Of a stretch of DNA of 64,000 nucleotides, positions 1 to 64,000 are shown piece after piece (the stretch's first letter is position 1; each line of letters starts with the position of its first letter). A program made the translations under genes and the position numbers. The notes under the pieces were generated by a model, which had not been told where the DNA came from, made no database searches, and was given only the letters and a program-made list of their open reading frames with translations. The DNA lies in NCBI RefSeq assembly GCF_001591165.1, contig NZ_BCUG01000021.1, positions 1-64,000 on the forward strand, in the 5' to 3' direction. The DNA comes from Thauera butanivorans NBRC 103042. GTDB taxonomy: Bacteria > Pseudomonadota > Gammaproteobacteria > Burkholderiales > Rhodocyclaceae.

Positions 1-2
1 CC

Positions 3-35
3 AAAAAAAGAGGCATCCGCCAGCCGGCGGATGCC
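3..35 (-). terminator. Rho-independent terminator downstream of ppsA (GC hairpin ggcatccgcc/ggcggatgcc followed by T-run on minus strand)
   Basis: Perfect 10-bp stem with 4-nt loop at 12-35, A7 run at 3-9 on plus strand (= T-run after hairpin on minus strand), immediately after ppsA stop at 63. Confidence 0.6.
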
Positions 36-62
36 CCTCCATCAAACGAGCGGAATTACGAA

Positions 63-2429
<2,367 letters not shown>

Positions 2430-2557
2430 GGATGACCTTCCGCAAAAGAGAGATAGAAAGCAAAATTCGATTTTAACGTTTTATTGTGCTCTGCCGCACG
2501 ACAGGGTTTGCCCCAATGCCGACCCGGTCCCGCTCCGAGCAAATACAGGCAGCGATC

Positions 2558-3391
2558 ATGACTGACACCCCCATCCGCACCGTCTTCTTCGTCTCCGACG
2601 GCACCGGCATCACGGCCGAAACCCTTGGCCACAGCCTGCTTGCGCAGTTTCCGGAGGGCCGCTTCCGGCAAGTGCGCGCACCTTTCGTCGACGACATCGA
2701 CAAGGCCATCGACTGTGCAAGCCAGATCCGCGAAGCCGCGGCAAGCGACGGAGCACGTCCGATCGTGTTCAGCACGCTGGTGAACGAAGACACGGTCGCT
2801 GCACTGCACAACGCCGATGCGCTGTTTCTCGACCTGTTCGACCGCTTCATCGGCCCGCTCGAAACCGAGCTCGGCCAGCGCTCGACGCACGCGGTCGGGC
2901 GCTTCCATGGCATCGCCGACAGCATCGACTACAAACACCGCATCGAAGCGATCAACTTCGCCATGGCCCACGACGACGGCGTCTCGAACAACGGCGAACT
3001 GGAAGAAGCCGACGTCATCCTGGTCGGTGTCTCCCGCTCCGGCAAGACGCCGACCAGCCTCTATCTGGCCATGCAGTTCGGCGTCAAGGCCGCCAACTAC
3101 CCACTGATCCCCGAAGACTTCGAGCGCAACAAGCTGCCCGGCGAACTGCACAAGTACCGCCGCAAGCTCTTCGGCCTCACCATTGCCGCCGAACGCTTGT
3201 CGCAGATCCGCCAGGAACGCCGCCCCAACAGCCGCTATGCCTCGCTGGAAAACTGCCGCTACGAGATCGATGCCGCACAGAAGCTGATGCGCCGCGAGAA
3301 CATCCGCTGGCTCGACTCGACCACCAAGTCGATCGAAGAGATCTCGGCCACCATCCTGCAGACCGTGCATGTCGAACGCCCGGCGTTCTGA
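2558..3391 (+). CDS. ppsR: PEP synthase regulatory protein (bifunctional kinase/pyrophosphorylase, DUF299/PpsR)
   Basis: Start at ATG 2558 ([31 protein letters not shown]). P-loop [12 protein letters not shown]. Divergent from ppsA, which is the conserved ppsA/ppsR arrangement. Confidence 0.9.
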
Positions 3392-3506
3392 AGCGCTGCG
3401 TCGAGCCGCCGTCGGCGGCGGCGGCCTCCGCTTATTCGGTTAGAATGTGATCCTCTCGCCTGCAATCCGACACAGGCGTCACCGCAAGAAGCAACAGGAC
3501 TGCACA

Positions 3507-4676
3507 ATGAAAAGAACGCGCATCAAGCGCCGCGGCGGCCTCGGACGCATCGCTGAACAACTGACATGGCTCGCAAACGGCCTTGCCGAATCGAGCAGCC
3601 GCATCGAGGACAGCTACTGGGAGCAGCAGTTGAGTGCCGCGCTGGACGAGCACCTCGAAAACAACGAAGAAGAAGCACTCAACATCGCGCTGGACCACCT
3701 CTACAGCACCGAAGCACGCGCGTACGACGAACTGGCCGATTTCATCGAGTCGCGCGCCGAATGTGCCACCGGTGCTTTCGCCGACCATGACGTCGTGCTC
3801 ATCGCCGCACCCATCCTTGCCTGGTCGCGCTACCGCATCCCGGCAGTCGCCGTGCCGTCGGCCGTGCTCGCCAATCTGCGCGTCCATTTCCAGGCCCACG
3901 TCCTCGCCCAGGACGCCCGCCTCGCCGTCGCCAACTTCCTGTTCAGCCCCGACCAACTGCCCCAGGGCTATTGCGCCACGGCGGAATTCGCCAAGATGCT
4001 CGGCAATGCGGCGATGAACGATTCGGACCTTCGCATCGACACCGAAGGCATGCCGGACACCGCACAATTCCTGTCCGACACCCGCTACCTGCTCGCCGCC
4101 GCTGCCGTGCCCCGCGGCAAGCCGGTTTTCCGCTGGCAGGAAAGGGACGGCAGCCGCGACAGTGCGCGCGAACAATGGCGCATCCAGGGCGGCGCCTGTC
4201 TGGCGCCCCTGCTGCCGGGCTGTGCGGTCGACCTCGTGCTGCCCGAGCCCTATTTCGCCGCCAGCCGCGCTGCCGACAAGGACAGCCGCCCGTACTCCGT
4301 GCGCGCCTCGGTCGCCTACCTGGGAACGGCGCTCGAAGTCCCTGCCTCCAACCTGCGCGCCGTCATCGCGCCGTTCTGGGACCGTGAGCTCGAGGAATAC
4401 CGCATCGGCTTCAGCGTGCGCGGCGGTGAGCAGGTCGTGCATGGCGTGGTCTGGCCCCTGCTCGGCGCCGAAGACGACAGCACCGACATTCCCGGCCAGA
4501 TCGAAGCGGTGCTGCGCGAATGCGGCCTCACCGACGTCATCCACCTCGACCACCAGTTCCCGCTCGAATACTGCGACGACTGCGGAGCGCCGATGTACCC
4601 CTCCGCCGAAGGCGAAACCGTGCATGCCGAAATGCCGGAAGAGCAGATGGAACAAATGCCCCGCCATCTGCACTAA
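3507..4676 (+). CDS. Conserved hypothetical protein (about 390 aa) with C-terminal CxxC zinc-ribbon-like motif
   Basis: Start MKRTRIKRRGG at 3507. Regular codon usage. C-terminus CDDCGAPMYPSAEGE. No family recognised from sequence alone. Confidence 0.6.
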   Translation: MKRTRIKRRGGLGRIAEQLTWLANGLAESSSRIEDSYWEQQLSAALDEHLENNEEEALNIALDHLYSTEARAYDELADFIESRAECATGAFADHDVVLIAAPILAWSRYRIPAVAVPSAVLANLRVHFQAHVLAQDARLAVANFLFSPDQLPQGYCATAEFAKMLGNAAMNDSDLRIDTEGMPDTAQFLSDTRYLLAAAAVPRGKPVFRWQERDGSRDSAREQWRIQGGACLAPLLPGCAVDLVLPEPYFAASRAADKDSRPYSVRASVAYLGTALEVPASNLRAVIAPFWDRELEEYRIGFSVRGGEQVVHGVVWPLLGAEDDSTDIPGQIEAVLRECGLTDVIHLDHQFPLEYCDDCGAPMYPSAEGETVHAEMPEEQMEQMPRHLH

Positions 4677-4710
4677 TCGCTGTTGCAGCCACTGACGGAG
4701 ATCGGAAAGC

Positions 4711-5124
4711 ATGAGCAAGATCGACAAGAGCGACGCCGAATGGCGCGCCCAGCTTACCGACGAGCAGTATCGGGTGACGCGCCGCAAGGGTACCGAGCGC
4801 GCGTTCACCGGGCAGTACTGGGATACCTGGGACAAGGGCGCCTACAACTGCGTGTGCTGCGGCGCCCCGCTGTTCCGCTCGGAGCACAAGTTCGACGCAG
4901 GCTGCGGCTGGCCCAGCTTCTGGACCGCGGCCGAACCCGACAACGTCGCCACCGCGGCTGATCACAGCCACTACATGGTGCGCACCGAAGTGCTCTGCAG
5001 CCAGTGCGGCGCCCATCTCGGGCACGTGTTCGACGACGGCCCGCAGCCGACCGGGCTGCGCTACTGCATCAACTCAGCGTCGATCGAGCTGGAAGAAGAC
5101 ACGGACAAACCCTCTCCGCCGTAA
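4711..5124 (+). CDS. msrB: Peptide methionine-(R)-S-oxide reductase MsrB
   Basis: 137 aa. Motifs [37 protein letters not shown] are diagnostic SelR/MsrB features. Confidence 0.95.
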
Positions 5125-5143
5125 TCCGGCAGTTGGGTAGTCA

Positions 5144-5181
5144 GAAAAAAACCGCGCTGCCCTGAGGCAAGCGCGGTTTTT
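5144..5181. terminator. Bidirectional rho-independent terminator between convergent msrB and thiolase genes
   Basis: aaaaaaaccgcgctgccctgaggcaagcgcggttttt: stem ccgcgct/agcgcgg flanked by an A-run and a T-run. Confidence 0.65.
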
Positions 5182-5199
5182 CATGGGTGGAAGCAGCGT

Positions 5200-6381
5200 T
5201 TACACGCGTTCCCACACCGTGGTGATGCCTTGGCCGCCGCCGATGCACATCGTGGCCACGCCATAACGGCCATTGGTGCGGATCAGCTCGTGCAGCAGCT
5301 TGGTGATGATCACCGAGCCGGTCGCGCCCACCGGGTGGCCCAGCGAAATGGCGCCGCCGTTCGGGTTGACCTTGGCCGGATCCAGGCCCAGACCACGGTT
5401 GACCGTGATCGACTGCGCCGCGAAGGCTTCATTGGATTCGATCACGTCGATCTGGTCCAGCGTCAGGCCGGCGCGCTGCAGCGCGAGCTTGGTGGCGGGG
5501 ATCGGGCCTTCGCCCATCACTTCGTTCGGCACACCGGCGATGGCGTAGGACACCAGGCGGGCGATCGGCTTGTGGCCGGCGGATGCCGCCTTGGCAGCGT
5601 CGGCCAGCAGCAGGAAAGCAGCAGCGTCGTTGATGCCCGACGCGTTGCCGGCCGTCACCGAACCGTCCTTCTTGAAAGCCGGCTTCATCTTGGCCAGCGC
5701 TTCCATGGTGGTCATGCGCGGATGCTCGTCGGTATCGAACACCACGGTGCCCTTGCGGGTTTCGAAGGTGATCGGCACGATCTGGCTCTTGAAACGGCCT
5801 TCGGCGATGGCTGCGGCAGCACGCTTCTGCGATTCCAGCGCAAAGGCATCCTGCTCTTCGCGGCTGATGCCGTGCTTGGAGCACAGGTTTTCGGCAGTGA
5901 TCCCCATGTGGCCGACACCGAAGGGGTCGGTCAGCACCGCGACCATCGAGTCGATCGCCTTGGTATCGCCCATGCGCGCACCGCTGCGCAGCGCCGGCAG
6001 CAGGTAGGCGCCGCGCGACATCACTTCGACACCGCCACCGATGGCGTAATCGGCATCACCCAGCATGATCGCCTGGGCCGAGCTGACGATCGCCTGCTGG
6101 GCCGAGCCACACAGGCGGCTCACCTGGAACGCGACCGAATCCATCGACATGCCGGCGTTGATGGTGGCGACGCGCGACACATAGGCATAGCGGGCATCGG
6201 TCGGAATGACATGGCCGACGGAAGCGAACGAAACCGCCTTCGGGTCCACACCGGCACGCGCGATCGCTTCCTTGATCACCACTGCGCCGAGATCGGACGG
6301 CTCCATGTCCTTCAGCGAGCCACCAAAACCACCGACAGCGGAACGAACAGCGCTCAGAACAACGACTTCACGATTTGCCAT
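5200..6381 (-). CDS. Acetyl-CoA C-acetyltransferase (beta-ketothiolase, PhaA-like)
   Basis: Start MANREVVVLSAVRSAVGGFGGSL at ATG 6381, preceded by GGAG. The track's first M is a GTG 6 nt upstream. Thiolase motifs include the active-site Cys region RLCGSAQQA and C-terminal GLATMCIGGGQGIT. Confidence 0.9.
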   Translation of the reverse strand: MANREVVVLSAVRSAVGGFGGSLKDMEPSDLGAVVIKEAIARAGVDPKAVSFASVGHVIPTDARYAYVSRVATINAGMSMDSVAFQVSRLCGSAQQAIVSSAQAIMLGDADYAIGGGVEVMSRGAYLLPALRSGARMGDTKAIDSMVAVLTDPFGVGHMGITAENLCSKHGISREEQDAFALESQKRAAAAIAEGRFKSQIVPITFETRKGTVVFDTDEHPRMTTMEALAKMKPAFKKDGSVTAGNASGINDAAAFLLLADAAKAASAGHKPIARLVSYAIAGVPNEVMGEGPIPATKLALQRAGLTLDQIDVIESNEAFAAQSITVNRGLGLDPAKVNPNGGAISLGHPVGATGSVIITKLLHELIRTNGRYGVATMCIGGGQGITTVWERV

Positions 6382-6409
6382 GCACACTCCCTCCTATTGG
6401 GTACGAAAA

Positions 6410-7336
6410 TCATCCGCCCACCCAGCCGGCCAGGCCAACCAGGACAAGCAGAAACAAGCATACCAGCAGTGCCCGCCAGATCAGGCCTACGGTACTTTGC
6501 ATGTAATCGGCGCTCGCCTCGTCGCCCAGCCCCAGTTCGGGCCGATCGACGATGCCGCCGGACTCATGGACAGGCATGCCGAGCCTGACGCCCAGCGCAC
6601 CCGCAGCACTTGCAAGCAGTATAGCCGACGACTTGTCCGGCCACAGCACCGCCTGAGTGCGCCAGCAATAGACGGCGCCCTCGAAATCGCCCACGACCGA
6701 AAACGATGCCGCCGTCAGCCGCGCCGGCAGCCAGTCGATCAGCTCGAATCCGCGCCGTGCGAACCGGCTGGAATCATCGGACTCCGCTTGCGCGCCGCGC
6801 CCCCATTCGTCGGCAAAGAACCTCGCCAGCCTGTACATCACCGCGCCGCTCGGCCCCGGCAGGATCACGAACCAGAAAGCGACGCCGAACAAGCTGCGAT
6901 GCGCGCCCACCAGCGCCTGCTCGATGGCGAGCCGAGCCAGCTCGCTGGCATCCGCCCCGCCGCAGTCGCGCCCCCGCCAGTCAGCCAGCAAGGCCCGCGC
7001 ACGATCGAGCTCACCCATGCGCAAGGCCAGATGGATCTCGGAAAAGAAACGGTTCTCCCGGCGGAAACCCATCGCCATGAATAATACCGCGACATTGAAC
7101 GCGAACGCGAACACCGGATGCAGTTCCCACAGCAGATAGTGCAGCACCGCCGTCAGCAGCGTCCCCAGCACCACGACACTCAGCCAGACCAGGCGGCCAT
7201 GCCCGCCCTGGCCGCCGCCGAAACGCGCGAACAGATTCCCGGACAGGGAACGCAAGGGCTGGAGTACCCAGCGATCTACTGACAGCGGACGAATCTGCTC
7301 GATGAGCAGCGCAATGATCAGGACGAAAAGAGTCAT
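6410..7336 (-). CDS. CobD/CbiB-family inner membrane protein (AmpE-like)
   Basis: 308 aa polytopic membrane protein. N-terminus MTLFVLIIALLIEQIRPL resembles AmpE/CobD N-termini. Family assigned by similarity pattern only. Confidence 0.55.
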   Translation of the reverse strand: MTLFVLIIALLIEQIRPLSVDRWVLQPLRSLSGNLFARFGGGQGGHGRLVWLSVVVLGTLLTAVLHYLLWELHPVFAFAFNVAVLFMAMGFRRENRFFSEIHLALRMGELDRARALLADWRGRDCGGADASELARLAIEQALVGAHRSLFGVAFWFVILPGPSGAVMYRLARFFADEWGRGAQAESDDSSRFARRGFELIDWLPARLTAASFSVVGDFEGAVYCWRTQAVLWPDKSSAILLASAAGALGVRLGMPVHESGGIVDRPELGLGDEASADYMQSTVGLIWRALLVCLFLLVLVGLAGWVGG

Positions 7337-7432
7337 GCCGGACTACTGTGGAAACGCAATCAGGATATCGCCAAGATACCACAGGGCCCGGAACCGCCGC
7401 GATGGCACCTTCACCGGCACCTCACTGCCGGC

Positions 7433-8065
7433 TCAGACTCGGCCGCCCTGCCCGGACAGCAGGCGGTACAGGGACATGATGATTCCCGCCGTCGCGCCCC
7501 AGATGTAGTAATCCTTGTAGGGCATGGCGTGGAACTGGCGCTCCCGCCCTTCGTGCATCAAGCTGTGGCGCAGATGATTGGCCGGGTCGAGAAAATGCGC
7601 CAGCGGCACTTCGAAAGCCTCGGCCACCTCGAAGGTATCCAACTGCAGTTCGAAGGGCGGGTGCACCACCCCCACCACCGGCGTCACGCGGAAACCCGTG
7701 CCGGTATAGTAATCGGGCAAGGCGCCGAGCAGCTCGACATGGCTGCGGTCCAGGCCGATCTCCTCTTCCGTTTCGCGCAGCGCCGTCTCGACCGGCGAAG
7801 CATCCTGTGCTTCGACCCGCCCGCCCGGAAAGCTGATCTGGCCTGGATGGTGATGGAGGTGGTCGGTGCGCTTGGTGAGGAGCAGCGCGGGCGCGAACTG
7901 CCCGGCAACCACCGGGACCAGTACCGCCGCGGGGCGATGACGATTGTCTTCCATCGTCTCGGGCCAATCCCCGCCCGGCTGCCCCGGCGCCTGCTGCAGG
8001 ATCGTACGCAGGCGATCCAGTGGCTCGGACCAGATTTCGGGCGCCACGTGTTGCCCCAGACTCAC
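7433..8065 (-). CDS. NUDIX hydrolase, CoA pyrophosphatase type (NudL-like)
   Basis: PAAVLVPVV...LLLTKR...GQISFPGGRVE...ETALRETEEEIGL is a Nudix box plus the CoA-pyrophosphatase N-motif. Confidence 0.8.
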   Translation of the reverse strand: MSLGQHVAPEIWSEPLDRLRTILQQAPGQPGGDWPETMEDNRHRPAAVLVPVVAGQFAPALLLTKRTDHLHHHPGQISFPGGRVEAQDASPVETALRETEEEIGLDRSHVELLGALPDYYTGTGFRVTPVVGVVHPPFELQLDTFEVAEAFEVPLAHFLDPANHLRHSLMHEGRERQFHAMPYKDYYIWGATAGIIMSLYRLLSGQGGRV

Positions 8066-8081
8066 CTCATCCTCCCATCGA

Positions 8082-8741
8082 TCAATAACGCCGTTCCAGT
8101 ATCAGGCGGTTCCCTTCCCGGCTCATCTGCATGCGGTTCAGGAAGCTCATGCCCAGCAGTACCACCGGCATGTCGCCCTCGTGGATGGCCGCATCCACGC
8201 CCGCCAGTTCGATTCCACCGAGACGCACCGAATTCAGCCTGACGATCCATATCGGCGCCACGCCATTGGCCGTCTGGCTGTACGCCTGCCGCCCCTGGCG
8301 GAAATCGATCCCCGCCCGCCTGGCATCCGCCGCCCCCATGGACACCGCGGTCGCGCCAGTATCGACCAAAAACCGCATCGACGCACCATTGACGCTGCCC
8401 TGCGCAACGAAATGCCCCTGGCTGTCGCCTTCGATCATCACCCGCACAGGCGCAGCAACAGAATCCACGCTAACCGCATGCTCTCCAAGCCGCAGTGCCT
8501 GCCGCCTGCCGTTGACCTCCACCGTCGCCACCTCGCCTTGCACGGCAAGCAGTTTCACGCCTTCCCGCGTGCTGGCACCAATGGCGAGTGTCTGGGGAGT
8601 GCCGCCATCGACGACTATCACGGCACGCGTTGCAAACAGCCCTGCAAGCGCCAGATCCAGCGCAAAAGCGGACGACGACATCATCAACAGCCCTCCTCCA
8701 CCAGCCAGCGCTACTGCAACGGCTCGACGCAGCGTGGCCAT
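8082..8741 (-). CDS. Retropepsin-like aspartic protease (clan AA, TIGR02281-like) with signal peptide
   Basis: Start MATLRRAVAVALAGG at 8741. FLVDTGATAVSM catalytic DTGA motif. 23 nt downstream of the pilY1 stop on the same strand. Confidence 0.75.
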   Translation of the reverse strand: MATLRRAVAVALAGGGGLLMMSSSAFALDLALAGLFATRAVIVVDGGTPQTLAIGASTREGVKLLAVQGEVATVEVNGRRQALRLGEHAVSVDSVAAPVRVMIEGDSQGHFVAQGSVNGASMRFLVDTGATAVSMGAADARRAGIDFRQGRQAYSQTANGVAPIWIVRLNSVRLGGIELAGVDAAIHEGDMPVVLLGMSFLNRMQMSREGNRLILERRY

Positions 8742-8764
8742 GCCCTCCCACCGATGCTCGCCTA

Positions 8765-11700
8765 TCATTGCGGGACGTACTCTCGCCAGAATGCCCGACG
8801 CGCACGGAACCTACCCGAATCTTCAGAAAGAAAATCGAATCCGGGCACCGGCATGGGCGTCGGATTATCCGCCGTCACAACGGACACCACCAGCTCACCG
8901 TCAATTTCGACCACGTTAACACCTACAATTGGAGAATGGATACGGATCGAGTTGTCTGCTATGCCGGTCTTGTAATTGAATGCATTCATCCAGCTATAGC
9001 CACCCGGTTCGCACGCACTAACGGCAGGCACAGTGCTCGGAACCAGAAGAAGCCCTCGCACCAATTGCGGGTCAACGTGAGCTAGCTCTCCTGCGGTCGG
9101 GAGGTCGACATACCAACCTCTATCCGTGCTCAGATTGACAGCCGAAGGGGCCGTGGAGCTCCTTTCGGTTCCATCTTCCGATTCCGTGAGGATTTGCTCC
9201 ACCAGTACGGTACGTGGATTATCCAACGTACTTGTCACATCGTCGTCCTTGATCGCATACACACTCTGAGTTATGGCATTGTCAACGTTGACATCCGCAA
9301 ACTCTAGATACTTGCCGGTCGCCACGTACACCATGCGTACATGACCAATTTCACCCAGTTCCGGGGCTGTCGTGATCGGCTGGGGTTTTGTCCCCTCGTC
9401 GTCCGCGTACAGTTGTGCCAACCTCAGCGGATTTTCCGCCGAAGCACCATGATTGATATCAAAGCGCCAAACGTTACCCAGCAAATCCCCTCCATACGTG
9501 TAACCAGCGGTGTTGTCATGGTTCAAATCATCGGCCCAGGCCTTGATCTTTGCCAGGCCGCTGGCAGCCCCCGCACTGCCCACCCCTGTGCCGATTATTC
9601 TAATAACCGCGCCTGTAGCAGCATTGAGGACGAACAATTTTCCTTCGCCAGAGTTATTGTAGCCTGAAGCAAAAATCACCACCCAGGTACCATTCTCCAG
9701 CTTCGTCACAACTGGGTTGCCGAATGAATAGCCGAGATCATTGTGAGTAAACTCCCACATCAGCGACGGCGACGCTGGATCAGTAACATCCAGGGCAAAA
9801 TATCCCTTTCCCCCGCCATTGAGGCCGCTGATGAGAATCGACCTCCAAACCGCAGATGCTTCAATATCGCAATTGGCAGAGCAAATATCGTAAACCACGG
9901 GTGATGCATTAACAAAATAGCGGTGCCTCGTGGCATAGTTTTTGTCCGCAAGGCGCCACATGTTCTGCATCACCATGCTGGGAACATACGCCCAGCGTTC
10001 AGTCAGGTCGGCAGCATCGAAGGCATGCAGCATGCCGTCGTTACCACCCACGTAGACCGTTCCGGCACGATCGGCAAGAGAGGTTTTGAATTCTGCATAA
10101 CCCTTGTCGTGATAGTTGAAATAAGGTTTGGCAATATAGAACGGAGCAGATTCAATGAGATCGCCCAGCACCGTCTCCCGCTCCCGGAAAATACTACCCT
10201 CATATGCTGTTTGCCCCCGAAGGTAGTTGACCAGGTTAGCATCTACCGCATTCGCTTTCTGCTCCGTGCTCAACAAAGACCACTGGCCCAAGCCGCTGAC
10301 GACCGAAGTGCCGAAATACGCCTGCTGCGTCGCGGTCATATTGTCATAATCAAAACTGACCAGAGAACCAGACGAGCCCTTCATGTAAATGTTCCGGCTG
10401 TCAGATGTCGCGGACACCATGCTTCTCATCGTACCGGTACATTGCAAAGAATTATCGACAGCGAACACATTCTCGGCGCAGGCCACTGCAATCGTACTGG
10501 CTGCCCCCGTATTCAAATCAATTTCACGTTTCTCCAGATTGCCCGTCCATTTCACCGAGACGTAGCTCGCGACGTAAAAATAGTTGTCGCCTTCAACAGG
10601 ATTGAGCGTACTGGCAGCAGCAGCCGCGCCAGCCCCTGTTTTTGCCTGGATCTCCTGCAGCGCACCCGCCAATCCATCCGACAATTGCTGTGGGTCACCG
10701 GCACTAAAATAAGTTCCACGCCCATTGACCGCCGCATGCCAGAGGTCATCAATACCTGTCGGATGATTGTTCGATGGTACCGGCCAATTTTTTAACCCTG
10801 TCCGGATATCATGAAAATCGCCGGAGGGCGCCGTTTTGTAATCAGGCTGATAATTCAGTGTCCCGTTCACACCAAGGCCAAGGGTAAAAGTGGTCATGTG
10901 CTGCTTCGAGTTATTATCCGAAGCACTGGTGAACACATTATTCTGGCAGACCTCGAGCCCTTTTGAGCCTGTACAGTTATCCAATGCGGGTGTACGGAGA
11001 TCAGTGTCGTAGTAATATTTCGCAACATCGGCGAGGCTGCTGGCACTCGCACTGGGGCCTTCATACATCGGCCTCGCGGTACCGCTTCCATCCTGGTTGC
11101 TCATTGGCGTTCCGTCTATTTTCTTGATGTCCGGGTTCTCGCCGATGGTTGTCTTGCTCTCATTCCAGTACCCATCCGTGGTCAACAATGCAAAATTCTG
11201 CTGACACGAATATTGCATTGGATCATCCCGCAATTTTCCGGCAAAAATTCGCCCGACATCGGCAAGCGTGGGGCGCAAGGGAGTGGTACCACTCGCATTG
11301 ACATTGAACAATTTCGTATACCAGGCACTCTTGTGTCCAGACGCTCCGCCAGAGAAATCATTCACTTTCAGATAATGTGTACCTGGGCTATTAATGCTGT
11401 AAAAACCAACACGATAATTATCGTTGATCGAGACGAACGCCCGGCTGACCGAAGTTTTCATGACCTGCATCCGCGTCCGATACCATGCGAACCAGTTCTG
11501 GAAATTTTTCAGTTCTTCGGCATAAGTGCAGACCGGAGCCGCTTCGCAGTCGGTTCGGCCGCTGCGATCGACCACCACCGTGCCATTGGAATCAGTGATG
11601 TTTCCGTAATCACGCCCTGAAACGATATCGATACGCATGAACCTGCCCGGCAGGTAGGCCATCGAACGTGCCACCAAACCACCCGTGAAGGCCGAAGACA

Positions 11701-13015
11701 AGGTCAGTACCGTACCGCTCCCACCGCTCACGGTAAAGCTGACCGTTGCCCCATTATATGAACCATCGGGCGCAACTACCTTCACTCGATATATGTTGGA
11801 AGAACCAGTGCCTGCCGGCGAGCTTGCCGAGAACCCGTTTTCAGAAATGAACCCTGCCAGCGCCGTGGCCAGCCCTTGCCTCCGGGTATTTGCCGTACTG
11901 CTGCTATTGCAATACCGGAACCCGCCCGAAGGCAGGATATTGGTACCATTGACAGTGATTGCACCGACCGTGACCACCTCGGTCGCATCATCGCACTGTG
12001 CGTTCGTGCCGGTCTTGGTGCTCCTCAAAACAGAACCGCTGCGGACTTCAATGACGCCCGAGCTGTCATTTTCCGCCGTCGATCCGAGGTCGGTAATGAT
12101 TGTTGGGTACTTGATCGTGTTGTATCCATTGCCTTGAATGGCCCTGCAATCGGTCCGATTTTGATCGGTGCACCAGCGGATCGGTGCCGGTACTGGGTAA
12201 TCTGCGCTCGGCGCATCGGCTTCGATGCAATTGGCCAGAGTGTCATTCGTGCAGTATTCGCTAGCGACGATTACATAATAATATGGTCCCACCCGCCTGC
12301 TCTCGGTGGTCGGTGCATCAACCGGACCCGTGGCGAAGGTCGCCGTTCCACTCGCGACCGTATGGCGCGGATAGACATAGGTTTTGCCAGCGACTTTCCC
12401 AGGGAGAATGTAGTTGTCGTTACGGAGGCAGTCGGTGTAACTGGTGCTCGTGCAATATTCCAGATCCCAGAATTCGTTGAGCAGATCGAGCTTATCCGTT
12501 GTGATTTTTCCGTATCCATCGAGCGGCACGGTCGAGCCAGAGGAACCGTCAAACCGCGTCTTTTCGGTGCCGTCATAAGAAAGCGGAGCGCTGTATGTAA
12601 TCTCAGGGTCGTAATAAATCGTATTGAACGGCGAGGAATGAAACAGCGGCATCCCTCGGTTATTGGAGTTTTTCCCCGGATAGCATGAACTTACAGCACT
12701 GGTACTATCTGCTGCGTGGCAGCATCTCGATCCGGTTTGAGCAGTCTGGTTCCAAGGTGCATTCGTTCCACTGGCCTTTGTACCCTTGCAATAATTATTA
12801 TCCATGATCACATCCGGCATGTTGTCATAAGCCATACTGCCGGAGTTATCGATAATGAACATCAGGTTTGGGTTGACTTCTGCCGCCGTCGAACTGAACA
12901 AAGGCGAGGTGGCAAGATCGAGATCAGCCTGGGCCGGCAGCGCCACCACCGATACAGCGATGGCCAGCCAGAGCGGGCGGGAAAAAAAGAACGAGCTCTT
13001 CGACCTGGTAATCAT
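8765..13015 (-). CDS. pilY1: Type IV pilus tip-associated adhesin PilY1 (1416 aa)
   Basis: Signal peptide MITRSKSSFFFSRPLWLAIAVSVVALPAQA. N-terminal vWA-like region (FIIDNSGSM). Large C-terminal beta-propeller-like domain. Position after pilX in the minor pilin operon. Confidence 0.85.
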   Translation of the reverse strand: MITRSKSSFFFSRPLWLAIAVSVVALPAQADLDLATSPLFSSTAAEVNPNLMFIIDNSGSMAYDNMPDVIMDNNYCKGTKASGTNAPWNQTAQTGSRCCHAADSTSAVSSCYPGKNSNNRGMPLFHSSPFNTIYYDPEITYSAPLSYDGTEKTRFDGSSGSTVPLDGYGKITTDKLDLLNEFWDLEYCTSTSYTDCLRNDNYILPGKVAGKTYVYPRHTVASGTATFATGPVDAPTTESRRVGPYYYVIVASEYCTNDTLANCIEADAPSADYPVPAPIRWCTDQNRTDCRAIQGNGYNTIKYPTIITDLGSTAENDSSGVIEVRSGSVLRSTKTGTNAQCDDATEVVTVGAITVNGTNILPSGGFRYCNSSSTANTRRQGLATALAGFISENGFSASSPAGTGSSNIYRVKVVAPDGSYNGATVSFTVSGGSGTVLTLSSAFTGGLVARSMAYLPGRFMRIDIVSGRDYGNITDSNGTVVVDRSGRTDCEAAPVCTYAEELKNFQNWFAWYRTRMQVMKTSVSRAFVSINDNYRVGFYSINSPGTHYLKVNDFSGGASGHKSAWYTKLFNVNASGTTPLRPTLADVGRIFAGKLRDDPMQYSCQQNFALLTTDGYWNESKTTIGENPDIKKIDGTPMSNQDGSGTARPMYEGPSASASSLADVAKYYYDTDLRTPALDNCTGSKGLEVCQNNVFTSASDNNSKQHMTTFTLGLGVNGTLNYQPDYKTAPSGDFHDIRTGLKNWPVPSNNHPTGIDDLWHAAVNGRGTYFSAGDPQQLSDGLAGALQEIQAKTGAGAAAAASTLNPVEGDNYFYVASYVSVKWTGNLEKREIDLNTGAASTIAVACAENVFAVDNSLQCTGTMRSMVSATSDSRNIYMKGSSGSLVSFDYDNMTATQQAYFGTSVVSGLGQWSLLSTEQKANAVDANLVNYLRGQTAYEGSIFRERETVLGDLIESAPFYIAKPYFNYHDKGYAEFKTSLADRAGTVYVGGNDGMLHAFDAADLTERWAYVPSMVMQNMWRLADKNYATRHRYFVNASPVVYDICSANCDIEASAVWRSILISGLNGGGKGYFALDVTDPASPSLMWEFTHNDLGYSFGNPVVTKLENGTWVVIFASGYNNSGEGKLFVLNAATGAVIRIIGTGVGSAGAASGLAKIKAWADDLNHDNTAGYTYGGDLLGNVWRFDINHGASAENPLRLAQLYADDEGTKPQPITTAPELGEIGHVRMVYVATGKYLEFADVNVDNAITQSVYAIKDDDVTSTLDNPRTVLVEQILTESEDGTERSSTAPSAVNLSTDRGWYVDLPTAGELAHVDPQLVRGLLLVPSTVPAVSACEPGGYSWMNAFNYKTGIADNSIRIHSPIVGVNVVEIDGELVVSVVTADNPTPMPVPGFDFLSEDSGRFRARRAFWREYVPQ

Positions 13016-13024
13016 GGCGACCTC

Positions 13025-13666
13025 TCAATACACGAATGCCTGAATGAAACTGACCGTGTTGCGCGGCCCCGTAACACGCACGGTAACCCGATATAGGGGA
13101 CTCAAAGGATTCGAGGTTCCGGTAAGCGGAGGCGTTGCGCTCACCCCCTTGGAACTGCTGTTGCTCAAGCCGCCTGGTGCGTTGATGCAGATCGCCTCGG
13201 TCGGCTCCCCATCTTCGCTGCACATGCGCTGGATCACATAGCGGATTTGATTTCCGGTGGCACTTTCCACGCCTTCGTCATTGATGCTATCACCCGATGC
13301 AACGCCATACTTATTATCTGTCGCCCAATGGCTGCTATCATCTATATCGAACTCACTCGTGGAGTTGGTCGCATAGTAACCATTGCCAGCATCGTGGTTA
13401 TGGAGCTTCGTTTGATCTGTATCAAATTCTGCACGCAGCCAGGCAATTGCAGTTTCTGTTCCGCTATCTCCGGACAGCGTAGCCGACTGCTTGAAAGCGA
13501 TGTTCCCCGAAACGATCATGTTGGTATCAACGGAGCGAACCAAGGCGACTGCCGCAAGAGCAAGTGCCACCAAGGCAATGAGGGCAACAAATAAAACTGC
13601 CCCAGACTGCCTCCAGCGGCTGCTTATCGTGCAACTGCCGTATTTGCACATCCCACGACGGCGCAT
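13025..13666 (-). CDS. pilX: Type IV pilus minor pilin/assembly protein PilX
   Basis: Hydrophobic N-terminal segment AVLFVALIALVALALAAVALVRSV. Operon position between pilW and pilY1. The start codon is uncertain: in-frame M candidates at 13696, 13666 and 13651. Confidence 0.6.
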   Translation of the reverse strand: MRRRGMCKYGSCTISSRWRQSGAVLFVALIALVALALAAVALVRSVDTNMIVSGNIAFKQSATLSGDSGTETAIAWLRAEFDTDQTKLHNHDAGNGYYATNSTSEFDIDDSSHWATDNKYGVASGDSINDEGVESATGNQIRYVIQRMCSEDGEPTEAICINAPGGLSNSSSKGVSATPPLTGTSNPLSPLYRVTVRVTGPRNTVSFIQAFVY

Positions 13667-13674
13667 TTGCGGTA

Positions 13675-14808
13675 TCACATCGCCTCCTTGGCCCATACGA
13701 CATTTCGCAACGGAATGATGGTTTCAAAGATCCGATAGCGGTAGTGATCCCAGTCATCAAGGCCAGTCAACGCCGCCAAATCAACTTTCGGAGCGGGCGA
13801 GTCCTCCGTTCCAGCCCAGGCACACAAGCCGGTTGGTTCGGGCGCATCTTCGGCACTGCATGCTTGGGAGACGGCCTCCTTCTGATACAGCGGATTGCGG
13901 GCGATCACTGCCACCCGCACTGCCTTGATGCGTTTGCGCCGCGCCATATCAATGGTATCCGCAGCCCACTCACCAGTGGCATTGACCCAAGCCACAACCT
14001 GGTTTTCGCTGCCAACTGCGGGGTTTTCGGCTGCAATACCATACTGGGCCTGCAGGCCGACAATATCAGCAGCAATCGGGTCGTCATTGAGCCTGAGTTC
14101 ACCTCCGACAGCAACGAAACTCCGAGGGGTAACGGGTTCAAAGCAGGACAAATGCACCGGAGCGGAGGAGGTGCTCGCAACGATGCTGCCACTCCCCTGA
14201 ACAAGATCGATGCCCGTTGTGTCGTCAAGCCCCTCTACCTTTCCGAGGAAACAACGGTTGTTCCCTCTGTCGGTGATCAGCATCCGATCATTGACGCGAC
14301 ATACCATGTTGTTATTGACGGAGAGTGCGCTACCTCCGCCTGAGACGGCAGTCACCTCGACAATCGCACCACCTGTCGGAGAGTTACCATAACGAATAAC
14401 GATTTCATCGCTTTCGTCATTTTCACCATCGGCAATGACAACTGGCACATAATCCACCGGCGCTGGACTGATGGAGCTATCACCTGTGATATTGACGATG
14501 GAGGGACAATCCATTGGCAACAATCGATTTTCACGATAATCATACAAAGCCATGCCGAAACCCGCCTGCTGAACCTCCCGTTGTATCGAATAGATGGCCA
14601 GTGCACTACTCGTTTGGGCGTCGGCTGTGCCGGAGGTGATCCTCTTCTGCCCTTCGAATCCGGAGAACGCTTGCATGATTGCCAGCGACGCAAGCAGCGC
14701 AACCACCATGCCCACCAGAATTTCGACCAGGCTGAAACCGCCTTGCCAGCTTCTTTTCCCTGCCTTGCCGAAAAACTCGACCAGGCGATATTCAGTCGAT
14801 ATCGTCAT
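13675..14808 (-). CDS. pilW: Type IV pilus assembly protein PilW
   Basis: Prepilin-like N-terminus GGFSLVEILVGMVVALLASLAIMQ. Length and operon position match PilW. The alternative start at 14826 overlaps pilV. Confidence 0.7.
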   Translation of the reverse strand: MTISTEYRLVEFFGKAGKRSWQGGFSLVEILVGMVVALLASLAIMQAFSGFEGQKRITSGTADAQTSSALAIYSIQREVQQAGFGMALYDYRENRLLPMDCPSIVNITGDSSISPAPVDYVPVVIADGENDESDEIVIRYGNSPTGGAIVEVTAVSGGGSALSVNNNMVCRVNDRMLITDRGNNRCFLGKVEGLDDTTGIDLVQGSGSIVASTSSAPVHLSCFEPVTPRSFVAVGGELRLNDDPIAADIVGLQAQYGIAAENPAVGSENQVVAWVNATGEWAADTIDMARRKRIKAVRVAVIARNPLYQKEAVSQACSAEDAPEPTGLCAWAGTEDSPAPKVDLAALTGLDDWDHYRYRIFETIIPLRNVVWAKEAM

Positions 14809-15178
14809 TTTCCGCAACTCGCGCACGTAGCGTCACGTTATGCTCAATCCCATCCGGACCAGCCCATTTCACGACAACTCTGACTGTGTGGCTACCATCG
14901 ACTAGCGCAAAGACTTCGCGCTCTCCGTTCGGCAGGAGATTCGCCACCTCGCCATCCAATGCAGCGATCCTCTCGATCACGATATCGCGCTGTGACTGTT
15001 TCGGATCGGCCCAGAACATGCCTATTGCCTGCTGCGCCAGATAAGTCGCCGTGGAACGAAACTGGGCGTCGGCAGTGTTGCGTACCATCGCCGCCTGAAT
15101 GCCGATCAGACCAAGAATGCCGATCACGAAAATGATCATCGCAATCAACGCCTCCAGCAGCATGGCGCCGCCTTGCAT
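14792..15178 (-). CDS. pilV: Type IV pilus minor pilin PilV
   Basis: N-terminus MQGGAMLLEALIAMIIFVIGILGLIGIQ is a class III signal with a type IV pilin N-methylation-site-like segment. The start codon is uncertain (the ORF extends to 15262). Confidence 0.7.
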   Translation of the reverse strand: MQGGAMLLEALIAMIIFVIGILGLIGIQAAMVRNTADAQFRSTATYLAQQAIGMFWADPKQSQRDIVIERIAALDGEVANLLPNGEREVFALVDGSHTVRVVVKWAGPDGIEHNVTLRARVAENDDID

Positions 15179-15213
15179 GTTCCGCCATATGAACCGCCGG
15201 CTATTGCACCGGG

Positions 15214-15726
15214 TCAGCATCGGCGTGGATCGTCGGCTTTGAGCTTGGGGCTGGGATCGCATACGCGTGCACTTCCACTGGCAGAAACGGTGACATTAAG
15301 CGTGCGGCGATCTGCCGCAGGAAGATCAGGATTGTCGATGGTCAGCGAAACTACGGGGGATGCGCGGCCAAAAGCATCGAAAATCAGCACATCTGGCGCG
15401 GCGCCTCCATCCAAAACGGTGATTCCATCAGTACGGTCCTCATTTGCAGAGCGGCTCTGAATCACGACGGAGTTATCAGAGGCAAGCTGCACCGTCCATC
15501 CAGCCCCCTCGATCACGAACTCAACTGGCGCATTGCGCTGGACAGCCTGTGCGCGTGCAATCTGCAATCCATTCAGAATGGATTCAGCTACAGTCCGGGT
15601 TTTGGAATTTCCCATCCACACGGTAAAGCTCGGGAGGCCAATTGCAAGCAAGATGCCAATGATTGCGATGCCGGTCACGAGTTCAATCAGTGTCACTCCG
15701 TGATGGCGAATCGACTTCTTCAGCAC
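15214..15726 (-). CDS. fimT: Type IV pilus minor pilin FimT/FimU (GspH-family)
   Basis: Prepilin N-terminus HGVTLIELVTGIAIIGILLAIGLPSF. Most plausible start is GTG at 15726 (MLKKSIRHHGVTLIEL), preceded by GAGGTGGAG and 1 nt after the pilE stop. The ATG ORF to 15783 would overlap pilE by 60 nt. Confidence 0.7.
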   Translation of the reverse strand: MLKKSIRHHGVTLIELVTGIAIIGILLAIGLPSFTVWMGNSKTRTVAESILNGLQIARAQAVQRNAPVEFVIEGAGWTVQLASDNSVVIQSRSANEDRTDGITVLDGGAAPDVLIFDAFGRASPVVSLTIDNPDLPAADRRTLNVTVSASGSARVCDPSPKLKADDPRRC

Positions 15727-16175
15727 GCTCCACCTCTTCGCGTAATCCAGCAGCCTGGGGCCGTACCGTCCGCCTTCCCCCATCCTGTTGGCGCTCCTGT
15801 GGTGTCCTTTGCATTGTCCTGGTTCAGGGTATAGACAAAGCCCCCGGTTCCTTGTGCTGAAACCCCAGTTGCGGTGATGGTGTATTGCTGGCCATCCGCG
15901 CTAGGCACACAGGCGTAGGTAAAATAACGGACACTAGGCGCAGCAGGCATATCCACACCACACTCATCGCCATCCTCGGAATGGGCATACTGGCGGTTGT
16001 CCTGAAAATATTGTTCGAGACGGACACGAGCCGTCGACAACTCGCTCGTCGCTTCAATGAGCTTGCTTCGCATGATGTAGTCGTTGTAAGACGGAACAGC
16101 GATCGATGCGAGGATGCCGATGATGACGACCACGATCATGATCTCGATCAACGTGAACCCTTGTGCCTTTTTCAT
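15720..16175 (-). CDS. pilE: Type IV pilin, PilE-like (minor/major pilin)
   Basis: MKKAQGFTLIEIMIVVVIIGILASIAVPSYNDY is a canonical type IVa prepilin leader plus the N-terminal helix. First gene of the operon. Confidence 0.8.
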   Translation of the reverse strand: MKKAQGFTLIEIMIVVVIIGILASIAVPSYNDYIMRSKLIEATSELSTARVRLEQYFQDNRQYAHSEDGDECGVDMPAAPSVRYFTYACVPSADGQQYTITATGVSAQGTGGFVYTLNQDNAKDTTGAPTGWGKADGTAPGCWITRRGGAC

Positions 16176-16438
16176 GGCTCTGCCCTTTTATAGCTAGCTT
16201 TACTGTATTCCCTTTCAAGCTCCATCCCACACGCAAGAGGACGAACGGCATACGAGCCTGGACCAATGGCATCTCGCGCATCTTCTGATGGCTTCAGGGA
16301 AACGCGAGCGTAGAGGCAAGGGCCCGACGGCACGACGTCCGAGCCCAGCCCTCGGTCTGTACCAGAAGCTGCCGAGTCATGACGACAGCGAGGCAAGAAT
16401 TGTGAGACGAGCAAGCATTTACGCCCGCCTTCACCATA

Positions 16439-16645
16439 TCAAGCCCAGGTATCCACCACCCCACCCGCCGCACTGCCCACCGCCGATACCGGCGGCTGTA
16501 CCGGCGCCGGAATTGCCTGCAACAACTGCAAGGCGCTCTCCGCCTGCATGTCCAGCGCCATCTTCAGCACCTTGACCGAAGCTTCGGCCTGAACCTTGGC
16601 GGCCGCATTGGCGCTGGCTGCGGCGGCGATGGAGGAAACGTCCAT
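16439..16645 (-). CDS. YjfB-family putative motility protein (68 aa)
   Basis: MDVSSIAAAASANAAAKVQAEASVKVLKMALDMQAESALQLLQAIP matches the YjfB_motility small-protein pattern. In-frame ATG at 16645. The longer 196-aa ORF in the track is an upstream high-GC extension. Confidence 0.5.
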   Translation of the reverse strand: MDVSSIAAAASANAAAKVQAEASVKVLKMALDMQAESALQLLQAIPAPVQPPVSAVGSAAGGVVDTWA

Positions 16646-16767
16646 GATCTGTACTCCAAAACGTTTGTGGTGCCAGCCGGAATGCGGCATGGCGCTCTTC
16701 AAGCGATAACGGCCGCAAATGCGGCCGCTTGAGGGTGATCTGCGGGATGTTCCCGCGCCGCCGGAGC

Positions 16768-17253
16768 TCAGTCGCGGAAGTTGCCGTACTGCAGCGGAAA
16801 ATCCGTGATCTGCTTCTTGACCAGCGCGATCGCTTCCTGCAGCACATCGCGCTTGGCACCGGACACGCGCACCGCGTCGCCCTGGATCGCGGCCTGCACC
16901 TTGAGCTTGCTGTCCTTCAGCAGCTTGACGATCTTCTTGGCCAGGTCCTGGTCGACGCCGACGCAGACCTTCACTTCCTGCTTGACCTTGTTGCCGGAGA
17001 TCTTCTGCACGTCGCCGTAGTCCAGGCAACGCACGTCGACGTTCTTCTTCGTCATCTCGGGCAGCAGGATGGTCTTGATCTGGTCGAGCTGGAAATCGCT
17101 GTCGCCATAGAGGGTCAGCAGCTTGTCGGCCTGCTCGATGTTCGCGCTGGTGCCCTTGAAATCGTGGCGGCCGGCAACCTTGCGGTTGGCCTGCTCGACG
17201 GCATTGCGCAGCGAGGGCTGGTCGACCTCGGACATGATGTCGAATGAAGGCAT
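16768..17253 (-). CDS. yajQ: YajQ-family cyclic-di-GMP-binding / nucleotide-binding protein (UPF0234)
   Basis: 161 aa. N-terminus [35 protein letters not shown] is typical of YajQ. Confidence 0.85.
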
Positions 17254-17278
17254 ATCGCTTCCCCTCGTCCTGCTCGGT

Positions 17279-17602
17279 TCAGCCGAAATGGCAGATGTAG
17301 TGGTAGGGCTCGCCCGACACTTCGATGTCGAAGCTGGAGTTGGCCGGCACGTCGAAGGATTCGCCCGCGCCGTAGGTCTTCCATTCGTCGCTGCCCTTCA
17401 GGCGCACGCGGCAGCTGCCGGCCACGCCTTCCATGATCTCGGGCGCGCCGGTGTTGAAAGTCAGCGCGGCCGGCAGGATGACGCCGACCGACTTCTTCGT
17501 GCCGTCGGCGAACTGGATGCCGTGGCTGACGCACTTGCCGTCGAAATAGACGCTGGCCTTGGTGGCGACGGCGACGCCGTCGATCTTTTCAGTGATGCTC
17601 AT
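17279..17602 (-). CDS. ppnP: Pyrimidine/purine nucleoside phosphorylase PpnP (YaiE, DUF1255)
   Basis: 107 aa cupin-like. [12 protein letters not shown]...YHYICHFG pattern of UPF0345/PpnP. Confidence 0.8.
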
Positions 17603-17615
17603 GGTGATGCTTTCC

Positions 17616-17846
17616 TCATTCGATGCCGAGCAGCTTCTGGATGATGCCCTTGGCGACGAAGCCGACGAAGCCGACGCCGAGGCCGATGAACATCCACATC
17701 ATGCCGTACTTGCCGGCTTTCGATTCCTTGCCCAGGTTCCAGATGATGAACATCATGTACAGGATCAGCGCCCCGAGGCCGAGCTTGAGCGACCAATCCT
17801 CGAACTCGGCCATGGTCAGGCCGAAGATCAGTATGTCGTCCATCAT
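17616..17846 (-). CDS. DUF2788 small membrane protein
   Basis: 76 aa, two TM segments. [33 protein letters not shown] resembles the DUF2788 family. Confidence 0.6.
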
Positions 17847-17881
17847 CCGTCTCCCGAATCAACGCGCTCCGAAAACCGGAC

Positions 17882-19114
<1,233 letters not shown>

Positions 19115-19182
19115 GCTGTTTTCCTGTTTCCTGCTGTGTTGCCGGCGCGCACGCCCGTGCGCGCCTCCTTGTTCGTTGCGGC

Positions 19183-20115
19183 TTACCTGGGCTCCACGCG
19201 GCCGAGCATCAGGTACTCCATCAGTGCCTTCTGCGCGTGCAGGCGGTTCTCGGCCTCGTCCCAGACCACCGACTGCGGCCCGTCGATGACTTCGGCGGTG
19301 ACTTCCTCGCCGCGATGAGCCGGCAGGCAGTGCATGAAGAGCGCATCGCCGGCGGCGACGGACATCATCTCGGCATCGACGCACCAGTCGGCGAAAGCCT
19401 TCATGCGCGCTTCGTTCTCGGCCTCGAAGCCCATCGAGGTCCACACGTCGGTGGTGACCAGATGCGCGCCGCGGCAGGCATCCATCGGGTCGGAGAACTG
19501 CTCGAAATTGCCGGTGCCGTACAGCCCTGCCCGCTCGGGCTCGACTTCGTAGCCCGGCGGCGTCGATACGTGGACGTTGAAGCCCAGGACCTCGGCGGCC
19601 TGCAGCCAGGTGTTGCACATGTTGTTGCTGTCGCCGATCCAGGCCACGGTCTTGCCTGCGATCGAGCCGCGATGCTCGATGTAGGTGAAGATGTCGGCCA
19701 GGATCTGGCAGGGATGGTATTCGTTGGTCAGGCCGTTGATGACCGGCACGCGCGAGTTGGCGGCGAAGCGCTCGACCATTTCCTGCTCGAAAGTGCGGAT
19801 CATCACCAGGTCGCTCATGCGCGAGATGACCTGGGCCGCGTCCTCCACCGATTCGCCGCGGCCGAGTTGCGAGTCGCGCGTGTTGAGGTAGATGGCCGAG
19901 CCGCCGAGCTGCTGCACGCCGGCCTCGAAGGACAGGCGGGTGCGGGTGCTGGCCTTCTCGAAGATCATCACCAGCGTGCGGTCGAACATCGGGTGATAAG
20001 GCTCGTAGCGCTTGAACTTGTCCTTGATCCACTTCGCCCGCTCGAAGAGGTAGTCGTACTCCTCGCGGGTGAAGTCCTTGAATTGGAGATAGTGCTTGAT
20101 CGAGGTCATCGGCAT
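19183..20115 (-). CDS. argF: Ornithine carbamoyltransferase
   Basis: STRTRLSFE carbamoyl-phosphate binding motif. HCLP and DxxxSMG motifs. 310 aa. Confidence 0.95.
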
Positions 20116-20118
20116 TCC

Positions 20119-21294
20119 TCAGCCGTTCGCAAGAAAGTCGCGAATCATCGGCGCCAGCATCGACACCAGGGCCCTGGCATCCTCGGCGCTGAAGGTCAGC
20201 GCCGGCAGCAGGCGCACCACGCGCTCGGCGGTGACGCTGAGCAGCAGGCCTTGTTCGGCTGCGCGCGCCATCAGCGGGCCGCAGGGGCGGTCGAGCTCGA
20301 CACCGATCATCAGGCCGCGGCCGCGGATGTCGACCACGCCGGCGACGCCGTCCAGCGCTTCGGCCAGGCCCTTGCGGATCTGCTCGCCGATGGCGACGGC
20401 CTGCTCCATCAGGCCATCGGCGACGATGGTGTCGAAAGTGGCGAGGCCGGCGGCGCAGGCCAGCGGATTGCCACCGAAGGTCGAGCCGTGGTTGCCCGGG
20501 CCGAACAGCCCCTTGGCGCGGCCGGAGGTCACGCAGGCGCCGATCGGCACGCCGGAGGCCAGCCCCTTCGCCAGGGTCATCACGTCTGGCATGGCGCCGG
20601 CATGCTGCCAGCCATACCACTTGCCGGTACGCCCCATGCCGCACTGCACTTCGTCGCAGATCATCAGCCAGCCCTTGTCGTCGCACAGGGCGCGCAGCTC
20701 GCGCTGAAAGGTTTCGTCGGCGACATTGACGCCGCCCTCGCCCTGGATCATCTCCAGCATCACGGCAACGACGCTGTTGTCGTGCGCGGCGATCTTGCGG
20801 ATGGCCTCGATGTCCTTGTAGGGCACGCGGATGAAGCCCTGCACCAGCGGCTCGAAGCCGGCCTGCGTCTTGCGGTTGCCGGTGGCCGACAACGTGGCCA
20901 TGGTGCGGCCGTGAAAGGCGTTCTCCATGACGATGATGTGCGGCAGCGCCACGCCCTTCTTGTTGCCGTACATGCGCGCCAGCTTGATCGCCGCCTCGTT
21001 GGCCTCGCAGCCCGAGTTGCAGAAGAACACCTCGTCCATGCCCGAAGTCTCGGCGATACGGTCGGCGAGCTGCTCCTGCAGCGGAATGCGGTACAGGTTG
21101 GAAGTGTGGATCAGCCTGCCGGCCTGCTCGGCAATCGCCTTGACCAGGCGCGGATGGTTGTGGCCCAGCGTATTGACGGCAATACCGGACAAGGCATCGA
21201 GATAGCGTTTGCCAGTCTCGTCATACATCCAGGCGCCTTCCCCGTGCGTGAATGCAACAGGCAGCCTGGCGTAGGTGTTCATGACATGGGACAT
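20119..21294 (-). CDS. argD: Acetylornithine aminotransferase (class III PLP aminotransferase)
   Basis: [21 protein letters not shown]...[21 protein letters not shown]-lysine region [14 protein letters not shown]. Likely start MSHVMNTY at 21294. Sits in the argD-argF-argG run. Confidence 0.9.
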
Positions 21295-21450
21295 CGGAAC
21301 CTCGATCGGAACGAAGCTGAAAACGCGCACGGCGGCAGGTGCCGCCGTGCAGAAATGAAGCGGAATCTTAAGCCAAAACCGCCAGCCCTGTACAGGCGCC
21401 GCCGATGGCGACCGATATCACGCCATACGCCGTCGATGGCGACATTCTGC

Positions 21451-21456
21451 TAGAAT
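21451..21456 (+). promoter_or_regulatory. Candidate -10 element (TAGAAT) for the DUF3579 gene
   Basis: TAGAAT lies 70 nt upstream of the 21527 ATG in the divergent argD/DUF3579 intergenic region. There is a weak -35-like TCGATG 12 nt upstream. Confidence 0.25.
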
Positions 21457-21526
21457 GCGCGGCGCTTTGGGCGCCGCCCGCAGGACGGCGCGCCGGGCGC
21501 ACCATCTCTGCCGCCAGGGCGCATAC

Positions 21527-21817
21527 ATGACTCACAAGATCGAAAATTTCATCATCGTCGGCATCACCAATGACGGGAAGAAATTCCGCCCGAGCGACTG
21601 GGCCGATCGCCTGTGCGGCGTGATGTCGGCCTTCGGCGCCGACAACCGCATGACCTACTCGCCCTACGTCCGCCCCGGCTGCACGCTGAAAGGCGACAAG
21701 ACCGTACTGGTCGATGCCGGCCTCTACGACGTCGAGCCGATGGCGTACAACTTCATGATCAATTTCGCCAAGGACAACGATCTTCAGATCGACTGGGTCG
21801 GAGACGCGCCTCTTTGA
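21527..21817 (+). CDS. DUF3579 domain protein
   Basis: MTHKIENFIIVGITNDGKKFRPSDWADRLCGVMSAFG matches the DUF3579 signature (GIT.DG..FRPSDWAERLCG). 96 aa from ATG 21527. Confidence 0.65.
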   Translation: MTHKIENFIIVGITNDGKKFRPSDWADRLCGVMSAFGADNRMTYSPYVRPGCTLKGDKTVLVDAGLYDVEPMAYNFMINFAKDNDLQIDWVGDAPL

Positions 21818-21872
21818 AGGCTGCGTCACGCTGAATCCTGCTCGTCTCGCTTGCGCGAGAACGGCCGAACGA

Positions 21873-21903
21873 CAAAAAGGCGACCCGCGGGTCGCCTTTT
21901 GCC
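21873..21903. terminator. Bidirectional rho-independent terminator between DUF3579 gene and rpsT
   Basis: aaaaaggcgacccgcgggtcgcctttt: stem ggcgaccc/gggtcgcc flanked by A5 and T4. Confidence 0.65.
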
Positions 21904-21952
21904 TGCCGCAGCCAAGGCCACGGCGGAGATCATGCAGCGCTCAGTGCCCCGG

Positions 21953-22219
21953 TCAGGCAGCCATCGACTTGATGGCGGCGGACAGGCGGCTCTTGTGGCG
22001 AGCGGCCTTGTTCTTGTGGATGATCTTCTTGTCGGCGATGCTGTCGATGGTGCTCATCGAGGTGCGAAAGACCGACTGAGCCGCCGACTTGTCGCCACCC
22101 ACGATGGCCTTGCGCACGGCCTTGATCGCGGTACGCAGGCGGGAACGAAGGCTGGCGTTGTGGGCGCGAGACTTGACTGCCTGGCGGGCGCGCTTGCGAG
22201 CTTGTGCCGAGTTGGCCAT
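21953..22219 (-). CDS. rpsT: 30S ribosomal protein S20
   Basis: [33 protein letters not shown]... is a canonical S20. 88 aa from ATG 22219. Confidence 0.95.
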
Positions 22220-22389
22220 AAATTTGATTCCGTTGATGAATGGTTCTGGAAAGCCCGCGATTCTATCCGCCAATCGAGCGCAACGCAAGCATGGCCGACA
22301 AGCCGGCGCCACCGTTCCGGCTTACAGTTGCCAGGGCACCGGCTATCATGCAGGCCTCGCCCCGCCATGAATCCGTTTTCCAGCCATAG

Positions 22390-23928
22390 ATGAACCTGCT
22401 TCGCGCCCTCGCCACCGTCAGCGGCATGACGCTGCTGTCCCGCATCCTCGGCTTCGTGCGCGACCTCGTCATCGCCCGCGCCTTCGGCGCCGGCATGGCC
22501 ACCGACGCCTTCTTCGTCGCCTTCCGCCTGCCCAACCTGCTGCGGCGGATGTTCGCCGAAGGTGCATTCTCGCAGGCTTTCGTGCCCATCCTGGCGGAGT
22601 ACAAGAACCGCCAGGGAGCAGAAGCCACCCACACGCTGGTCAGCCGCGTCGCCACCCTGCTCGGGCTGGCCGTCGCCCTCGTCGCTGCATTGGGCGCGCT
22701 GGCCGCGCCGCTGATCATCTATGTTTCGGCACCGGGCTTTTCGGGCGACCCCGGCAAGTTCGAGCTGACGGTCGAACTCACCCGCATCACCTTCCCCTAC
22801 ATCTTCTTCATGTCGCTGGTGGCGCTGGCCGGCGGCGTGCTCAACACCTGGAGCCGCTTCGCGATCCCGGCGTTCACGCCGGTGCTGCTGAACATCGCCT
22901 TCATCGGCATGGCGCTGTTCGCCGTTCCGTACTTCGACCCGCCGGTGCTGGCGCTGGCCTGGGCGGTATTCATCGGCGGCCTGCTGCAGTTGGCGCTGCA
23001 GATCCGGCCGCTGCGCAAGATCGGCATGCTGCCGCGCTTCGACCTCGATCTGTCGGACCCCGGCGTGCGCCGCATCCTGAAGCTGATGGCGCCGGCCATC
23101 CTCGGCGTCTCGGTCAGCCAGATCTCGCTGCTGATCAACACCATCTTCGCCTCCTTCCTCGAAAGCGGCAGCGTGTCCTGGCTGTACTACGCCGACCGCC
23201 TGATGGAATTCCCCGCCGGCCTGCTGGGCGTGGCGCTGGGGACGATCCTGCTGCCCAGCCTGTCCAAACTGCACGCCGACGAGAAGGCGGGCGAGTTCTC
23301 CTCGCTGCTCGACTGGGGGCTGCGCCTGACCTTGATGCTGACCCTGCCCGCCGCCCTGGGCCTGGCGCTGCTGGCGGTGCCGCTGGTGGCGACGCTGTTC
23401 AACTATGGCGCGTTCGGCGCCGGCGACGTGATGCAGACGCGCAGCGCGCTGGTCGCCTACAGCGTCGGCCTCACCGGCCTGATCCTGGTGAAAGTGCTGG
23501 CACCCGGCTTCTACGCCCGCCAGGACATCCGCACGCCGGTCAAGATCGCCATCGTCACGCTGATTGCCACCCAGTTGATGAACCTCGCCTTCATCGTGCC
23601 GCTGCGCCATGCCGGGCTGGCGCTGTCGATCGGGGTGGCGTCCTGCCTCAACGCCGGCCTGCTCTACCACGGCCTGCGCAAGCGCGGCGTCTATGTACCA
23701 CAAGCCGGCTGGGGCCTGTTCGCGCTCAAGCTGCTGGCCGCGCTGGCGGCGATGGGCGCGGTACTGTGGTTCGGCATGGGCGCGGAAACGCTGTGGGTCG
23801 AGATCGGCGGGCTGGAACGCGGCCTGCGCCTGGCTGCCGTGGTGCTTGCCGGCGCCACGGCCTATTTCGCCACGCTGTTCGCGCTCGGCTTCCGCCTGCG
23901 CGATTTCCGCCGCCACGGCGCCGTCTGA
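22390..23928 (+). CDS. murJ: Lipid II flippase MurJ (MviN)
   Basis: [35 protein letters not shown]...[28 protein letters not shown] is a canonical MurJ N-terminus. 512 aa polytopic. Confidence 0.95.
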
Positions 23929-23960
23929 GAAATGCGCAACAGCGATCGACGAGGCACGCC

Positions 23961-24881
23961 ATGAAGCTCTACTACGCCGACCATTTCGTGCTGCCGCTGC
24001 CGGAAGGCCATCGCTTTCCGATGGAGAAGTATTCGCGCCTGCGCGCCCGCCTGCTGGCCTGCGACGAATTCGACGAGATCGATTTCGTCGTGCCCGCCGC
24101 CGCCAGCGACGAGGAAATCCTGCGTGCGCACGACGCCGGCTATCTGGCGCGCGTCGTCGCCGGCACGCTGGATGCGGCAGAAGTCCGCCGCATCGGCTTT
24201 CCGTGGTCGGCGGCGATGGTCGAGCGTTCCCGCCGCTCGGCCGGCGCCACGCTCGCCGCCTGCCGCAGCGCACTGGCGGGCGACGGCGGCAGCGCCTGCG
24301 CCGCCAACCTGGCGGGCGGCACTCACCACGCCCACCGCGACTTCGGCTCAGGCTTCTGCGTCTTCAACGACGCCGCCATCGCCGCGCTGGCGATGCGCGC
24401 CGAAGGCCGGGTACGGCGCGTGGCGATCATCGACTGCGACGTACATCAGGGCGACGGTAGCGCCGCGATCCTCGCCGGCGAGCCGGAAGTCTTCACCTGC
24501 AGCCTGCACGGCGCGAAGAATTTCCCCTTCCGCAAGCAGACCAGCGACCTCGACATCGAGCTGCCTGACGACACCGGCGACGCCGCCTACCTGGCGGTAC
24601 TGGACCAGGCGCTGGCAACGACCTTCGCCCGCGCCCGCCCCGAACTCGTGATCTACCTCGCCGGCGCCGACCCCTATGCCGGCGACCGCCTCGGCCGCCT
24701 GGCGCTGAGCATCGACGGCCTGCGGGTGCGTGACGAGCGCGTGCTCGGCGCCTGCCACGGCGCCGGTGTGCCGGTCGCGATCGCGATGGCCGGCGGCTAC
24801 GCCGAGCCGATCGACGACACCGTCAGCATCCACTTCAACACCGTGACCACCGCCGCCCGCCTGCTGCGCAATGGCCGCTGA
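23961..24881 (+). CDS. Histone deacetylase-family amidohydrolase (AcuC/HDAC-like)
   Basis: Start MKLYYADHFVLPLPEGHRFPMEKY at 23961. GFCVFNDAAIA and IIDCDVHQGDG are HDAC zinc-site motifs. Confidence 0.8.
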   Translation: MKLYYADHFVLPLPEGHRFPMEKYSRLRARLLACDEFDEIDFVVPAAASDEEILRAHDAGYLARVVAGTLDAAEVRRIGFPWSAAMVERSRRSAGATLAACRSALAGDGGSACAANLAGGTHHAHRDFGSGFCVFNDAAIAALAMRAEGRVRRVAIIDCDVHQGDGSAAILAGEPEVFTCSLHGAKNFPFRKQTSDLDIELPDDTGDAAYLAVLDQALATTFARARPELVIYLAGADPYAGDRLGRLALSIDGLRVRDERVLGACHGAGVPVAIAMAGGYAEPIDDTVSIHFNTVTTAARLLRNGR

Positions 24882-24906
24882 ACGGCAGCCTGCGCAGGCA
24901 AGCGGG

Positions 24907-25761
24907 ATGCTGCTGATCGGCGTCGATTTCACCTCCGCACCACGCCGGGCCAAGCCGATCACTGCCGCTTTCGGCCGCCTCGCGGGCGAGGAGCCCCAAC
25001 AGAGGAGCGAACCGAGGGTCGAACTGACCGGCCTGGAAGCCTTCGACGACTGGCCCGCTTTCGAAGCCCTGCTCGCCCGTCCCGGCCCCTGGCTCGGCGC
25101 CTTCGATTTCCCCTTCGGCCTGCCGCGCGAAGCGGTCGTCGATCTCGGCTGGCCGCAAAGCTGGCCCGAGCTCGTCCGCCACTGCGCCGCCCTCGGCAAA
25201 GCCGGCTTCCGCGCCGCGCTCGACGCCTACCGTGAATCGCGCCCCGCCGGCCGCCGCTACGCGCACCGCGCCACCGACCTGCCGGCACGCTCGCATAGCC
25301 CGCTGAAGCTGGTGAATCCGCCGGTCGGGCTGATGTTCCTCGAAGGCGCCCCGCGCCTGCTCGCCGCCGGCCTCAGCCTGCCTGGCCTGCACACCGGCGA
25401 TCCGCAGCGGATCGCGCTGGAAGCCTATCCCGGCCTGCTTGCGCGCAGCATCACCCGCGACTCCTATAAAAGCGACGAAAAGCGCAAGCAGACGACCGAG
25501 CGCCGCAACGCCCGCGAGCGCATCCTTGCCGCTCTCGGCACGGGCCACCTGGCAAACGGCCTGCAACTGCAGTTCTCCCCCTCACAGGCCGGCAGCCTGA
25601 TCGACGACGCCAGCGGCGACCATCTCGATGCGGTACTTGCCCTGATGCAGGCAGCAGCCTGCGCACGCGCCGGCGCTCCCCGTTACGGCCTGCCGGCGCA
25701 GACCGATCCGCTCGAAGGCTGGATAGCCGGCACCCCCTATACCGGAAAACATCACATGTAA
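24907..25761 (+). CDS. DUF429 domain protein
   Basis: MLLIGVDFTSAPRRAKPIT resembles the DUF429 N-terminus. The ORF from 24871 overlaps the HDAC stop, so the likely start is ATG 24907. Confidence 0.6.
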   Translation: MLLIGVDFTSAPRRAKPITAAFGRLAGEEPQQRSEPRVELTGLEAFDDWPAFEALLARPGPWLGAFDFPFGLPREAVVDLGWPQSWPELVRHCAALGKAGFRAALDAYRESRPAGRRYAHRATDLPARSHSPLKLVNPPVGLMFLEGAPRLLAAGLSLPGLHTGDPQRIALEAYPGLLARSITRDSYKSDEKRKQTTERRNARERILAALGTGHLANGLQLQFSPSQAGSLIDDASGDHLDAVLALMQAAACARAGAPRYGLPAQTDPLEGWIAGTPYTGKHHM

Positions 25762-25784
25762 TCCCTTGCAGTATCACATGTGAT
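25751..25784 (+). promoter_or_regulatory. Putative operator: two ATCACATGT sites (25751 and 25773) 22 bp apart, the second inside the perfect palindrome ATCACATGTGAT, upstream of the yjfI-like cluster
   Basis: ATCACATGTAAT at 25751-25762 overlaps the DUF429 stop. ATCACATGTGAT at 25773-25784 is a perfect 12-bp palindrome. Both lie in the 40-bp gap before the cluster leader, next to a -10-like TAGAGT. Confidence 0.3.
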
Positions 25785-25990
25785 GCTCTAGAGTATGCCG
25801 CATGGAACGCAAGACATCAGCCTACTACCAACGCCTCCATCGCGCCCGTCTGCGTGAGCAAGGCCTGGTGAAGAAGGAGCTCTGGGTACTGCCCGAGCAC
25901 CTGGAAACGCTGTCCTCGATCGAAAAGAGCATGCGCCAGCCGCGGAGCGCGGCAGGTCTCGTACAACCAGGCCAGGAGAAGGAGAACACG

Positions 25991-26434
25991 ATGACGGAAA
26001 AAGCCCTGTGGACGGTCACCGCCCTGCACGACGCGCTGCGGAGCAACCCGCTGGTGGCTTCGGGCACGGCGCGGCTGGAACTGCTGGATGGCGCCGACCC
26101 CAGCCTGTTGCTGCAGATGCACGAATACGGCGACCTGCCGGTGTTCCTGGCGGTGGTCGGCGAGCACATCGTCGTCGAATCCCTGCTGTGGCCGGTGGCG
26201 CTGGTGCAGGACGTGGCGGTATTCAACGACCAGGTACTGCGCACCCACAAACTCTTCCCGCTGTCGAGCATCAGCATCGAGACCCTGCCCGACGGCGAGG
26301 AGGTCTACATCATGTTCGGCACCCTCAGCGCGGCATCGGGCCTGCCCGACGTGGTGCTCGAAATCGAGACCCTGGCCGACAACGTGATCCGCGCCACCGA
26401 AGCCTTCGAGCCGCAACTGCGCACGGCAGACTGA
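25991..26434 (+). CDS. DUF2170 (YjfI-like) protein
   Basis: MTEKALWTVTALHDA... is 147 aa, YjfI-family in size with a YIMFGTLSA motif. ATG 25991 is preceded by AGGAGAAGGAG. The ORF is open in-frame back to 25802 (63 extra codons), which could be a leader or an N-terminal extension. Confidence 0.65.
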   Translation: MTEKALWTVTALHDALRSNPLVASGTARLELLDGADPSLLLQMHEYGDLPVFLAVVGEHIVVESLLWPVALVQDVAVFNDQVLRTHKLFPLSSISIETLPDGEEVYIMFGTLSAASGLPDVVLEIETLADNVIRATEAFEPQLRTAD

Positions 26435-26471
26435 CGCAGCCAACCGACATTCAGACACCCGGAGAGCAAAG

Positions 26472-27164
26472 ATGAACATGTGGAGCAAGCTGGTGACCGC
26501 GCTGCGCGGCGGCGCACACGAATTGGGCGAAGCGGTGGTGGACGGCCAGGCGCTGCGCATTCTCGACCAGGAAATCCGCGACGCGGATGCCGACCTGCGG
26601 CGCTCGAAAGAAGCGCTGGCCGAGATCATGGCGAAGCAGAAGCTCGCCGAATCGCGCGTGAAGGAACAACAGGCCAGGATCGACGAATACGAGGACTACG
26701 CCATCAAGGCGCTCGAAGCGCAGGACGAGGCGCTGGCGCTGGAAGTCGCAGCCAAGATCGCCACGCTGGAAGCCAGCCGCAACGAGGAAAACGCAGTCGT
26801 TGAACAATACACCGCCAGCGTCGCCGACCTGCGCAAGTCCATCGCCCAGGCCGAGAGCCACATCAAGCGCCTGAAACAGCAGGTGGACATGGTGAAGGCG
26901 ACCGAAAGCGTGCAGCGCGCACAGGCCACCGTGGCCGAACGCTACAGCGGCGCGCAGACACGGGTGCAAACGGCGCTCGATTCGCTCGAACGCATCAAGC
27001 AGAAGCAGGCCGAACGCGGCGCGCGGATGCAGGCAGCGTCGGAGCTGGCACAGGAAAGCGGCGAGGATGCGCTCGACGCCAAACTGCGCAGCGCCGGCAT
27101 CTCCTCCGACACCGGCAGTGCCAACGCGGTGCTGGCACGGCTGAAGGAAAAGCGCGGCGCATGA
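26472..27164 (+). CDS. PspA/IM30-family protein (YjfJ-like)
   Basis: 230 aa, all-helical. LRILDQEIRDADADLRRSKEALAEIMAK...VDMVKATESVQRAQATVA...AVLARLKEKRGA closely parallels E. coli YjfJ and PspA/Vipp1. Confidence 0.85.
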   Translation: MNMWSKLVTALRGGAHELGEAVVDGQALRILDQEIRDADADLRRSKEALAEIMAKQKLAESRVKEQQARIDEYEDYAIKALEAQDEALALEVAAKIATLEASRNEENAVVEQYTASVADLRKSIAQAESHIKRLKQQVDMVKATESVQRAQATVAERYSGAQTRVQTALDSLERIKQKQAERGARMQAASELAQESGEDALDAKLRSAGISSDTGSANAVLARLKEKRGA

Positions 27165-27196
27165 GCTGTTGAAGACACCAGGCACGAGGGACGACC

Positions 27197-27835
27197 TTGG
27201 AAGCATTCCTGAACATTTCGCTTGCCTTTCCCACCGTGGTGTTCAGCTTCATGCTGGCCGTCATGGTGGTGTACTGGCTGATCGCGCTGCTGGGGCTGGC
27301 CGAGATCGAGCTGCTCGACAACCTCGCCCTGCCCGATGGCGACGGACTGCAACTGGAAGGGCTGGCGGGATTGCTGATGCGTCTGGGTCTGGCCGGCATT
27401 CCGCTGACCATCATCCTGACGGTGCTGGTGTTCTTCTGCTGGCTCATCAGCTACTACGCAGCCTGGTTGTTGTCTCCCCTGCTCGGCACAAGCGCAATGC
27501 GTTACCTGCTGGGCTCAGGCATCGCCGCCGGCGCCTTCCTCGCCGCGGTGCCGCTCACCTCGCTGGTGCTGCGGCCGGTGCGCGCCTTGCTGCGCAAGGC
27601 CGCGCCGCCAACCAGCAAAAGCCTGCTCGGCCAGGTCGGCGTGGTGCGCAGTCCCAGCGTGACCGCAGGGCAGGGCTACGCCTGGGTGGAAGACGGCGGC
27701 GCCGGCCTGATCCTGCAAGTGCGCAGTGCGACAGCAGAAGCTGAATTCCAGCGGGGTGCCCGGGTGATACTGATAGAATACGTCAATGACATGAATCTGT
27801 ACCGTGTCGTCGGCGAGGACGAATTCAGGGGCTGA
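27197..27835 (+). CDS. YqiJ-like inner membrane protein (DUF1449) with C-terminal NfeD-like OB-fold
   Basis: 212 aa. Multiple TM helices followed by a soluble segment, GQVGVVRSPSVTAGQGYAWVEDGGAGLILQVRSATAE...VILIEYVNDMNLYRVVG, typical of NfeD/YqiJ flotillin partners. Its stop TGA overlaps ATG 27835. Confidence 0.7.
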   Translation: MEAFLNISLAFPTVVFSFMLAVMVVYWLIALLGLAEIELLDNLALPDGDGLQLEGLAGLLMRLGLAGIPLTIILTVLVFFCWLISYYAAWLLSPLLGTSAMRYLLGSGIAAGAFLAAVPLTSLVLRPVRALLRKAAPPTSKSLLGQVGVVRSPSVTAGQGYAWVEDGGAGLILQVRSATAEAEFQRGARVILIEYVNDMNLYRVVGEDEFRG

Positions 27836-27903
27836 TGCCAGTCACATGCGACGAAACGTCCGGACTCCATGAACCAAGCAATGAACAAGCAGGGAGCATT
27901 TCA

Positions 27904-29967
27904 ATGAATCTGGCACAGGTCATGCCATTCCTGATCGGCGTGGGCACATTCGTACTGGTCGTGATCGGCCTTTTCGCGCTGTTCAAGGCCTTCTACATCA
28001 AGGTGCCGCAAGGCACGGCGCTGATCGTCAACGATCTGTCGGCGACACCCAAGGTGCATTTCACCGGCGCGCTGGTCTACCCGGTGATCTACAAGAAGGA
28101 GTTCATGCGGATCTCCCTGATCACGCTGGAAGTGGATCGGCGCGGCAAGGACGGCCTGATCTGCCGCGACAACATGCGCGCCGACATCACCGTGGCCTTC
28201 TACCTGCGCGTGAATGAAACCCAGGAAGACGTGCTGAAGGTCGCCAAGGCCATCGGCGTGGAGCGCGCATCGGACAAGGCGGCAGTCAACGAACTGTTCA
28301 ACGCCAAGTTCTCCGAGGCGCTGAAGACGGTCGGCAAGCAGATCGACTTCGTCAAGCTGTTCGAGAACCGCCAGGAATTCCGCGACCGCATCATCGAGGT
28401 GATCGGCAACGACCTCAACGGCTACGTCCTCGAGGACGTGGCGATCGACTACCTGGAGCAGACGCCAAAGGCCTCGCTCGACCCGCACAACATTCTCGAC
28501 GCCGAGGGCATCCGCAAGATCACCGAGCTGACCGCCGCGCAGAACATCATCACCAACGAACTCGAACGCAACGAGGAACTGGCGATCACCAAGAAGAACG
28601 TCGAGACGCGCGAAGCCATGCTCGCGCTGGAACGCCAGCAGGCCGACGCCGAAGCGCGGCAGAAGCGCGAAGTGGCGACCGTGCAGGCGCGCGAACAGGC
28701 CGAGATCCTGCGCGTGCAGGAAGAAGAACGCCTGAAGGCCGAGCAGGCGCGCATCCAGACCCAGGAACAGATCGACATCCGCGAGGAAAACGCCAACCGC
28801 GAAGTCGAGGTCGCCGAACAGAACCGCGAACGCGCCGTCGTCATCGAGAAGGAAAAGGTCGTGCGCGCGCAGCAACTGGAAATCGTCGCCCGCGAACGCG
28901 ACGTGGAACTCCAGCGCATCGAGAAGGAAAAGGCGCTGGAAGAGCAGCGCACCCACATCGCCAACGTGATCCGCGAACGCATCGCGGTCGAGAAGACCGT
29001 GGCAATCGAGGAAGAGCGCATCAAGGAAGTGCGCGAAGTGTCGGAAGCCGAACGCCTCAAGCAGGTGACGGTGCTGGCTGCGCAAGCCCAGGCGGAAGAG
29101 GAACTGGTGCGCCAGGTGAAGAAGGCCTCTGCCGACGAGGATTCGGCACGCCACCGCGCAGTGGAACTCACCGTGCTCGCGCAGGCCGAGCTGGAAGCTG
29201 CCGCCAAGCAGGCCGAAGCCAAGAAGAAGCTCGCCGAAGGCATCGAAGCCGAGCGCGCTGCACCAGGGCTGGCCGATGCACGCGTGCGCGAAGTGACTGC
29301 CGCGGCGATCGAGAAGGAAGGCATGGCCGCAGCGCATGTGACCGCCGAAAAACTGATCGCCGAAGCCAAGGGCGAGCAGGAAAAGGGCCTGGCGCAGGCG
29401 CGCGTCACCGAGGCACTGGCCGACGCCAAGGAGAAGGAAGGCCTGGCCGATGCCAAGGTCCTCGAAGAACGCCTGCTTGCCCAGGCGCGGGGCGAGAGCG
29501 AGCTCGGCGCAGCCAAGGCCAAGGTCACGCAGCAGGTCGGCGGAGCCGAGGCCGAAGTACTGCGCGAGAAGTTCATCGCCGAAGCCCAGGGCCTGGTGGA
29601 GAAATTCGCCGCGCTCGCCAGCCTCAGCGACAACGCCCGCGCCCACGAGGAATTCCGCATGCAGCTCGAGAAGAACTTCGAACAGGCGATCGCCGGCATC
29701 GATGCCAGCAAGCACATCGCCCGCGAGCAGGCCGAAGTGCTGTCGTCGGCGCTGTCCAAGGCCAACATCGACATCGTCGGCGGCGAAGGCGCCTTCTTCG
29801 ACCAGTTCGCCAAAGGCTTGTCGGTCGGCAAGTTCATCGAGGGCGTGGCCGGCAAGAGCCCCATCGTCGACGAGCTGCTGCAGCGCTTCACCAGCGGCGG
29901 CAAGGCAGACCTGCCCAGGGCGCTGGACCAGGCCACGGCGCCTGGGCAAGCCGACCGCAATTCGTGA
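27904..29967 (+). CDS. Flotillin-family SPFH/Band-7 protein (YqiK/FloT-like)
   Basis: N-terminal TM segment (LIGVGTFVLVVIGLFALF). SPFH domain (KVPQGTALIV...RADITVAFYLRVNE...). Long EA-rich coiled-coil flotillin tail. Start at ATG 27904 with GGGAG SD. An alternative coupled start is ATG 27835 (TGATG overlap with the upstream gene). Confidence 0.9.
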   Translation: MNLAQVMPFLIGVGTFVLVVIGLFALFKAFYIKVPQGTALIVNDLSATPKVHFTGALVYPVIYKKEFMRISLITLEVDRRGKDGLICRDNMRADITVAFYLRVNETQEDVLKVAKAIGVERASDKAAVNELFNAKFSEALKTVGKQIDFVKLFENRQEFRDRIIEVIGNDLNGYVLEDVAIDYLEQTPKASLDPHNILDAEGIRKITELTAAQNIITNELERNEELAITKKNVETREAMLALERQQADAEARQKREVATVQAREQAEILRVQEEERLKAEQARIQTQEQIDIREENANREVEVAEQNRERAVVIEKEKVVRAQQLEIVARERDVELQRIEKEKALEEQRTHIANVIRERIAVEKTVAIEEERIKEVREVSEAERLKQVTVLAAQAQAEEELVRQVKKASADEDSARHRAVELTVLAQAELEAAAKQAEAKKKLAEGIEAERAAPGLADARVREVTAAAIEKEGMAAAHVTAEKLIAEAKGEQEKGLAQARVTEALADAKEKEGLADAKVLEERLLAQARGESELGAAKAKVTQQVGGAEAEVLREKFIAEAQGLVEKFAALASLSDNARAHEEFRMQLEKNFEQAIAGIDASKHIAREQAEVLSSALSKANIDIVGGEGAFFDQFAKGLSVGKFIEGVAGKSPIVDELLQRFTSGGKADLPRALDQATAPGQADRNS

Positions 29968-30007
29968 CCCGCGGACAGACCCTGATCACACTGTGTCAGC
30001 AGTGAAA

Positions 30008-30100
30008 GTAGGATGGGTAGAGCGCAGCGAAACCCATCAATGGCAAAGGCAGAGTTTTTACCGATGTGATGGGTTTCGCCTTCGGCTCTACCCATCCTAC
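30008..30100. repeat. 93-bp imperfect inverted repeat (about 32-bp arms, 27-nt spacer) in the flotillin / giant-gene intergenic region
   Basis: Left arm gtaggatgggtagagc-gcag-cgaaacccatca (30008-30039). Right arm tgatgggtttcg-ccttcg-gctctacccatcctac (30067-30100). The arms are near-perfect reverse complements. Confidence 0.45.
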
Positions 30101-30241
30101 CCCGCCACTCCTGCAAAAGTATTCAGCAGGTAGGTCGCAGACTCCATACACGACACGTCACCCATCTCGCCGACACCCTCTTGCCTACCCCCATATCCGC
30201 CTTCAATTCAAGCAAGCCAATTCCCGAAGCGAAGAACGACG

Positions 30242-33200
30242 ATGTCCGACACCCTGCCCTCATCCGACTCCGCCCTCGTCGATCAGGCCGTCGCCAGCGG
30301 CGGCGCCTATGAAGTGCTGCGCAAGCGGCTGGCCGAACAAGGTGCCGGCTTGCGCGGCCTGGCGTCGCAGATCAACGCCGGCCGCATCGAGGAATTCGGC
30401 AGCAGCGGCATGGCCTTGCTGGGGCGCTTCCGCCTGCGCAGCGAGAACAACTGCGTCGGCCGCGACGTCGTGCAGGTCGGCGACACGCTGCTGTTCGGCT
30501 ACAACGTGTTCATCGGGCTGAAGCAGGAAACCCGCATCGAAGACGTGTTCTCGCTGTACCGGCTGGAAGAGACCGAGGCCGGCTACGACGTGGTGCCGCT
30601 CGACGCGGCGCAGAGTTTTCTCGGCATCACCAGCTTCGTGCAGGACTTCCGCGAGCTGTACACCTACTACAAGGACGCCCGCCTGCTGCAACTGGCGGTA
30701 CGCGACGGCAAGCTGCTGGCGAGCTTCCAGATCGGCGCGCGCATCACCGACATCCGCGTGTTCCGCTGGTCGGTGTCGCCCGATGGCCGCGAGGTGCGCT
30801 ACATCGACAACCGTGGCGAGCGCGACATCGCCCTGCCGGCACCGTTCGACTTCGAATGGATACGCGCCGGGCGCGACAGCGCGGTGCATGGCCGCCACCC
30901 GCACCTGAACATCCTCGACACCGTGTTCGTCGAGACCCTGGGCGGCGATCTCACCGTCAAGGTGGAAAACAACACCGAGGACGGCATGGGCATCTACCGC
31001 GAAGCGGTGGTGGACAAGACCCAGTCGCTCGACGACGCCACGGTGGAATACGCCCGCGTCGGCAGCCTGATCCTGCTCAAGATCCTGCCGTATCGCGAAG
31101 AGCAGTGGCGCTATCTGGTGTTCAACACGCTGACGCAGAAGGTGCAGCGCATCGACGCCATCGGCCTGGCCTGCATCCAGTTGCCGGAAGACCACGGCAT
31201 CATCTTCCCCGGCGGCTATTACTTGCAGAACGGCGAAAGCAAGGCCTTCGAGCAGCAGATGGAAGGCATGCGCTACCGCCGCAGCATCCGTTCGCCCAAC
31301 GGCGAAGACGTGCTGTACGTGTTCTACGAGCCGCACAGCGGCCGCATGGCGCTGTTCAACTACAACCTCATCGAGCGGCAGTTGCAGGCGCCGCTGATCG
31401 GCCACGGCTACGCGCGGCTGGAAGACGGGCGCATGGTGTTGTTCAGCTCCGAATCCGACGAGCCAACACGCATCCATCCGATGCAGGTGTGGCGCACGCC
31501 CTTCTTCAGCGAGGAGTTCGCCGCACGCCAGGCGCCCGGCGGCAACTTCTTCGGCCGCATCGGCAACGCCGAACTGGTGCGCGGCATCTCCGAACTGTTC
31601 AGCCTGGTGCGCGAGATCGGCGCCGCGGAAGTGTCGGTGCAGCGCTACCAGCGGCTCATCGACCAGGCGCGGCGGCTGTTCGACCGCTATCACTGGATGG
31701 CCGAAGCCTGCGACGGCGCGCTGGCCCGGACGCTGCACGAGATCGTCGCCTCGGGCGAAGCGGTGCTCGACGAATTCGAGAAAGTCGAAAGCATCCGCGC
31801 CGCCTCGGCGCGCGCAATGGCCGAAGCCGAAACCCGCCACAAGGCCTTGCTGACACAATTGCGCCAGCAGGATTGGAAGCACGTGCAGGACTACGTGCAG
31901 GCGCTGCAGCGCATCGCCGCCGAGCGCGGCCACCTGCTCAGCGTGCGCGACCTGCGCTACGTCGACACCGCGCGCATCGACGCGATGGAAAGCGAGCTGC
32001 TCGCCAGCCAGGCCAGCGTGGCCGCCGACACCGCCGCGTTCCTGTCCAGCGAGGAAGCGCTGCTGCCCTATGGCGAGCGCCTCGCCGAACTCGACCAGCA
32101 GGCGCAGAAGGCCGACACCGGCATGCAGCTGGACGAACCGCTGCAGGCCATGCAGGCGATGTCCGGCGAACTCGACATGCTGTCCGAACTGATGGCCACC
32201 CTCAAGGTGGATGACGCCACCCAGCGCACCCGTATCGTCGAGGCCATCTCGGCCATCTACGCGCGCCTCAACCAGGCCAAGGCGCGCGCCGAGCAGCGCC
32301 GCCGCGGCCTCGGCGCCAGCGAACGGGTGGCGCAGTTCGGCGCGCAGTTCTCGCTGTTCGGCCAGAGCATCGTCAGCGCCTTGGCGCTGGCGCAGGACCC
32401 GGAACGCTGCGACGAACAATTGTCGCGCCTGCTGATCCAGCTCGAAGAGCTGGAAAGCCAGTTCGGCGAGCACGAGGCCTTTCTTGGCGACATCGTCGCC
32501 AAGCGCGAAGAACTGCTGGAGAGCTTCGAAAGCCACAAGCAATCCTTGCTGGATGAGCGCCAGCGCAAGGCACAGTCGGTGCAGGACGCCGCCGTGCGCA
32601 TTGTCGATGGCCTGGGCCGGCGCACCGAGCGGCTGGCGACGCTGGACGAACTGAACGCCTTCTTCGCCGGCGATCCGCTGATCCTCAAGTTGCGCGAACT
32701 GGCCGAGCGGCTGCGCGAACTCAAGGACAGCGTCAAGGCCGACGACGTCGAGGCGTGCCTCAAGGGCGTGCGCGACCAGGCGGTACGCTCGCTGCGCGAC
32801 CGCAGCGAGCTGTTCGAGGGCGGCGGCAACGTGATCCGCCTGGGCCGCCACCGCTTCAGCGTCAACAACCAGGTGCTCGACCTCACGCTGATGCCGCGCG
32901 GCGACACGCTGTACCTGCATCTGGTCGGCACCGACTACATGGAAGCGCTGCACGACCCGCAACTGGCCGCGCTGCGGCCGTTCTGGGACGTGTCGCTGGC
33001 CTCAGAGTCGCCGCAACTGTACCGCGGCGAATATCTGGCGCTGCAAGTCATCGATGCCGCCGAGCGGCAGGCCGACGGCTGGGACCGCGACCAGTTGCAC
33101 CGCCTGCTGCTGCAACCCGAGGCGCTCGACCGCGCGCTGCGCGAATTCGCTGCGCCGCGCTACCGCGAAGGCTACGAGCGCGGCATCCACGACCACGACG

Positions 33201-35599
33201 CCGCGCGCATCCTGCGGGCCTTGGTGCCGATGCGCGAAGCCGCCGGCGTGCTCGCCACGGCACCGGACGCGCGGGCGCTGGCGGTGCTGTTCTGGGGGCA
33301 GCGCAACCAGGTGCTCAACCCCGAGGCCAGCGCCGCGCTGGCGCAATGGCCGGCGCGGGCCCGCCATGCAATAGACATGCGGCGGCTGTTCGGCAGCGCG
33401 GCTGCCCGCCGCAGCCTGGTGGACGACATGGCCGCGGCGCTGCGGACCTTCATCGAGCAGCACGCGCTCGCCATCGACCCCGCATTGAGTGCGCCGGCAG
33501 CCGACTACCTGCTGAGCGAGCTGGGTGATGCGGCTCCGCGTTTCAGCTTCACCGGGCAGGCGCGGCAACTGGTGGAAGCGCTGCAGGCACGGCTGGAGGC
33601 CGACGGGCGCTGGAGCGGTCTGCTGCAGGACTGGCGCCACAGCGCCGGCGACGGCCTGCCGCTGGCAGCGCGCTGGCAAAGCGCGCTGCAATGGGCGCAG
33701 GCACTGTGTGCCGCGTCCGGCGATGCCAACGCCGGGTTGGCCGCGCTCGGCGACTACGCCAGCGAGGCCGCCGCCTGGCTGGTGGCGGCCGAGGCCGTGC
33801 CGCACCGCTTCAGCAGCGTGGCCTTGCGCGCCAGCGTGACCGGCCTGCTCGGCGAGCACCCGCGCATCGTCGATGGCGCACTGGTGCTGGCGGTGGACGA
33901 CGTGGCACGGCGCGAGCACTGGCACCGCCACGAATTCATGCCGCAGCTGCAACGCTACCAGCAGTTGCGCCACGACATCCTGGTGCGCGAGCGCGAGGCG
34001 ATGCGGCTGGACGAGTTCAAGCCGCGCCCGCTCAGCAGCTTCGTGCGCAACAAGCTGATCAACGACGTCTATCTGGGCGTGATCGGCGACAACCTCGCCA
34101 AACAGATGGGCACCGCCGGCAGCAACAAGCGCAGCGACCTGATGGGCCTGCTGATGATGATCTCGCCACCCGGCTACGGCAAGACCACGCTGATGGAATA
34201 CGTGGCGCACCGCCTCGGGCTGATCTTCATGAAGATCAACGGCCCGGCGCTGGGCCACGAGGTGCGCTCGCTCGACCCGGCCCAGGCACCCGACGCCACC
34301 TCGCGCCAGGAGCTGGAAAAGCTCAACCTGGCGCTGGAAATGGGCAACAACGTGATGCTGTATGTGGACGACATCCAGCACACCCACCCGGAATTCCTGC
34401 AGAAGTTCATCTCGCTGTCGGACGGCACGCGCCGCATCGAGGGTGTATGGAAAGGGCGCACGCGCACCTACGACATGCGCGGCAAGAAATTCTGCGTGGT
34501 GATGGCCGGCAACCCCTACACCGAATCCGGCGAGGTCTTCAAGATTCCCGACATGCTCGCCAACCGCGCCGACATCTACAACCTCGGCGACGTGCTGGGC
34601 GGCATGGAGGAAGTGTTCAAACTCAGCTACATCGAGAACAGCCTCACCAGCAACCCGGTGCTGGCGCCGCTGGCTACGCGCGACCTGAACGATCTCTACC
34701 GCATCATCGACAAGCTGCAAGGCAAGGAATTTTCCGCCAACGCGCTCAGCCACGGCTACAGTGCCGCCGAACTGCGCGACATCGAAACCACGCTGCAGCG
34801 CATGCTGCAGGTGCGCGAAGTGGTCTATCGCATCAACCAGCAATACATCGCCAGCGCCGCCCAGGCCGAGGCCTACCGCACGGAGCCGCCGTTCAAGCTG
34901 CAAGGCTCCTACCGCAACATGAACAAGCTAGCGGAAAAGATCTCGGCGGTAATGAACGACGCCGAGCTCCAGCAATTGCTGGCCGACCACTACGTCGGCG
35001 AGGCCCAACTGCTCACCAGCGGGGCGGAGGAAAACCTGCTCAAGCTCGCCGAACTTCGCGGCAGCCTGAGAGGCGACGATGCCGTTCGCTGGGCACAGAT
35101 CAAGCGTGACTACCTGCGCAACAAGGCCATCGGCGGCAGCGACGCCGACGTCGCCGGCAAGATCGTCGTGCAATTGATGGACCTGGTCGAAGCCACCCGC
35201 CACACCGCCGCACTGGCCGAACAGGCGGCCACTCGGCCCGAGGAAGCACTACCCTGGGCGGAAATCCTCGCTGCCCTGCTGCAATCGGCCAAGGCACAGA
35301 CCCAGCAGGCCCGCCACGTCGCCGCGCTGGCCCGTGCGAGAACCAGCCAGCCGCTACAGACCCTCGCTACCTTGCTCCAGCAATCCCTGGAACCGATCCG
35401 GACCCACCTGGACGAAAGCCGCAAGCAGCAGCTCGGCCTTCACCGCGTATTGCTGGAAATCGCCGAACGCCTGCGCGTGGTCGCCGAGGCCGAAGCATCC
35501 GGCGCCACCCAAGACAGCGAGCGCAAGCTGCGCTTGCTGGATCGCGCCTTCGCCCGCATGCTCGAAGAAGACACACACCCTGGAGAGAATGCGGGTTGA
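30242..35599 (+). CDS. Giant multidomain protein (1785 aa): N-terminal domain of unknown function, long helical/coiled-coil middle, single C-terminal AAA+ ATPase module (AAA_5/MoxR/dynein-like)
   Basis: Walker A MMISPPGYGKTTLMEY (about aa 1310). Walker B NVMLYVDDIQ. Sensor/arginine region FCVVMAGNPYTESGEVFKIPDMLANRADIYNL resembles AAA_5-type modules. Even codon usage over 5.3 kb. The antisense ORFs are Arg/Ala/Gly-rich noise. Confidence 0.8.
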   Translation: MSDTLPSSDSALVDQAVASGGAYEVLRKRLAEQGAGLRGLASQINAGRIEEFGSSGMALLGRFRLRSENNCVGRDVVQVGDTLLFGYNVFIGLKQETRIEDVFSLYRLEETEAGYDVVPLDAAQSFLGITSFVQDFRELYTYYKDARLLQLAVRDGKLLASFQIGARITDIRVFRWSVSPDGREVRYIDNRGERDIALPAPFDFEWIRAGRDSAVHGRHPHLNILDTVFVETLGGDLTVKVENNTEDGMGIYREAVVDKTQSLDDATVEYARVGSLILLKILPYREEQWRYLVFNTLTQKVQRIDAIGLACIQLPEDHGIIFPGGYYLQNGESKAFEQQMEGMRYRRSIRSPNGEDVLYVFYEPHSGRMALFNYNLIERQLQAPLIGHGYARLEDGRMVLFSSESDEPTRIHPMQVWRTPFFSEEFAARQAPGGNFFGRIGNAELVRGISELFSLVREIGAAEVSVQRYQRLIDQARRLFDRYHWMAEACDGALARTLHEIVASGEAVLDEFEKVESIRAASARAMAEAETRHKALLTQLRQQDWKHVQDYVQALQRIAAERGHLLSVRDLRYVDTARIDAMESELLASQASVAADTAAFLSSEEALLPYGERLAELDQQAQKADTGMQLDEPLQAMQAMSGELDMLSELMATLKVDDATQRTRIVEAISAIYARLNQAKARAEQRRRGLGASERVAQFGAQFSLFGQSIVSALALAQDPERCDEQLSRLLIQLEELESQFGEHEAFLGDIVAKREELLESFESHKQSLLDERQRKAQSVQDAAVRIVDGLGRRTERLATLDELNAFFAGDPLILKLRELAERLRELKDSVKADDVEACLKGVRDQAVRSLRDRSELFEGGGNVIRLGRHRFSVNNQVLDLTLMPRGDTLYLHLVGTDYMEALHDPQLAALRPFWDVSLASESPQLYRGEYLALQVIDAAERQADGWDRDQLHRLLLQPEALDRALREFAAPRYREGYERGIHDHDAARILRALVPMREAAGVLATAPDARALAVLFWGQRNQVLNPEASAALAQWPARARHAIDMRRLFGSAAARRSLVDDMAAALRTFIEQHALAIDPALSAPAADYLLSELGDAAPRFSFTGQARQLVEALQARLEADGRWSGLLQDWRHSAGDGLPLAARWQSALQWAQALCAASGDANAGLAALGDYASEAAAWLVAAEAVPHRFSSVALRASVTGLLGEHPRIVDGALVLAVDDVARREHWHRHEFMPQLQRYQQLRHDILVREREAMRLDEFKPRPLSSFVRNKLINDVYLGVIGDNLAKQMGTAGSNKRSDLMGLLMMISPPGYGKTTLMEYVAHRLGLIFMKINGPALGHEVRSLDPAQAPDATSRQELEKLNLALEMGNNVMLYVDDIQHTHPEFLQKFISLSDGTRRIEGVWKGRTRTYDMRGKKFCVVMAGNPYTESGEVFKIPDMLANRADIYNLGDVLGGMEEVFKLSYIENSLTSNPVLAPLATRDLNDLYRIIDKLQGKEFSANALSHGYSAAELRDIETTLQRMLQVREVVYRINQQYIASAAQAEAYRTEPPFKLQGSYRNMNKLAEKISAVMNDAELQQLLADHYVGEAQLLTSGAEENLLKLAELRGSLRGDDAVRWAQIKRDYLRNKAIGGSDADVAGKIVVQLMDLVEATRHTAALAEQAATRPEEALPWAEILAALLQSAKAQTQQARHVAALARARTSQPLQTLATLLQQSLEPIRTHLDESRKQQLGLHRVLLEIAERLRVVAEAEASGATQDSERKLRLLDRAFARMLEEDTHPGENAG

Positions 35600-36174
35600 G
35601 CCGCATCAGCAAGACGATGAAACCCCTGCTTCCCGAATGGCTCCACCCCTGGCTCGAATTCATCACGCTCGGCCTGCAGGTCATGCTGATCCTGCTCGCC
35701 GCCTGGGTGCTGAACATGCTGGTCCGGCGCATCGTCCGCCGCCTGAGCGAGCGCTACAACCTGCCTCCCGAGCTGACCCTCATCGTGCGCCGAGGCATCG
35801 CATTCATCATCTATGCCGGCGCGCTGCTGACGATCCTGGACCGCTTCGGCGTGTCGGGCACCGTGCTGTGGACCGCCTTCACCGGCTTTGCCGCAGTCGC
35901 CGCCGTCGCCTTCTTCGCCGCCTGGAGCGTGCTGTCCAACATCTTCTGCACGCTGCTGATCTTCACCACCCGGCCCTTCCGCCTCCACGATCACATCGAG
36001 GTGATCGAGAACGGCGAGAAGCCCGGACTGAAGGGACAGGTGACCGACATCAACCTGATCTACACCACGCTGCACGAGCGCCTGCCCGACGGCGGCGACA
36101 CCGTGCTGCACATCCCCAACAGCCTGTTCTTCCAGCGCGCGATCCGCCGCTGGCGCAGCCTGCCGCCGCTTTGA
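35596..36174 (+). CDS. Short MscS-family mechanosensitive channel protein (192 aa)
   Basis: AAWSVLSNIFCTLLIFTTRPFRLHDHIEVIENGEKPGLKGQVTDINLIYTTLHERLPDGGDTVLHIPNSLFF matches the MscS pore helix TM3 plus beta-domain. TTG start 35596 overlaps the giant gene's TGA (TTGA). An alternative ATG is at 35617. Confidence 0.8.
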   Translation: MSRISKTMKPLLPEWLHPWLEFITLGLQVMLILLAAWVLNMLVRRIVRRLSERYNLPPELTLIVRRGIAFIIYAGALLTILDRFGVSGTVLWTAFTGFAAVAAVAFFAAWSVLSNIFCTLLIFTTRPFRLHDHIEVIENGEKPGLKGQVTDINLIYTTLHERLPDGGDTVLHIPNSLFFQRAIRRWRSLPPL

Positions 36175-36197
36175 GCCAGACTGTCCGGCGGACGTGA

Positions 36198-36536
36198 TCA
36201 AGCCTTGCGCACGAACTCCGACTTCAGCTTCATCGCGCCAATGCCGTCGATCTTGCAGTCGATGTCGTGGTCGCCGTCGATCAGGCGGATGTTCTTGACC
36301 TTGGTGCCGACCTTCACCACCAGCGACGAGCCCTTCACCTTCAGGTCCTTGATCACGGTGACGCTGTCGCCGTCCTGCAGCACGTTGCCATTGGCGTCCT
36401 TGAACACCTTTTCGGCCTCGCCCGCTTCCTCCGCGGCTTGCGGCCACTCGTGCGCACATTCGGGGCAGACGTAGTTGATGCCGTCCTCGTAGGTGTATTC
36501 GGAGCTGCATTCGGGACACTTGGGCAGACTGCTCAT
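36198..36536 (-). CDS. phnA: PhnA-family zinc-ribbon protein (YjdC-like)
   Basis: [31 protein letters not shown]...[36 protein letters not shown] is near-identical in pattern to E. coli PhnA. 112 aa. Confidence 0.85.
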
Positions 36537-36547
36537 GCTTCTTTCCT

Positions 36548-37270
36548 TTATTCGATCGTGATCCGCATCGACGGCGCCGGCAGGCCCCTGCGCTTGCGCT
36601 CGGCCTCGATCAGTTTGGCGATGTCGGTGTTGCGGTTCTGCAGCGCCCAGGCGTCGGCGGACAGGCCGGCGTCGTTCAGCGCGTTCAGGTCGGTCTCCGG
36701 CACTGCGAGCAGGCGGCGCACCACGCCGATATGGCCGTTGCGCGCGGCAAGCATCAGCGGCGTGGCACGGTTCGGTGCCCGGGCATTGACGTCCGCGCCG
36801 GCGGCGAACAGTGCATCGAGCATGGATTCGCGGCCCTCGAAGGCGGCGTAGTGCAGCGGCGCCCAACCGTCGTGATTCACTTTGGCACCGGCCTTCAGCA
36901 GCGCGCGGACGACATCGTCGTAGCCGCCCAGCACCGCCAGCATCAGCGCCGAATCGCCGCTGGGGTTTTGCTGGTCGATCGGCACGCCGCGCTGCAGCAA
37001 GGCTTCGACCGTGGCGGCCTGGCCTTCGCGTGCGGCGAGGATCAGCAAGGTGTTGCCGCTGGCATCGACGCTGTTCGGATCGATGCCGCCGTCGATCAGC
37101 CTGGCGAGGCCTTTCGCATCGCCCAGCACGGCGGCGTTGCGCGCATCGTCGAAGGTGCCGGCCGCATGCGCGCTCAGGCTGAGGGTGGCGATGGCGGCCG
37201 CGGCGAGCAGGCGGCGGACCGAATGCTTGCGATTCTGGCGCAGGGAGGTTTCAGGCTGGTCTTTGTGCAT
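36548..37270 (-). CDS. Ankyrin-repeat protein with signal peptide
   Basis: [18 protein letters not shown] signal peptide, then repeated ANK motifs ([48 protein letters not shown]). Start ATG 37270. Confidence 0.8.
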
Positions 37271-38027
37271 GGTGGAAAAGTCGGAAGAAGTTGTCGGTAC
37301 AGGCCTGTTCGATGCGGGCCAGCGGTTCGTCGCGCAGGCGGGCGATTTCTTCGGCGACATGCACGACCCAGGCGGGCTCGTTGGTCCTGCCGCGATGCGG
37401 CACCGGTGCCAGATAGGGCGCATCGGTCTCGATCAGCAGGCGGTCGAGCGGCACACGGCGGGCGACCTCCTTCAGTTCCCTGGCGTTGCGGAAGGTGACG
37501 ATGCCGGAGAAGGAAATGTAGAAACCCAGCTCGAGCGCGGCGTCGGCCACGTCCTGGCTTTCGGTGAAGCAGTGCATGACGCCACCGGCCTCGCCGGCCT
37601 TTTCCTCGCGCATCAGCCGCAGCGTGTCCTCGGCGGCGCTGCGGGTATGGATGACGAGCGGCTTGCCGGTTTCGCGCGCGGCGCGGATGTGGGTGCGGAA
37701 GCGCTCGCGCTGCCATTCGGGCGCGTCCTTCTGCCAGTGGTAGTCCAGGCCGGTCTCGCCGATGGCGACCACCTTGGGATGGTCGGCCAGCGCGACCAGG
37801 CGGGCGACGTCTGGCTCATCGCAGTCGGCATTGTCGGGATGCACGCCCACCGAAGCCCACAGGTGTGGATGCCGCTCGGCCAGCGCGCGCACCTGCGGAA
37901 AATCCTCGAGCTTGACGCTGATGCACAGCGCGGTGCCGACGTCGTTGGCCGCCATGTTGGCGAGCACTTCGTCCTCGCGGGCGATGAGATCGGGAAAATC
38001 GAGATGGCAGTGGGAATCGACGAACAT
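37251..38027 (-). CDS. tatD: TatD-family metal-dependent DNase/hydrolase (YcfH-like)
   Basis: MFVDSHCHLDF...IGETGLDYH...PLVIHTR...LLIETDAPYL are canonical TatD motifs. Start ATG 38027. Confidence 0.9.
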   Translation of the reverse strand: MFVDSHCHLDFPDLIAREDEVLANMAANDVGTALCISVKLEDFPQVRALAERHPHLWASVGVHPDNADCDEPDVARLVALADHPKVVAIGETGLDYHWQKDAPEWQRERFRTHIRAARETGKPLVIHTRSAAEDTLRLMREEKAGEAGGVMHCFTESQDVADAALELGFYISFSGIVTFRNARELKEVARRVPLDRLLIETDAPYLAPVPHRGRTNEPAWVVHVAEEIARLRDEPLARIEQACTDNFFRLFHHAQRPA

Positions 38028-38064
38028 CGGGAAAACCGGAAAGGATGGATCGGGTCGGCAGCGT

Positions 38065-38430
38065 TCAGATCGTGTGAGTCGGCCGGCTGGAGCCGAGATG
38101 GCCGGCGAGAACCTGTTCGATGCGGCCGCGCAGCACCTTGCTGGCGTCGTCATCCGCAAACTGCACGCCGACGCCCTGCGTCTTGCCGCCCTGTGCCCCT
38201 TGCGGCGTCACCCAGGCCACCCGCCCTGCCACCGGATGGCGCGTCGGGTCGCCCATCAGTTGCAGCAGCATGAAGATTTCGTCGCCGAGGTTGTAGTGCT
38301 TCGGCGTGGGCACGAACAAGCCACCGTTGCTCAGGAAAGGCATGTAGGCCGCATACAGCGCGGATTTCGAGTTGATGTTCAGCGACAGCACGCTGGGGCG
38401 CGCCGTCTGCGGTTTGGCGTGGCTGCTCAT
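38065..38430 (-). CDS. pilZ: Type IV pilus assembly protein PilZ (PilZ-domain)
   Basis: LSLNINSKSALYAAYMPFLSNGGLFVPT...VAGRVAWVTPQGAQGG..GVGVQF closely matches Pseudomonas PilZ. Sits in the conserved tmk-holB-pilZ-tatD cluster. Confidence 0.9.
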   Translation of the reverse strand: MSSHAKPQTARPSVLSLNINSKSALYAAYMPFLSNGGLFVPTPKHYNLGDEIFMLLQLMGDPTRHPVAGRVAWVTPQGAQGGKTQGVGVQFADDDASKVLRGRIEQVLAGHLGSSRPTHTI

Positions 38431-39485
38431 CCTCTTGCTCCGGGGAAGCTGCGCGCATAGCGCAGCAACATGTCTTCGAGAACCAGGCGCAGGCTCAGGG
38501 GGTGGCGCGATACCTTGCGAATCTGCGCGATCTCATTGTAGCAGCCGCTCACCGCGGCCACGCTCGCGCGGCTGGCGAGCGCCGACAACAGCCCTTCCTG
38601 GGCCGGGAAGAAGCGGACCCTGCCGCCCAGCCGCAAGGCCGCCAGGTCGCTGACCCAGCGCTGCATCCAGTCGGTGAGCTCGGGCAGGCCGAAACCGGCC
38701 GCCAGCGCTTCCTTCGATTTCAGCCAGGCTTCCCACTGGCCGGCGATGCGCAGCGCATCCGCTGCCTGCAGCCCGGAGACGTCGCGCACGAAGCGATCGA
38801 GCAAGGCATCGGCGCCGCGCTGCGCCATGCGCTCGGCCGCCAGCGGCATGCCGCCGCCGATCGCCAGCAAGGCCTGCATCGAAGGCGCCGCACCTGCCTT
38901 CCACTGCGCCAGCGCCACATCGTCCGGGCGCGAGAACGGCCACTGCTGGCAACGGCTGCGGATCGTCGGCAGCAGGCGGCGCGGCGCCGACGACACCAGC
39001 AGGAACACACAGCCTTCGGGCGGCTCTTCCAGCAGCTTCAGCAGGGCGTTGGCGGTGAACACGTTCATCGCCTCGGCGGGATCGAGCACCACCACCCGCC
39101 GCGCGCTGTGGTGGCCGGTGACGCTCAGCGCCGACTGCAGGTCGCGGATCTGCTCGATGAGGATCTGCTCGGACTTGGCCTTGCCTTCCTTGGCCGGCGC
39201 TGCTTCCGCCCCCTCGCCTTCGGCGCCGTCGGCTGCGGCATCGGCAGCCGGCACCACGTGACGCAGATCGGGGTGGTTGCCCGCCAGCCGCCATTGGCAG
39301 GGCTCGCAGCGACCGCAGGCGTGGCCGTCGGCAGCGGGGCTGTCGCACAGCAGCCGCGCCGCCAGCGCCTCGGCCAGTTCGCGCTTGCCGAGGCCGGGCG
39401 GGCCGACGAACAGCAGCGCATGCGGCAGGCGCCCGCCGAGCTCGACGAGGCGCGTCCACGCCGGCTGCATCCAGGGGTGGATCAT
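38427..39485 (-). CDS. holB: DNA polymerase III subunit delta prime
   Basis: [42 protein letters not shown].....CGRCEPCQ is the HolB zinc module plus a degenerate P-loop. Start ATG 39485 overlaps the tmk stop (ATGA). Confidence 0.85.
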
Positions 39486-40135
39486 GTCAACAGACTCTCG
39501 CGCACGATGCGCTCGATGTCGGCACGGATCAACTCGGGCGCGCGGTCGGCATCGACCACGCGGATGCGCCGCGGCGCCAGCCGTGCGCGTTCGAGATAGG
39601 CATCCCGCACACGCTCGAAGAAGTCGCGCCGCTCGCGCTCGAAGCGGTCGGGATCGGCGCCGGTCGACGCGACGCGGGCGGCGGCGGTTTCCGGCGGCAG
39701 GTCGAACAGCAGCGTCAGGTCGGGCTGCAGCCGGGGATGGACCCAGGCTTCGAGCGCCTCGAACTTGTCGCGCGCCAGCCCGCGGCCACCGACCTGGTAG
39801 GCGAAGGTGGCATCCGAGAAGCGGTCGCACACCACCCAGCGCCCGGCCGCCAGCGCCGGCTCGATGCGGGCGGCGAGATGTTCGCGGCGCGCGGCGAACA
39901 TCAGCATGGCCTCGGTTTCCAGGTGCATCGGCTCGTGCAGCAGCAGTTCGCGCAGACGCTCGCCGAGCGGCGTGCCGCCGGGTTCGCGCGACTGCTCGAC
40001 ATCAATGCCGCGGGCGCGCAGCAGTTCGACGGTGGCGGCGATCTGGCTGCTCTTGCCCGCGCCATCGATGCCTTCGAAGGTGATGAAGCGCCCGCGCGGC
40101 GCTTGTTCGCCGCGGCTCGAGGCCTTCCCGTTCAA
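39482..40135 (-). CDS. tmk: Thymidylate kinase
   Basis: [19 protein letters not shown]-loop. DRF..ATFAYQ lid region. No in-frame ATG upstream; the probable start is TTG near 40135. Confidence 0.85.
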
Positions 40136-40146
40136 GATTTCCTCGT

Positions 40147-41163
40147 TCAAGGCTTGCTCCCGGACTTGCCGGCGTTGCGGATGAAGCGGTTCACCGCCTG
40201 ATTGTGCTCGGCCAGCGTGCGCGAGAACTGGCTGCTGCCGTCGCCCCGCGAGACGAAATAGAGGAATTCGCTCTGCTGCGGCCGCACTGCCGCCAGCAGC
40301 GCGTCGGGGCCCGGCATCGCGATCGGCGTCGGCGGCAGGCCGCCGCGCGTATAGGTGTTCCAGGGATGGTCGGTTTCGAGATGCCTGCGCCGCAGCCGGC
40401 CGTCGTAATCGGCGCCGAGACCGTAGATCACCGTCGGGTCGGTCTGCAGCGGCATGCCGATGCGCAGGCGGTTGGCGAAGACCGAGGCGACCAGGCCGCG
40501 ATCCTCGGCACGGCCGGTTTCCTTCTCGACGATGGAGGCCAGGATCAGGGCCTCGTAGGGCGTCTTCAGCGGCAGCGCCGGATCGCGCGCGGCCCAGGCC
40601 TGGTCGAGCCGCTGCTGCATCGCATGGTAGGCGCGGCGCAGCACGCCGGACGCGTTCGAACGCTTGTCGAACAGATAGGTGTCCGGGAAGAACAGGCCTT
40701 CCGGATGCGCCTCGGTGGCACCGATGCGGGCGAGGATTTCCGCGTCGCCGAGGCCCGCGGTATCCGGCTCCAGCTCGGGGTGGCTTTCCAGCACCTTGCG
40801 CACCTGGCTGAAGGTCCAGCCCTCCACCAGCAGCACGTCCGCCTGCGACACGTCGCCGTCCGAGAGCTTCAATACCAGTTGCCAGGGCGTGATGCCGGCG
40901 TGGACTTCGTAGCTGCCCGCCTTGATCGTGTTGGCACGGCCGCCGATGCGGGCGAGCCAGCTCAGCCACGCCGGGTCGACGTCCACGCCTGCCTCGGCGA
41001 TGACCTTGGCGGCCTGGCGCATGCCCAGGCCGCGCTGCACGGTGAAGTCCACCACTTCGCTCTTCAGCGCCAGCGGACGATGGGCGAACCATGTGCCGGC
41101 GCCCGCCGCGAGGGCGGCCAGCAGTACGAGCAGCAATACGGAACGAAGCAGGAAACGTATCAT
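40147..41163 (-). CDS. mltG: Endolytic murein transglycosylase MltG (YceG-like)
   Basis: N-terminal TM anchor. YceG domain motifs ([19 protein letters not shown], catalytic Glu region). Sits in the mltG-tmk-holB order. Confidence 0.9.
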
Positions 41164-41298
41164 CGTCGATCGACAAGACCATGGCGGGCGCAGGGGCGAC
41201 CACCGTTTGGCGGGCGCCTATAATACTGCATCGCGCCGCCGGCCCGCCCGGCGCAGCCCTTCTCCACCCCCAACCCGCTGGAACACACAAGCAAGAAC

Positions 41299-42348
41299 AT
41301 GACCGCCTGGACCGATTTCCTCGCCCGGCAGGGCGCCGAGCTGGCAGACCACCATCTTCGTTTCGCCGACCCCGCCGCCGAAGCCCGCGCCGTGGCCGAA
41401 TCCACCGTCGCCGTGCCACTGCTGCATCTCGGCACGGTACGCTCGGTAGGCCCGGATTCCGCCGCCTTCATCCACAACCTGGTCTCCAACGAAGTGCAGA
41501 AGATGGCCGCCGACAGCGCGGCCTGGAACAGCTTCAACTCGCCCAAGGGCCGCATGATCGCCAGCTTCCTGATCTGGCCGGAGAGTGACGGCCATTCGAT
41601 GGTGCTGTCGGCCGAGGTGCTGCCGGCCTTCCTGAAGAAGTTCTCGATGTACGTGCTGCGCAGCAAGGTGAAGCTGTCCGATGCCAGCGAAGCGCTGGTG
41701 CTGCTCGGGGTCGGCGGCACCGACGCCGGCGCGGTGCTCGCCCGCGCCGGCGTCGCGGTACCGGACGCGGCGATGAAGCAGGCTGGCGGCGACGAAACCG
41801 GCGGCACCAGCGGACCACGCTGCATCCGCCTCGACGAGCGCAACTTCATCGTCGCGGTGGCGGCCGACGCCGCGCCCGCGCTGTTCGACGCGCTGCAGGC
41901 AGCCGGCGCCGTCAAGGCCGGCACCGGCGCCTGGCAACTGGCGATGATCCGCGCCGGCATCCCGCTCATCACCCAGCCGACGCAGGAAGAATTCGTCGCC
42001 CAGATGCTGAACTACGATCTGATCGGCGGCGTGGACTTCAAGAAGGGCTGTTACCCCGGCCAGGAGATCGTCGCCCGCACGCAATACCTCGGCAAGCTGA
42101 AGAAACGCATGTACCGCGTCTCCGGCCCGTCCGGCACGGCGCTGCCGGCTGCCGGCACCGACGTCTACGCGCCGGCCTTCGGCGAGCAGTCCGCCGGCAA
42201 GATCGTCAATGCCGCAGCGACGGCCGACGGCGGCTTCGAGGCGCTCGCGGTGCTGCAGACCAGCAGCGCCGAAGCGGGCGAACTCCACCTCGGCAGCGTC
42301 GATGGTCCGCGCCTGGCCTTGCTCGACCTGCCCTACGCGCTCGCTTGA
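41299..42348 (+). CDS. ygfZ: Folate-binding protein YgfZ (CAF17/aminomethyltransferase-like, Fe-S cluster repair)
   Basis: GcvT-like fold motifs. C-terminal [25 protein letters not shown] matches the YgfZ signature K-G-C-Y-x-G-Q-E. Confidence 0.8.
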
Positions 42349-42470
42349 GCGGCTCGCGCCAGGTCCGCCCGCAGCACTCCGGCGCCTCCGAGATGAGCAC
42401 ATCGCCCGCCATGCCTGCCGACGGCGGCTCCGGGAACATCGCACCCGCAGCCGCCTCGTCCCGGACCGGC

Positions 42471-42770
42471 ATGTTCACGGCCGCCGTGCATCTTTATCTG
42501 TACTACAAGCTCAGGCCCGATGCCGGGGTCCACGTCGCACGGAGCCGTGTGCGCGCGATGCAGGCCGGGCTGGCACGGCACACCGGCATCCAGGGGCGGC
42601 TGATGCGGCGTGCAGACGACCCGCTGACCTGGATGGAAGTCTACGAAGGCGTCGCCGACCGCGCCGCCTTCATGCAGGCGCTGGACGCCGCCGCGCTTGC
42701 CCACGGCCTGGCCGATCTGCTCGAAGCCGGCGGCGCACGCCACGTCGAATGCTTCACCGAGGAAGCCTGA
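42471..42770 (+). CDS. DUF4936-family protein
   Basis: MFTAAVHLYLYYKLRPDAG...TWMEVYEG resembles DUF4936 small proteins. The start is uncertain (the ORF is open from 42345). Confidence 0.5.
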   Translation: MFTAAVHLYLYYKLRPDAGVHVARSRVRAMQAGLARHTGIQGRLMRRADDPLTWMEVYEGVADRAAFMQALDAAALAHGLADLLEAGGARHVECFTEEA

Positions 42771-42774
42771 ACCC

Positions 42775-43566
42775 ATGTGCCTGATCGTCTTCGCCTGGCA
42801 GCGCCATCCCGACTATCCGCTGGTGGTCGCCGCCAACCGCGACGAATACCTCGCCCGCCCGGCCGTCCCCGCGCACTGGTGGACCGACGCTCCCGAGCTG
42901 CTCGCCGGCCGCGACCTGGAAGCCGGCGGCACCTGGATGGGGTTGAGCCGCAGCGGCCGCTTCGCCGCGCTGACCAATTACCGCGACCCCAGCCGCCACA
43001 TCGAAGGCGCACCGTCGCGCGGCGCACTGGTCCGCAACGCGCTCGAATCCACCGACGATGCCGAGACCACGCTGAAACGCCTCGCCGGCGAGAGTGCGGC
43101 CTACGCCGCCTTCAACCTGCTGGTCGGCGACGGCCGCAGTCTCGGCGTGCTGGAAAGCGCCACCGGCGCGGTCAGGATGCTGGCACCCGGCATCTACGGC
43201 CTGTCGAACCACCTGCTCGACACGCCCTGGCCCAAGCTGCTGAAGCTGCGCGAAGGCCTCGCCGCGCTGCTGCCGAAGCTGCCGGACGACGATGCCTTGC
43301 TGGCCTTGCTGCGCGACAGCACGCCGGCCCCCGACCCCCATCTGCCGGAAACCGGCGTCAGCCTGGAATGGGAACGCTGGCTGTCGCCCGCCTTCATCCG
43401 CGCACCGGGCTACGGCACACGCTGCTCGAGCCTGCTGACGGTCGACCGCCAGGGCGGCACCCGCCTGCGCGAATGGACCTGGGACACGCACGGTGACCTG
43501 CACGGCGACGTCACCCATCGCTTCACTGTGCAACAGCCGGCCGGCGACCCGCAGCCTGTGTCCTGA
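42775..43566 (+). CDS. NRDE-family protein (DUF833)
   Basis: MCLIVFAWQRHPDYPLVVAANRDEYLARP has the eponymous NRDE motif. 263 aa. Confidence 0.7.
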   Translation: MCLIVFAWQRHPDYPLVVAANRDEYLARPAVPAHWWTDAPELLAGRDLEAGGTWMGLSRSGRFAALTNYRDPSRHIEGAPSRGALVRNALESTDDAETTLKRLAGESAAYAAFNLLVGDGRSLGVLESATGAVRMLAPGIYGLSNHLLDTPWPKLLKLREGLAALLPKLPDDDALLALLRDSTPAPDPHLPETGVSLEWERWLSPAFIRAPGYGTRCSSLLTVDRQGGTRLREWTWDTHGDLHGDVTHRFTVQQPAGDPQPVS

Positions 43567-43599
43567 CTTTCACCTCTCCTCGCCCGGAGGGTCTGCCCG

Positions 43600-44373
43600 C
43601 TAGCCCGTGCTGCCGGCTCGATGGGCCGGCATCCGGTCGAGCCGCGCCAGCACGCGCTGGGCGATGTTGCCGATGTCGAAGCTGTGCATCGCGTCCAGCG
43701 CGGTGCTGCGTGCCAGGATCTGGCTGCGCGACGGCGGGAAGGCGGTATCGGCGACCGCGAAACTGATGCGGTTGTCGCCCTCTTCCGCCGGAATCGACAG
43801 CACGCGGCCGTCGAAGGTCTGGCGCAGCCGCGAAGCGTAGATCGGGTAGCGGCTGTCTCCCGCCCAGTGGTTGATCGCCAGCACCCCGCCGGGCGCCAGC
43901 GCACGGCGGCAATCGGCATAGAAGGCGGCGCTGCCCAGGCGCTCGGGCATGCCGGCGGCATTGAAGCCGTCGACCAGCAGCACGTCTGGCCCATCGTCGC
44001 CATCGCCGCAATCGCGCACATGGTCGACACCGTCGGCGCAGATCACGCGGAAGCGCTCGTCGTCGGGCGGAATGCCGAAGCGCTCGCGCAGCGCGATCAC
44101 CTCGGGATTGATTTCCACCGCGGTGAAACGGACTTCCGGCATCGCATGCAGGCAGTACTTGGCCAGCGAACCGCCGCCGAGGCCGATCATCAGGATGTGG
44201 CGAGGCTGCGGCCTGAACAGCAGGAAGCCCATCATCGCCCGCGTGTAGTCCAGCGCCAGCAGATGCGGCCAGGTGATCGACATCATGCTCTGCACCGTCA
44301 GGCCGTCGAACTGCAGCGAGCGCAGGTCGCCGAAGTCGGACACGCAGGGGTTGTCGTGCTGCTGCCCGCTCAT
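43600..44373 (-). CDS. Spermidine-synthase-like class I SAM-dependent methyltransferase-fold protein
   Basis: ILMIGLGGGSLAKY...FTAVEINPEVI...DVLLVDGFN matches the aminopropyltransferase/SpeE-like fold. Start ATG 44373 overlaps the GNAT stop (ATGA). Confidence 0.7.
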   Translation of the reverse strand: MSGQQHDNPCVSDFGDLRSLQFDGLTVQSMMSITWPHLLALDYTRAMMGFLLFRPQPRHILMIGLGGGSLAKYCLHAMPEVRFTAVEINPEVIALRERFGIPPDDERFRVICADGVDHVRDCGDGDDGPDVLLVDGFNAAGMPERLGSAAFYADCRRALAPGGVLAINHWAGDSRYPIYASRLRQTFDGRVLSIPAEEGDNRISFAVADTAFPPSRSQILARSTALDAMHSFDIGNIAQRVLARLDRMPAHRAGSTG

Positions 44374-44846
44374 CCCGTGCCGTCCCGCCGCTCCGCGAGC
44401 GTGCGCCGCATCGCCCGGTGCGGGATGCCGGCTTCGATGAAGACTTCGCCGTACTCCTCGAAACCATGCCGGCGGTAGAAATCCAGCGCCTGCACCTGGG
44501 CGTTGAGCAGCGCCTGCGCCATACCGCCCGCGCCGGCTTCCGCCACCAGCGCTTCGAGTACCGCCCCGCCCACGCCGCATCCGCGCCAGGCAGCGTCCAC
44601 CGCCATGCGGCCGATGTGGCCGTCCGGCAGCAGCCGGCCGGTGGCGACCACGCCGCCGCCGGCATCGGTGGCGATGGCGTGGCGGCTTTGCGGATCGAAC
44701 TCGTCCAGCTCGATTTCGGCCGGCACGCCCTGCTCGACGACGAACACCCGCATGCGCAGCGGCACCACGCGCGCCTGCGCGGCCGGCCAGTCGACGATGT
44801 CGATACGGATGTCCTCGGCCCTGCCCCCAAGCTCCCCATCCTTCAT
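44370..44846 (-). CDS. GNAT-family N-acetyltransferase
   Basis: RMRVFVVEQGVPAEIELDEFD...RGCGVGGAVLEALVAEA is the acetyl-CoA binding motif. Start ATG 44846. The longer upstream ORF extension is GC noise. Confidence 0.75.
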   Translation of the reverse strand: MKDGELGGRAEDIRIDIVDWPAAQARVVPLRMRVFVVEQGVPAEIELDEFDPQSRHAIATDAGGGVVATGRLLPDGHIGRMAVDAAWRGCGVGGAVLEALVAEAGAGGMAQALLNAQVQALDFYRRHGFEEYGEVFIEAGIPHRAMRRTLAERRDGTG

Positions 44847-45322
44847 TCGCAGATCTCCACGCACGTTCCGGCCTGCACCAGCTCGAACAGTTCGATGATG
44901 TCGCGGTTGCGCATGCGCACGCAGCCGTGCGACAGCGGCACGCCCATCGGCTGGTCGTCGCCGGTGCCGTGGATGTAGATGTAGCGCCGCATCGAATCGA
45001 CGCGGCCGAGGCGGTTGCGCCCCGGCTCCTCGCCGCACAGCCACAGGATGCGGCTGAGAATCCAGTCGCGCCCCGGATGCGCGGCGGCGAATTCCGGCGT
45101 CCAGCATTCGCCGGTCGGCCGGCGGCCGCGGAACACCGCGCCACAGGGCGCGCCGGCGCCGATGCGGGCGCGGATGCGGTGGCGGCCGCGCGGCGTGCGA
45201 TGGCTACCGGTTTCCTCGCCGGCGCCGTTCAGCGCGGTCGACACCGGATAGCGGCGGATGCAGGCACCGTCGTCGCCGAAAAGCGCCAGGCACTGGCGGC
45301 CGATGTCGATGCGGACGTGCAT
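44843..45322 (-). CDS. L,D-transpeptidase (YkuD/ErfK-family catalytic domain)
   Basis: YIYIHGTGDDQPMGVPLSHGCVRMRNRDIIELF has the HxxxxxxSxGCxR active-site signature. Confidence 0.75.
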   Translation of the reverse strand: MHVRIDIGRQCLALFGDDGACIRRYPVSTALNGAGEETGSHRTPRGRHRIRARIGAGAPCGAVFRGRRPTGECWTPEFAAAHPGRDWILSRILWLCGEEPGRNRLGRVDSMRRYIYIHGTGDDQPMGVPLSHGCVRMRNRDIIELFELVQAGTCVEICE

Positions 45323-45817
<495 letters not shown>

Positions 45818-45998
45818 CTAGCGGACGGCGCCTTCCCCGGCGCCAGCCGCTGGCGACTGGCGCTGAAAATGGAACAGTCAATCAACAATCACGCTGTTTA
45901 TCCCGGCGTGCCACATGCTTAAGATGGTCCGTGCCATCAAGGCCGCCGGCCTCGCCATTTGCACCCCACTCCACTCATCTGCGCGACATCAACACGCC

Positions 45999-46802
45999 AT
46001 GCCCCCGTCCTCCGCTCCCGGGCTGCCCAGCCTCTTCGTCTCGCACGGTTCCCCGCTGTTCGCGCTCGAACCCGGCATCGCCGGCAGCGAACTGCACGCG
46101 CTGGCCGCGCGCCTGCCACGCCCCGAAGCCATCATCATCGCCTCGCCGCACTGGATGGCGCCACGCCTGTCGGTGACATCCGGCTCGCACCCGGAAACGA
46201 TCCACGATTTCGGCGGCTTTCCTCAGCCGCTGTATGAGCTGGCCTACCCTGCTCCGGGCTCGCCTGCCTGGGCGCAGCGCGCGCTGGACGCCTTCGCCGC
46301 CGCCGGCATCTCCGCCCAGGCCGATCCCCGGCGCGGGCTCGACCATGGCGCCTGGGTGCCGCTGATGCACATGTATCCGGCTGCCGACATTCCGGTCGTG
46401 CAGGTTTCGCTGCATCCGCATTTCGGCCCTGCGCATTACCTGCAGCTCGGCCGCGCGCTGGCGCCGCTGCGTGAACAGGGGGCGCTGATCGTCGGTTCCG
46501 GCAGTCTGACGCACAACCTGTACGAACTTCGCCGCGAATCCGCGCCGGTGCGCGATTACGTGCGTGACTTCGCCGAATGGATCGCCGCCACGCTGGCCAG
46601 CGGCGACGCCACCGCGATGCTGGACTACCGCGCCCGCGCGCCCCATGCCGAACACGCTCATCCGACCGACGAGCACCTGCTGCCGCTACTGTTCGCGCTG
46701 GGAGCCGCGGGCGAGGCCTGGCAGGCACAGCGCATCGCCGGCGACGACGTGCGCTACGGAACACTGGCGATGGACGGCTACGTATTCAGCGGCCATGCCT
46801 AG
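45999..46802 (+). CDS. ygiD: 4,5-DOPA-dioxygenase-like class III extradiol dioxygenase (YgiD)
   Basis: LFVSHGSP...SPHW...LDHGAWVPL..GSGSLTHNL are YgiD/LigB-family motifs. Start ATG 45999. Confidence 0.85.
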   Translation: MPPSSAPGLPSLFVSHGSPLFALEPGIAGSELHALAARLPRPEAIIIASPHWMAPRLSVTSGSHPETIHDFGGFPQPLYELAYPAPGSPAWAQRALDAFAAAGISAQADPRRGLDHGAWVPLMHMYPAADIPVVQVSLHPHFGPAHYLQLGRALAPLREQGALIVGSGSLTHNLYELRRESAPVRDYVRDFAEWIAATLASGDATAMLDYRARAPHAEHAHPTDEHLLPLLFALGAAGEAWQAQRIAGDDVRYGTLAMDGYVFSGHA

Positions 46803-48652
46803 CCGCCGCCGTGCTGGAAGGGAAACAGCAGCGGCAGCAGGCCGATGCAGACCAGCATCACCAGCGCGGTGAACGGCACGCCGACGCGCACGAAATCGCC
46901 GAAGCGGTAGTTGCCCGGCCCCAGCACGAGCGTATTGACCGGCGAGGACACCGGGGTCATGAAGGCCGCCGAGGCCGCCAGCGCGACCGTCATCGCGAAC
47001 GGATAAGGCGACATGCCGAGCTGGGCGGCCAGCCCGATGCCGATCGGCGCCATCAATACCGCGGTCGCAGTGTTCGACACGAACAGCCCGACCACCGCGG
47101 TCAGGGCGAACAGCGCCGCCATCACCATCCGCGGCGAAGCTTCTCCGGTCAGCGACAGCATGCCGCCGACGAGCAGCTCGATGCCGCCGGTCTTCTGCAG
47201 CGCCGTGGCGAAGGGCAGCATGCCGACGATCAGGATCAGGCTCTGCCAGTGGATGCTGCGGTAGGCGCTGTCCATGTCGATGCAGCGCAGCGCGCCCATC
47301 AGCACGCAGCCGAGCAGCGCCGCGATGACGTTGGGCACTGCGCCGCTGATCATCAAGGCCACGGTGATCGCCAGGCAGGCCAGCGCGTGCGGCGCCTTGC
47401 GCGCCGCGGGGGCGGCTTCGTCGATCTCCGCCGGCAGCGTCAGCACGAGGAAGTCGTGCGCCAGGGTGTGCAGCAGGCGGATGGATTTCCAGGTGCCGGC
47501 GACCAGCAGGGTGTCGCCCATCTTCAGCTTTTCGTCGAGCAGCCTGTCGACCAGCGACTGGCCGCCGCGCCGCAGGCCCATGACGTTGATTCCCCGCCGG
47601 GTGCGCATGCGCAGTTCGAGAATGGACTTGCCGATCAGATTCGAGCCGGGCGGAATCAGCACTTCGGCGAGCCCAAGCTCGCGCGACAGGTCGGCGAAGT
47701 AATCGTCGCGGAAAGCCTTGTCATGGAGCTTCATTTCGTCGGCGAAACGCACGATCTCATCTTCGCCCCGGCCGAAATCGACCAGGATGATGTCGCCCGC
47801 GCGGATTTCCCGGTTGGCCGCGGTGGTCAGCATCGTCCGGCCGAACTGGCGGATCCGTTCGATGGCGATGATGTTGGCGCCGTAGCGCGCCCGCAGCTGC
47901 AGTTCCCCCAGCGTGCGGCCGGTCATCGGCGAACCGCTCGCCACCATCATGCGGCGCGTGCGGCCGAGCAGGCGATAGTCCTCGGCAAGCTCGCGCAGGC
48001 GCCGGCGGCGGCTCCGCACCTGGGTCTGCGGCGATGCCGGCCCGCCCAGCCAGTTGCGCACGAGGAGCATGTAGGCCACGCCCATGCCGAGCACCACGAG
48101 CCCCATCGGCGTGAAATCGAAGAAGCCGAAACCGGCCTCGCCGACACGATTCAGTTCCGCATTCACCACCAGGTTGGGCGGCGTGCCGACCAGCGTCAGC
48201 ATCCCGCTCATCAGTGCGGCGAAGGCCAACGGCATCATCAGCCGCCGCGGCTCGGCGCCGATGCGCGCAGCGATGCTCAGCGTGACCGGGATGAAGATCG
48301 CCACCACGCCGGTCGAGCTCATCACCGAGCCGAGCAGCGCCACCGCCAGCATCAGCAGCACCAGCAGGCGGGTCTCGTTGCTGCCGGCGCGCTCGACCAG
48401 CCAGTCGCCGACGCGGAAGGCCACGCCGGTGCGGACCAGGCCCTCGCCGATGACGAAGAAGGCCGCGATGAGGATCACGCTCGGCTCGCTGAAGCCGGCC
48501 AGCGCCTCGCCCACGCTCAGGGTTCCACTCAACACCAGGGCGAGCATGGCGCACACCGCCACCACGTCCATGCGCGGCCGGTTCGCGACGAAGCAGCCGA
48601 CACACAGGGCGAGCAGCCCGAACACCCACAGCATTTCAGGATTCATGGTCAT
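46799..48652 (-). CDS. SLC13/DASS-family anion permease with two central TrkA-C domains
   Basis: 617 aa. N- and C-terminal polytopic membrane halves around two cytoplasmic TrkA_C-like segments (LGELQLRARYGANIIAIER, SILELRMRTRRGINVMGLRR). Start MTMNPEM at 48652. Confidence 0.85.
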   Translation of the reverse strand: MTMNPEMLWVFGLLALCVGCFVANRPRMDVVAVCAMLALVLSGTLSVGEALAGFSEPSVILIAAFFVIGEGLVRTGVAFRVGDWLVERAGSNETRLLVLLMLAVALLGSVMSSTGVVAIFIPVTLSIAARIGAEPRRLMMPLAFAALMSGMLTLVGTPPNLVVNAELNRVGEAGFGFFDFTPMGLVVLGMGVAYMLLVRNWLGGPASPQTQVRSRRRRLRELAEDYRLLGRTRRMMVASGSPMTGRTLGELQLRARYGANIIAIERIRQFGRTMLTTAANREIRAGDIILVDFGRGEDEIVRFADEMKLHDKAFRDDYFADLSRELGLAEVLIPPGSNLIGKSILELRMRTRRGINVMGLRRGGQSLVDRLLDEKLKMGDTLLVAGTWKSIRLLHTLAHDFLVLTLPAEIDEAAPAARKAPHALACLAITVALMISGAVPNVIAALLGCVLMGALRCIDMDSAYRSIHWQSLILIVGMLPFATALQKTGGIELLVGGMLSLTGEASPRMVMAALFALTAVVGLFVSNTATAVLMAPIGIGLAAQLGMSPYPFAMTVALAASAAFMTPVSSPVNTLVLGPGNYRFGDFVRVGVPFTALVMLVCIGLLPLLFPFQHGGG

Positions 48653-48866
48653 CGATCGAATGGCAGGAACGGCGGACGGCAGGGCATGGCAACTCCTTTC
48701 CGCGGGCGTGAAGCATAAGCGAGAACCACGACGGGCCGCGCACCGGCTCACCATGCAGGCTAGAATCGAACCCGACGCAGGCTCATGCCCGCCGCAAAGC
48801 CGCCAGGACGGCGGGCGAAAGCCTGAGCCCGGTATCACACATCAGACAAGAACAGGTAGCCACGCG

Positions 48867-49727
48867 ATGGAAGCATTCGAACGACAGATCAGGGCCTTTG
48901 CCGCCGACATGGACCACGAATTGAAGGCGGGCAACCTCAGCTTTCCCACGGTGTTCGACCTTTCCCTGCGCATCAAGAAGATCGCCGACGATCCGAACTC
49001 CTCGCTCGAGAACATCGCCGAACTGGTACGCGCCGAACCCCTGCTCAGCGCGAAAGTCCTGCGCATGGCGAACTCCCTTCTGCTGAACCCCTACCAGAAG
49101 GAAATCACCAGCGTCGCCAGCGCAATCTCGCGCATCGGCCTGTCCACGCTGCGCTGTCTTGCCTACGCGGTCGCCGCCGACCAGTTGGCGCGCGACCATC
49201 GCTCGCCCCGGATGCGCCTGATCGCCTCGGGCCTGTGGGTGCATTCGATCGACGTCGCCTCGTGGGCCTATGCCTTCTCGCGCCACCTGTCGCAGGGCAA
49301 CGCCGACACCGCACTGCTGGCCGGGCTGATGGTCAATATCGGCCAGTTCTACCTGCTGGCCAAGGCGGCGGACTACCCGGCGCTCGAGAACGACACTGCA
49401 CGCTTCGCCGAATTCGTCATGCTGTGGGACGAGCCGATCAAGCGCGCAGTGCTCGAGGCCTTCGAGCTTCCGGGCGACATCGTCCAGGCGGTGGACCTGA
49501 ATGCCGAGGGCCCGACCGAGTGGCCGCCGCGCACGCTGGACGATGTCGTTTTCCTGGCCACGCTGGCGGCGCAGACACCCGATCCCTTCGCCGACCTGCT
49601 CGGCATGCGGCGCAGACCCGAACTGCTCGACGCCAGCCTGGGCAACGACGGCCTGCGCGAACTCGATTCGATGATCGAAGCAGCAAACGCGACACGCAAG
49701 GACATGCTCGCAGCGGTCAGCGGCTGA
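48867..49727 (+). CDS. HDOD-domain signalling protein
   Basis: FPTVFDLSLRIKKIADDPNSSLENIAELVRAEPLLSAKVLRMANS...LWVHSIDVASWA is an HDOD pattern. 286 aa from ATG 48867. Confidence 0.75.
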   Translation: MEAFERQIRAFAADMDHELKAGNLSFPTVFDLSLRIKKIADDPNSSLENIAELVRAEPLLSAKVLRMANSLLLNPYQKEITSVASAISRIGLSTLRCLAYAVAADQLARDHRSPRMRLIASGLWVHSIDVASWAYAFSRHLSQGNADTALLAGLMVNIGQFYLLAKAADYPALENDTARFAEFVMLWDEPIKRAVLEAFELPGDIVQAVDLNAEGPTEWPPRTLDDVVFLATLAAQTPDPFADLLGMRRRPELLDASLGNDGLRELDSMIEAANATRKDMLAAVSG

Positions 49728-49792
49728 CGCCACGCCAGCGCCATCGCTCCCGGCTGGCTCCCCTCCGCGCCAGCCTGTCCCTGCAGGCTCTC

Positions 49793-50737
49793 TTACCCGG
49801 CCCGCAGCGCGGCGGCGACTGCGCCGGCCGCGGCCCGGACCGCGTCGTTCGCTTGCGGAAAGAGTTTCCCCAGCGTGATGAAACCGTGGACCATGCCATC
49901 CACCTGCAGGTAGTCCACCTCGCAGCCTTCCTCGCGCAGGCGGCCGGCGAAAGCGGCGCAGTCGTCGACCAGGGGGTCGAACTCCGCCGCGATCAGCATC
50001 GCCGGCGGCAGCCCGGCAAGCGAGGCGGCGCGCATCGGCGAGGCACGCCAGTCCTCGGTATTGCCATCGGGCAGATAGTGCTCGAAGAACCACTGCAAGG
50101 TGCCGAAATCGAGAAAATAGCCTTCGCCATAGTTCTGCCGCGAAAGCCGTTTACTGAGGATTTCGGTGGATGGATAGATCAGCAGCAGGAAGCGCGGCCC
50201 GATCCCGGCGTCGCGCAGTGACAGCGCGGTGACGATCGAGAGGTTGCCGCCCGCGCTGTCGCCTCCCAGGGCGATGCGCCCGGCATCGATACCCAGCAGA
50301 CCGGCATGCTGCACTGCCCAGTCGAAAGCCAGCGCGGCATCTTCGAGTGCAGCCGGAAAAGGATGCTCGGGCGCCAGCCGGTATTCGACCGACAGCACCG
50401 CGCAGCCCGAGACATTCGCGAATTGGCGGCACAGCACGTCATAGCTCGCGACGTCGCCGACGCACCAGCCGCCGCCGTGGAAATAGATCAGCAGCGGCAG
50501 CACGTCCCGCGGCGAGCTGGACAGCGGGCGATACAGCCGCGACAGCAAGGCGCTGCCGTCGGCACGCGCCATCGGCACTTCGGTGGTCGACGCCACGGCC
50601 GGCGCTTCCGGCCGGAAGGCGAACTGCAGCTTCTGGAAGGAGTGCCTGGCCTGGGCGGGCGACAGCTCGTGGAATTTCGGCGCGCCGACACGATAGGCCA
50701 TGTCGAGCAGGGAACGGGCCTCGGGACTCAGGGGCAT
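49793..50737 (-). CDS. Alpha/beta-hydrolase fold-3 esterase/lipase
   Basis: HGGGW oxyanion motif and GDSAGG nucleophile elbow. 314 aa. Confidence 0.85.
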   Translation of the reverse strand: MPLSPEARSLLDMAYRVGAPKFHELSPAQARHSFQKLQFAFRPEAPAVASTTEVPMARADGSALLSRLYRPLSSSPRDVLPLLIYFHGGGWCVGDVASYDVLCRQFANVSGCAVLSVEYRLAPEHPFPAALEDAALAFDWAVQHAGLLGIDAGRIALGGDSAGGNLSIVTALSLRDAGIGPRFLLLIYPSTEILSKRLSRQNYGEGYFLDFGTLQWFFEHYLPDGNTEDWRASPMRAASLAGLPPAMLIAAEFDPLVDDCAAFAGRLREEGCEVDYLQVDGMVHGFITLGKLFPQANDAVRAAAGAVAAALRAG

Positions 50738-50892
50738 GGTGTTCTACATGGCGCGGCGAGTGCGCCGTCAGCGGATTCGGGGCCGCAATTCTAGCTGCTC
50801 GCTCCGTTCAGCGGCACATGCGCGCATTACCGCACGCCATGTGTTGGCCGAACGAAGCGTAAAATACTTCATCATCCACTGGAGATCGCCGC

Positions 50893-52125
50893 ATGACGAA
50901 AGACCATGACAACGCAGCCTTCCGCGACCCCGGCCCGGACAGCGATCAGCCACAACTCCAGGCCGAACCGAAAGTGAAATCGAAGCCGAAATCCGCTCCG
51001 CAGTCGCGATCGGCATCCGGATCCCGGGCGAAACGCAGCACCCGCAGCGGAGACATCGCTCCGGATCTGAGCCCGGAAGGCATCGAGAACTTCGAAGTCG
51101 ACCAGGCCGTGGCAGGCGCGCAGGATTCCAAGCTGGTCGCGCTCACCGACATCCTGCAGCGCGAAACCCGCGCCGCTCCCGCCAGAGCCGCACAGGCACT
51201 CGAAGCGATCCTCGCCGGCGCCTCGCCCGACGACGTCCATATGCTGCGCCGCGCGCTGATGAAGACCGATGCGAAGCTCGGCAATGGCGACCTGCATCCC
51301 GACGACGAGCTTGCCGAGGACTGGCGCAGCGGGGGCTATCCCTACCGCAATCTGATGTCGCGCAAGGCCTACGAAAAGCAGAAGTACCGCCTCCAGGTGG
51401 AGCTGCTGAAGCTGCAGGCCTGGGTCAAGGAAACCGGCCAGCGCGTCGTGATCCTGTTCGAGGGCCGCGACGCCGCCGGCAAGGGCGGCACCATCAAGCG
51501 CTTCATGGAGCACCTCAACCCTCGCGGCGCGCACGTCGTCGCACTGGAAAAGCCGACCGAAACCGAGCGTGGCCAGTGGTACTTCCAGCGCTACATCCAG
51601 CACCTGCCCACGGCGGGTGAAATCGCGCTGTTCGACCGCTCGTGGTACAACCGCGCCGGCGTCGAGCGCGTGATGGGCTTCTGTACGCCCGACGAGTACA
51701 ACGAGTTCATGCGCCAGGTGCCGGAGTTCGAGCGCAACCTGGTGCGCAGCGGCATCCACCTGATCAAGTTCTGGTTCTCGGTCAGCCGCGAGGAGCAGCG
51801 CCGCCGCTTCAGGGAGCGCGAAAACCATCCGCTGAAGCAGTGGAAACTGTCGCCGATCGACCTCGCCTCGCTCGACAAGTGGGACGACTACACCAAGGCC
51901 AAGGAAGCGATGTTCTTCTACACCGACACCGCCGATGCGCCATGGACGGTGGTGAAGTCCGACTGCAAGAAGCGCGCGCGCCTCAACGCGCTGCGCTACG
52001 TGCTGCACAAGATGCCTTACGCCAACAAGGACATCAGCCTCATCAAGCCGCTCGACCCGCTGCTGGTCGGCCGCGCCAACGTGGTGTACGAGCGCGGCGA
52101 GAAGGAAGGCGTGCCGTTGCTGTAG
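50893..52125 (+). CDS. ppk2: Polyphosphate kinase 2 (PPK2) with about 150-aa low-complexity N-terminal extension
   Basis: VVILFEGRDAAGKGGTIKR Walker A. FDRSWYNRAGVERV lid. PPK2 family throughout. Confidence 0.9.
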   Translation: MTKDHDNAAFRDPGPDSDQPQLQAEPKVKSKPKSAPQSRSASGSRAKRSTRSGDIAPDLSPEGIENFEVDQAVAGAQDSKLVALTDILQRETRAAPARAAQALEAILAGASPDDVHMLRRALMKTDAKLGNGDLHPDDELAEDWRSGGYPYRNLMSRKAYEKQKYRLQVELLKLQAWVKETGQRVVILFEGRDAAGKGGTIKRFMEHLNPRGAHVVALEKPTETERGQWYFQRYIQHLPTAGEIALFDRSWYNRAGVERVMGFCTPDEYNEFMRQVPEFERNLVRSGIHLIKFWFSVSREEQRRRFRERENHPLKQWKLSPIDLASLDKWDDYTKAKEAMFFYTDTADAPWTVVKSDCKKRARLNALRYVLHKMPYANKDISLIKPLDPLLVGRANVVYERGEKEGVPLL

Positions 52126-52146
52126 GCGCCGGATTGCCGGACGCAA

Positions 52147-52180
52147 GCGGGCGGGAGCGGGTTTCCCCGCTCCCGCCCGC
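52147..52180. terminator. Perfect 15-bp GC hairpin between convergent ppk2 and DUF2249 genes (possible intrinsic terminator, no U-tract)
   Basis: gcgggcgggagcggg-tttc-cccgctcccgcccgc. Confidence 0.35.
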
Positions 52181-52201
52181 CGCATGGCGCCTGCCGCGGT
52201 T

Positions 52202-52525
52202 TCAGCCGCCGGAGCAGCCGCAGCCGTTGCCGCCGCCGCAGCTTCCCGCACCCGCCACAGCGGCCGGCGCAGCTTCGGCGGCCGCACCGAGCTGGATGCG
52301 GAAATCGATCACGATGTTGCCCGGCTCGCGGGCGACGTAGTCGATCGCCACCTGGTTGCCGTAGCGCTGCTGGATCTGGTTGAGCAGCGGCAGCGGGTCG
52401 TGATCGTTCACGAAGCGCATCGTCTCACCGTCCTCCAGCGACTCGAGAGCGCCGAAGATGGCGGCATGGCGAAAGCGTTTGGCGACGCCACGGGCGTCGA
52501 AAGGGTGGACGGCATTGTCGAACAT
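52202..52525 (-). CDS. DUF2249-domain protein
   Basis: MFDNAVHPFDARGVAKRFRHAAIFGALESLEDGETMRFVNDHDPLPLLNQIQQRYG matches the DUF2249 pattern. Cys/Gly-rich tail. Start ATG 52525. Confidence 0.55.
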   Translation of the reverse strand: MFDNAVHPFDARGVAKRFRHAAIFGALESLEDGETMRFVNDHDPLPLLNQIQQRYGNQVAIDYVAREPGNIVIDFRIQLGAAAEAAPAAVAGAGSCGGGNGCGCSGG

Positions 52526-52752
52526 GGCAGAGATTCCTTCGATTCGGATTCCGGACTTTGGCTTCGCTTGCGGCCGGTCACGCAGTGACGCGAATGCTAA
52601 GGGACAGCCCCTGCCGGAAACCTTGAGGCAGAACAAGAAATCGGCCTGCATGCGCCATGCGCCGCAGCCGTAACTCCCTGGCAGCAGACCTGCTAAAGTT
52701 CCATCGGACAAATCAGACAAGCCCGAAGTAGGCCACCCCAGGAGATTCTTCC

Positions 52753-53376
52753 ATGCTCGCTCGACTCACCCGCCGCGCTCCCGCCATCCTGATCCTCAGT
52801 GCCAGCCTCGCTCTGGGCGGCTGCGGCTACAACGATTTCCAGCGCCTGGACGAACAGACCAAGTCGGCCTGGGCCGAAGTCCTGAACCAGTACCAGCGCC
52901 GTGCCGACCTGATTCCCAACCTGGTCGAGACGGTCAAGGGCGAAGCCAGCTTCGAGCAGGAAACCCTCAGCCGCGTCATCGAAGCGCGTTCGCGCGCCAC
53001 CGCCATCCAGGTCACACCCGAAATGATGAACGACCCGCAGGCGATGGAACGCTTCCAGCAGGCCCAGGGTCAGCTCGGCAGCGCCCTGTCGCGGTTGCTC
53101 GCGGTATCGGAAAACTACCCCAACCTGAAAGCCAACCAGGGCTTCCAGGACTTGCGCGTGCAGCTCGAAGGCACGGAAAACCGCGTCACCGTCGCGCGCA
53201 ACAAGTACATCGACGCAGTGCAGCAGTACAACGTGCTGGCACGCAGCTTCCCGACCAACCTGACGGCGATGATCTTCAGCTATTCGCCCAAGGCCAGCTT
53301 CAGCGTCGCCAACGAAGCCGAAATCTCCAGCCCGCCGACGGTCGACTTCGGCAGCTCCGGCCAGGGCAGCAAGTGA
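52753..53376 (+). CDS. lemA: LemA-family protein
   Basis: Lipoprotein-like signal (LSASLALGGCGYNDF). RRADLIPNLVETVKG...SENYPNLKANQGFQDLRVQLEGTENRVTVARNKYIDAVQQYN is a canonical LemA core. Confidence 0.85.
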   Translation: MLARLTRRAPAILILSASLALGGCGYNDFQRLDEQTKSAWAEVLNQYQRRADLIPNLVETVKGEASFEQETLSRVIEARSRATAIQVTPEMMNDPQAMERFQQAQGQLGSALSRLLAVSENYPNLKANQGFQDLRVQLEGTENRVTVARNKYIDAVQQYNVLARSFPTNLTAMIFSYSPKASFSVANEAEISSPPTVDFGSSGQGSK

Positions 53377-53406
53377 CAGCCGGATGGCGACCATGACGAG
53401 GCAACA

Positions 53407-54381
53407 ATGACAACAGGCGCCCGGCAACCCGGCCGACCCATGCGCTTCCCGGCAGCACGGCCTGCCGCGCCCGGCTGGCGGCCTCTTGTCTACCTGCTGC
53501 TTCTTGCCCTGCTGGTCCTGGCCTGGCCTGGCGCCGTTCAGGCACAGCAACTGCAGCCGGTACCGGAACTCACCGCCCGGGTCATCGACCACAGCGGAAC
53601 GCTCGACAGTGCGCAGCAACAGGCGCTGGAACAGAAGCTCGCCCGCTTCGAGGCCGAGCGCGGCAGCCAGATCGTCGTCCTGCTCGTGCCCACCACGGCG
53701 CCGGAAGACATCGCCGCCTATGCCTGGCGCGTCGCCGACACCTGGAAGATCGGCCGCCGCGAAATCGGCGACGGCATCCTGCTGGTGGTGGCCAGGAACG
53801 ACCGCCGCGTGCGGATCGAAGTCGCGCGCGCGCTCGAAGGCGCGGTGCCGGATCTCGCCGCCCATCAGATCATCGACCGGCTGATCACCCCTGCTTTCCG
53901 CCAGGGCGATTTCGCCGCCGGCATCGATGCCGGCGTCGACGGACTGATGGCGCGGATTCGCGGCGAAGACCTGCCCCTCCCCGCTCCCGCCGGACGCGGC
54001 AATGGTGCGCCCGCGCTGGAAGATCTCGCCGTCCTGCTGTTCATCGCCGTGCCGCTGGCAGGCTCGTTCCTGACCGGCATGTTCGGCCGCAAGCTCGGCG
54101 CGGTGGCGACCGGCGGCGTGACCGGCTTCGTCGTCAAGCTGCTCACCGGCAGCCTGGCGATCGGCATCCTTGGCGGCATCGCGGCGCTGGTGTTCGTGAT
54201 CGTGCTCGGCATCGGCGGTGGGGGCCGGGGTGGCGGCGGCTTCCACCGCGGCGGCGGGCCAATCATCTGGGGGGGCGGCCCTAGCCGGGGCGGCCGGAGT
54301 GGCGGTTTCGGCTCGGGCGGAGGCTTCGGCTCGGGTGGCGGCGGCAGTTTCGGCGGCGGCGGCGCCTCGGGGAGATGGTGA
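53407..54381 (+). CDS. TPM-domain protein (YgcG/TLP18.3-like) with TM segment and Gly-rich C-terminal tail
   Basis: VIDHSGTLDSAQQQALEQKLARFEAERGSQIVVLLVPT...DGILLVVARNDRRVRIEVARALEG is a TPM phosphatase domain, followed by a TM helix and a (GGGF/GSGG)n tail. Confidence 0.75.
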   Translation: MTTGARQPGRPMRFPAARPAAPGWRPLVYLLLLALLVLAWPGAVQAQQLQPVPELTARVIDHSGTLDSAQQQALEQKLARFEAERGSQIVVLLVPTTAPEDIAAYAWRVADTWKIGRREIGDGILLVVARNDRRVRIEVARALEGAVPDLAAHQIIDRLITPAFRQGDFAAGIDAGVDGLMARIRGEDLPLPAPAGRGNGAPALEDLAVLLFIAVPLAGSFLTGMFGRKLGAVATGGVTGFVVKLLTGSLAIGILGGIAALVFVIVLGIGGGGRGGGGFHRGGGPIIWGGGPSRGGRSGGFGSGGGFGSGGGGSFGGGGASGRW

Positions 54382-54918
54382 ATGAACAGGCTCACACGGC
54401 TGCTTCGCCACCTGTGGCTGGATGCCGACGACGCCCAGCGCGCCATCGGCGGCGATGCGCTCGCCCGGCTCGAGGCCCGCATCACCGAAAGCGAATCCGC
54501 ACATACCGGGCAGATCTGCCTGTGCATCGAAGCCAGCCTGCCGCTGCGCTACCTGTGGCGAACGATCCGGCATGGCGAACCGATCGGCGAAGTGCTGCGC
54601 GATCGTGCCCTGACCACCTTCGGCAAGCAGCGAGTCTGGGACACCGAGCACGACAACGGTGTGCTGATCTACCTGTCGCTCGCCGAGCACCACCTCGAAA
54701 TCCTTGCCGACCGTGGGCTTGCGCGCCATGTCCCGGACACGGACTGGCAGGCCGTGATCCAGGAATCCAGCACGAGTCTGCGCGCCGGACGCCTGGAAGA
54801 AGGGCTCACCCACGCATTGGAGGGCGTCCACGCCCGGCTCGCGCGACACTTCCCGGCGGCAGGCGGTGATCGTGCCTCCAGGGAGAACTCGCTCCCCGAT
54901 CATCCGGTTCTGCGCTGA
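54382..54918 (+). CDS. TPM-domain protein (second member of LemA-TPM-TPM triad)
   Basis: Starts 1 nt after the upstream stop. ICLCIEASLP...NGVLIYLSLAEHHLEILADRG matches the TPM fold pattern. Confidence 0.7.
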   Translation: MNRLTRLLRHLWLDADDAQRAIGGDALARLEARITESESAHTGQICLCIEASLPLRYLWRTIRHGEPIGEVLRDRALTTFGKQRVWDTEHDNGVLIYLSLAEHHLEILADRGLARHVPDTDWQAVIQESSTSLRAGRLEEGLTHALEGVHARLARHFPAAGGDRASRENSLPDHPVLR

Positions 54919-54974
54919 ATCCTCCCCCGCTTCGCTGCCCCGTTCCGCGCGGAGCATCATTTTGCGCCTGTTGC

Positions 54975-55003
54975 TGCAGTGCAACATTTTCAGGAGTTTT
55001 GCA
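54975..55003 (+). promoter_or_regulatory. Candidate operator (TGCA-containing inverted repeat) upstream of phasin gene, possible PhaR site
   Basis: tgcagtgcaacattttcaggagttttgca. TGCAAC...GTTTTGCA half-sites sit 165 nt upstream of the phaP start. Confidence 0.25.
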
Positions 55004-55168
55004 TTTCCGTCTCGAGAATTGCGAGGTTCCGAGGCATCGCCTGTGCTATTGTCCTCATCGAGGCGGGGGAAGCTGGACAGTAGCGCGGTCCGGACTCTGA
55101 TTGCTCCGGGAGGGCGACGAGACGCCTCGCGAAATTCCAGACAACCATATCGCGAGTGGAGATGACTT

Positions 55169-55672
55169 ATGGCCAGCAAGCAAGATCAATTCAACGAGCT
55201 GCAGAAGAAGAACCTCGAGGCCGCGATGCGCCTTGCCCAGCTCTCCATCGAGAACTCGCAGCGCATCATGGAAATCCAGGTCACCACCGCCAAGACCCTG
55301 TTCGAGGAAGGCGTGGAAAACGCCAAGGCCCAATCCACGGCCAAGGACCCGAAGGCGTTGATGGACCTGCGTACCCAGTACGCGCAGAACACCACCGAGA
55401 AGATGCTGGCTTGTGCGCGCGAAATCGCCGAGATCACCGCCACCACCCAGGCCGCCTTCGGCAAGCTGGTCGGTGAGCAACTGACCAGCGGCAGCCAGGA
55501 CATGTTCGAAGCCATGCAGAAGATGTTCAAGGGCATGCCGATCTCGGATCAGAACGCCCTGGGCGCCATGCAGACCGCCATGGACACCACCCGCGCCGCT
55601 TTCGAGCAGATGACGCGTGCCTCGACCGAAGCTTTCCAGGCCTTCACCCAGCAGCCCAAGGGCCGCAAGTAA
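55169..55672 (+). CDS. phaP: Phasin-family PHA granule-associated protein
   Basis: 167 aa, all-helical. MASKQDQFNELQKKNLEAAMRLAQLSIENSQRIMEIQVTTAKTLFEEG is typical betaproteobacterial phasin (PhaP) sequence. Confidence 0.85.
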   Translation: MASKQDQFNELQKKNLEAAMRLAQLSIENSQRIMEIQVTTAKTLFEEGVENAKAQSTAKDPKALMDLRTQYAQNTTEKMLACAREIAEITATTQAAFGKLVGEQLTSGSQDMFEAMQKMFKGMPISDQNALGAMQTAMDTTRAAFEQMTRASTEAFQAFTQQPKGRK

Positions 55673-55704
55673 CATCGTTCGACAGGCAAAGACCGCACAA
55701 CGAC

Positions 55705-55735
55705 GAAAACGGCGCCTCATCGGCGCCGTTTCCCG
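55705..55735 (+). terminator. Rho-independent terminator after phaP
   Basis: aaacggcgcc-tcat-cggcgccgtttcccgttt: 10-bp stem followed by a T-rich tract. Confidence 0.6.
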
Positions 55736-55777
55736 TTTACCCGATCTGCTTACCGCCCGGCCTCCGTTGCGGAGGCC

Positions 55778-56251
55778 TCACCCTTGTTTCCCGGCCTCGC
55801 TCCAGCGTGCCGCCGCCGAATCGTCGCTGTCGCGCGCCTCGACCCAGCGGGCGCCTGCCGGCGTTTCCTCGCGCTTCCAGAACGGCGCGCGGGTCTTCAG
55901 GTAGTCCATGATGAATTCGCAGGCGGCGAAGGCGTCGCCGCGATGGGCACTGGCGACGCCGACGAAGACGATGCGATCGCCCGGCTCCAGCCGGCCGACG
56001 CGGTGGATGACGCGCACATCCAGCAGCGCCCAGCGCTGTTGCGCCTGTTCGACGATCTCGCCCAGCGCCTTTTCGGTCATGCCCGGATAGTGTTCCAGTG
56101 TCATCGCCGAGACGCCGCTGCCATCATTGGCATCCCGCACCAGACCGACGAAGTTCGCCAGCGCGCCGACATCCCGGCGGCCGGCACTCAAGGCCGCGAG
56201 TTCGGCGCCCGGATCGAAATCCGCTTCCTGCACGCTGATGCTGGCGAGCAC
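55778..56251 (-). CDS. moaE: Molybdopterin synthase catalytic subunit
   Basis: 157 aa. ...VGALANFVGLVRD....LEHYPGMTEKAL..I matches the MoaE family. Confidence 0.9.
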   Translation of the reverse strand: MLASISVQEADFDPGAELAALSAGRRDVGALANFVGLVRDANDGSGVSAMTLEHYPGMTEKALGEIVEQAQQRWALLDVRVIHRVGRLEPGDRIVFVGVASAHRGDAFAACEFIMDYLKTRAPFWKREETPAGARWVEARDSDDSAAARWSEAGKQG

Positions 56252-56254
56252 GAT

Positions 56255-56503
56255 TCAGCCTCCCGTCACCGGCGGGAAGAACGCGACTTCGTCGCCCGCC
56301 GCCACCAGCGCATCGGCCCCCACCATGCGCTGGTTGAGCGCCGCGCGCACGTTGCGCCCTTCGGCCAGCGCCTGCCAGCCCTCGCCGCGAGCGGCAAGGT
56401 GGACGCGCAGATCGCCCACCGTTGCCACACCTGCCGGCAGTTCGAACTCTTCGTCCGTACGGCCCACGGCTTCACGCAGGCTGGCGAAATACAGCACTTT
56501 CAT
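56255..56503 (-). CDS. moaD: Molybdopterin synthase sulfur-carrier subunit
   Basis: 82 aa. MKVLYFASLREAVG...FFPPVTGG has the C-terminal Gly-Gly. Start ATG 56503. Confidence 0.8.
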   Translation of the reverse strand: MKVLYFASLREAVGRTDEEFELPAGVATVGDLRVHLAARGEGWQALAEGRNVRAALNQRMVGADALVAAGDEVAFFPPVTGG

Positions 56504-56514
56504 CGTTTTGATCC

Positions 56515-57720
56515 TCAATGCAGCAGATCGGCATAGGGCAGGAAACGGACAATCTCCCCCCTGGCCACGGCCTTGCCGGCCGGAATGTCCACCAGGCCGT
56601 TGGCCCACACCGTCGAGTTGAGCGCCGACGAAGCCTGGTTCCGGAACAGTTCGATCCCGCCCTGCGCATTCATGCGCGCGCGCAGGAACTCGCGCCGGCG
56701 GTCGGGTTTCGGCCAGTCGAAATCGGCCCGGAGCATCAGCGACTGCGGCAGCACCTCGCCCGCGCCCTGGCTGGCCAGCACGAAGGGGCGAACCATCATC
56801 AGGAAGGTCACGAAGCTCGATACCGGGTTGCCCGGCAGGCCGATGAAGGCCGCGCCATGCACCCGGCCGTAGGCCAGCGGCTTGCCCGGCTTCATCGCGA
56901 TCCTCCACAGGTCCAGGCTGCCTTCGGCTTCGACTGCAGGCTTGACGTGGTCCTCTTCGCCCACCGACACGCCGCCGCTGCTCAGGATCAGATCGTGGCC
57001 CTCGGCAGCCCGCCGCAGCGCCTCGCGGGTGGCGGCGAGGCGGTCCGGGATGATGCCGAAATCCTCGACCTCACAGCCCAGGCCGGCAAGCAGATTGCGC
57101 AGCATGAAACGGTTCGAATTGTAGATGGCACCCGGCGGCAACGGTTCACCCGGCATCACCAGTTCGCTGCCGGTGGAGAACAGCGCGACTTTCAGGCGCC
57201 GATACACCGGTAGCTGCGCCGCGCCGACCGATGCGGCCAGCGCCAGCGCCTGGGGTGTCAGGCGCAAGCCCGCCGGCAGCACTTCGGCACCGGCGGCGAC
57301 GTCGTGGCCCCGGCGGCGCACGAATTCGCCGACGGCCGGAACGGTGTTGATGACGACGTGTTCGCCTTCGTGTTCGCACAACTCCTGCATCACCACCGCA
57401 TCGGCACCTTCGGGCAAGGGCGCGCCGGTGAAGATGCGCGCAGCGGTACCCGGCTGCAGCGCATGGCCGACGCTGCCCGCCGGAATGCGCTGGCTCACCG
57501 GAAGGCGGGTGCCTGCGACGGGCACGTCGGCTGCACGTACTGCGTAGCCATCCATTGCGGAGTTGTCCATCGGCGGTTGGTCGATGGTCGAATGCAGCGC
57601 CGCCGCCAGCACCCGGCCGGCGGCCATCATGGTGTCGACGGTTTCGATCTCACGCACCGGACGGACGAAACCGAGCAGCCTTTCATGGGCTTCGTCGAAG
57701 GAGAGGATGTTGCCGTTCAT
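56515..57720 (-). CDS. moeA: Molybdopterin molybdotransferase
   Basis: 401 aa. MoeA N, MoCF-binding (SSGGVSVGEEDH) and C domains. Confidence 0.9.
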   Translation of the reverse strand: MNGNILSFDEAHERLLGFVRPVREIETVDTMMAAGRVLAAALHSTIDQPPMDNSAMDGYAVRAADVPVAGTRLPVSQRIPAGSVGHALQPGTAARIFTGAPLPEGADAVVMQELCEHEGEHVVINTVPAVGEFVRRRGHDVAAGAEVLPAGLRLTPQALALAASVGAAQLPVYRRLKVALFSTGSELVMPGEPLPPGAIYNSNRFMLRNLLAGLGCEVEDFGIIPDRLAATREALRRAAEGHDLILSSGGVSVGEEDHVKPAVEAEGSLDLWRIAMKPGKPLAYGRVHGAAFIGLPGNPVSSFVTFLMMVRPFVLASQGAGEVLPQSLMLRADFDWPKPDRRREFLRARMNAQGGIELFRNQASSALNSTVWANGLVDIPAGKAVARGEIVRFLPYADLLH

Positions 57721-58226
57721 TGCAGGTCCAGATGATCCAGGATGAAGCCGGCGATGACGGCCGGCTCGTTGAGCGGGAGCAGCGGCAGCGGGCAGTCGAC
57801 ACCGATCTCAGCGGCCGGCACGTCGCTGGCCACCGCAACCACATGCGGGTTTTCCGGCCACAGCGGCGGCTTGCCGTGCGCCGGGCGATGGATTTCCAGC
57901 TTGGGCACCGCGGCGGCCTTGTAGCCTTCGATCAGCACCAGATCGCAGGGTTCGAGCAGGCGGAGCTGCTCGTCCAGCGTCGGCTCGGGCGCACCGCGCA
58001 GTTCGTGCATCAGCACCCAGCGATCATTGGACAGCATCAGCACCTGGGTCGCCCCTGCCTCGCGGTGGCGCCACGAATCCTTGCCTGGCCTGTCGAGGTC
58101 GAAGCCGTGGTGGGCATGCTTGATCACCGACACGCGCAGGCCGCGCGCGGTGAATTCGGGAATCAGCCGTTCGACCAGAGTGGTCTTTCCCGAGCCGGAC
58201 CAGCCGGCAAAACCGAATACTTTCAT
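57717..58226 (-). CDS. mobB: Molybdopterin-guanine dinucleotide biosynthesis adapter protein MobB
   Basis: MKVFGFAGWSGSGKTTLVERLI P-loop. 169 aa. Its stop overlaps the moeA start (ATGA). Confidence 0.85.
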   Translation of the reverse strand: MKVFGFAGWSGSGKTTLVERLIPEFTARGLRVSVIKHAHHGFDLDRPGKDSWRHREAGATQVLMLSNDRWVLMHELRGAPEPTLDEQLRLLEPCDLVLIEGYKAAAVPKLEIHRPAHGKPPLWPENPHVVAVASDVPAAEIGVDCPLPLLPLNEPAVIAGFILDHLDLQ

Positions 58227-58379
58227 CGAGGACAAAAAAGGCCCGCCCGCCGCGTTTGACAAAGCGAAAGGATACCAAACAAAGCGCTCCCTCTTCTTTC
58301 CGGGGGCCGGCACGGAGACCATGGCGATCGTTTTGCTACCATGAAACCCCCATGCCATCGTCGAGCGCGGAGGAAACTG

Positions 58380-58727
58380 ATGAAATTGCCGCACGCCCAT
58401 GAATCCAAGCTTTCCTTGCGAATCGTTGCAGCATTCGTGCTGCCCGCCATCATGTTCCTCCTGCCATCGAGTGCCCGCAGCGAGCAAACCTGGGTGCCGC
58501 AGCACAGCGGAACATCGAATGAACTCCATTCGGTCAGCTTCACCCCCGACGGCCGGTCTGGCTGGGCCGTGGGATTCGGCGGAACCATTCTCGCCACGAC
58601 CGACGGCGGGCAGACCTGGGTGGCGCAACGAAGTGGCACGCCGAACGAACTACGCGCGCTCAGCATCGCACAGGATGGCCGCTCCGCCTGGGCAGTGGGC
58701 TTCGGCGGCACAATTCTCAGCAGATAG
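58380..58727 (+). pseudogene. Short BNR/Ycf48-like repeat protein fragment (two WxxQxSGTxNEL...DGxxxWAVGxGGTIL repeats). Possibly a truncated remnant
   Basis: Only about 115 aa, a signal-like N-terminus and two sialidase/Ycf48-type repeats. Full-length family members carry 6 or more repeats. The ORF ends 48 nt before the convergent helicase gene. Confidence 0.4.
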
Positions 58728-58775
58728 AGTGGATCGAATTCGAAGAAACCGTTCGGCAGAGCGACCCCAGCATGC

Positions 58776-60797
58776 TCAATCCCCCGCCTTTGGCGGCGGC
58801 AGCGTTTCCAGGAAGGCCACTGCCTCGTCCTCGATGCGCGTGCGCCGCATCGGCGGCAGGCTGCGCCAGACGACCTTGCCGTAGGACTTGTCGATCATGC
58901 GCGGGTCGCACACGCACAGCACGCCGCAGTCGCGCTCGCTGCGGATCAGGCGGCCGGCGCCCTGCTTCATGTTGATGACGGTGCGCGGCAACTGGTGGTG
59001 GATGAAGGGGCTGAGCCCCTGCTTCTGCATGTGCTCGACGCGCGCGGCCAGCACCGGATCGTCGGGCGAGGCGAAAGGCAGCTTGTCGATGACCACCAGC
59101 GACAGCGCATCGCCCGGCACGTCCACGCCTTCCCAGAAGCTCTGGCTGGCGACCAGCACCGCGTTGCCGAGGCGGCGGAAGCGCTCCAGCAGCTCGGTGC
59201 GCGAACCTTCGCCCTGCAGCAGCACCGGCAGTTCGTCGCCGCTCTGCTGCAGGCCGTCGACGATCAGTTCGTGAATGCGGCGCATCGCGCGCAGCGAGGT
59301 GCACAGCACGAAAGCGCGCCCTTGCGCCGCGCGGATCAGCGGCAGGGCGACGCGGGCGACGCGCTCGGTATAGTCGGGCGAGTTCGGGTCCGGCATCCCT
59401 GCCGGCGCGTACAGCAGTGCCTGCTCGCCGTAGTCGAAGGGGCTGCCCCACACCGACGTCATCGGCGGCGGATCCATCCAGGCCAGGCCGAGTTCGCGGC
59501 AGTAGTGGCCGAAATCCGCCTTGCCGACCGCGAGCGTGGCCGAGGTGAATATCCACGCGCGCGGATGGCCTTCGAGCTGGCGCTTGAACACGTCCGACAC
59601 ATGCAGCGGCGTGCCGTTGAGAGCCAGCGACTGGCTGAAGACTTCGACCCAGCGGATCAGTTCCTTGTCTTCCGGGTTGCGCCAGCGCGCGAGGCGTTCG
59701 ATCATTTCCTCGCTGCGGCGCAGGCAGTTGGCCAGGCCTTCGGAGCGTTCGGCCTGGGTTTCGAGCACGGCGTGGAATTCACTCAGGGCTTTTTCCAGCG
59801 CCTCGACCTGGGCGTCGAAACCTTCGCGCTCAGCAGCCTGCGCGGCGGACAGGCGTACGCCGTCGTTGCCGAACACCAGGCGCAGGTCGCGCGCGGCCTT
59901 TTCCAGATTGCGGCTCTGGTCGATCATCGCCACGCAATCGCGCGCCGCGGCCACCGTCTCGGAGCGGGTGTCGCGCGCCAGCTCCAGCACCTGGGCGGTC
60001 GACACGCTCTCGCCGAAGAACAGGCTGGCCGTCTCGGGCAACTGGTGGGCCTCGTCGAAGATCACCGCATTGCAGGCCGGCAGCAGTTCGCCCATGCCTT
60101 CGTCGCGCAGCATCACGTCGGCGAAGAACAGGTGGTGGTTGACGACGACGACGTCCGCTTCCATCGCGTTGCGCCGCGCCTGCATGACGAAGCACTCTTC
60201 CTTGTTCGGACAGTCCTGGCCCAGGCAGTTGTCGCGGGTCGAAGTCGCCGCCAGCCAGGCCATCGAATCTTCACGCACGTCGGTGCATTCGGCCTTGTCG
60301 CCGCTCTGCGTGATCTGGGCGAAACGCGCGATGGCGCGCAGGTCGGCCGCGTCCTGCGGGGTCAGAAAGCGGCCGTCGCGGGCATTGCGGTCGAGATGGT
60401 AGTGGCAGACGTAGTTCGCCCTGCCCTTCAGCAGCGCGATCGACACCGGCACTTTCAGCGCCGCGCGCACGGTCGGCAGGTCGCGGTTGAAAAGCTGGTC
60501 CTGCAGCGTCTTGGTGCCGGTGGAGACGATGACCTTGCCGCCCGCCAGCAGCGCCGGCGCGAGATAGGCAAAGGTCTTGCCGGTGCCGGTACCGGCTTCC
60601 GCCACCAGTACGCGATGGGCGCGGATCGCCTCGGCGATCTGCTGCGCCATCTCGATCTGCTGCGGGCGGGCGCGGAAACCGGGGATCGCAGCCGCGAGCG
60701 GTCCCGATTCGGCAAACACCGCGGCGATGTCGGTCACACTGCCTCCCACGGATTGATGGTGTCCAGCTCGGCGGCCTGAAAAGGGCTGGTGTCGCAC
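58776..60797 (-). CDS. yoaA: ATP-dependent DNA helicase, DinG/YoaA family (Rad3-like, Fe-S)
   Basis: AEAGTGTGKTFAYL Walker A. DEAH box (VIFDEAHQL). 4-Cys Fe-S region (CTDVREDS...C..DCPNKEEC). Helicase C-terminal motifs. The start is either ATG 60797, which overlaps vapC by 64 nt, or GTG 60737, which overlaps the vapC stop (GTGA). Confidence 0.85.
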   Translation of the reverse strand: MRHQPFSGRRAGHHQSVGGSVTDIAAVFAESGPLAAAIPGFRARPQQIEMAQQIAEAIRAHRVLVAEAGTGTGKTFAYLAPALLAGGKVIVSTGTKTLQDQLFNRDLPTVRAALKVPVSIALLKGRANYVCHYHLDRNARDGRFLTPQDAADLRAIARFAQITQSGDKAECTDVREDSMAWLAATSTRDNCLGQDCPNKEECFVMQARRNAMEADVVVVNHHLFFADVMLRDEGMGELLPACNAVIFDEAHQLPETASLFFGESVSTAQVLELARDTRSETVAAARDCVAMIDQSRNLEKAARDLRLVFGNDGVRLSAAQAAEREGFDAQVEALEKALSEFHAVLETQAERSEGLANCLRRSEEMIERLARWRNPEDKELIRWVEVFSQSLALNGTPLHVSDVFKRQLEGHPRAWIFTSATLAVGKADFGHYCRELGLAWMDPPPMTSVWGSPFDYGEQALLYAPAGMPDPNSPDYTERVARVALPLIRAAQGRAFVLCTSLRAMRRIHELIVDGLQQSGDELPVLLQGEGSRTELLERFRRLGNAVLVASQSFWEGVDVPGDALSLVVIDKLPFASPDDPVLAARVEHMQKQGLSPFIHHQLPRTVINMKQGAGRLIRSERDCGVLCVCDPRMIDKSYGKVVWRSLPPMRRTRIEDEAVAFLETLPPPKAGD

Positions 60798-61156
60798 GTT
60801 GCGACTGCCAGGCCATGCACTGCGGCCGTGGCGGCAATGTGGCCGTCCGCCTCGCCGATGGCCTTGCCCGCGGCCCTCGCCCGCGCCATCAGGTCGGAAT
60901 AGGCTCGCGAAGCATCCAGATCGAAGGGCAGCACACGGCCCGCGAAAACCGGCAGCACCTCATGTTCCAGGCGCTGCTGGTAGACCGTGCGGCGCTTGCC
61001 CTCGGGCATCGTTGCAATGCCGTAGCACAACTCGGCCACCGTGATGGCGGACAGATAGAGCGTTTCGACAGCCTGTGCATCGATCCACGCCAACACCTTC
61101 GGATTCGGCTCGATCTTCCACAATTCGGAAATGACGCTCGTATCGACGACGATCAT
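60734..61156 (-). CDS. vapC: Type II toxin VapC (PIN-domain ribonuclease, FitB-like)
   Basis: MIVVDTSVISEL...TVAEL....D..IAATA..H.LAVATCD are PIN acidic residues. 140 aa. Overlaps vapB by 4 nt. Confidence 0.85.
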   Translation of the reverse strand: MIVVDTSVISELWKIEPNPKVLAWIDAQAVETLYLSAITVAELCYGIATMPEGKRRTVYQQRLEHEVLPVFAGRVLPFDLDASRAYSDLMARARAAGKAIGEADGHIAATAAVHGLAVATCDTSPFQAAELDTINPWEAV

Positions 61157-61410
61157 TCGAAGCTCATCGGCTCGGCCGGCGTCCTGTCACGAAGCTGATT
61201 GAAATGCTCGGCTTCGGCATCCGTCAGGCCACCCGCCTCGCGGGCGATGGAGACCAGCAGGGAACCGAGCCTGACGCGCTCGGGCGGTCGGGCTGCGGCT
61301 TCCAGGATTTCGCGGATTTCGGCCTCGGTGCTGCGGCCATGTTGGGCGGCCCGTACGCGAAGCGCGCGATGCACTTCATCCGGCAGATTTCTTACCGTCA
61401 CCGTGGCCAT
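61153..61410 (-). CDS. vapB: Type II antitoxin VapB (FitA-like ribbon-helix-helix)
   Basis: MATVTVRNLPDEVHRALRVRAAQHGRSTEAEIREIL is an RHH/Arc-MetJ fold typical of FitA/StbC antitoxins. 85 aa. Confidence 0.75.
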   Translation of the reverse strand: MATVTVRNLPDEVHRALRVRAAQHGRSTEAEIREILEAAARPPERVRLGSLLVSIAREAGGLTDAEAEHFNQLRDRTPAEPMSFE

Positions 61411-61503
61411 GTCGTCTTGTCCTATGAATCGCTTTCAATGCTGTCAACTTATCCGAATAGACATCATCTTTCAATGAGCGGAGAGATTGCGCGCCACGAG
61501 CCA

Positions 61504-61554
61504 TCACATTTCCGTCATGTCCGCTCTGTACGATCCGGCGAGTCGGAAATGTGA
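61504..61554 (+). promoter_or_regulatory. 11-bp perfect inverted repeat (TCACATTTCCG / CGGAAATGTGA) with 29-bp spacer upstream of gspC-like gene
   Basis: Sits in the divergent vapB/gsp intergenic region, 37 nt before the 61591 ATG. Confidence 0.3.
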
Positions 61555-61590
61555 CAGAAACGTACTTGCAACAATGACTCGGGAGACGGC

Positions 61591-62088
61591 ATGCAATGGC
61601 TTGGCAACCACCGCGGATGGACTGCAGTGGTGGAATCGGCCTGGCTGCCCGCGCTGGCCTGGCTGCTGTCGCTGGGCCTGGTCGCCTGGCTCGCGGCCGG
61701 CGCATTCTGGGCGTGGCGGGACACGCCGCCGCTCATTGCCCTGCCCCAGCACGACGCCGACCCACGCTCGGTGGCGGCGAAGATCATGCGCCATGCCGGC
61801 GGCGCGCCATCCGCATCCGCGGCCGCTGCAACACAGGCCGCCGCACCACCATTCACGCTGGTCGGCCTGGCGACCGGCTTCGGCAGCGAGCGTGGCTTCG
61901 CCCTGTTCGAGACGGTCGATGGCCAGCGCCGTGCCGTGCTTGCCGGCGACGGCACGGCAGAGGGCTGGACGCTGATCGCGATCCGGCCGGACCGCGTCGT
62001 GCTCGAACGCGCCGGACGGACTGTCGAGCTCGCCCTTGCCGAAGCGCGCAGCCCGGACTCCTCCGACGAGGCCCCGTCCAGGCCATGA
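61591..62088 (+). CDS. Putative type II secretion inner-membrane component (GspC/GspN-like, short, no PDZ)
   Basis: Single N-terminal TM (AWLPALAWLLSLGLVAWLAAGAFWAW) plus a periplasmic domain. Its stop overlaps the gspD start (ATGA). Assignment is based on context more than on sequence. Confidence 0.45.
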   Translation: MQWLGNHRGWTAVVESAWLPALAWLLSLGLVAWLAAGAFWAWRDTPPLIALPQHDADPRSVAAKIMRHAGGAPSASAAAATQAAAPPFTLVGLATGFGSERGFALFETVDGQRRAVLAGDGTAEGWTLIAIRPDRVVLERAGRTVELALAEARSPDSSDEAPSRP

Positions 62089-64000
62089 ACTCCGGATACC
62101 TACACGCCCTGAATCCTTCTTCCCCGATGACGATGCCTTCCTGTCCGCCGACGCCTTGTCCGCCTGGCCATGCTCATGCGCTGTCACCGGCACCGCGCAA
62201 TGCACAGGCGATCAGCACTGCCGCAGGGCGCGCCACCACAGGGCACACCGCCAGACGCTCGGCAATCGGGCGCTGGCTGCGCGCATGCTGTTTGTGTGCC
62301 CTGTCGCTGCACGCCGCCGCGGCCTGGCCGCAGGCTGCCGGCGAACCGGTCTCGCTCAATTTCCAGAACGCCGACATCGACGACGTGATCCATGCGATCG
62401 GACGCCTGACCGGGCACAACTTCCTGCTCGATCCGCGCGTCAAGGGCAAGCTCAACATCGTCACCAACACCCCGATCGCGCGCGAACTCAGCTATCCCAT
62501 CCTGCTGTCGGCGCTGCGCCTGCAGGGCTTCACCGCGGTGGAAGGCGAAGGCGTGATCAAGATCGTGCCCGAAGCCGATGCCAAGCAGCACGCCGCGCCG
62601 GTGTCCGCCGCCCGCCGTGGCAGCCAAGGAGCCCGCGGCGACCGCCTGGTGACCCAGGTCTTCCCGCTCAAGTTCGAATCCGCCGCGCAGATGGTCGGCG
62701 TCGTGCGGCCGCTGGTGTCGCCCAACAATAGCGTCACCGCCTTCGCCTCGAACAATACCCTGGTGGTCACCGACTACGCATCGAACATCGAGCAGATCGC
62801 CGCGGTGATCTCCTCCATCGACGTCAGCCAGAGCGATGTCGCGGTGTTCGAGCTGCAGCACGCCGCGGCGATCGATCTCGCCCCCATCCTGACCCGGCTG
62901 CTGGGCGAACAGACTGGCGGCGGCCAGCAAGGCGGACCGGACGCACCGCGCATCATGGCCGAGCCGCGCAGCAACGCGCTGCTGCTGCGGGTGGACAACC
63001 CCAGCCGCCTCAGTTCGATCCGCCAGTTGATCGCCTCGCTCGACCGCCCCGGCGCCGGCGCCAACATCCACGTCGTCTATCTGCGCAACGCCGACGCCCG
63101 CCAGGTCGCCGCGACGCTGAACGCCGCGCTCGCCGGCGAGGCGCGCACCGGCACGGACGGCGCAAGCGGCACCACGCCGCTGACGCGCACCATGGCCACC
63201 GAAGCAGATGGCGGCCTCGCCACCGGCGCAGGCCTGGCAGCGGCCGCCGGCCAGCGCAGCGCCCCGCTCCAGGGCGAAAATTCCGGCGCGGTGCAGGCCG
63301 ACCCGATCAACAACGCGCTGATCATCAATGCGCCGGATGCGATCTACCGCAACCTGCGCCAGGTCATCGACCAGCTCGACCGCCGCCGTGCGCAGGTCTA
63401 TATCGAAGCGCTGATCGCCGAGATCTCGACCGAACGCGCCGCAGAATTCGGCCTGCAATGGATCGGCGCCGGCTCGAGCGGCAGCGGCAGCAACGCCGTC
63501 GGCATCATCGGCGGCACCGCCTTCGGCAGCGGCGGCAACAACCTGCTGCAGTTGATCGGCAGCACCGCCAATGGCGGCACGCCCAGCCTGCCCGGCAACG
63601 GCCTCAACATCGCCATCGGCGGCGGCAGGGTCAACATCCCCGGCATCGGCGAAGTGTTCAGCCTCGGCGTGCTGGCGCGCTTCCTCGAGAACGAGGTCAG
63701 CGCCAACATCCTGTCCACGCCGAACATCGTCACGCTGGACAACGAGGAAGCCAAGATCGTCGTCGGCCGCAACCTGCCCTTCGTCACCGGCCAATACACC
63801 AACACCGGCGGCGGCACGACGCCGGCCAATCCCTTCCAGACCATCGAGCGCCGCGACGTCGGCCTCACGCTGCAGGTGCGGCCGCAGATCTCCGAAGGCG
63901 GTTCGATCCGGCTGCAGATCTACCAGGAAGCCTCGGCGTTGCTCGGCAGCGCCGAGGCCGCCAACGGCCCGGTCACCACCAAGCGTTCGATCGAATCGAT
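62085..64000 (+). CDS. gspD: Type II secretion system secretin GspD (5' partial, runs off window end)
   Basis: I translated it manually because an open-ended ORF is not in the track. N0/N1 domains (VSLNFQNADIDDVIHAIGRLTGHNFLLDPRVKGKLNIV...). ANIHVVYLRNADA. Secretin core (VYIEALIAEIS, LSTPNIVTLDNEEAKIVVG). No stop codon through position 64000. Confidence 0.9.
   Translation, partial: MNSGYLHALNPSSPMTMPSCPPTPCPPGHAHALSPAPRNAQAISTAAGRATTGHTARRSAIGRWLRACCLCALSLHAAAAWPQAAGEPVSLNFQNADIDDVIHAIGRLTGHNFLLDPRVKGKLNIVTNTPIARELSYPILLSALRLQGFTAVEGEGVIKIVPEADAKQHAAPVSAARRGSQGARGDRLVTQVFPLKFESAAQMVGVVRPLVSPNNSVTAFASNNTLVVTDYASNIEQIAAVISSIDVSQSDVAVFELQHAAAIDLAPILTRLLGEQTGGGQQGGPDAPRIMAEPRSNALLLRVDNPSRLSSIRQLIASLDRPGAGANIHVVYLRNADARQVAATLNAALAGEARTGTDGASGTTPLTRTMATEADGGLATGAGLAAAAGQRSAPLQGENSGAVQADPINNALIINAPDAIYRNLRQVIDQLDRRRAQVYIEALIAEISTERAAEFGLQWIGAGSSGSGSNAVGIIGGTAFGSGGNNLLQLIGSTANGGTPSLPGNGLNIAIGGGRVNIPGIGEVFSLGVLARFLENEVSANILSTPNIVTLDNEEAKIVVGRNLPFVTGQYTNTGGGTTPANPFQTIERRDVGLTLQVRPQISEGGSIRLQIYQEASALLGSAEAANGPVTTKRSIES

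What the first reader, a model, noticed from the sequence alone, without database searches (positions are those of the whole stretch)
25751..36174. Tightly coupled cluster YjfI-like / PspA(IM30) / YqiJ-NfeD / flotillin / 1785-aa AAA+ protein / mini-MscS: a candidate undescribed membrane-remodelling or envelope-stress module
Six co-directional genes sit behind a palindromic operator, with minimal or overlapping junctions:
- TGATG overlap between the YqiJ-like stop and an in-frame flotillin start.
- TTGA overlap between the giant gene's stop and the MscS-like start.

The cluster fuses two E. coli operons that are separate there. It has the first two genes of yjfIJKLMC (DUF2170 plus the PspA paralogue YjfJ) and the yqiJK NfeD-flotillin pair. 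It then adds a giant AAA+ protein and a mechanosensitive-channel-like protein.

PspA/IM30/Vipp1 proteins are bacterial ESCRT-III-like membrane remodellers. Flotillins with NfeD organise membrane microdomains. MscS responds to membrane tension. An AAA+ motor encoded with them suggests an ATP-driven machine acting on a membrane scaffold, by analogy with Vps4 acting on ESCRT-III. The ATPase here is AAA_5/MoxR-like, not Vps4-like, so any such role would be non-orthologous. I cannot place the giant protein in a characterised family from sequence alone.
Basis: partly seen in the sequence, partly recalled or inferred. Interest (0 to 1): 0.85.

Follow-up and report, generated by a model that had tools for sequence, protein, structure and literature searches.

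The report
Known bac PspA–flotillin–AAA+ stress operon
This is the Thauera butanivorans copy of the already described 'bac' operon of Pseudomonas aeruginosa (a PspA-type membrane protein, a flotillin pair and a giant ATPase), so the cluster is not new, but its first gene seems to carry an overlooked DNA-binding repressor domain with conserved operator sites.

Summary
The six co-directional ORFs and the palindromes upstream are real. The cluster is not undescribed. Genes 1-5 are orthologues of P. aeruginosa bacABCDE (BacA NCBIfam equivalog above cut-off; BacE 67% identical over 98%). That operon was shown by RT-PCR and is de-repressed in a bacA mutant (Wallart 2024). The operon type (CesT-like/PspA + band-7/flotillin + YqiJ-like + novel AAA+) is catalogued by Ravi et al. 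2024, who also draw the ESCRT-III/Vps4 analogy.

The sixth gene, a short MscS-like protein, is not a member. It follows BacE in 0 of 75 loci from other genera. In two sister Thauera genomes it sits at the same site without any bac genes. Window 25732-35614 is a 9.9-kb cassette indel.

Both claimed start/stop overlaps come from longest-ORF starts. BacC-BacD-BacE are linked in 74/74 loci, BacA-BacB in only 51/74. The ATPase is therefore tied to the flotillin pair more tightly than to PspA.

New here: BacA has a strongly conserved 47-aa N-terminal domain that is missing from the crystal structure. Two ATYACATGTRAT palindromes overlap a σ70-like promoter placed for a leaderless mRNA. A conserved internal SD+ATG is also present. 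Together these suggest direct autorepression and two isoforms.

The parts
25732..35614 (+). 9.9-kb cassette (promoter/operators + bacABCDE), present in T. butanivorans and Thauera sp. SDU_THAU2 and absent at the same site in Thauera sp. Sel9 and T. linaloolentis
   Evidence: blastn: L088 1-6886 matches window 18789-25731, and L088 6999-14558 matches window 35615-43199. Boundary sequences. Same arrangement in L090.
25751..25762 (.). Distal operator-like palindrome O1, ATCACATGTAAT. It overlaps the stop codon of the upstream DUF429 gene.
   Evidence: Conserved position upstream of bacA in other genera.
25766..25771 (+). -35-like hexamer TTGCAG
   Evidence: Read from sequence. TTGNNN lies 16-18 nt upstream of the -10 in 31 of 51 homologous upstream regions.
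25773..25784 (.). Proximal operator-like perfect palindrome O2, ATCACATGTGAT, inside the 17-nt promoter spacer
   Evidence: The proximal site lies at -26 to -30 from the ATG in 37 loci.
25789..25794 (+). -10-like hexamer TAGAGT, 7 nt before the bacA ATG. There is no SD, so a leaderless mRNA is inferred.
   Evidence: TANNNT ends 6-7 nt before the ATG in 40 of 51 upstream regions.
25802..26434 (+). bacA (210 aa): conserved N-terminal small-repressor-like domain (aa 1-47, nt 25802-25942), variable linker, and DUF2170/CesT-like domain (aa 70-204, nt 26009-26413)
   Evidence: - NCBIfam NF050185 BacA: 315 bits against a cut-off of 300.
- Pfam DUF2170.
- PDB 8q8o aligns only from residue 65.
- N-domain conservation.
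- AF2 model and Foldseek: TM 0.95 to 8q8o.
25973..25993 (+). Internal SD-like AGGAGAAGGAG followed by an in-frame ATG (Met64). This is a candidate second start that would give a DUF2170-only isoform.
   Evidence: 40 of 46 homologues have GGAG/GAGG/AGGA at -16 to -4 of the linker Met, against 16% at other ATGs.
26472..27164 (+). bacB (230 aa), PspA/IM30 family, YjfJ subfamily
   Evidence: Pfam PF04012 E=2.9e-53. 35% identity to E. coli YjfJ, E=7e-33. 63% identity to P. aeruginosa BacB.
27197..27835 (+). bacC (212 aa, TTG start), multi-TM protein with a C-terminal beta domain, a remote YqiJ / short-NfeD relative
   Evidence: No Pfam or PDB sequence hit. Profile against E. coli YqiJ: hhalign probability 93.7%. 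50% identity to P. aeruginosa BacC.
27904..29967 (+). bacD (687 aa from the homologue-supported start; the longest ORF starts at 27835), TM + SPFH + long coiled coil, YqiK-type flotillin (PaFlo3 orthologue)
   Evidence: BLASTP against E. coli YqiK E=5e-41. Start revision. 78% identity to P. aeruginosa BacD. PMC13086221.
30008..30100 (+). 93-nt hairpin in the bacD-bacE intergenic region
   Evidence: arms of 16 + 13 nt, 100% complementary; -61.4 kcal/mol; z = -8.
30242..35599 (+). bacE (1785 aa): DUF3686 (nt 30350-31693), DUF7902 (nt 32054-32305), AAA+ core (about nt 34109-34621; Walker A GYGKT, Walker B VDD)
   Evidence: - Pfam.
- 67% identity over 98% to the P. aeruginosa protein.
- Invariant motifs.
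- AF2 + Foldseek give a generic AAA+ fold, with RuvB, NorQ and ClpB on top.
35617..36174 (+). Short MscS-like gene (185 aa from ATG 35617). It is an adjacent resident gene and not a conserved part of the module. It may be read through from bacE in this genome.
   Evidence: - Pfam MS_channel_2nd: 32.4 bits against a cut-off of 20.2.
- Family of roughly 185-240-aa proteins, mostly 185-205 aa.
- Contexts without bac genes.
- 0 of 75 loci from other genera have it after BacE.

Best explanation
**What it is.** Window 25751-35599 is the Thauera butanivorans orthologue of the bacABCDE envelope/membrane-stress operon. This is the BAC system of P. aeruginosa, and it matches the 'CesT-like/PspA + flotillin + YqiJ-like + novel AAA+' operon class of Ravi et al. 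It sits on a 9.9-kb cassette that lies next to, but does not include, a resident short MscS-like gene.

**Shown here**
- Orthology and gene order.
- The cassette indel relative to sister Thauera genomes.
- Invariant C-D-E linkage and facultative A-B linkage.
- A conserved BacA N-terminal domain.
- Conserved tandem palindromes over a σ70-like promoter.

**Shown by others in P. aeruginosa**
- Co-transcription of the operon.
- 6-13-fold accumulation of BacB-F in a bacA mutant.
- Induction by osmotic shock and by phage infection.
- Biofilm and virulence phenotypes.

**Inferred mechanism**
1. Full-length BacA dimerises through its CesT-like domain.
2. Its N-terminal small-repressor-like domains bind the two ATYACATGTRAT operators. 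These are 21-25 bp apart, and one lies in the promoter spacer. Binding shuts off a leaderless bacA-E transcript.
3. An internal SD+ATG also yields a DNA-binding-less BacA.
4. Binding of the PspA-like BacB to the CesT-like domain would couple repression to the pool of free BacB, in the way PspA controls PspF.
5. Once induced, BacB coats stressed inner membrane. BacC/BacD build a cytoplasmic-face SPFH scaffold. The giant AAA+ BacE, always encoded with BacCD, uses ATP to assemble, remodel or recycle that scaffold and, where present, BacB polymers.
For: **Orthology**
- BacA equivalog scores above cut-off.
- NCBI names this exact protein BacA of T. butanivorans.
- BacE is 67% identical over 98% coverage to the P. 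aeruginosa protein.
- The P. aeruginosa locus has the same order A-B-C-D-E. All five products match at 50-78% identity.

**Synteny**
- 74 of 74 loci have C-D-E, 51 of 74 have A-B-C-D-E, and 24 of 75 have a PLD gene after E. None of 75 has the MscS-like gene.

**Cassette**
-.

**BacA N-domain**
- It is nearly invariant across orders and absent from 8q8o and from E. coli YjfI.
- It gives weak hits to small repressor families: PF11455 MazE-like in 19 of 27 sequences, best E 0.001; NF041430 'plasmid repression protein F' in 22 of 27 sequences, best E 2e-6.

**Operators**
- 82 of 85 strict motif hits in 1.28 Mb lie within 110 bp upstream of bacA. 34 of 51 loci have two or more. Spacing is 21-25 bp.
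- Only 1 hit occurs in 635 kb of loci without BacA.
- Lineages with a divergent N-domain have a divergent site, TTTCATGTAA.

**Promoter and internal start**
- Promoter geometry.
- Internal SD.

**Literature**
- Operon structure and de-repression in the bacA mutant (PMC10948618).
- BacA-BacB interaction predicted at 0.98 (PMC13092808).
- PA3728-PA3732 induced by phage infection (PMC12041424).
- RsmA target.
Against: - No experiment on this organism exists, and co-transcription is not tested here.
- DNA binding by BacA is inferred only from co-occurrence and weak family similarity. The AF2 model of the N-domain has low confidence (pLDDT 50-73; the presumed strand is unstructured). No PDB relative was found.
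- Wallart et al. propose a σ54 promoter and a chaperone-type mechanism instead.
- The bacA::Tn effect could involve transposon read-out.
- BacE's substrate is unknown. Its AAA+ clade is unresolved (TM 0.28-0.38 to RuvB, NorQ and ClpB). Its Walker B is DD rather than DE.
- SPFH single mutants of P. aeruginosa, including paFlo3 = bacD, show only slight phenotypes (PMC13086221).
Confidence: 0.85

Rival explanations
1. One reading: a six-gene, previously undescribed machine that includes the MscS-like channel. In it the AAA+ protein acts on PspA polymers as a non-orthologous Vps4.
For: - All six ORFs are co-directional. In this genome only 17 nt and no terminator-like site separate bacE from the MscS-like gene.
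- The same adjacency occurs in Thauera sp. SDU_THAU2.
- PspA is an ESCRT-III relative (established knowledge). Ravi et al. also raise the Vps4 analogy.
Against: - The system is already described.
- The MscS-like gene follows BacE in 0 of 75 loci from other genera.
- It keeps its place in sister Thauera genomes that lack the cassette.
- 17 of 74 loci have C-D-E without any PspA.
- Pfam finds no MIT domain, and no Vps4 structure ranks among the 50 best structural matches.
Confidence: 0.08
2. A σ54/PspF-type Psp regulon, as Macé 2008 and Wallart 2024 proposed. Transcription would start from an RpoN promoter upstream of the short bacA ORF. BacA would act only as a CesT-like chaperone or partner-switching regulator, without binding DNA.
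For: - A putative -24/-12 site was reported for P. aeruginosa.
- BacA's C-terminal domain has the T3SS-chaperone/YbjN fold.
- A BacA-BacB interaction is predicted.
Against: - No site matching the σ54 consensus better than 7 of 11 was found, and none sits at a conserved position in six loci.
- No enhancer-binding protein is encoded next to the operon.
- 'Upstream of the short ORF' is in fact coding sequence for the conserved N-domain.
- A σ70-like -35/-10 with embedded palindromes is conserved across orders.
Confidence: 0.08
3. The cassette is an anti-phage defence island, for example an abortive-infection or membrane-acting system.
For: - Patchy presence/absence within one genus.
- Copies on Pseudomonas megaplasmids.
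- PA3728-PA3732 are up-regulated by phage infection.
- A PLD-family gene accompanies the operon in a third of loci.
Against: - No PADLOC model matches any product apart from coiled-coil noise on PspA.
- Induction also occurs on osmotic shock and in biofilms.
- The components are classic membrane-maintenance families.
- No nuclease, NTase, TIR or similar effector is present in the core.
Confidence: 0.05
4. The giant protein is a DNA-repair ATPase, as its database name says, and its position next to membrane genes is incidental.
For: - The Pfam DUF3686 description is 'ATPase involved in DNA repair', and NCBI names it 'DNA repair ATPase'.
- The best structural matches include RuvB.
Against: - The name is unsupported by any paper found (zero papers mention DUF3686).
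- Linkage to BacC-BacD holds in 74 of 74 loci.
- The RuvB similarity is generic AAA+ (TM 0.28-0.38, about 17% identity).
Confidence: 0.03

Closest known systems
P. aeruginosa BAC system, bacABCDEF (PA3732-PA3727 / PA14_16140-16200; Macé 2008, Wallart 2024)
   Same: - Same five genes in the same order (DUF2170 BacA, PspA-like BacB, YqiJ-like BacC, flotillin BacD, DUF3686-AAA+ BacE) at 50-78% identity.
- Same two palindromes and promoter geometry upstream of bacA.
   Different: - The sixth gene differs. It is a PLD-family protein in P. aeruginosa. Here there is no PLD gene and an unrelated resident MscS-like gene follows.
- The published BacA work used the 146-aa short form, which lacks the N-terminal domain.
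CesT/Tir-PspA + TM-band-7-flotillin + novel AAA+ + YqiJ/YuaF operon class (Ravi et al. 2024, mSystems)
   Same: An exact architectural match, including the optional PLD gene and the abbreviated flotillin/YqiJ/AAA+ versions.
   Different: The passages of that paper retrieved here do not mention the BacA N-terminal domain, the operators, the leaderless or internal-start arrangement, or this locus.
E. coli yjfIJ(KLMC) and yqiJK operons
   Same: Homologous proteins: YjfI E=7e-24, YjfJ E=7e-33, YqiK E=5e-41, YqiJ profile probability 93.7%.
   Different: - E. coli YjfI lacks the N-terminal domain and has no ACATGT palindromes upstream.
- The annotated E. coli yjfI-yjfC and yqiJK stretches hold no giant AAA+ gene, and the two pairs lie about 1.2 Mb apart.
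E. coli Psp system (pspF / pspABCDE)
   Same: A PspA-family effector under negative feedback. Induced by envelope stress in P. aeruginosa.
   Different: - No PspF, PspB or PspC gene lies in or next to the cluster, and there is no conserved σ54 promoter.
- The regulator is a different protein, BacA.
ESCRT-III / Vps4 (archaeal CdvB/CdvC)
   Same: A PspA-superfamily polymer is encoded with an AAA+ ATPase.
   Different: - BacE has no MIT domain, and Vps4 structures are not among its best structural matches.
- BacE is linked more strictly to flotillin than to PspA.
HflK/C-FtsH and other SPFH-NfeD assemblies (QmcA-YbbJ)
   Same: An SPFH scaffold plus an NfeD-like partner encoded with an AAA+ enzyme. 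C-D-E are invariably linked.
   Different: - Pfam detects no protease domain in BacE, and no membrane-spanning stretch is evident in its sequence (read by eye, not computed).
- The scaffold is YqiK-type.
Small plasmid/antitoxin repressors (NCBIfam NF041430 'plasmid repression protein F'; Pfam PF11455 MazE-like)
   Same: - The BacA N-domain shares the R-rich helix / G-L-x-K-x-x-x-W-h-h-P strand / helix pattern and gives sub-threshold hits.
- It pairs with tandem palindromic operators.
   Different: - All hits are below the curated cut-offs.
- The domain is always fused to DUF2170; the short hits look like fragments.
- The fold is not confirmed.

Membership tests
bac (BAC) operon of P. aeruginosa | BacA: DUF2170/YjfI-family first gene | tested here: met
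   NCBIfam equivalog NF050185: 315 bits against a cut-off of 300, full length. TM 0.95 and 50% identity to crystal structure 8q8o.
bac (BAC) operon of P. aeruginosa | BacB PspA/IM30, BacC, BacD (SPFH) and BacE (DUF3686 AAA+) orthologues in the order A-B-C-D-E on one strand | tested here: met
   tblastn identities of 63, 50, 78 and 67% to the P. aeruginosa locus L001, in the same order.
bac (BAC) operon of P. aeruginosa | BacF (PLD-family sixth gene) | tested here: not met
   No PLD homologue occurs in any of the window's six ORFs or by tblastn. PLD is present in only 24 of 75 loci, so it is an optional member.
bac (BAC) operon of P. aeruginosa | Single transcript; negative control by BacA | not testable with these tools
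   Shown by RT-PCR and proteomics only in PA14. Here the only evidence is the conserved promoter and operator architecture.
PspA/IM30 (ESCRT-III superfamily) | PspA_IM30 domain over the full length | tested here: met
   PF04012 E=2.9e-53, residues 3-228.
Classical Psp regulon | σ54 promoter with a PspF-type activator; PspB/PspC partners | tested here: not met
   No conserved σ54-like site. No such genes lie in or next to the cluster.
SPFH/flotillin (YqiK type) | N-terminal TM + SPFH domain + coiled coil, homologous to YqiK | tested here: met
   BLASTP E=5e-41, 29% identity over 458 aa including the SPFH part. The Pfam HMMs give no hit.
YqiJ / short NfeD | Multi-TM N-terminal part + C-terminal NfeD-like beta domain, encoded directly upstream of the SPFH gene | tested here: met
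   hhalign probability 93.7%, E=1.9e-7 over 139 columns against E. coli YqiJ. Pairwise BLAST is not significant. The position is conserved in 74 of 74 loci.
Vps4-type AAA ATPase | MIT domain + classical-clade AAA module | tested here: not met
   Pfam finds only weak AAA/AAA_5 hits and no MIT domain. The top Foldseek matches are RuvB, NorQ, ClpB and MCM at TM 0.28-0.38.
AAA+ ATPase (general) | Walker A, Walker B, sensor 1, Arg finger; αβα core + lid | tested here: met
   - Invariant GYGKT, VDD, N1424 and R1442.
- AAA+ fold in the AF2 model, 224 PDB matches at E<=0.001.
- The Walker B acidic pair is DD, not DE.
MscS family (gene 6) as a member of the module | Conserved linkage to the other genes | tested here: not met
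   0 of 75 loci from other genera. Orthologues in Thauera, Azoarcus and Xanthomonas lie in unrelated contexts. The Pfam MscS beta-domain itself scores above cut-off.
RHH / MazE-like / plasmid repressor F (BacA N-domain) | Significant match to the family model, or a confirmed fold and DNA binding | tested here: inconclusive
   - PF11455 best E 0.001 (19 of 27 sequences); NF041430 best E 2e-6 (22 of 27). All are below the curated cut-offs.
- The AF2 monomer gives helix-coil-helix at low pLDDT.
- No PDB sequence relative.
Known anti-phage defence systems | Match to a PADLOC model | tested here: not met
   the only hits are coiled-coil noise on BacB.

The most novel reading that the evidence does not exclude
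BacA may not be merely a CesT-like chaperone regulated through σ54. It may be a two-isoform, DNA-binding autorepressor.
- A leaderless mRNA from a σ70-type promoter would give full-length BacA. Its overlooked 47-aa N-terminal domain would bind two ATYACATGTRAT operators.
- A conserved internal SD+ATG would give the 16-kDa form, which is the one that was crystallised. That form lacks the DNA-binding domain and could titrate the repressor or chaperone BacB.
- This would supply the missing regulatory logic of a PspA-flotillin-AAA+ system present in many Proteobacteria.
- It would also imply that the ATPase's constant partner is the flotillin scaffold rather than PspA.
Probability: 0.5. Interest if true: 0.5.

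Novelty: new member of a known kind. Interest (0 to 1): 0.35.

Why it matters
The cluster needs no new category. It is an unstudied member of the BAC / PspA-flotillin-AAA+ operon family, which is linked to biofilm formation, swarming and virulence in P. aeruginosa.

What remains valuable:
- The biochemical role of the giant AAA+ protein and its relation to bacterial ESCRT-III-like and flotillin scaffolds are still unknown.
- The comparative data here give directly testable predictions:
  1. a defined operator and promoter;
  2. a DNA-binding domain missing from the published BacA structure and constructs;
  3. two BacA isoforms;
  4. flotillin/NfeD, rather than PspA, as the invariant partner of the ATPase.
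- The analysis also corrects the idea that a mechanosensitive channel belongs to the system.

Tried and rejected
- **Pfam on genes 3 and 4.** No hits even at E=10. PDB sequence searches were also empty. Identity had to come from direct comparison with E. coli YqiJ and YqiK.
- **PADLOC.** No defence-system match.
- **Literature on DUF3686.** Zero papers. A search for 'UrfF / repression protein F' found nothing relevant. Brencic & Lory 2009 is not held.
- **PDB profile search with the BacA N-domain.** Only chance-level hits.
- **phmmer of the N-domain against 1.84 billion representatives.** 65 hits at E<=0.001. Those inspected were BacA-like or apparent fragments, and no independent stand-alone family emerged.
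- **AF2 of full-length BacA.** The N-domain has low confidence, so its fold is not settled.
- **AF2 + Foldseek of the BacE AAA+ module.** This confirms a generic AAA+ fold but cannot assign a clade.
- **σ54 consensus scan.** Nothing conserved.
- **Rfam on 25-37 kb.** Only sub-threshold chance matches.
- **RSF1010.** The record is not in the plasmid collection, so no direct comparison with its repressor F was possible.
- **Target-site duplication at the cassette borders.** None seen. The 112-bp intergenic spacer of sister genomes is replaced.
Full report
**1. What is in the sequence**

The + strand between 25.8 and 36.2 kb carries six co-directional ORFs.
- Pfam assigns DUF2170 to ORF1 and PspA_IM30 to ORF2.
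- It assigns DUF3686 + DUF7902 + a weak AAA/AAA_5 module to the 1785-aa ORF5.
- It assigns the MscS beta-domain to ORF6.
- ORF3 and ORF4 get no hit, even at E=10.

- ORF4 against YqiK: E=5e-41 over 458 residues, including the SPFH part.
- A profile of ORF3 homologues against YqiJ: hhalign probability 93.7%, although pairwise BLAST is not significant.
- ORF1 against YjfI: E=7e-24. ORF2 against YjfJ: E=7e-33.

The window comes from Thauera butanivorans. ORF1 is 100% identical to a protein that NCBI names 'biofilm formation regulator BacA [Thauera butanivorans]'.

**2. The cluster is already described**

NCBIfam's equivalog model for BacA of Pseudomonas matches ORF1 end to end and above its cut-off. 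ORF5 is 67% identical over 98% of its length to the P. aeruginosa 'DNA repair ATPase'. That gene lies in the locus DUF2170-PspA-213 aa-688 aa-1746 aa-PLD, which is PA3732-PA3727 / PA14_16140-16200.

- Macé et al. 2008 named this the biofilm-associated cluster.
- Wallart et al. 2024 showed by RT-PCR that bacABCDEF is one operon. They also showed that BacB-F accumulate 6-13-fold in a bacA mutant, and they solved a BacA crystal structure.
- Ravi et al. [quoted passage not shown] They propose ATP-dependent membrane remodelling by analogy with Snf7/Vps4.
- BacD is PaFlo3 in a 2026 study of SPFH proteins.
- PA3728-PA3732 are co-induced by phage infection. They are also co-induced in another proteome study.
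- The operon is in the RsmA regulon.

The description 'candidate undescribed module' is therefore wrong.

**3.

The best 80 loci were analysed. Results by tblastn with the window's proteins:
- BacC-BacD-BacE are together in 74 of 74 loci with enough flank.
- BacA-BacB precede them in 51 loci, BacB alone in 6, and neither in 17 (for example Stenotrophomonas and Xanthomonas).
- A PLD gene follows BacE in 24 of 75 loci.
- The MscS-like gene follows BacE in 0 of 75.

The constant partner of the giant ATPase is thus the flotillin/NfeD-like pair, and PspA is a frequent add-on. In that respect the closer analogy is an SPFH scaffold with an AAA+ enzyme (HflK/C-FtsH; established knowledge) rather than ESCRT-III/Vps4. 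Neither relation is shown.

**4. The MscS-like gene is a bystander**

ORF6 belongs to a large family of short MscS-like proteins, listed at 184-278 aa and mostly 185-205 aa. Their contexts in Thauera linaloolentis, Thauera sp. Sel9, Azoarcus and Xanthomonas contain no bac genes.

Thauera sp. Sel9 is collinear with the window on both sides. L088 1-6886 matches window 18789-25731, and L088 6999-14558 matches window 35615-43199. Window 25732-35614 (operators + bacABCDE, 9.9 kb) therefore replaces a 112-bp spacer. Thauera sp. SDU_THAU2 has the cassette at the same place.

In T. butanivorans the MscS-like gene has lost its native upstream spacer. It may be read through from bacE, but this is a lineage-specific accident.

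**5. Junctions**

- Homologues of BacD start at the equivalent of Met24 (ATG 27904, with AGGGAG 8 nt upstream). The TGATG 'overlap' at 27835 is therefore an artefact of the longest ORF.
- MscS-like homologues start at MKPLL (ATG 35617), so the TTGA 'overlap' is likewise unsupported.
- The bacD-bacE gap is 274 nt and contains a 93-nt hairpin (-61 kcal/mol, z = -8).

**6. New observations on BacA and its promoter**

*The N-terminal domain*
- The crystal structure 8q8o and the old PAO1/PA14 annotation (16 kDa) start at residue 65 of ORF1.
- The first 47 residues (M-x-x-K-S-S-A-H-Y-Q-R-x-x-R-x-R-L-R-E-Q-G-L-V-K-K-E-V-W-I-L-P-E...) are the best conserved part of the protein. This holds across Pseudomonadales, Xanthomonadales, Burkholderiales, Cellvibrionales and Gilliamella.
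- A variable linker follows them. E. coli YjfI lacks this domain.
- Individually weak but recurrent hits link it to small repressors. Pfam MazE-like PF11455 hits 19 of 27 sequences, best E 0.001. NCBIfam 'plasmid repression protein F' hits 22 of 27, best E 2e-6. From memory, not tested here, the RSF1010 F protein is a 68-aa autorepressor that binds paired operators.

*The operators*
- Upstream of bacA nearly every locus has two copies of ATYACATGTRAT, 21-25 bp apart. The proximal copy lies at -26 to -30 from the ATG.
- 82 of 85 strict matches in 1.28 Mb lie in these 110-bp stretches.
- Loci without BacA have 1 match in 635 kb.
- Lineages with a divergent N-domain (STLHQRAYRERMR...) carry a divergent site, TTTCATGTAA. 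So does the pQBR103 copy.

*The promoter*
- The palindromes bracket a TTGaca-like -35 and fill the spacer before a TAnnnT -10.
- The -10 ends 6-7 nt before the ATG, and there is no SD (40 of 51 regions). This geometry fits a leaderless mRNA.
- In the window: O1 25751-25762, -35 25766-25771, O2 25773-25784, -10 25789-25794, ATG 25802. The motif is found nowhere else in the 64 kb.
- No σ54-like element is conserved.

*The internal start*
- The otherwise variable linker keeps an in-frame Met 4-8 residues before the DUF2170 domain. It is preceded by GGAG/GAGG/AGGA in 40 of 46 homologues, against 16% at other ATGs.
- The conservation is at nucleotide rather than amino-acid level. This is the old annotated start and the region reported as RsmA-bound.

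**7. Mechanism**

*Shown*
- Orthology, synteny and cassette structure (this work).
- Operon status, de-repression in bacA::Tn, stress induction and phenotypes (P. aeruginosa literature).

*Inferred, with moderate confidence*
- Full-length BacA is the operator-binding autorepressor.
- Its CesT-like domain provides dimerisation and binds BacB. The interaction is predicted at 0.98 and reported as unpublished data. This would tie repression to the free BacB pool.
- The short isoform modulates this circuit.

*Inferred, with low confidence*
- BacB coats stressed membrane.
- BacC/BacD form a cytoplasmic-face SPFH scaffold.
- BacE remodels or recycles that scaffold.

BacE has invariant Walker A, sensor 1 and arginine residues and a DD Walker B. 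Its AF2 model is a generic AAA+ fold, closest to RuvB, NorQ and ClpB at low TM. No solved relative covers the 1200-residue N-terminal part.

**8. Verdict**

- The finding is a new member of a known kind.
- The BacA regulatory architecture was not mentioned in any paper read here and is testable.

Noticed in passing
window 30008-30100 (bacD-bacE intergenic region, 29968-30241): A 93-nt near-perfect hairpin (arms 16 + 13 nt, 100% complementary; -61.4 kcal/mol; z = -8). It has no T-run, occurs once in the window and matches no Rfam family. D-E gaps in other genera are also long and often strongly folded (P. aeruginosa: 149 nt, -78.6 kcal/mol). It may be an intercistronic attenuator or an mRNA-stability element.
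   Followed up: partly
L092 (pQBR103, NC_009444.1 84437-97641): A megaplasmid carries a composite operon: YjfI-family protein with the N-domain, PspA, rhomboid, DUF2491, DUF350, DUF1190, glutathionylspermidine-synthase-like protein, BacC-like protein, SPFH protein and 'DNA repair ATPase'. This is the E. coli-type yjfIJKLMC set fused to bacCDE, with TTTCATGTAA/TTACATGTAA sites upstream. YjfI-family genes with the same N-terminal domain also occur on P. syringae and P. amygdali megaplasmids; their neighbouring genes were not examined.
   Followed up: partly
window 25973-25993: An internal SD-like AGGAGAAGGAG plus an in-frame ATG (Met64) lies in the bacA linker. It is conserved at nucleotide level in 40 of 46 homologues. 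It corresponds to the start used in the old PAO1/PA14 annotation and in crystal structure 8q8o.
   Followed up: yes
window 34364-34372 (BacE residues 1375-1377): The Walker B motif reads hhhhDD (VDD) instead of DE. The two aspartates are invariant in all 30 homologues aligned. This could mean slow or regulated hydrolysis.
   Followed up: no
window 8765-16175, - strand: A low-GC stretch (0.53-0.57 against about 0.65) encodes a type IV pilus minor-pilin/PilY1 cluster: a 1416-aa PilY1, PilW, a GspH/FimT-like protein and a ComP-like pilin. In the closest bac-carrying relative (Rhodocyclaceae MAG, L002) the bac operon lies directly downstream of pilW-pilX-pilY1.
   Followed up: no
window 24871-25761: The upstream DUF429-family gene ends inside the inserted DNA. 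Its last 10 codons and its stop codon (TAA within operator O1) differ from the orthologue in Thauera sp. Sel9, so the cassette insertion rewrote its C-terminus.
   Followed up: partly
L051 (MAG Gammaproteobacteria) 5650-6290: Here bacA appears disrupted, with the N-domain reading frame separated from the DUF2170 part, while both operators are retained. It may be a pseudogene or an assembly error.
   Followed up: no

Follow-up and report, generated by a model that had tools for sequence, protein, structure and literature searches.

A BacE-family AAA+ ATPase encoded with a flotillin and a PspA homologue in Thauera butanivorans

Sequence comparison identifies a 1785-aa protein of Thauera butanivorans NBRC 103042 as a member of the BacE family, a known and widespread kind of bacterial protein and not a new protein type. 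Gene order across distant loci shows a conserved membrane module of three genes, in which BacE is the soluble ATPase and the other two encode an NfeD/YqiJ-like transmembrane (TM) protein and a YqiK-type flotillin. With a probability of about 0.55, we propose that BacE is soluble, forms oligomers and uses ATP to remodel assemblies of flotillin and/or PspA at the inner membrane. The window, i.e., the whole stretch of DNA analysed (64,000 nucleotides), comprises positions 1-64,000 of contig NZ_BCUG01000021.1. The protein in this window adds little on its own, but the BacE family represents a real knowledge gap: its proteins of ~1,700 residues have thousands of members in at least four bacterial phyla, a major pathogen included.

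An earlier note on this DNA saw an unknown type of protein and allowed that a database search might place it cleanly in a known family with known partners. Such a placement was found and, in the sense of placement only, undoes that view, because Pfam (DUF3686 and DUF7902), the NCBI name "DNA repair ATPase" and BacE of Pseudomonas aeruginosa (PMC10948618) all put the protein in a known family. The architecture and the type of operon were already reported by Ravi et al. (2024), who proposed a role in membrane dynamics (PMC11237479). That account is one of comparative genomics only, and all five of its operon components occur here with the predicted features, as do its abbreviated flotillin/TM/ATPase operons, found again in Deinococcus, Streptomyces, Vibrio and Flammeovirga. 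The phospholipase-D gene that it describes for some Proteobacteria is missing from this window. Added here are a compact all-alpha domain, a hairpin preceding sensor 1 and an invariant Asp-Asp Walker B motif.

The bacE gene cluster and its conservation

The cluster lies on the forward strand and comprises the following features.

25802..26434, + strand: bacA-like gene, first of the cluster, encoding a DUF2170 / CesT-Tir-like chaperone-regulator (Pfam DUF2170, E 2.2e-47)
26472..27164, + strand: bacB-like gene, encoding a PspA/IM30 protein of the ESCRT-III superfamily (Pfam PspA_IM30, E 2.9e-53)
27197..27835, + strand: bacC-like gene, encoding a protein with several TM segments and, at its C-terminus, a soluble NfeD/YqiJ-like domain (read from the translation as hydrophobic segments, then a soluble domain)
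27835..29967, + strand: bacD-like gene, a 710-aa ORF encoding a YqiK-type flotillin with TM helix, SPFH domain and Glu/Ala-rich coiled coil (hhalign)
30008..30100, no strand: perfect nested inverted repeat between bacD and bacE with 16-nt and 13-nt arms, one copy in the window
30242..35599, + strand: bacE-like gene, encoding a soluble DUF3686-DUF7902-AAA+ protein of 1785 aa (Pfam, homologue search)
35596..36174, + strand: gene overlapping the bacE stop codon and encoding a 192-aa TM protein with an MscS beta-domain (Pfam MS_channel_2nd, E 1e-7, weak)

The bacE-like ORF starts with ATG and runs through 1785 codons without interruption, and homologues align with its product from residue 1 onward; judged from its thousands of homologues, this is a true gene rather than an ORF that arose by chance at high GC content. 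The product is devoid of TM segments, with a top Kyte-Doolittle value of 1.34 over 19-residue windows. With the NCBIfam equivalog "biofilm formation regulator BacA", BacA reaches 315 bits (cut-off 300). The true start of bacD is probably the ATG at 27907 (MNLAQV...). Searches with BacD in Pfam, NCBIfam and the PDB sequences, including a search with a 10-sequence profile, gave no match. Profile alignment of BacD with E. coli YqiK by hhalign gave a probability of 99.9% (E 5e-31, 33% identity, 393 columns), the Streptomyces orthologue carries the annotation "flotillin family protein", and the counterpart in P. aeruginosa is PaFlo3 (PMC13086221). The BacC protein is less readily classified: its counterparts in Deinococcus and Flammeovirga have weak matches to NfeD (E 0.008) and YqiJ_N, respectively, a direct BLASTP comparison with E. 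coli YqiJ gives no significant match (E 16), and PA14_16160 has been labelled "short NfeD" (PMC13086221). When the genes are read as a flotillin-NfeD operon, the flotillin part thus stands on the hhalign match to YqiK, while the NfeD/YqiJ matches of the small TM protein are weak.

The order bacA-bacB-bacC-bacD-bacE is the same in 76/82 related loci, and the four upstream genes are individually present in 76 (BacA), 77 (BacB), 79 (BacC) and 81 (BacD) of them. Seven distant loci from six sources (Deinococcus, Streptomyces, Flammeovirga, two metagenomic contigs and two Vibrio loci with the same set of genes), which cover four phyla or clades, encode a small protein of 144-212 aa, a flotillin of 650-710 aa and the ATPase but have no PspA gene close by. 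The three-gene module is preceded by BacA (CesT-like) and BacB (a PspA homologue) in Beta- and Gammaproteobacteria, this window among them. The flotillin gene that the earlier note placed upstream of the ATPase is thus confirmed by the YqiK alignment. The MscS-like gene that it placed downstream is present as well but is no conserved partner; its homologues are absent from all 82 related loci (0/82), and hence we consider this neighbour incidental.

At E<=1e-5, BacE has at least 5783 homologues, which come from Proteobacteria, Actinomycetota, Deinococcota and Bacteroidota and are nearly all 1600-1900 aa long. A search with the DUF3686 domain returned 724 representatives of 50% clusters, and the full-length representatives referred to below (DUF3686-bearing, >=1450 aa, n = 69) span 1496-2036 aa with a median of 1685, mostly 1600-1900. 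The combination of DUF7902 with a single C-terminal AAA+ module is common to the Streptomyces and Deinococcus proteins. One relative is a protein of a Rhodocyclaceae MAG (79% identical). BacE of P. aeruginosa (PA14_16190 / PA3728; P0041, equated with PA3728 by gene order in the papers) is 67% identical over 98% of the length and has an identical Pfam architecture, but its last ~145 residues are unrelated to those of the protein described here. The P. aeruginosa cluster of the family holds 3,222 member sequences, and some copies in the family sit on large plasmids. The four genes upstream of bacE have the same order and direction as in the P. aeruginosa "biofilm-associated cluster" bacABCDEF (PMC10948618). 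The family is phage-induced and shows recurrent mutations in cystic-fibrosis isolates (PMC12041424, PMC8190622). Literature searches returned no papers for DUF3686, and for PA3728 only mentions in gene lists.

Domain architecture and AAA+ module

From N- to C-terminus, BacE is composed of an N-terminal helix, a beta-propeller (DUF3686), helical bundles that include DUF7902, an all-alpha domain, the AAA+ module and a variable tail. Its main elements are listed below, all on the + strand.

aa 56-420 = 30407..31501, + strand: predicted beta-propeller, the core of DUF3686 (AF2 and Foldseek)
aa 605-688 = 32054..32305, + strand: DUF7902, within the helical region aa 442-857 (Pfam, E 1.7e-28; helical in AF2)
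aa ~905-1250 = 32954..33991, + strand: compact all-alpha domain (AF2, pLDDT >90)
aa 1290-1570 = 34109..34951, + strand: AAA+ module with alpha/beta core (aa 1290-1470) and lid (aa 1471-1570) (Pfam, AF2)
aa 1308-1316 = 34163..34189, + strand: Walker A SPPGYGKTT with invariant K1314 and T1315 (PPGxGK[TS] in 68/69 representatives)
aa 1372-1379 = 34355..34378, + strand: Walker B MLYVDDIQ with invariant D1376-D1377 (DD[IV]Q in 68/69 representatives)

The N-terminal region (about aa 1-470), in which no motif had been recognised before, is covered from aa 37 to 484 by the full profile of Pfam DUF3686 (671 bits against a gathering cut-off of 25, E 6.9e-202). The AF2 model of this region consists of one helix (aa 21-52) followed by ~28 beta-strands (aa 58-418) with a mean pLDDT of 84 over the propeller, and Foldseek against the PDB returned only beta-propellers (best E 6.7e-6, 7-13% identity). 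The middle part (aa 470-1280) is helical for the most part, as proposed, though not as one coiled coil: DSSP strings of the AF2 model show helical hairpins or bundles at aa 442-857, where DUF7902 reaches 99 bits against a cut-off of 26, followed by a small beta unit (aa 872-895) and the compact all-alpha domain. Fold searches gave no informative match for either the helical arm or the all-alpha domain (aa 905-1250), the lists being dominated by the AAA module and the propeller, and no relative of the all-alpha domain could be detected in solved structures. What had been described as a C-terminal helical tail comprises the AAA lid, a conserved helical segment to ~aa 1640 and an end, aa 1641-1785, that is not conserved (7% identity, 54% gaps across family representatives). 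Across representatives, identity amounts to 70% in the AAA core and to 25-44% in the other domains.

Within the C-terminal half, the AAA+ module is single and intact, as first read from the sequence: there is one AAA match and one Walker A motif, and the Walker motifs lie where they had been noted. The module has Walker A, Walker B, sensor 1, an arginine finger and a sensor-2 Arg in canonical order together with an AAA+ fold, as members of the AAA+ superfamily do. In a set of 53 sequences, K1314, T1315, D1376, D1377, N1424, R1442 and R1558 do not vary. The segment CVVMAGNPYTESGEVFKIPDMLANRADIY (aa 1418-1446), which had been likened to a sensor/arginine-finger region, contains the sensor-1 Asn (N1424, invariant) as well as R1442, the candidate for the arginine finger. 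Degeneration of the AAA motifs, which would have spoken against the earlier reading, is not seen at this level: Walker A, DD[IV]Q and the GNP motif are each kept in 68/69 distant full-length representatives, and the ATPase is under strong selection. In the Walker B motif of the BacE family, Asp-Asp replaces the usual Asp-Glu, and therefore slow hydrolysis or a role as nucleotide switch is possible.

The proposed affinity to AAA_5 holds by a small margin (24.5 bits against a gathering cut-off of 22, 126/139 profile positions), and the nearest structural neighbours of the module are of the MoxR type. The AF2 model contains a beta-hairpin before sensor 1, formed by strands aa 1398-1403 and 1406-1411 between alpha3 and beta4. 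Such a hairpin, a "GNP" sensor 1 and a later Arg in "xxNRxD" are shared with MoxR AAA+ proteins (NorQ, CbbQ; AAA_5) and midasin. However, BacE is only 12-17% identical to the MoxR type and differs from it by its N-terminal extension of 1,290 residues, its DD Walker B and the missing VWA partner gene. MoxR systems typically encode a VWA/MIDAS-domain partner alongside, and no VWA-domain gene is found in the cluster here or in related loci. Furthermore, the helix-2 insert of MoxR/AAA_5 proteins is not evident in the AF2 model, which has coil at aa 1338-1351 and an unbroken helix at aa 1352-1367, with moderate confidence in that region; pLDDT is <50 at the P-loop and arginine-finger segments. Between beta2 and alpha2, the sequence NGPALGHEV lacks an aromatic pore-loop motif, and thus threading in the style of Vps4/ClpB is not indicated.

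A dynein-like stalk or a linear mechano-enzyme, as had been envisaged, is not supported by this layout. Midasin and dynein carry six concatenated AAA modules with a stalk arising from within the ring. In BacE, the helical regions flank the AAA module instead of being inserted in it, and there is only one module. PDB sequence searches with BacE (single sequence and 53-sequence profile) aligned only ~45 residues round the P-loop of RuvB, so that a solved relative of BacE is absent. An identity as RuvB was rejected (RuvB_N 19.6 bits against 27; NCBIfam RuvB 20 against 282 bits), and the NCBIfam search with BacE gave only sub-threshold P-loop matches to RuvB and CDC48.

Possible functions of BacE

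In the proposed mechanism, BacE would assemble into a ring via its AAA+ domain, with R1442 as conserved candidate for a trans-acting arginine finger. The beta-propeller at the end of the long helical arm would bind flotillin assemblies on their cytoplasmic side and, in Proteobacteria, also PspA. ATP binding and hydrolysis by BacE would then remodel these membrane-bound polymers in envelope stress, be it by assembly, disassembly or recycling. That the propeller is the partner-binding module is pure conjecture. The invariant ATPase residues, the conserved gene context, the shared expression of the bac genes and their induction in phage infection speak for this mechanism, whereas the Asp-Asp Walker B, the missing aromatic pore loop, the low model confidence at the P-loop and arginine finger and the slight effect of a paFlo3 deletion speak against it. 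No neighbours other than flotillin and the small TM protein are universal, which makes flotillin the likelier primary partner and PspA an addition of certain lineages. SPFH cages commonly pair with AAA+ machines (HflK/C-FtsH, prohibitin-m-AAA protease); these SPFH scaffolds are coupled to membrane AAA+ machines both genetically and functionally and have NfeD-type partners, too. In contrast to FtsH, BacE has neither a TM anchor nor a protease domain, and its AAA module lies outside the classical clade of FtsH.

A more specific picture is tentative: BacE might be the missing ATP-driven engine of bacterial membrane-scaffold polymers, a ring with six arms, each ending in a propeller, that take hold of flotillin cages and, in Proteobacteria, also of PspA/ESCRT-III polymers, reshaping or dismantling them. 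If so, BacE would be a convergent bacterial counterpart of both Vps4, which acts on ESCRT-III, and FtsH within HflK/C cages. Any remodelling of flotillin or PspA assemblies by BacE would answer how bacterial scaffolds turn over without Vps4.

Two alternatives assign the ATPase a different task at the same membrane. BacE could use ATP specifically to take apart the PspA (ESCRT-III) polymer, in functional analogy to Vps4, with flotillin and NfeD serving only as membrane platform, which we consider unlikely. The PspA gene is part of the same co-directional cluster in 77/82 proteobacterial loci, PspA belongs to the ESCRT-III superfamily, reviews know of no Vps4-like ATPase in bacteria (PMC7619361), and the succession of recognition module, helical linker and AAA+ resembles the outline of Vps4. 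This likeness is one of functional analogy and not of homology, however. The AAA module of BacE lies outside the classical Vps4/katanin clade (PF00004 matches aa 1305-1353 only, profile positions 2-38 of 131), Pfam finds no MIT, Vps4_C or AAA_lid_3 domain, and the aromatic pore loop is missing. Moreover, the seven distant loci hold the flotillin triad without PspA nearby, and therefore PspA, unlike flotillin, is not a universal partner. It is also rather doubtful that BacE serves as a nucleotide switch or scaffold instead of a motor, binding ATP, hydrolysing little of it and steering the assembly of a large flotillin coat with its helical regions as spacers. Such a role would agree with the family-wide change of the catalytic Walker B Glu to Asp (68/69 representatives) and with the propeller and helical domains, which in the AF2 model make up >1,200 non-enzymatic residues. 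Yet the sensor-1 Asn, the arginine finger and the sensor-2 Arg are invariant, as expected of a hydrolysing, ring-forming AAA+ protein, and some P-loop NTPases can use Asp as catalytic base.

Other readings place BacE outside membrane remodelling. Membership in a conflict or anti-phage (abortive-infection-like) system with membrane-protein effectors is suggested by the variable downstream genes (PLD-like, SF1 helicase, TelA), by the location of some copies on large plasmids and by the induction of PA3728-PA3732 in all phage-infected samples (PMC12041424), but appears improbable. Phage induction also fits a general envelope-stress (phage-shock) response, and within genera the gene belongs to the core and keeps its synteny (3,222 P. 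aeruginosa cluster members; 76/82 loci with the same order), unlike patchy defence islands. PADLOC gave no model match, the best being LmuB (E 0.07 and 0.28) and mad8 (E 0.78); with matches this weak, no defence system can be assigned. That BacE is a repair ATPase akin to SMC, Rad50 or SbcC, as the NCBI/UniRef name "DNA repair ATPase" and the Pfam description of DUF3686 ("ATPase involved in DNA repair") would have it, is highly improbable. The weak similarity to the RuvB P-loop (E 3e-4 to 6e-3, ~45 residues) points in the same direction as the name, but Walker A and Walker B are spaced by 60 residues in one AAA+ domain, whereas a coiled coil splits these motifs in the ABC-type SMC/Rad50 proteins. 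In addition, Rad50, SbcC and SMC are unmatched in NCBIfam and Pfam, the coiled-coil matches to LmuB are weak (E 0.07, 0.28), no DNA-binding domain was found, and all conserved neighbours are membrane proteins. The name is thus most probably a misnomer, and we infer that it derives from a coiled-coil resemblance to SbcC/Rad50-type proteins.

Downstream genes and expression signals

The position after bacE is occupied by rhomboid, PLD-like or TelA genes in other genomes. In Ectopseudomonas, genes for an SF1 helicase and a PLD-like protein (PLDc_2) follow; Lysobacter also has a PLD-like protein, and still other genomes have TelA. Pseudomonas loci have a rhomboid-domain gene after bacE where the MscS-beta-domain gene is found here, so that the sixth gene (bacF) is unlike.

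A sigma-54 site has been proposed before bacA in PA14, whereas no -24/-12 element (TGGCAC-N5-TTGC-like) is seen in the 100 nt before bacA here; window-wide, sigma-54 matches are at chance level (32 found against 35.6 expected). Between 25400 and 37000, a scan for sigma-70 promoters gave no promoter-like sites, and terminator-like sites were not above shuffles, with nothing above chance between the cluster genes. An Rfam search of the whole window yielded zero matches. In P. aeruginosa, loss of paFlo3 (bacD) by deletion affects biofilms only marginally (PMC13086221). The PA14 genes bacA to bacF form one transcript by RT-PCR, and BacB to BacF co-accumulate 6- to 13-fold in a bacA mutant (PMC10948618).

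BacE family membership and domain anatomy

The open reading frame (ORF) under study runs without interruption from ATG 30242 to the stop at 35599 on the + strand (1785 codons; ORF scan of the window), as the earlier note had it, and the description of the sequence in that note is accurate in outline. Given the high GC content of the genome and the long antisense ORFs lying across bacE, e.g., a 900-aa ORF at 30260-32962 on the minus strand, ORF length alone is no proof of a gene, and it is homology that identifies bacE as a real one. A search of a 5.8-billion-protein collection recovered at least 5,783 homologues at E<=1e-5; query coverage is at least 92% in the best 120 of these except one at 60%, and the alignment with homologues begins at residue 1. 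The names recovered for distant clusters, which also include Niabella, place members of the family in Pseudomonadota, Actinomycetota, Deinococcota and Bacteroidota. The window protein had been taken for an unfamiliar type but is a further member of the known, named and previously analysed BacE family, whose operon has been studied in P. aeruginosa. We consider this identity and the genomic context described below close to certain.

Domain anatomy of BacE
aa 21-52: helix (AF2 model)
aa 37-484: DUF3686, 'ATPase involved in DNA repair' (Pfam E 6.9e-202, above gathering score)
between aa 58 and 418: ~28 beta-strands (AF2 model)
aa 442-857: helices of 15-58 residues with short breaks between them (AF2 model)
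aa 605-688: DUF7902 (Pfam E 1.7e-28, above gathering score)
aa 872-895: small beta unit (AF2 model)
aa ~905-1250 (window 32954-33991): compact all-alpha domain (AF2 model, pLDDT mostly >90)
between all-alpha domain and AAA+ core: linker helix (AF2 model)
aa ~1290-1570: AAA+ alpha/beta core and lid (AF2 model)
aa 1304-1431: AAA_5 (Pfam E 2.9e-5, 24.5 bits, cut-off 22)
after the lid, up to the C-terminus: additional helices (AF2 model)

The structure was predicted as two overlapping halves from a 53-sequence alignment (Proteobacteria and Streptomyces), with a mean pLDDT of 84 for the N-terminal and 79 for the C-terminal half. The N-terminus, in which no domain had been recognised, is covered by DUF3686, and its beta region matches beta-propellers only (WD40 proteins, paraoxonase, prolyl oligopeptidase; best E 6.7e-6, identity 7-13%; Foldseek against PDB). 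Hence, DUF3686 is a divergent beta-propeller, for which the modelled strand count suggests roughly seven blades. The proposed 700-aa coiled-coil middle is indeed helical but does not form a single unit, as the AF2 model divides it into a helical arm and the globular all-alpha domain, for which fold searches reported no structural relative. The highest 19-residue Kyte-Doolittle mean is 1.34 and no hydrophobic stretch is compatible with a membrane span, so that BacE, judged by hydropathy, is a soluble protein.

The AAA+ module

The motifs quoted in the earlier note lie at aa 1308-1316 (SPPGYGKTT), 1372-1379 (MLYVDDIQ) and 1418-1446 (CVVMAGNP...ANRADIY), and the AAA_5 call was reasonable. The Pfam match to PF00004 (AAA) clears its cut-off and is confined to the P-loop region, over which the RuvB_N match remains below cut-off. 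In all 53 aligned BacE sequences, K1314 and T1315 (Walker A), D1376 and D1377 (Walker B), N1424 (sensor 1, within 'AGNP'), R1442 (within 'ANRAD', where RuvB and MoxR proteins have their arginine finger) and R1558 (within 'GSYRN', at the sensor-2 position) are invariant. PPGxGK[TS], DD[IV]Q and GNP are each kept by 68 of 69 full-length proteins that represent 50%-identity clusters and whose propeller identity goes as low as ~31%. Conservation within BacE peaks in the AAA core, where 65 representatives show 70% identity to the window protein. The propeller reaches 44% and the alpha domain, which varies most among the folded parts, 25%; over the final 145 residues identity drops to 7%.

Throughout the family, Walker B carries Asp-Asp and not the usual AAA+ Asp-Glu, and the module has no aromatic pore-loop motif after beta2. 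In the AF2 model, a beta-hairpin between alpha3 and beta4 (aa 1398-1411) corresponds to the pre-sensor-1 hairpin; a helix-2 insert is not evident. The module is complete, strongly constrained and belongs to the pre-sensor-1-hairpin group. Its Foldseek neighbours are Skd3, RuvB and NorQ, with E of only 1e-3 to 1e-2, and no solved structure matches BacE by sequence beyond ~45 residues around the RuvB P-loop; MoxR/AAA_5 proteins are narrowly the closest relatives of the module. AF2 confidence is lowest (pLDDT <50) at aa 1291-1310 (P-loop strand) and 1425-1452 (sensor-1/arginine-finger segment), and model detail at both sites is therefore not to be over-read. No other stretches of BacE are as conserved as these two, which may be ordered solely in an oligomer or with nucleotide bound.

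The bac cluster and its conservation

Five co-directional genes, ending with bacE, reproduce the arrangement of bacABCDE in P. aeruginosa, an operon class already described by Ravi et al. 2024 (PMC11237479).

Genes in and around the bac cluster of the window
22390-25761, +: MurJ, histone-deacetylase-family protein, DUF429 protein (upstream flank)
25802-26434, +: bacA-like, DUF2170 (NCBIfam equivalog 'biofilm formation regulator BacA', 315 bits, cut-off 300)
26472-27164, +: bacB-like, PspA/IM30 (Pfam)
27197-27835, +: bacC-like, multi-TM protein with soluble C-terminal domain (translation)
27835-29967, +: bacD-like, TM-anchored flotillin (profile against E. coli YqiK, hhalign 99.9%, E 5e-31)
30242-35599, +: bacE-like, ORF under study (ORF and homology)
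35596-36174, +: mini MscS-like protein, TM helices and beta-domain only
36198-37423, -: YjdM/PhnA, ankyrin-repeat protein (downstream flank)

BacD matches neither Pfam Band_7 nor NCBIfam or PDB sequences, even with a 10-sequence profile. The true start of bacD is probably the Met at 27907, 24 codons downstream of the annotated ORF start (27835), because it is only after this Met that the TM helix begins. The bacD-bacE spacer (29968-30241) holds a nested perfect inverted repeat at 30008-30100, single-copy in the window, with outer arms of 16 nt (GTAGGATGGGTAGAGC / GCTCTACCCATCCTAC) and inner arms of 13 nt (GCGAAACCCATCA / TGATGGGTTTCGC), which might represent a REP/MITE-like element or form a hairpin in the mRNA between these two genes.

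We compared 82 loci by tblastn; two are plasmid hits, and scanning one genome per species supplied the other 80. BacA is found in 76, BacB in 77, BacC in 79 and BacD in 81 of them, all upstream of BacE and in the same order. Distant relatives on a Deinococcus and a Streptomyces plasmid, in Vibrio, in Flammeovirga and on two metagenomic contigs keep only a triad, made up of a small protein of 144-212 aa, a flotillin-like one of 650-710 aa and the ATPase, with no PspA gene within 8-10 kb. The genomic link of BacE to a flotillin of the YqiK type and to a small membrane protein resembling NfeD/YqiJ is thus obligatory, and its link to PspA and the CesT-like protein is lineage-specific.

The gene after bacE varies between lineages. 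Of the two neighbours named in the earlier note, the flotillin is conserved, whereas none of the 82 loci has a homologue of the MscS-like gene, which is present here. In pseudomonads (Ectopseudomonas), bacE is followed by a rhomboid gene, then a PLD-like (PLDc_2) gene and an SF1 helicase; the Lysobacter locus has a PLD-like gene (PLDc_2), and TelA is encoded close by in the Vibrio and one metagenomic locus (varied 3' genes in single loci: L045 15214-19176, L010 15360-16103, L084 13001-14221, L085 13502-14608). None of the five flanking genes occurs near bacE in the 82 loci, which sets the cluster boundaries at bacA and the gene after bacE.

In P. aeruginosa, RT-PCR shows co-transcription through PA14_16190 (bacE) and PA14_16200 (bacF), and a bacA mutant shows 6- to 13-fold accumulation of the proteins BacB to BacF (PMC10948618). 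The genes there also include those for a short NfeD (PA14_16160) and for the flotillin PaFlo3 (PA14_16180; PMC13086221). The bac genes are co-regulated there, and PA3728-PA3732 belong to a set of 17 genes whose expression rose in every phage-infected sample (PMC12041424). Mutations in PA3728 are listed for three independent studies of adaptation in cystic fibrosis (PMC8190622). While a sigma-54 promoter has been proposed for P. aeruginosa bacA (PMC10948618), no -24/-12 element is found at 25739-25796, just upstream of bacA in the window, and regulation may differ. This segment holds an imperfect 24-nt inverted repeat (core CATCACATGT...ACATGTGATG) that, from its sequence, looks like an operator.

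Possible function of BacE

The conserved trans-acting arginine suggests that BacE forms a ring or another oligomer, and the propeller at the far end of the long helical arm is the obvious candidate for a partner-binding module. SPFH scaffolds elsewhere pair with AAA+ machines, for example HflK/C with FtsH and prohibitin with m-AAA. Based on these three points, we propose with a probability of roughly 0.4 that, under envelope stress, BacE would use ATP to remodel flotillin assemblies on the cytoplasmic side of the inner membrane, together with PspA polymers in the lineages that have them. With no pore loop and with Asp-Asp in Walker B, the module fits a MoxR/RuvB-style conformational remodeller or switch better than a threading unfoldase. 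A more novel and less likely reading would make BacE the bacterial equivalent, by convergence, of Vps4 or FtsH, serving flotillin and PspA scaffolds. The biochemistry of the whole family is a worthwhile problem.

A dedicated Vps4-like PspA disassemblase is attractive, as reviews describe bacteria as lacking a Vps4 equivalent (PMC7619361), but the triads that lack PspA in four phyla or clades weaken it, as does the AAA clade of BacE, which is not the classical one. The Walker B change would also allow a non-hydrolysing scaffold or switch, which the invariant sensor and finger residues make less likely. Variable nuclease, helicase and TelA neighbours together with induction by phage hint at a defence system, although no PADLOC model matched and the bacE gene is core and syntenic. 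DNA repair, the role implied by the product name 'DNA repair ATPase' on nearly all named homologues (P0002-P0240), finds no support in Pfam, NCBIfam or homologue searches: no SMC/Rad50/SbcC family matched (Pfam, NCBIfam), the Walker motifs are not split by a coiled coil as in those proteins, and every conserved neighbour is a membrane protein. The name presumably derives from coiled-coil similarity and looks like a misannotation propagated through thousands of entries.

What the first reader, a model, noticed from the sequence alone, without database searches (positions are those of the whole stretch)
35596..36174. Minimal MscS-like channel (192 aa) translationally coupled to the giant ATPase
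The protein has the MscS pore-lining helix and the beta-domain but no large C-terminal cytoplasmic vestibule (E. coli MscS is 286 aa). Its TTG start overlaps the giant gene's TGA. This implies fixed-ratio co-expression of a tension-gated channel with an AAA+ motor and flotillin. I would not expect that pairing for a stand-alone osmotic safety valve.
Basis: partly seen in the sequence, partly recalled or inferred. Interest (0 to 1): 0.55.

Follow-up and report, generated by a model that had tools for sequence, protein, structure and literature searches.

The report
Mini-MscS gene beside inserted stress operon
The short MscS-type channel gene is real, but it is an ordinary stand-alone gene of this Thauera lineage that sits next to the giant ATPase only because a five-gene PspA/AAA+ membrane-stress cassette was recently inserted just upstream of it.

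Summary
The ORF is real. It encodes a miniature MscS-family protein with three predicted helices and the MscS beta-domain, and it lacks the cytoplasmic cage. It belongs to a large family of 170-220 aa proteobacterial proteins. The conserved start is ATG 35617 (185 aa), 17 nt after the giant gene's TGA, not the overlapping TTG 35596. The upstream genes form the known bacABCDE / PspA cassette: DUF2170, PspA, a 212-aa protein, a 710-aa protein the literature calls band-7/flotillin, and the DUF3686 AAA+ giant.

The linkage is not conserved:
- 0 of 80 genomes carrying 52-86% identical mini-MscS genes have any cassette gene within 10 kb.
- 0 of 81 giant-ATPase loci have a short MscS downstream. Twenty have a PLD gene instead, including P. 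aeruginosa.
- Thauera sp. Sel9, whose flanks are about 93-95% identical, has the same DUF429-like / mini-MscS / yjdM locus with a 112-nt intergenic region where the window has a 9.9-kb insert.

The pairing therefore comes from a lineage-specific insertion. That insertion removed the channel's native upstream region, so co-transcription with the cassette in this strain is plausible. Interest is low.

The parts
35617..36174 (+). Mini-MscS coding sequence (185 aa): TM1, TM2, the pore-lining TM3a/b and the beta-domain. No alpha-beta domain and no C-terminal barrel.
   Evidence: Pfam PF00924 hit. Conserved MKxLLPxW start in 19 homologues. PDB and E. coli MscS alignments. AF2 model with Foldseek hits to MscS. 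dN/dS 0.10-0.17.
35596..35616 (+). Most likely non-coding.
   Evidence: TTGA overlap read directly. No counterpart in Sel9 or T. linaloolentis. 5/17 differences in L173 against 7/558 in the CDS, p = 8e-6.
35582..35587 (+). GGAGAG Shine-Dalgarno-like motif inside the 3' end of the giant gene, 8 nt before the TTG and 29 nt before the ATG.
   Evidence: Read directly. Identical in the four metagenomic copies.
25732..35614 (+). 9,883-nt insert carrying bacABCDE. It replaces the 112-nt native intergenic region found in Thauera sp. Sel9 and T. linaloolentis.
   Evidence: blastn breakpoints: window 25731 with L086 9886, and window 35615 with L086 9999. Same pattern in L001. Junction alignment.
25751..25794 (+). 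Two tandem 22-nt ATCACATGT(A/G)AT boxes with -35/-10-like hexamers, upstream of bacA. This is the cassette's own conserved regulatory region.
   Evidence: the repeat finder D1. Conserved in the Rhodocyclaceae MAG L082 and P. aeruginosa L081.
25802..26434 (+). bacA (DUF2170 / CesT-Tir-like).
   Evidence: PF09938, E 2e-47. NCBIfam BacA 315 bits against a cut-off of 300.
26472..27164 (+). bacB (PspA/IM30).
   Evidence: PF04012, E 3e-53.
27197..27835 (+). bacC, a 212-aa membrane protein (YqiJ/YuaF-like according to the literature).
   Evidence: No Pfam hit. Conserved next to bacD in related loci. PMC11237479.
27835..29967 (+). bacD, a 710-aa protein with a TM segment and a long coiled coil (band-7/flotillin according to the literature).
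   Evidence: No Pfam or PDB sequence hit. A homologue lies upstream of the giant in 57/59 loci. PMC11237479.
30242..35599 (+). bacE, the giant DUF3686 + DUF7902 + AAA+ ATPase (1785 aa).
   Evidence: PF12458 E 7e-202, PF25472, AAA_5. 5783 homologues.
24871..25761 (+). Left-flank resident gene (DUF429-like). Its last codons were replaced by the insertion.
   Evidence: PF04250. 94.6% nt identity to Sel9 up to 25731. Junction alignment.
36198..36536 (-). Right-flank resident gene yjdM/phnA, convergent with the mini-MscS gene.
   Evidence: PF03831 and PF08274 on residues 113-222 of the 222-aa ORF. The Sel9 homologue is 112 aa in the same position.

Best explanation
The gene encodes a stand-alone miniature MscS-family membrane protein of 185 aa. 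It has three helices, including the pore-lining TM3 with an invariant Phe at the gate position, followed by the beta-domain, and it has no cytoplasmic cage.

By analogy with the solved miniature MscS channels (TcMscS, microsporidian MscS2, and the 171-aa PDB entries), it most likely forms a heptameric, lipid- or tension-gated pore without side portals. This step is inferred.

It is a resident chromosomal gene of Thauera and of many Beta- and Gammaproteobacteria, and it is found in clade-specific housekeeping contexts.

In the window's lineage, a horizontally acquired five-gene cassette with its own conserved promoter/operator was inserted between the DUF429-like gene and the mini-MscS ATG. The cassette is bacABCDE: DUF2170, PspA, YqiJ-like, band-7/flotillin-like and the DUF3686 AAA+ giant. 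The insertion replaced the 112-nt native upstream region. These steps are shown.

As a consequence, the channel gene is now probably transcribed by read-through from the cassette. This step is inferred. The adjacency is a by-product of the insertion, not a conserved functional module.
For: Identity of the protein:
- Searches support the MscS-family assignment.
- The family is broad: 4429 hits, and 1377 50%-identity cluster representatives, 438 of them at E <= 1e-10 and mostly 170-220 aa.

No linkage seen from the channel side:
- In 80 genome loci from Xanthomonadales, Comamonadaceae and Rhodocyclales, no BacA-E hit exceeds 29 bits within +/-10 kb.
- Neighbouring genes differ by clade: LysS, Hsp70-like, DksA-like, a GGDEF regulator, NagZ.

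No linkage seen from the ATPase side:
- Of 81 loci with at least 1 kb downstream of the giant, 20 have a PLD gene and 0 have a short MscS.

Insertion:
- Sel9 flanks are 94.6% and 92.8% identical up to window 25731 and from window 35615.
- Sel9 and the outgroup T. linaloolentis are collinear through a homologous 112-nt intergenic region.
- The closest giant homologue outside the lineage is only 79% identical and sits at a different locus, between pilY1 and a PPDK-like gene.
- The cassette carries a regulatory region conserved as far as P. aeruginosa.

The gene is still functional: dN/dS 0.10-0.17.

The same arrangement was found only in four contigs about 99% identical to the window.

Literature: the bac operon and its PLD member (PMC10948618, PMC11237479); miniature MscS channels are functional heptamers (PMC12334622, PMC11262690).
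Against: - The native upstream region is gone, yet the gene remains under purifying selection, so it must be expressed. Expression from the cassette transcript could have acquired adaptive value.
- A good SD-like GGAGAG lies 8 nt before the overlapping TTG, and gene callers picked that start in all four metagenomic copies.
- No transposase, integrase or terminal repeats mark the insert, and its GC content equals that of the flanks. The insertion mechanism is therefore unknown.
- Channel activity, oligomeric state and transcription were not tested.
Confidence: 0.8

Rival explanations
1. Adaptive operon capture. The mini-MscS has become a genuine sixth member of the PspA / flotillin-like / AAA+ system in this Thauera population. 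It occupies the variable 'sixth-gene' slot that PLD fills elsewhere, and it is co-induced and possibly translationally coupled, so that a release valve is produced together with the membrane-repair machinery.
For: - A 17-nt gap (or a 4-nt overlap if the TTG is used), the SD-like GGAGAG, and no terminator-like site between the genes.
- The native promoter region was removed, yet dN/dS is 0.10-0.17.
- The arrangement persists in four environmental samples.
- The sixth slot is variable in other lineages.
Against: - The arrangement is confined to one population of about 99% ANI.
- 0/80 and 0/81 in the two reciprocal surveys.
- The spacer evolves freely.
- There is no evidence for any protein-protein link. 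Co-transcription after an insertion is expected by default and needs no selection.
Confidence: 0.12
2. Ancestral linkage. The cassette-plus-channel arrangement is old, and the relatives lost the cassette by deletion.
For: Indels cannot be polarised from two genomes alone. The GC content of the insert equals that of the flanks.
Against: - Sel9 (sister lineage, about 94% nt identity) and T. linaloolentis (outgroup, 82-88%) share a homologous, collinear intergenic region. Loss would therefore need two identical precise deletions that regenerated the same sequence.
- No other lineage shows the linkage.
- The nearest external giant homologue is 79% identical and lies at another locus.
Confidence: 0.03
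3. The protein is not a channel. It is a cage-less MscS remnant that acts as a membrane-tension or lipid sensor, or as a scaffold, or is non-functional.
For: - It lacks the alpha-beta domain and barrel that form the vestibule and stabilise the EcMscS heptamer.
- It scores far below the NCBIfam MscS equivalog cut-offs.
- The authors of the microsporidian MscS2 paper suggest that extreme compaction may imply a new function (PMC11262690).
Against: - The pore helix and beta-domain are strongly conserved across hundreds of clusters, and selection is purifying.
- TcMscS has an even smaller fold and retains mechanosensitive channel activity (PMC12334622).
- 171-aa MscS entries are deposited as 7-chain assemblies.
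Confidence: 0.1

Closest known systems
E. coli MscS (286 aa; PDB 2OAU, 6RLD) and the MscS family (Pfam PF00924)
   Same: - TM2, the pore-lining TM3a/TM3b and the beta-domain align: Ec 69-167, 31% identity.
- Motifs such as SxLSN and RPF(R) are conserved.
- The best Foldseek hits are MscS structures.
   Different: - It ends right after the beta-domain, with no alpha-beta domain and no C-terminal barrel, so there is no cytoplasmic cage or side portals.
- Phe replaces Leu at the gate-equivalent position, and there is one extra residue before SxLSN.
- It scores 22-28 bits against NCBIfam MscS cut-offs of 321-400.
Miniature MscS channels: Trypanosoma cruzi TcMscS (165 aa, PDB 9BGQ; PMC12334622), Nematocida displodere MscS2 (PMC11262690), and 171-aa MscS entries 9SDB/9SDG/9SEH
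   Same: - The same minimal architecture: a membrane core plus the beta-domain, without the cage.
- The 171-aa entries are the best PDB sequence hits, covering query 29-186 against chain 19-160.
- TcMscS is recovered by Foldseek.
- TcMscS is a functional heptameric mechanosensitive channel without side portals.
   Different: - Only about 20% identity, so these are not orthologues.
- The window protein keeps three helices, whereas TcMscS has an N-helix plus two short membrane helices.
- The bacterial family itself has not been characterised in the papers I found.
bacABCDEF operon of P. aeruginosa (PA3732-PA3727; PMC2587700, PMC10948618) and the CesT/Tir-PspA + band-7/flotillin + AAA+ + YqiJ/YuaF operon class (PMC11237479)
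   Same: - Window genes 25802-35599 are collinear homologues of bacA-bacE: 52%, 63%, 50%, 78% and 67% identity to P. aeruginosa.
- The upstream ACATGT boxes are conserved.
   Different: - In P. aeruginosa and Lysobacter the sixth gene is a PLDc_2 (HKD phospholipase D-like) protein, as PMC11237479 also notes.
- No MscS is described in either paper, and none was found in 81 loci.
- Here the position after bacE is occupied by a pre-existing resident gene.

Membership tests
MscS family (Pfam PF00924 / MscS-like channels) | Beta-domain (MS_channel_2nd) match above Pfam's gathering score | tested here: met
   32.4 bits against a cut-off of 20.2, residues 112-184.
MscS family (Pfam PF00924 / MscS-like channels) | Pore-lining TM3a/TM3b helix preceding the beta-domain, alignable with solved MscS channels | tested here: met
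   - Aligned with EcMscS 69-167, with YnaI, MscS and the 171-aa MscS, and with AtMSL1.
- Conserved AVxFxAxWSVLSN...RPFR block.
MscS family (Pfam PF00924 / MscS-like channels) | Three-TM core with N-out topology | tested here: inconclusive
   - The AF2 model has helices 14-54, 58-83 and 88-125.
- The Arg-rich TM1-TM2 loop fits the positive-inside rule.
- No dedicated topology predictor was run.
MscS family (Pfam PF00924 / MscS-like channels) | C-terminal alpha-beta domain and beta-barrel forming the cytoplasmic cage with side portals (canonical MscS) | tested here: not met
   The protein ends about 8 residues after the beta-domain. No alignment extends beyond Ec residue about 176.
MscS family (Pfam PF00924 / MscS-like channels) | Homo-heptameric assembly and tension-activated conductance | not testable with these tools
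   This needs a multimer model or cryo-EM, and patch clamp.
NCBIfam MscS equivalog/subfamily (NF047602, PRK10334) | Score at or above the curated cut-off | tested here: not met
   28 bits against 400, and 22 bits against 321.
Miniature (cage-less) MscS channels such as TcMscS, MscS2 and the 171-aa PDB entries | Architecture limited to the membrane core plus the beta-domain | tested here: met
   PMC12334622; PMC11262690.
Miniature (cage-less) MscS channels such as TcMscS, MscS2 and the 171-aa PDB entries | Close sequence relationship (orthology) to a characterised member | tested here: not met
   The best PDB sequence hit has E 1.3e-3. Identity to TcMscS is about 20%.
bac / CesT-PspA-flotillin-AAA+ operon (as a component) | Conserved co-occurrence with the DUF3686 giant ATPase across genomes | tested here: not met
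   0/80 mini-MscS loci have BacA-E. 0/81 giant loci have a short MscS. Sel9 lacks the cassette at the same locus.
bac / CesT-PspA-flotillin-AAA+ operon (as a component) | Homology to the described sixth gene (bacF) | tested here: not met
   The sixth gene in P. aeruginosa and Lysobacter is PLDc_2, 230-235 aa.
bac / CesT-PspA-flotillin-AAA+ operon (as a component) | Co-transcription with bacA-E in this organism | not testable with these tools
   - A 17-nt gap, no terminator-like or sigma-70-like site at the junction, and the native upstream region is deleted.
- This is suggestive only. It needs RT-PCR or RNA-seq.

The most novel reading that the evidence does not exclude
In this Thauera population, the insertion of the PspA / flotillin-like / AAA+ cassette deleted the promoter of a resident miniature MscS. 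This placed a tension-gated pore under envelope-stress control, 17 nt behind the giant ATPase. Selection has since kept this arrangement as a functional unit, with a release valve co-produced with membrane-repair machinery. If so, it would be a natural, datable example of operon capture that creates a new module.
Probability: 0.1. Interest if true: 0.4.

Novelty: new member of a known kind. Interest (0 to 1): 0.15.

Why it matters
The practical value is corrective. The apparent channel-motor module should not be propagated as a system, because the adjacency is a recent insertion artefact confined to one population.

Two modest points remain of interest:
- Proteobacteria carry a large, well-conserved family of cage-less, roughly 185-aa MscS proteins. 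None of the papers I found characterises it. It would be a convenient bacterial counterpart to TcMscS for asking what the minimal mechanosensitive core is.
- The locus gives a clean before-and-after pair (Thauera sp. Sel9 and this genome) for how a mobile PspA/AAA+ stress cassette lands and takes over the transcription of a neighbouring gene.

Tried and rejected
- PADLOC and PHROGs scans of the channel and cassette proteins gave no defence-system or phage family for the channel, the giant, BacC or BacD. PspA gave only coiled-coil noise.
- An Rfam scan of 24500-37500 found nothing.
- The sigma-70 consensus scan of 24500-37500 found no sites. Terminator-like sites were at chance level and none lay between bacE and the channel gene.
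- A sigma-54 consensus search gave matches at chance level and none upstream of bacA. I could not reproduce for this genome the sigma-54 site proposed for P. aeruginosa in PMC10948618.
- A search for terminal direct or inverted repeats at the insert ends found nothing transposon-like.
- The 'flotillin' identity of BacD could not be confirmed. There was no Pfam hit even at E = 10 and no PDB sequence hit. The single-sequence model had pLDDT below 50 over the putative SPFH region, so no fold search was run.
- A literature search for 'DUF3686' gave 0 papers.
- I compared mismatch density along the four roughly 99%-identical contigs to see whether the cassette and the channel have different histories within the population. 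The pattern was patchy and not decisive.
- I considered that P. aeruginosa bacF might be the same gene. This is rejected, because bacF is a PLD-family protein.
Full report
OBSERVATION. The window has an ORF at 35596..36174 (+, TTG, 192 aa). Its TTG overlaps the TGA (35597-99) of a 1785-aa ORF at 30242..35599, and a GGAGAG motif lies 8 nt upstream. The product hits Pfam PF00924, the MscS beta-domain (32.4 bits against a cut-off of 20.2, residues 112-184). It matches solved MscS-type channels: 171-aa 'small-conductance mechanosensitive channel' entries 9SDB/9SDG/9SEH, YnaI, EcMscS and AtMSL1. The protein stops about 8 residues after the beta-domain, so the alpha-beta domain and C-terminal barrel that build the MscS vestibule are absent. 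An AlphaFold2 model (pLDDT 76) shows three helices followed by a small beta-domain. Its top Foldseek hits in the PDB are MscS structures (probability 1.0), and T. cruzi TcMscS is also recovered. The descriptive part of the finding is therefore correct.

START CODON. Nineteen homologues align from a conserved MKxLLPxW, which corresponds to ATG 35617. Named homologues from Thauera and Azoarcus are 184-185 aa. Nucleotide homology to Thauera sp. Sel9 and T. linaloolentis begins at 35615/35617. Among four metagenomic copies of this exact arrangement, one (L173) differs at 5 of the 17 nt between the TGA and the ATG, but at only 7 of 558 nt in the CDS (Fisher p = 8e-6). The seven extra 'codons' are therefore not under coding constraint. 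The likely gene is 35617..36174 (185 aa), 17 nt after the giant's stop. The TTG/TGA overlap exists in the sequence, but it is probably not the start.

THE NEIGHBOURS. The five upstream + strand genes are:
- DUF2170, which NCBIfam calls 'biofilm formation regulator BacA' (315 bits against a cut-off of 300)
- PspA/IM30
- a 212-aa protein
- a 710-aa protein
- the DUF3686 + DUF7902 + AAA+ giant

This is the bac cluster of P. aeruginosa (PA3732-PA3727). RT-PCR showed it to be a six-gene operon, bacABCDEF (PMC10948618; first described in PMC2587700). [quoted passage not shown] Neither paper mentions an MscS. In P. aeruginosa and Lysobacter the gene after the giant is a 230-235-aa PLDc_2 protein. BacF is therefore a PLD, not this gene.

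IS THE LINKAGE CONSERVED? I tested it from both sides.

(a) From the channel side. A scan of one genome per species returned 593 relatives, and the best 80 were kept (52-86% identity; Xanthomonadales, Comamonadaceae, Rhodocyclales and others), each with +/-10 kb of flanking sequence. tblastn with the window's BacA-E found nothing in any of them, and even at E = 10 the best hit was 29 bits. Their neighbours differ by clade: lysyl-tRNA synthetase, an Hsp70-like protein, a DksA/TraR-type zinc finger, a GGDEF response regulator, NagZ. This is the pattern of a stand-alone gene.

(b) From the ATPase side. I took eight genomic loci and 80 metagenomic loci encoding homologues of the giant. Of these, 81 have at least 1 kb downstream of the giant. 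Twenty carry the PLD gene there, and none carries a short MscS. One has a long canonical MscS-like gene (more than 479 aa) 2.9 kb away. A BacD homologue lies upstream of the giant in 57 of 59 loci with enough sequence, so the cassette core itself is conserved.

HOW THE ADJACENCY AROSE. Thauera sp. Sel9 is 94.6% identical to the window over 9.3 kb on the left, up to window 25731. It is 92.8% identical over 8 kb on the right, from window 35615. Its gene order is MurJ, deacetylase, a DUF429-like gene, 112 nt, the mini-MscS (185 aa), then yjdM on the opposite strand. T. linaloolentis is 82-88% identical to both and has the same order. It is collinear with Sel9 straight through the intergenic region. 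The window therefore carries a 9,883-nt insert (25732-35614) that replaces the 112-nt native intergenic region. It even replaces the last codons of the DUF429-like gene, whose stop now lies inside the cassette's first operator box.

One insertion in the window's lineage explains the data. The loss scenario would need two identical precise deletions. The cassette brought its own regulatory region, two tandem 22-nt ATCACATGT(A/G)AT boxes, and this is conserved in a Rhodocyclaceae MAG and in P. aeruginosa. The nearest giant homologue outside the lineage is 79% identical and sits at a different locus, between pilY1 and a PPDK-like gene. No mobile-element hallmarks were found, and the GC content of the insert matches the flanks, so the insertion mechanism is unknown.

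The arrangement giant / mini-MscS / yjdM was found again only in four contigs that are about 99% identical to the window. That corresponds to one species-level population.

CONSEQUENCE IN THIS STRAIN. The native upstream region is gone. The gap to the giant's stop is 17 nt, and no terminator-like or sigma-70-like site lies at the junction. The gene is still under purifying selection: dN/dS is 0.17 against Sel9 and 0.10-0.14 within the lineage. Read-through transcription from the cassette is therefore the simplest way it can be expressed. This is an inference and was not tested. Co-expression in this strain is plausible, but it is what any such insertion would produce. It is not evidence for a channel-motor machine.

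WHAT THE PROTEIN LIKELY DOES. The family is large: 4429 hits in the 90% clusters, and 1377 representatives of 50% clusters, of which 438 have E <= 1e-10 and most are 170-220 aa. It conserves the pore helix and beta-domain motifs (AVGFxAxWSVLSN, RPFRxGD, VPNNLFFQK) and an invariant Phe at the position that aligns with the EcMscS gate region. Cage-less MscS proteins are known to assemble as heptamers. TcMscS retains mechanosensitive gating without side portals (PMC12334622), and microsporidian MscS2, which is of bacterial origin, forms a heptameric channel (PMC11262690). The 171-aa PDB entries are deposited as seven-chain assemblies. By analogy, the most likely function is a small heptameric, lipid- or tension-gated pore. 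This is inferred, and I found no characterised bacterial member.

VERDICT. The gene is a new member of a known kind, sitting next to a known operon because of a recent lineage-specific insertion. Interest is low.

Noticed in passing
window 25751-25794 (also L082 about 3575-3620, L081 about 3670-3715): Two tandem 22-nt boxes lie just upstream of bacA: ATCACATGTAATCCCTTGCAGT and ATCACATGTGATGCTCTAGAGT. Each has an ACATGT palindromic core, and TTGCAG-17 nt-TAGAGT hexamers are embedded in them. The boxes are conserved in a Rhodocyclaceae MAG and in P. aeruginosa, so they are probably the cassette's operator/promoter. No sigma-54 consensus was found here.
   Followed up: partly
window 25732-25761: The insertion breakpoint lies inside the last codons of the DUF429-like gene (24871..25761). 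Its C-terminus changes from ...GWIAGV* in Sel9 to ...GWIAGTPYTGKHHM*, and the new stop codon sits inside the first ACATGT box.
   Followed up: partly
window 27835-28824 (BacD N-terminal 330 aa): This region is 83-94% identical between Thauera, P. aeruginosa, Lysobacter, Lampropedia and Corticibacter, far more conserved than BacA-C or the giant. Yet the protein has no Pfam-A or PDB sequence match at all. A single-sequence AF2 model was too poor to test the SPFH/flotillin fold.
   Followed up: partly
L084/L085 4641-7986; L088 6421-7890; L081 13260-13952; L087 13405-14112: The cassette is plastic in other genomes.
- Lampropedia has a hydrolase, an NYN protein and an MNT/HEPN toxin-antitoxin pair inserted between bacD and bacE, and an RDD-family gene between bacB and bacC.
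- Corticibacter has an opposite-strand protoglobin-GGDEF gene between bacD and bacE.
- A PLD gene follows the giant in 20 of 81 loci.
   Followed up: partly
window 36198-36866 (- strand): The 222-aa ORF listed here is over-extended. The YjdM/PhnA zinc-ribbon and PhnA domains occupy residues 113-222, and the Sel9 homologue is 112 aa, so the real gene is about 36198-36536. A yjdM gene also lies on the opposite strand shortly after the giant in Lampropedia (L084 13962-14351), which is probably coincidence.
   Followed up: no
window 25975-25993: Inside the bacA ORF there is a strong GGAGAAGGAG ribosome-binding motif 6 nt before an in-frame ATG (25991, codon 64), just ahead of the DUF2170 domain. 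The NCBIfam BacA model nevertheless covers the whole 210-aa ORF. This could be an alternative start or an internal translation site.
   Followed up: no
PDB entries 9SDB, 9SDG, 9SEH and related: The best PDB sequence matches are 171-aa 'small-conductance mechanosensitive channel' chains deposited as 7-chain entries. These are solved cage-less MscS structures of similar size. I could not identify the source organism or the paper.
   Followed up: no
L106 about 13000-14500: One giant-ATPase locus from a metagenome has a long canonical MscS/MscK-like gene (more than 479 aa) about 2.9 kb downstream of the giant. It is a single case and does not belong to the short family.
   Followed up: partly
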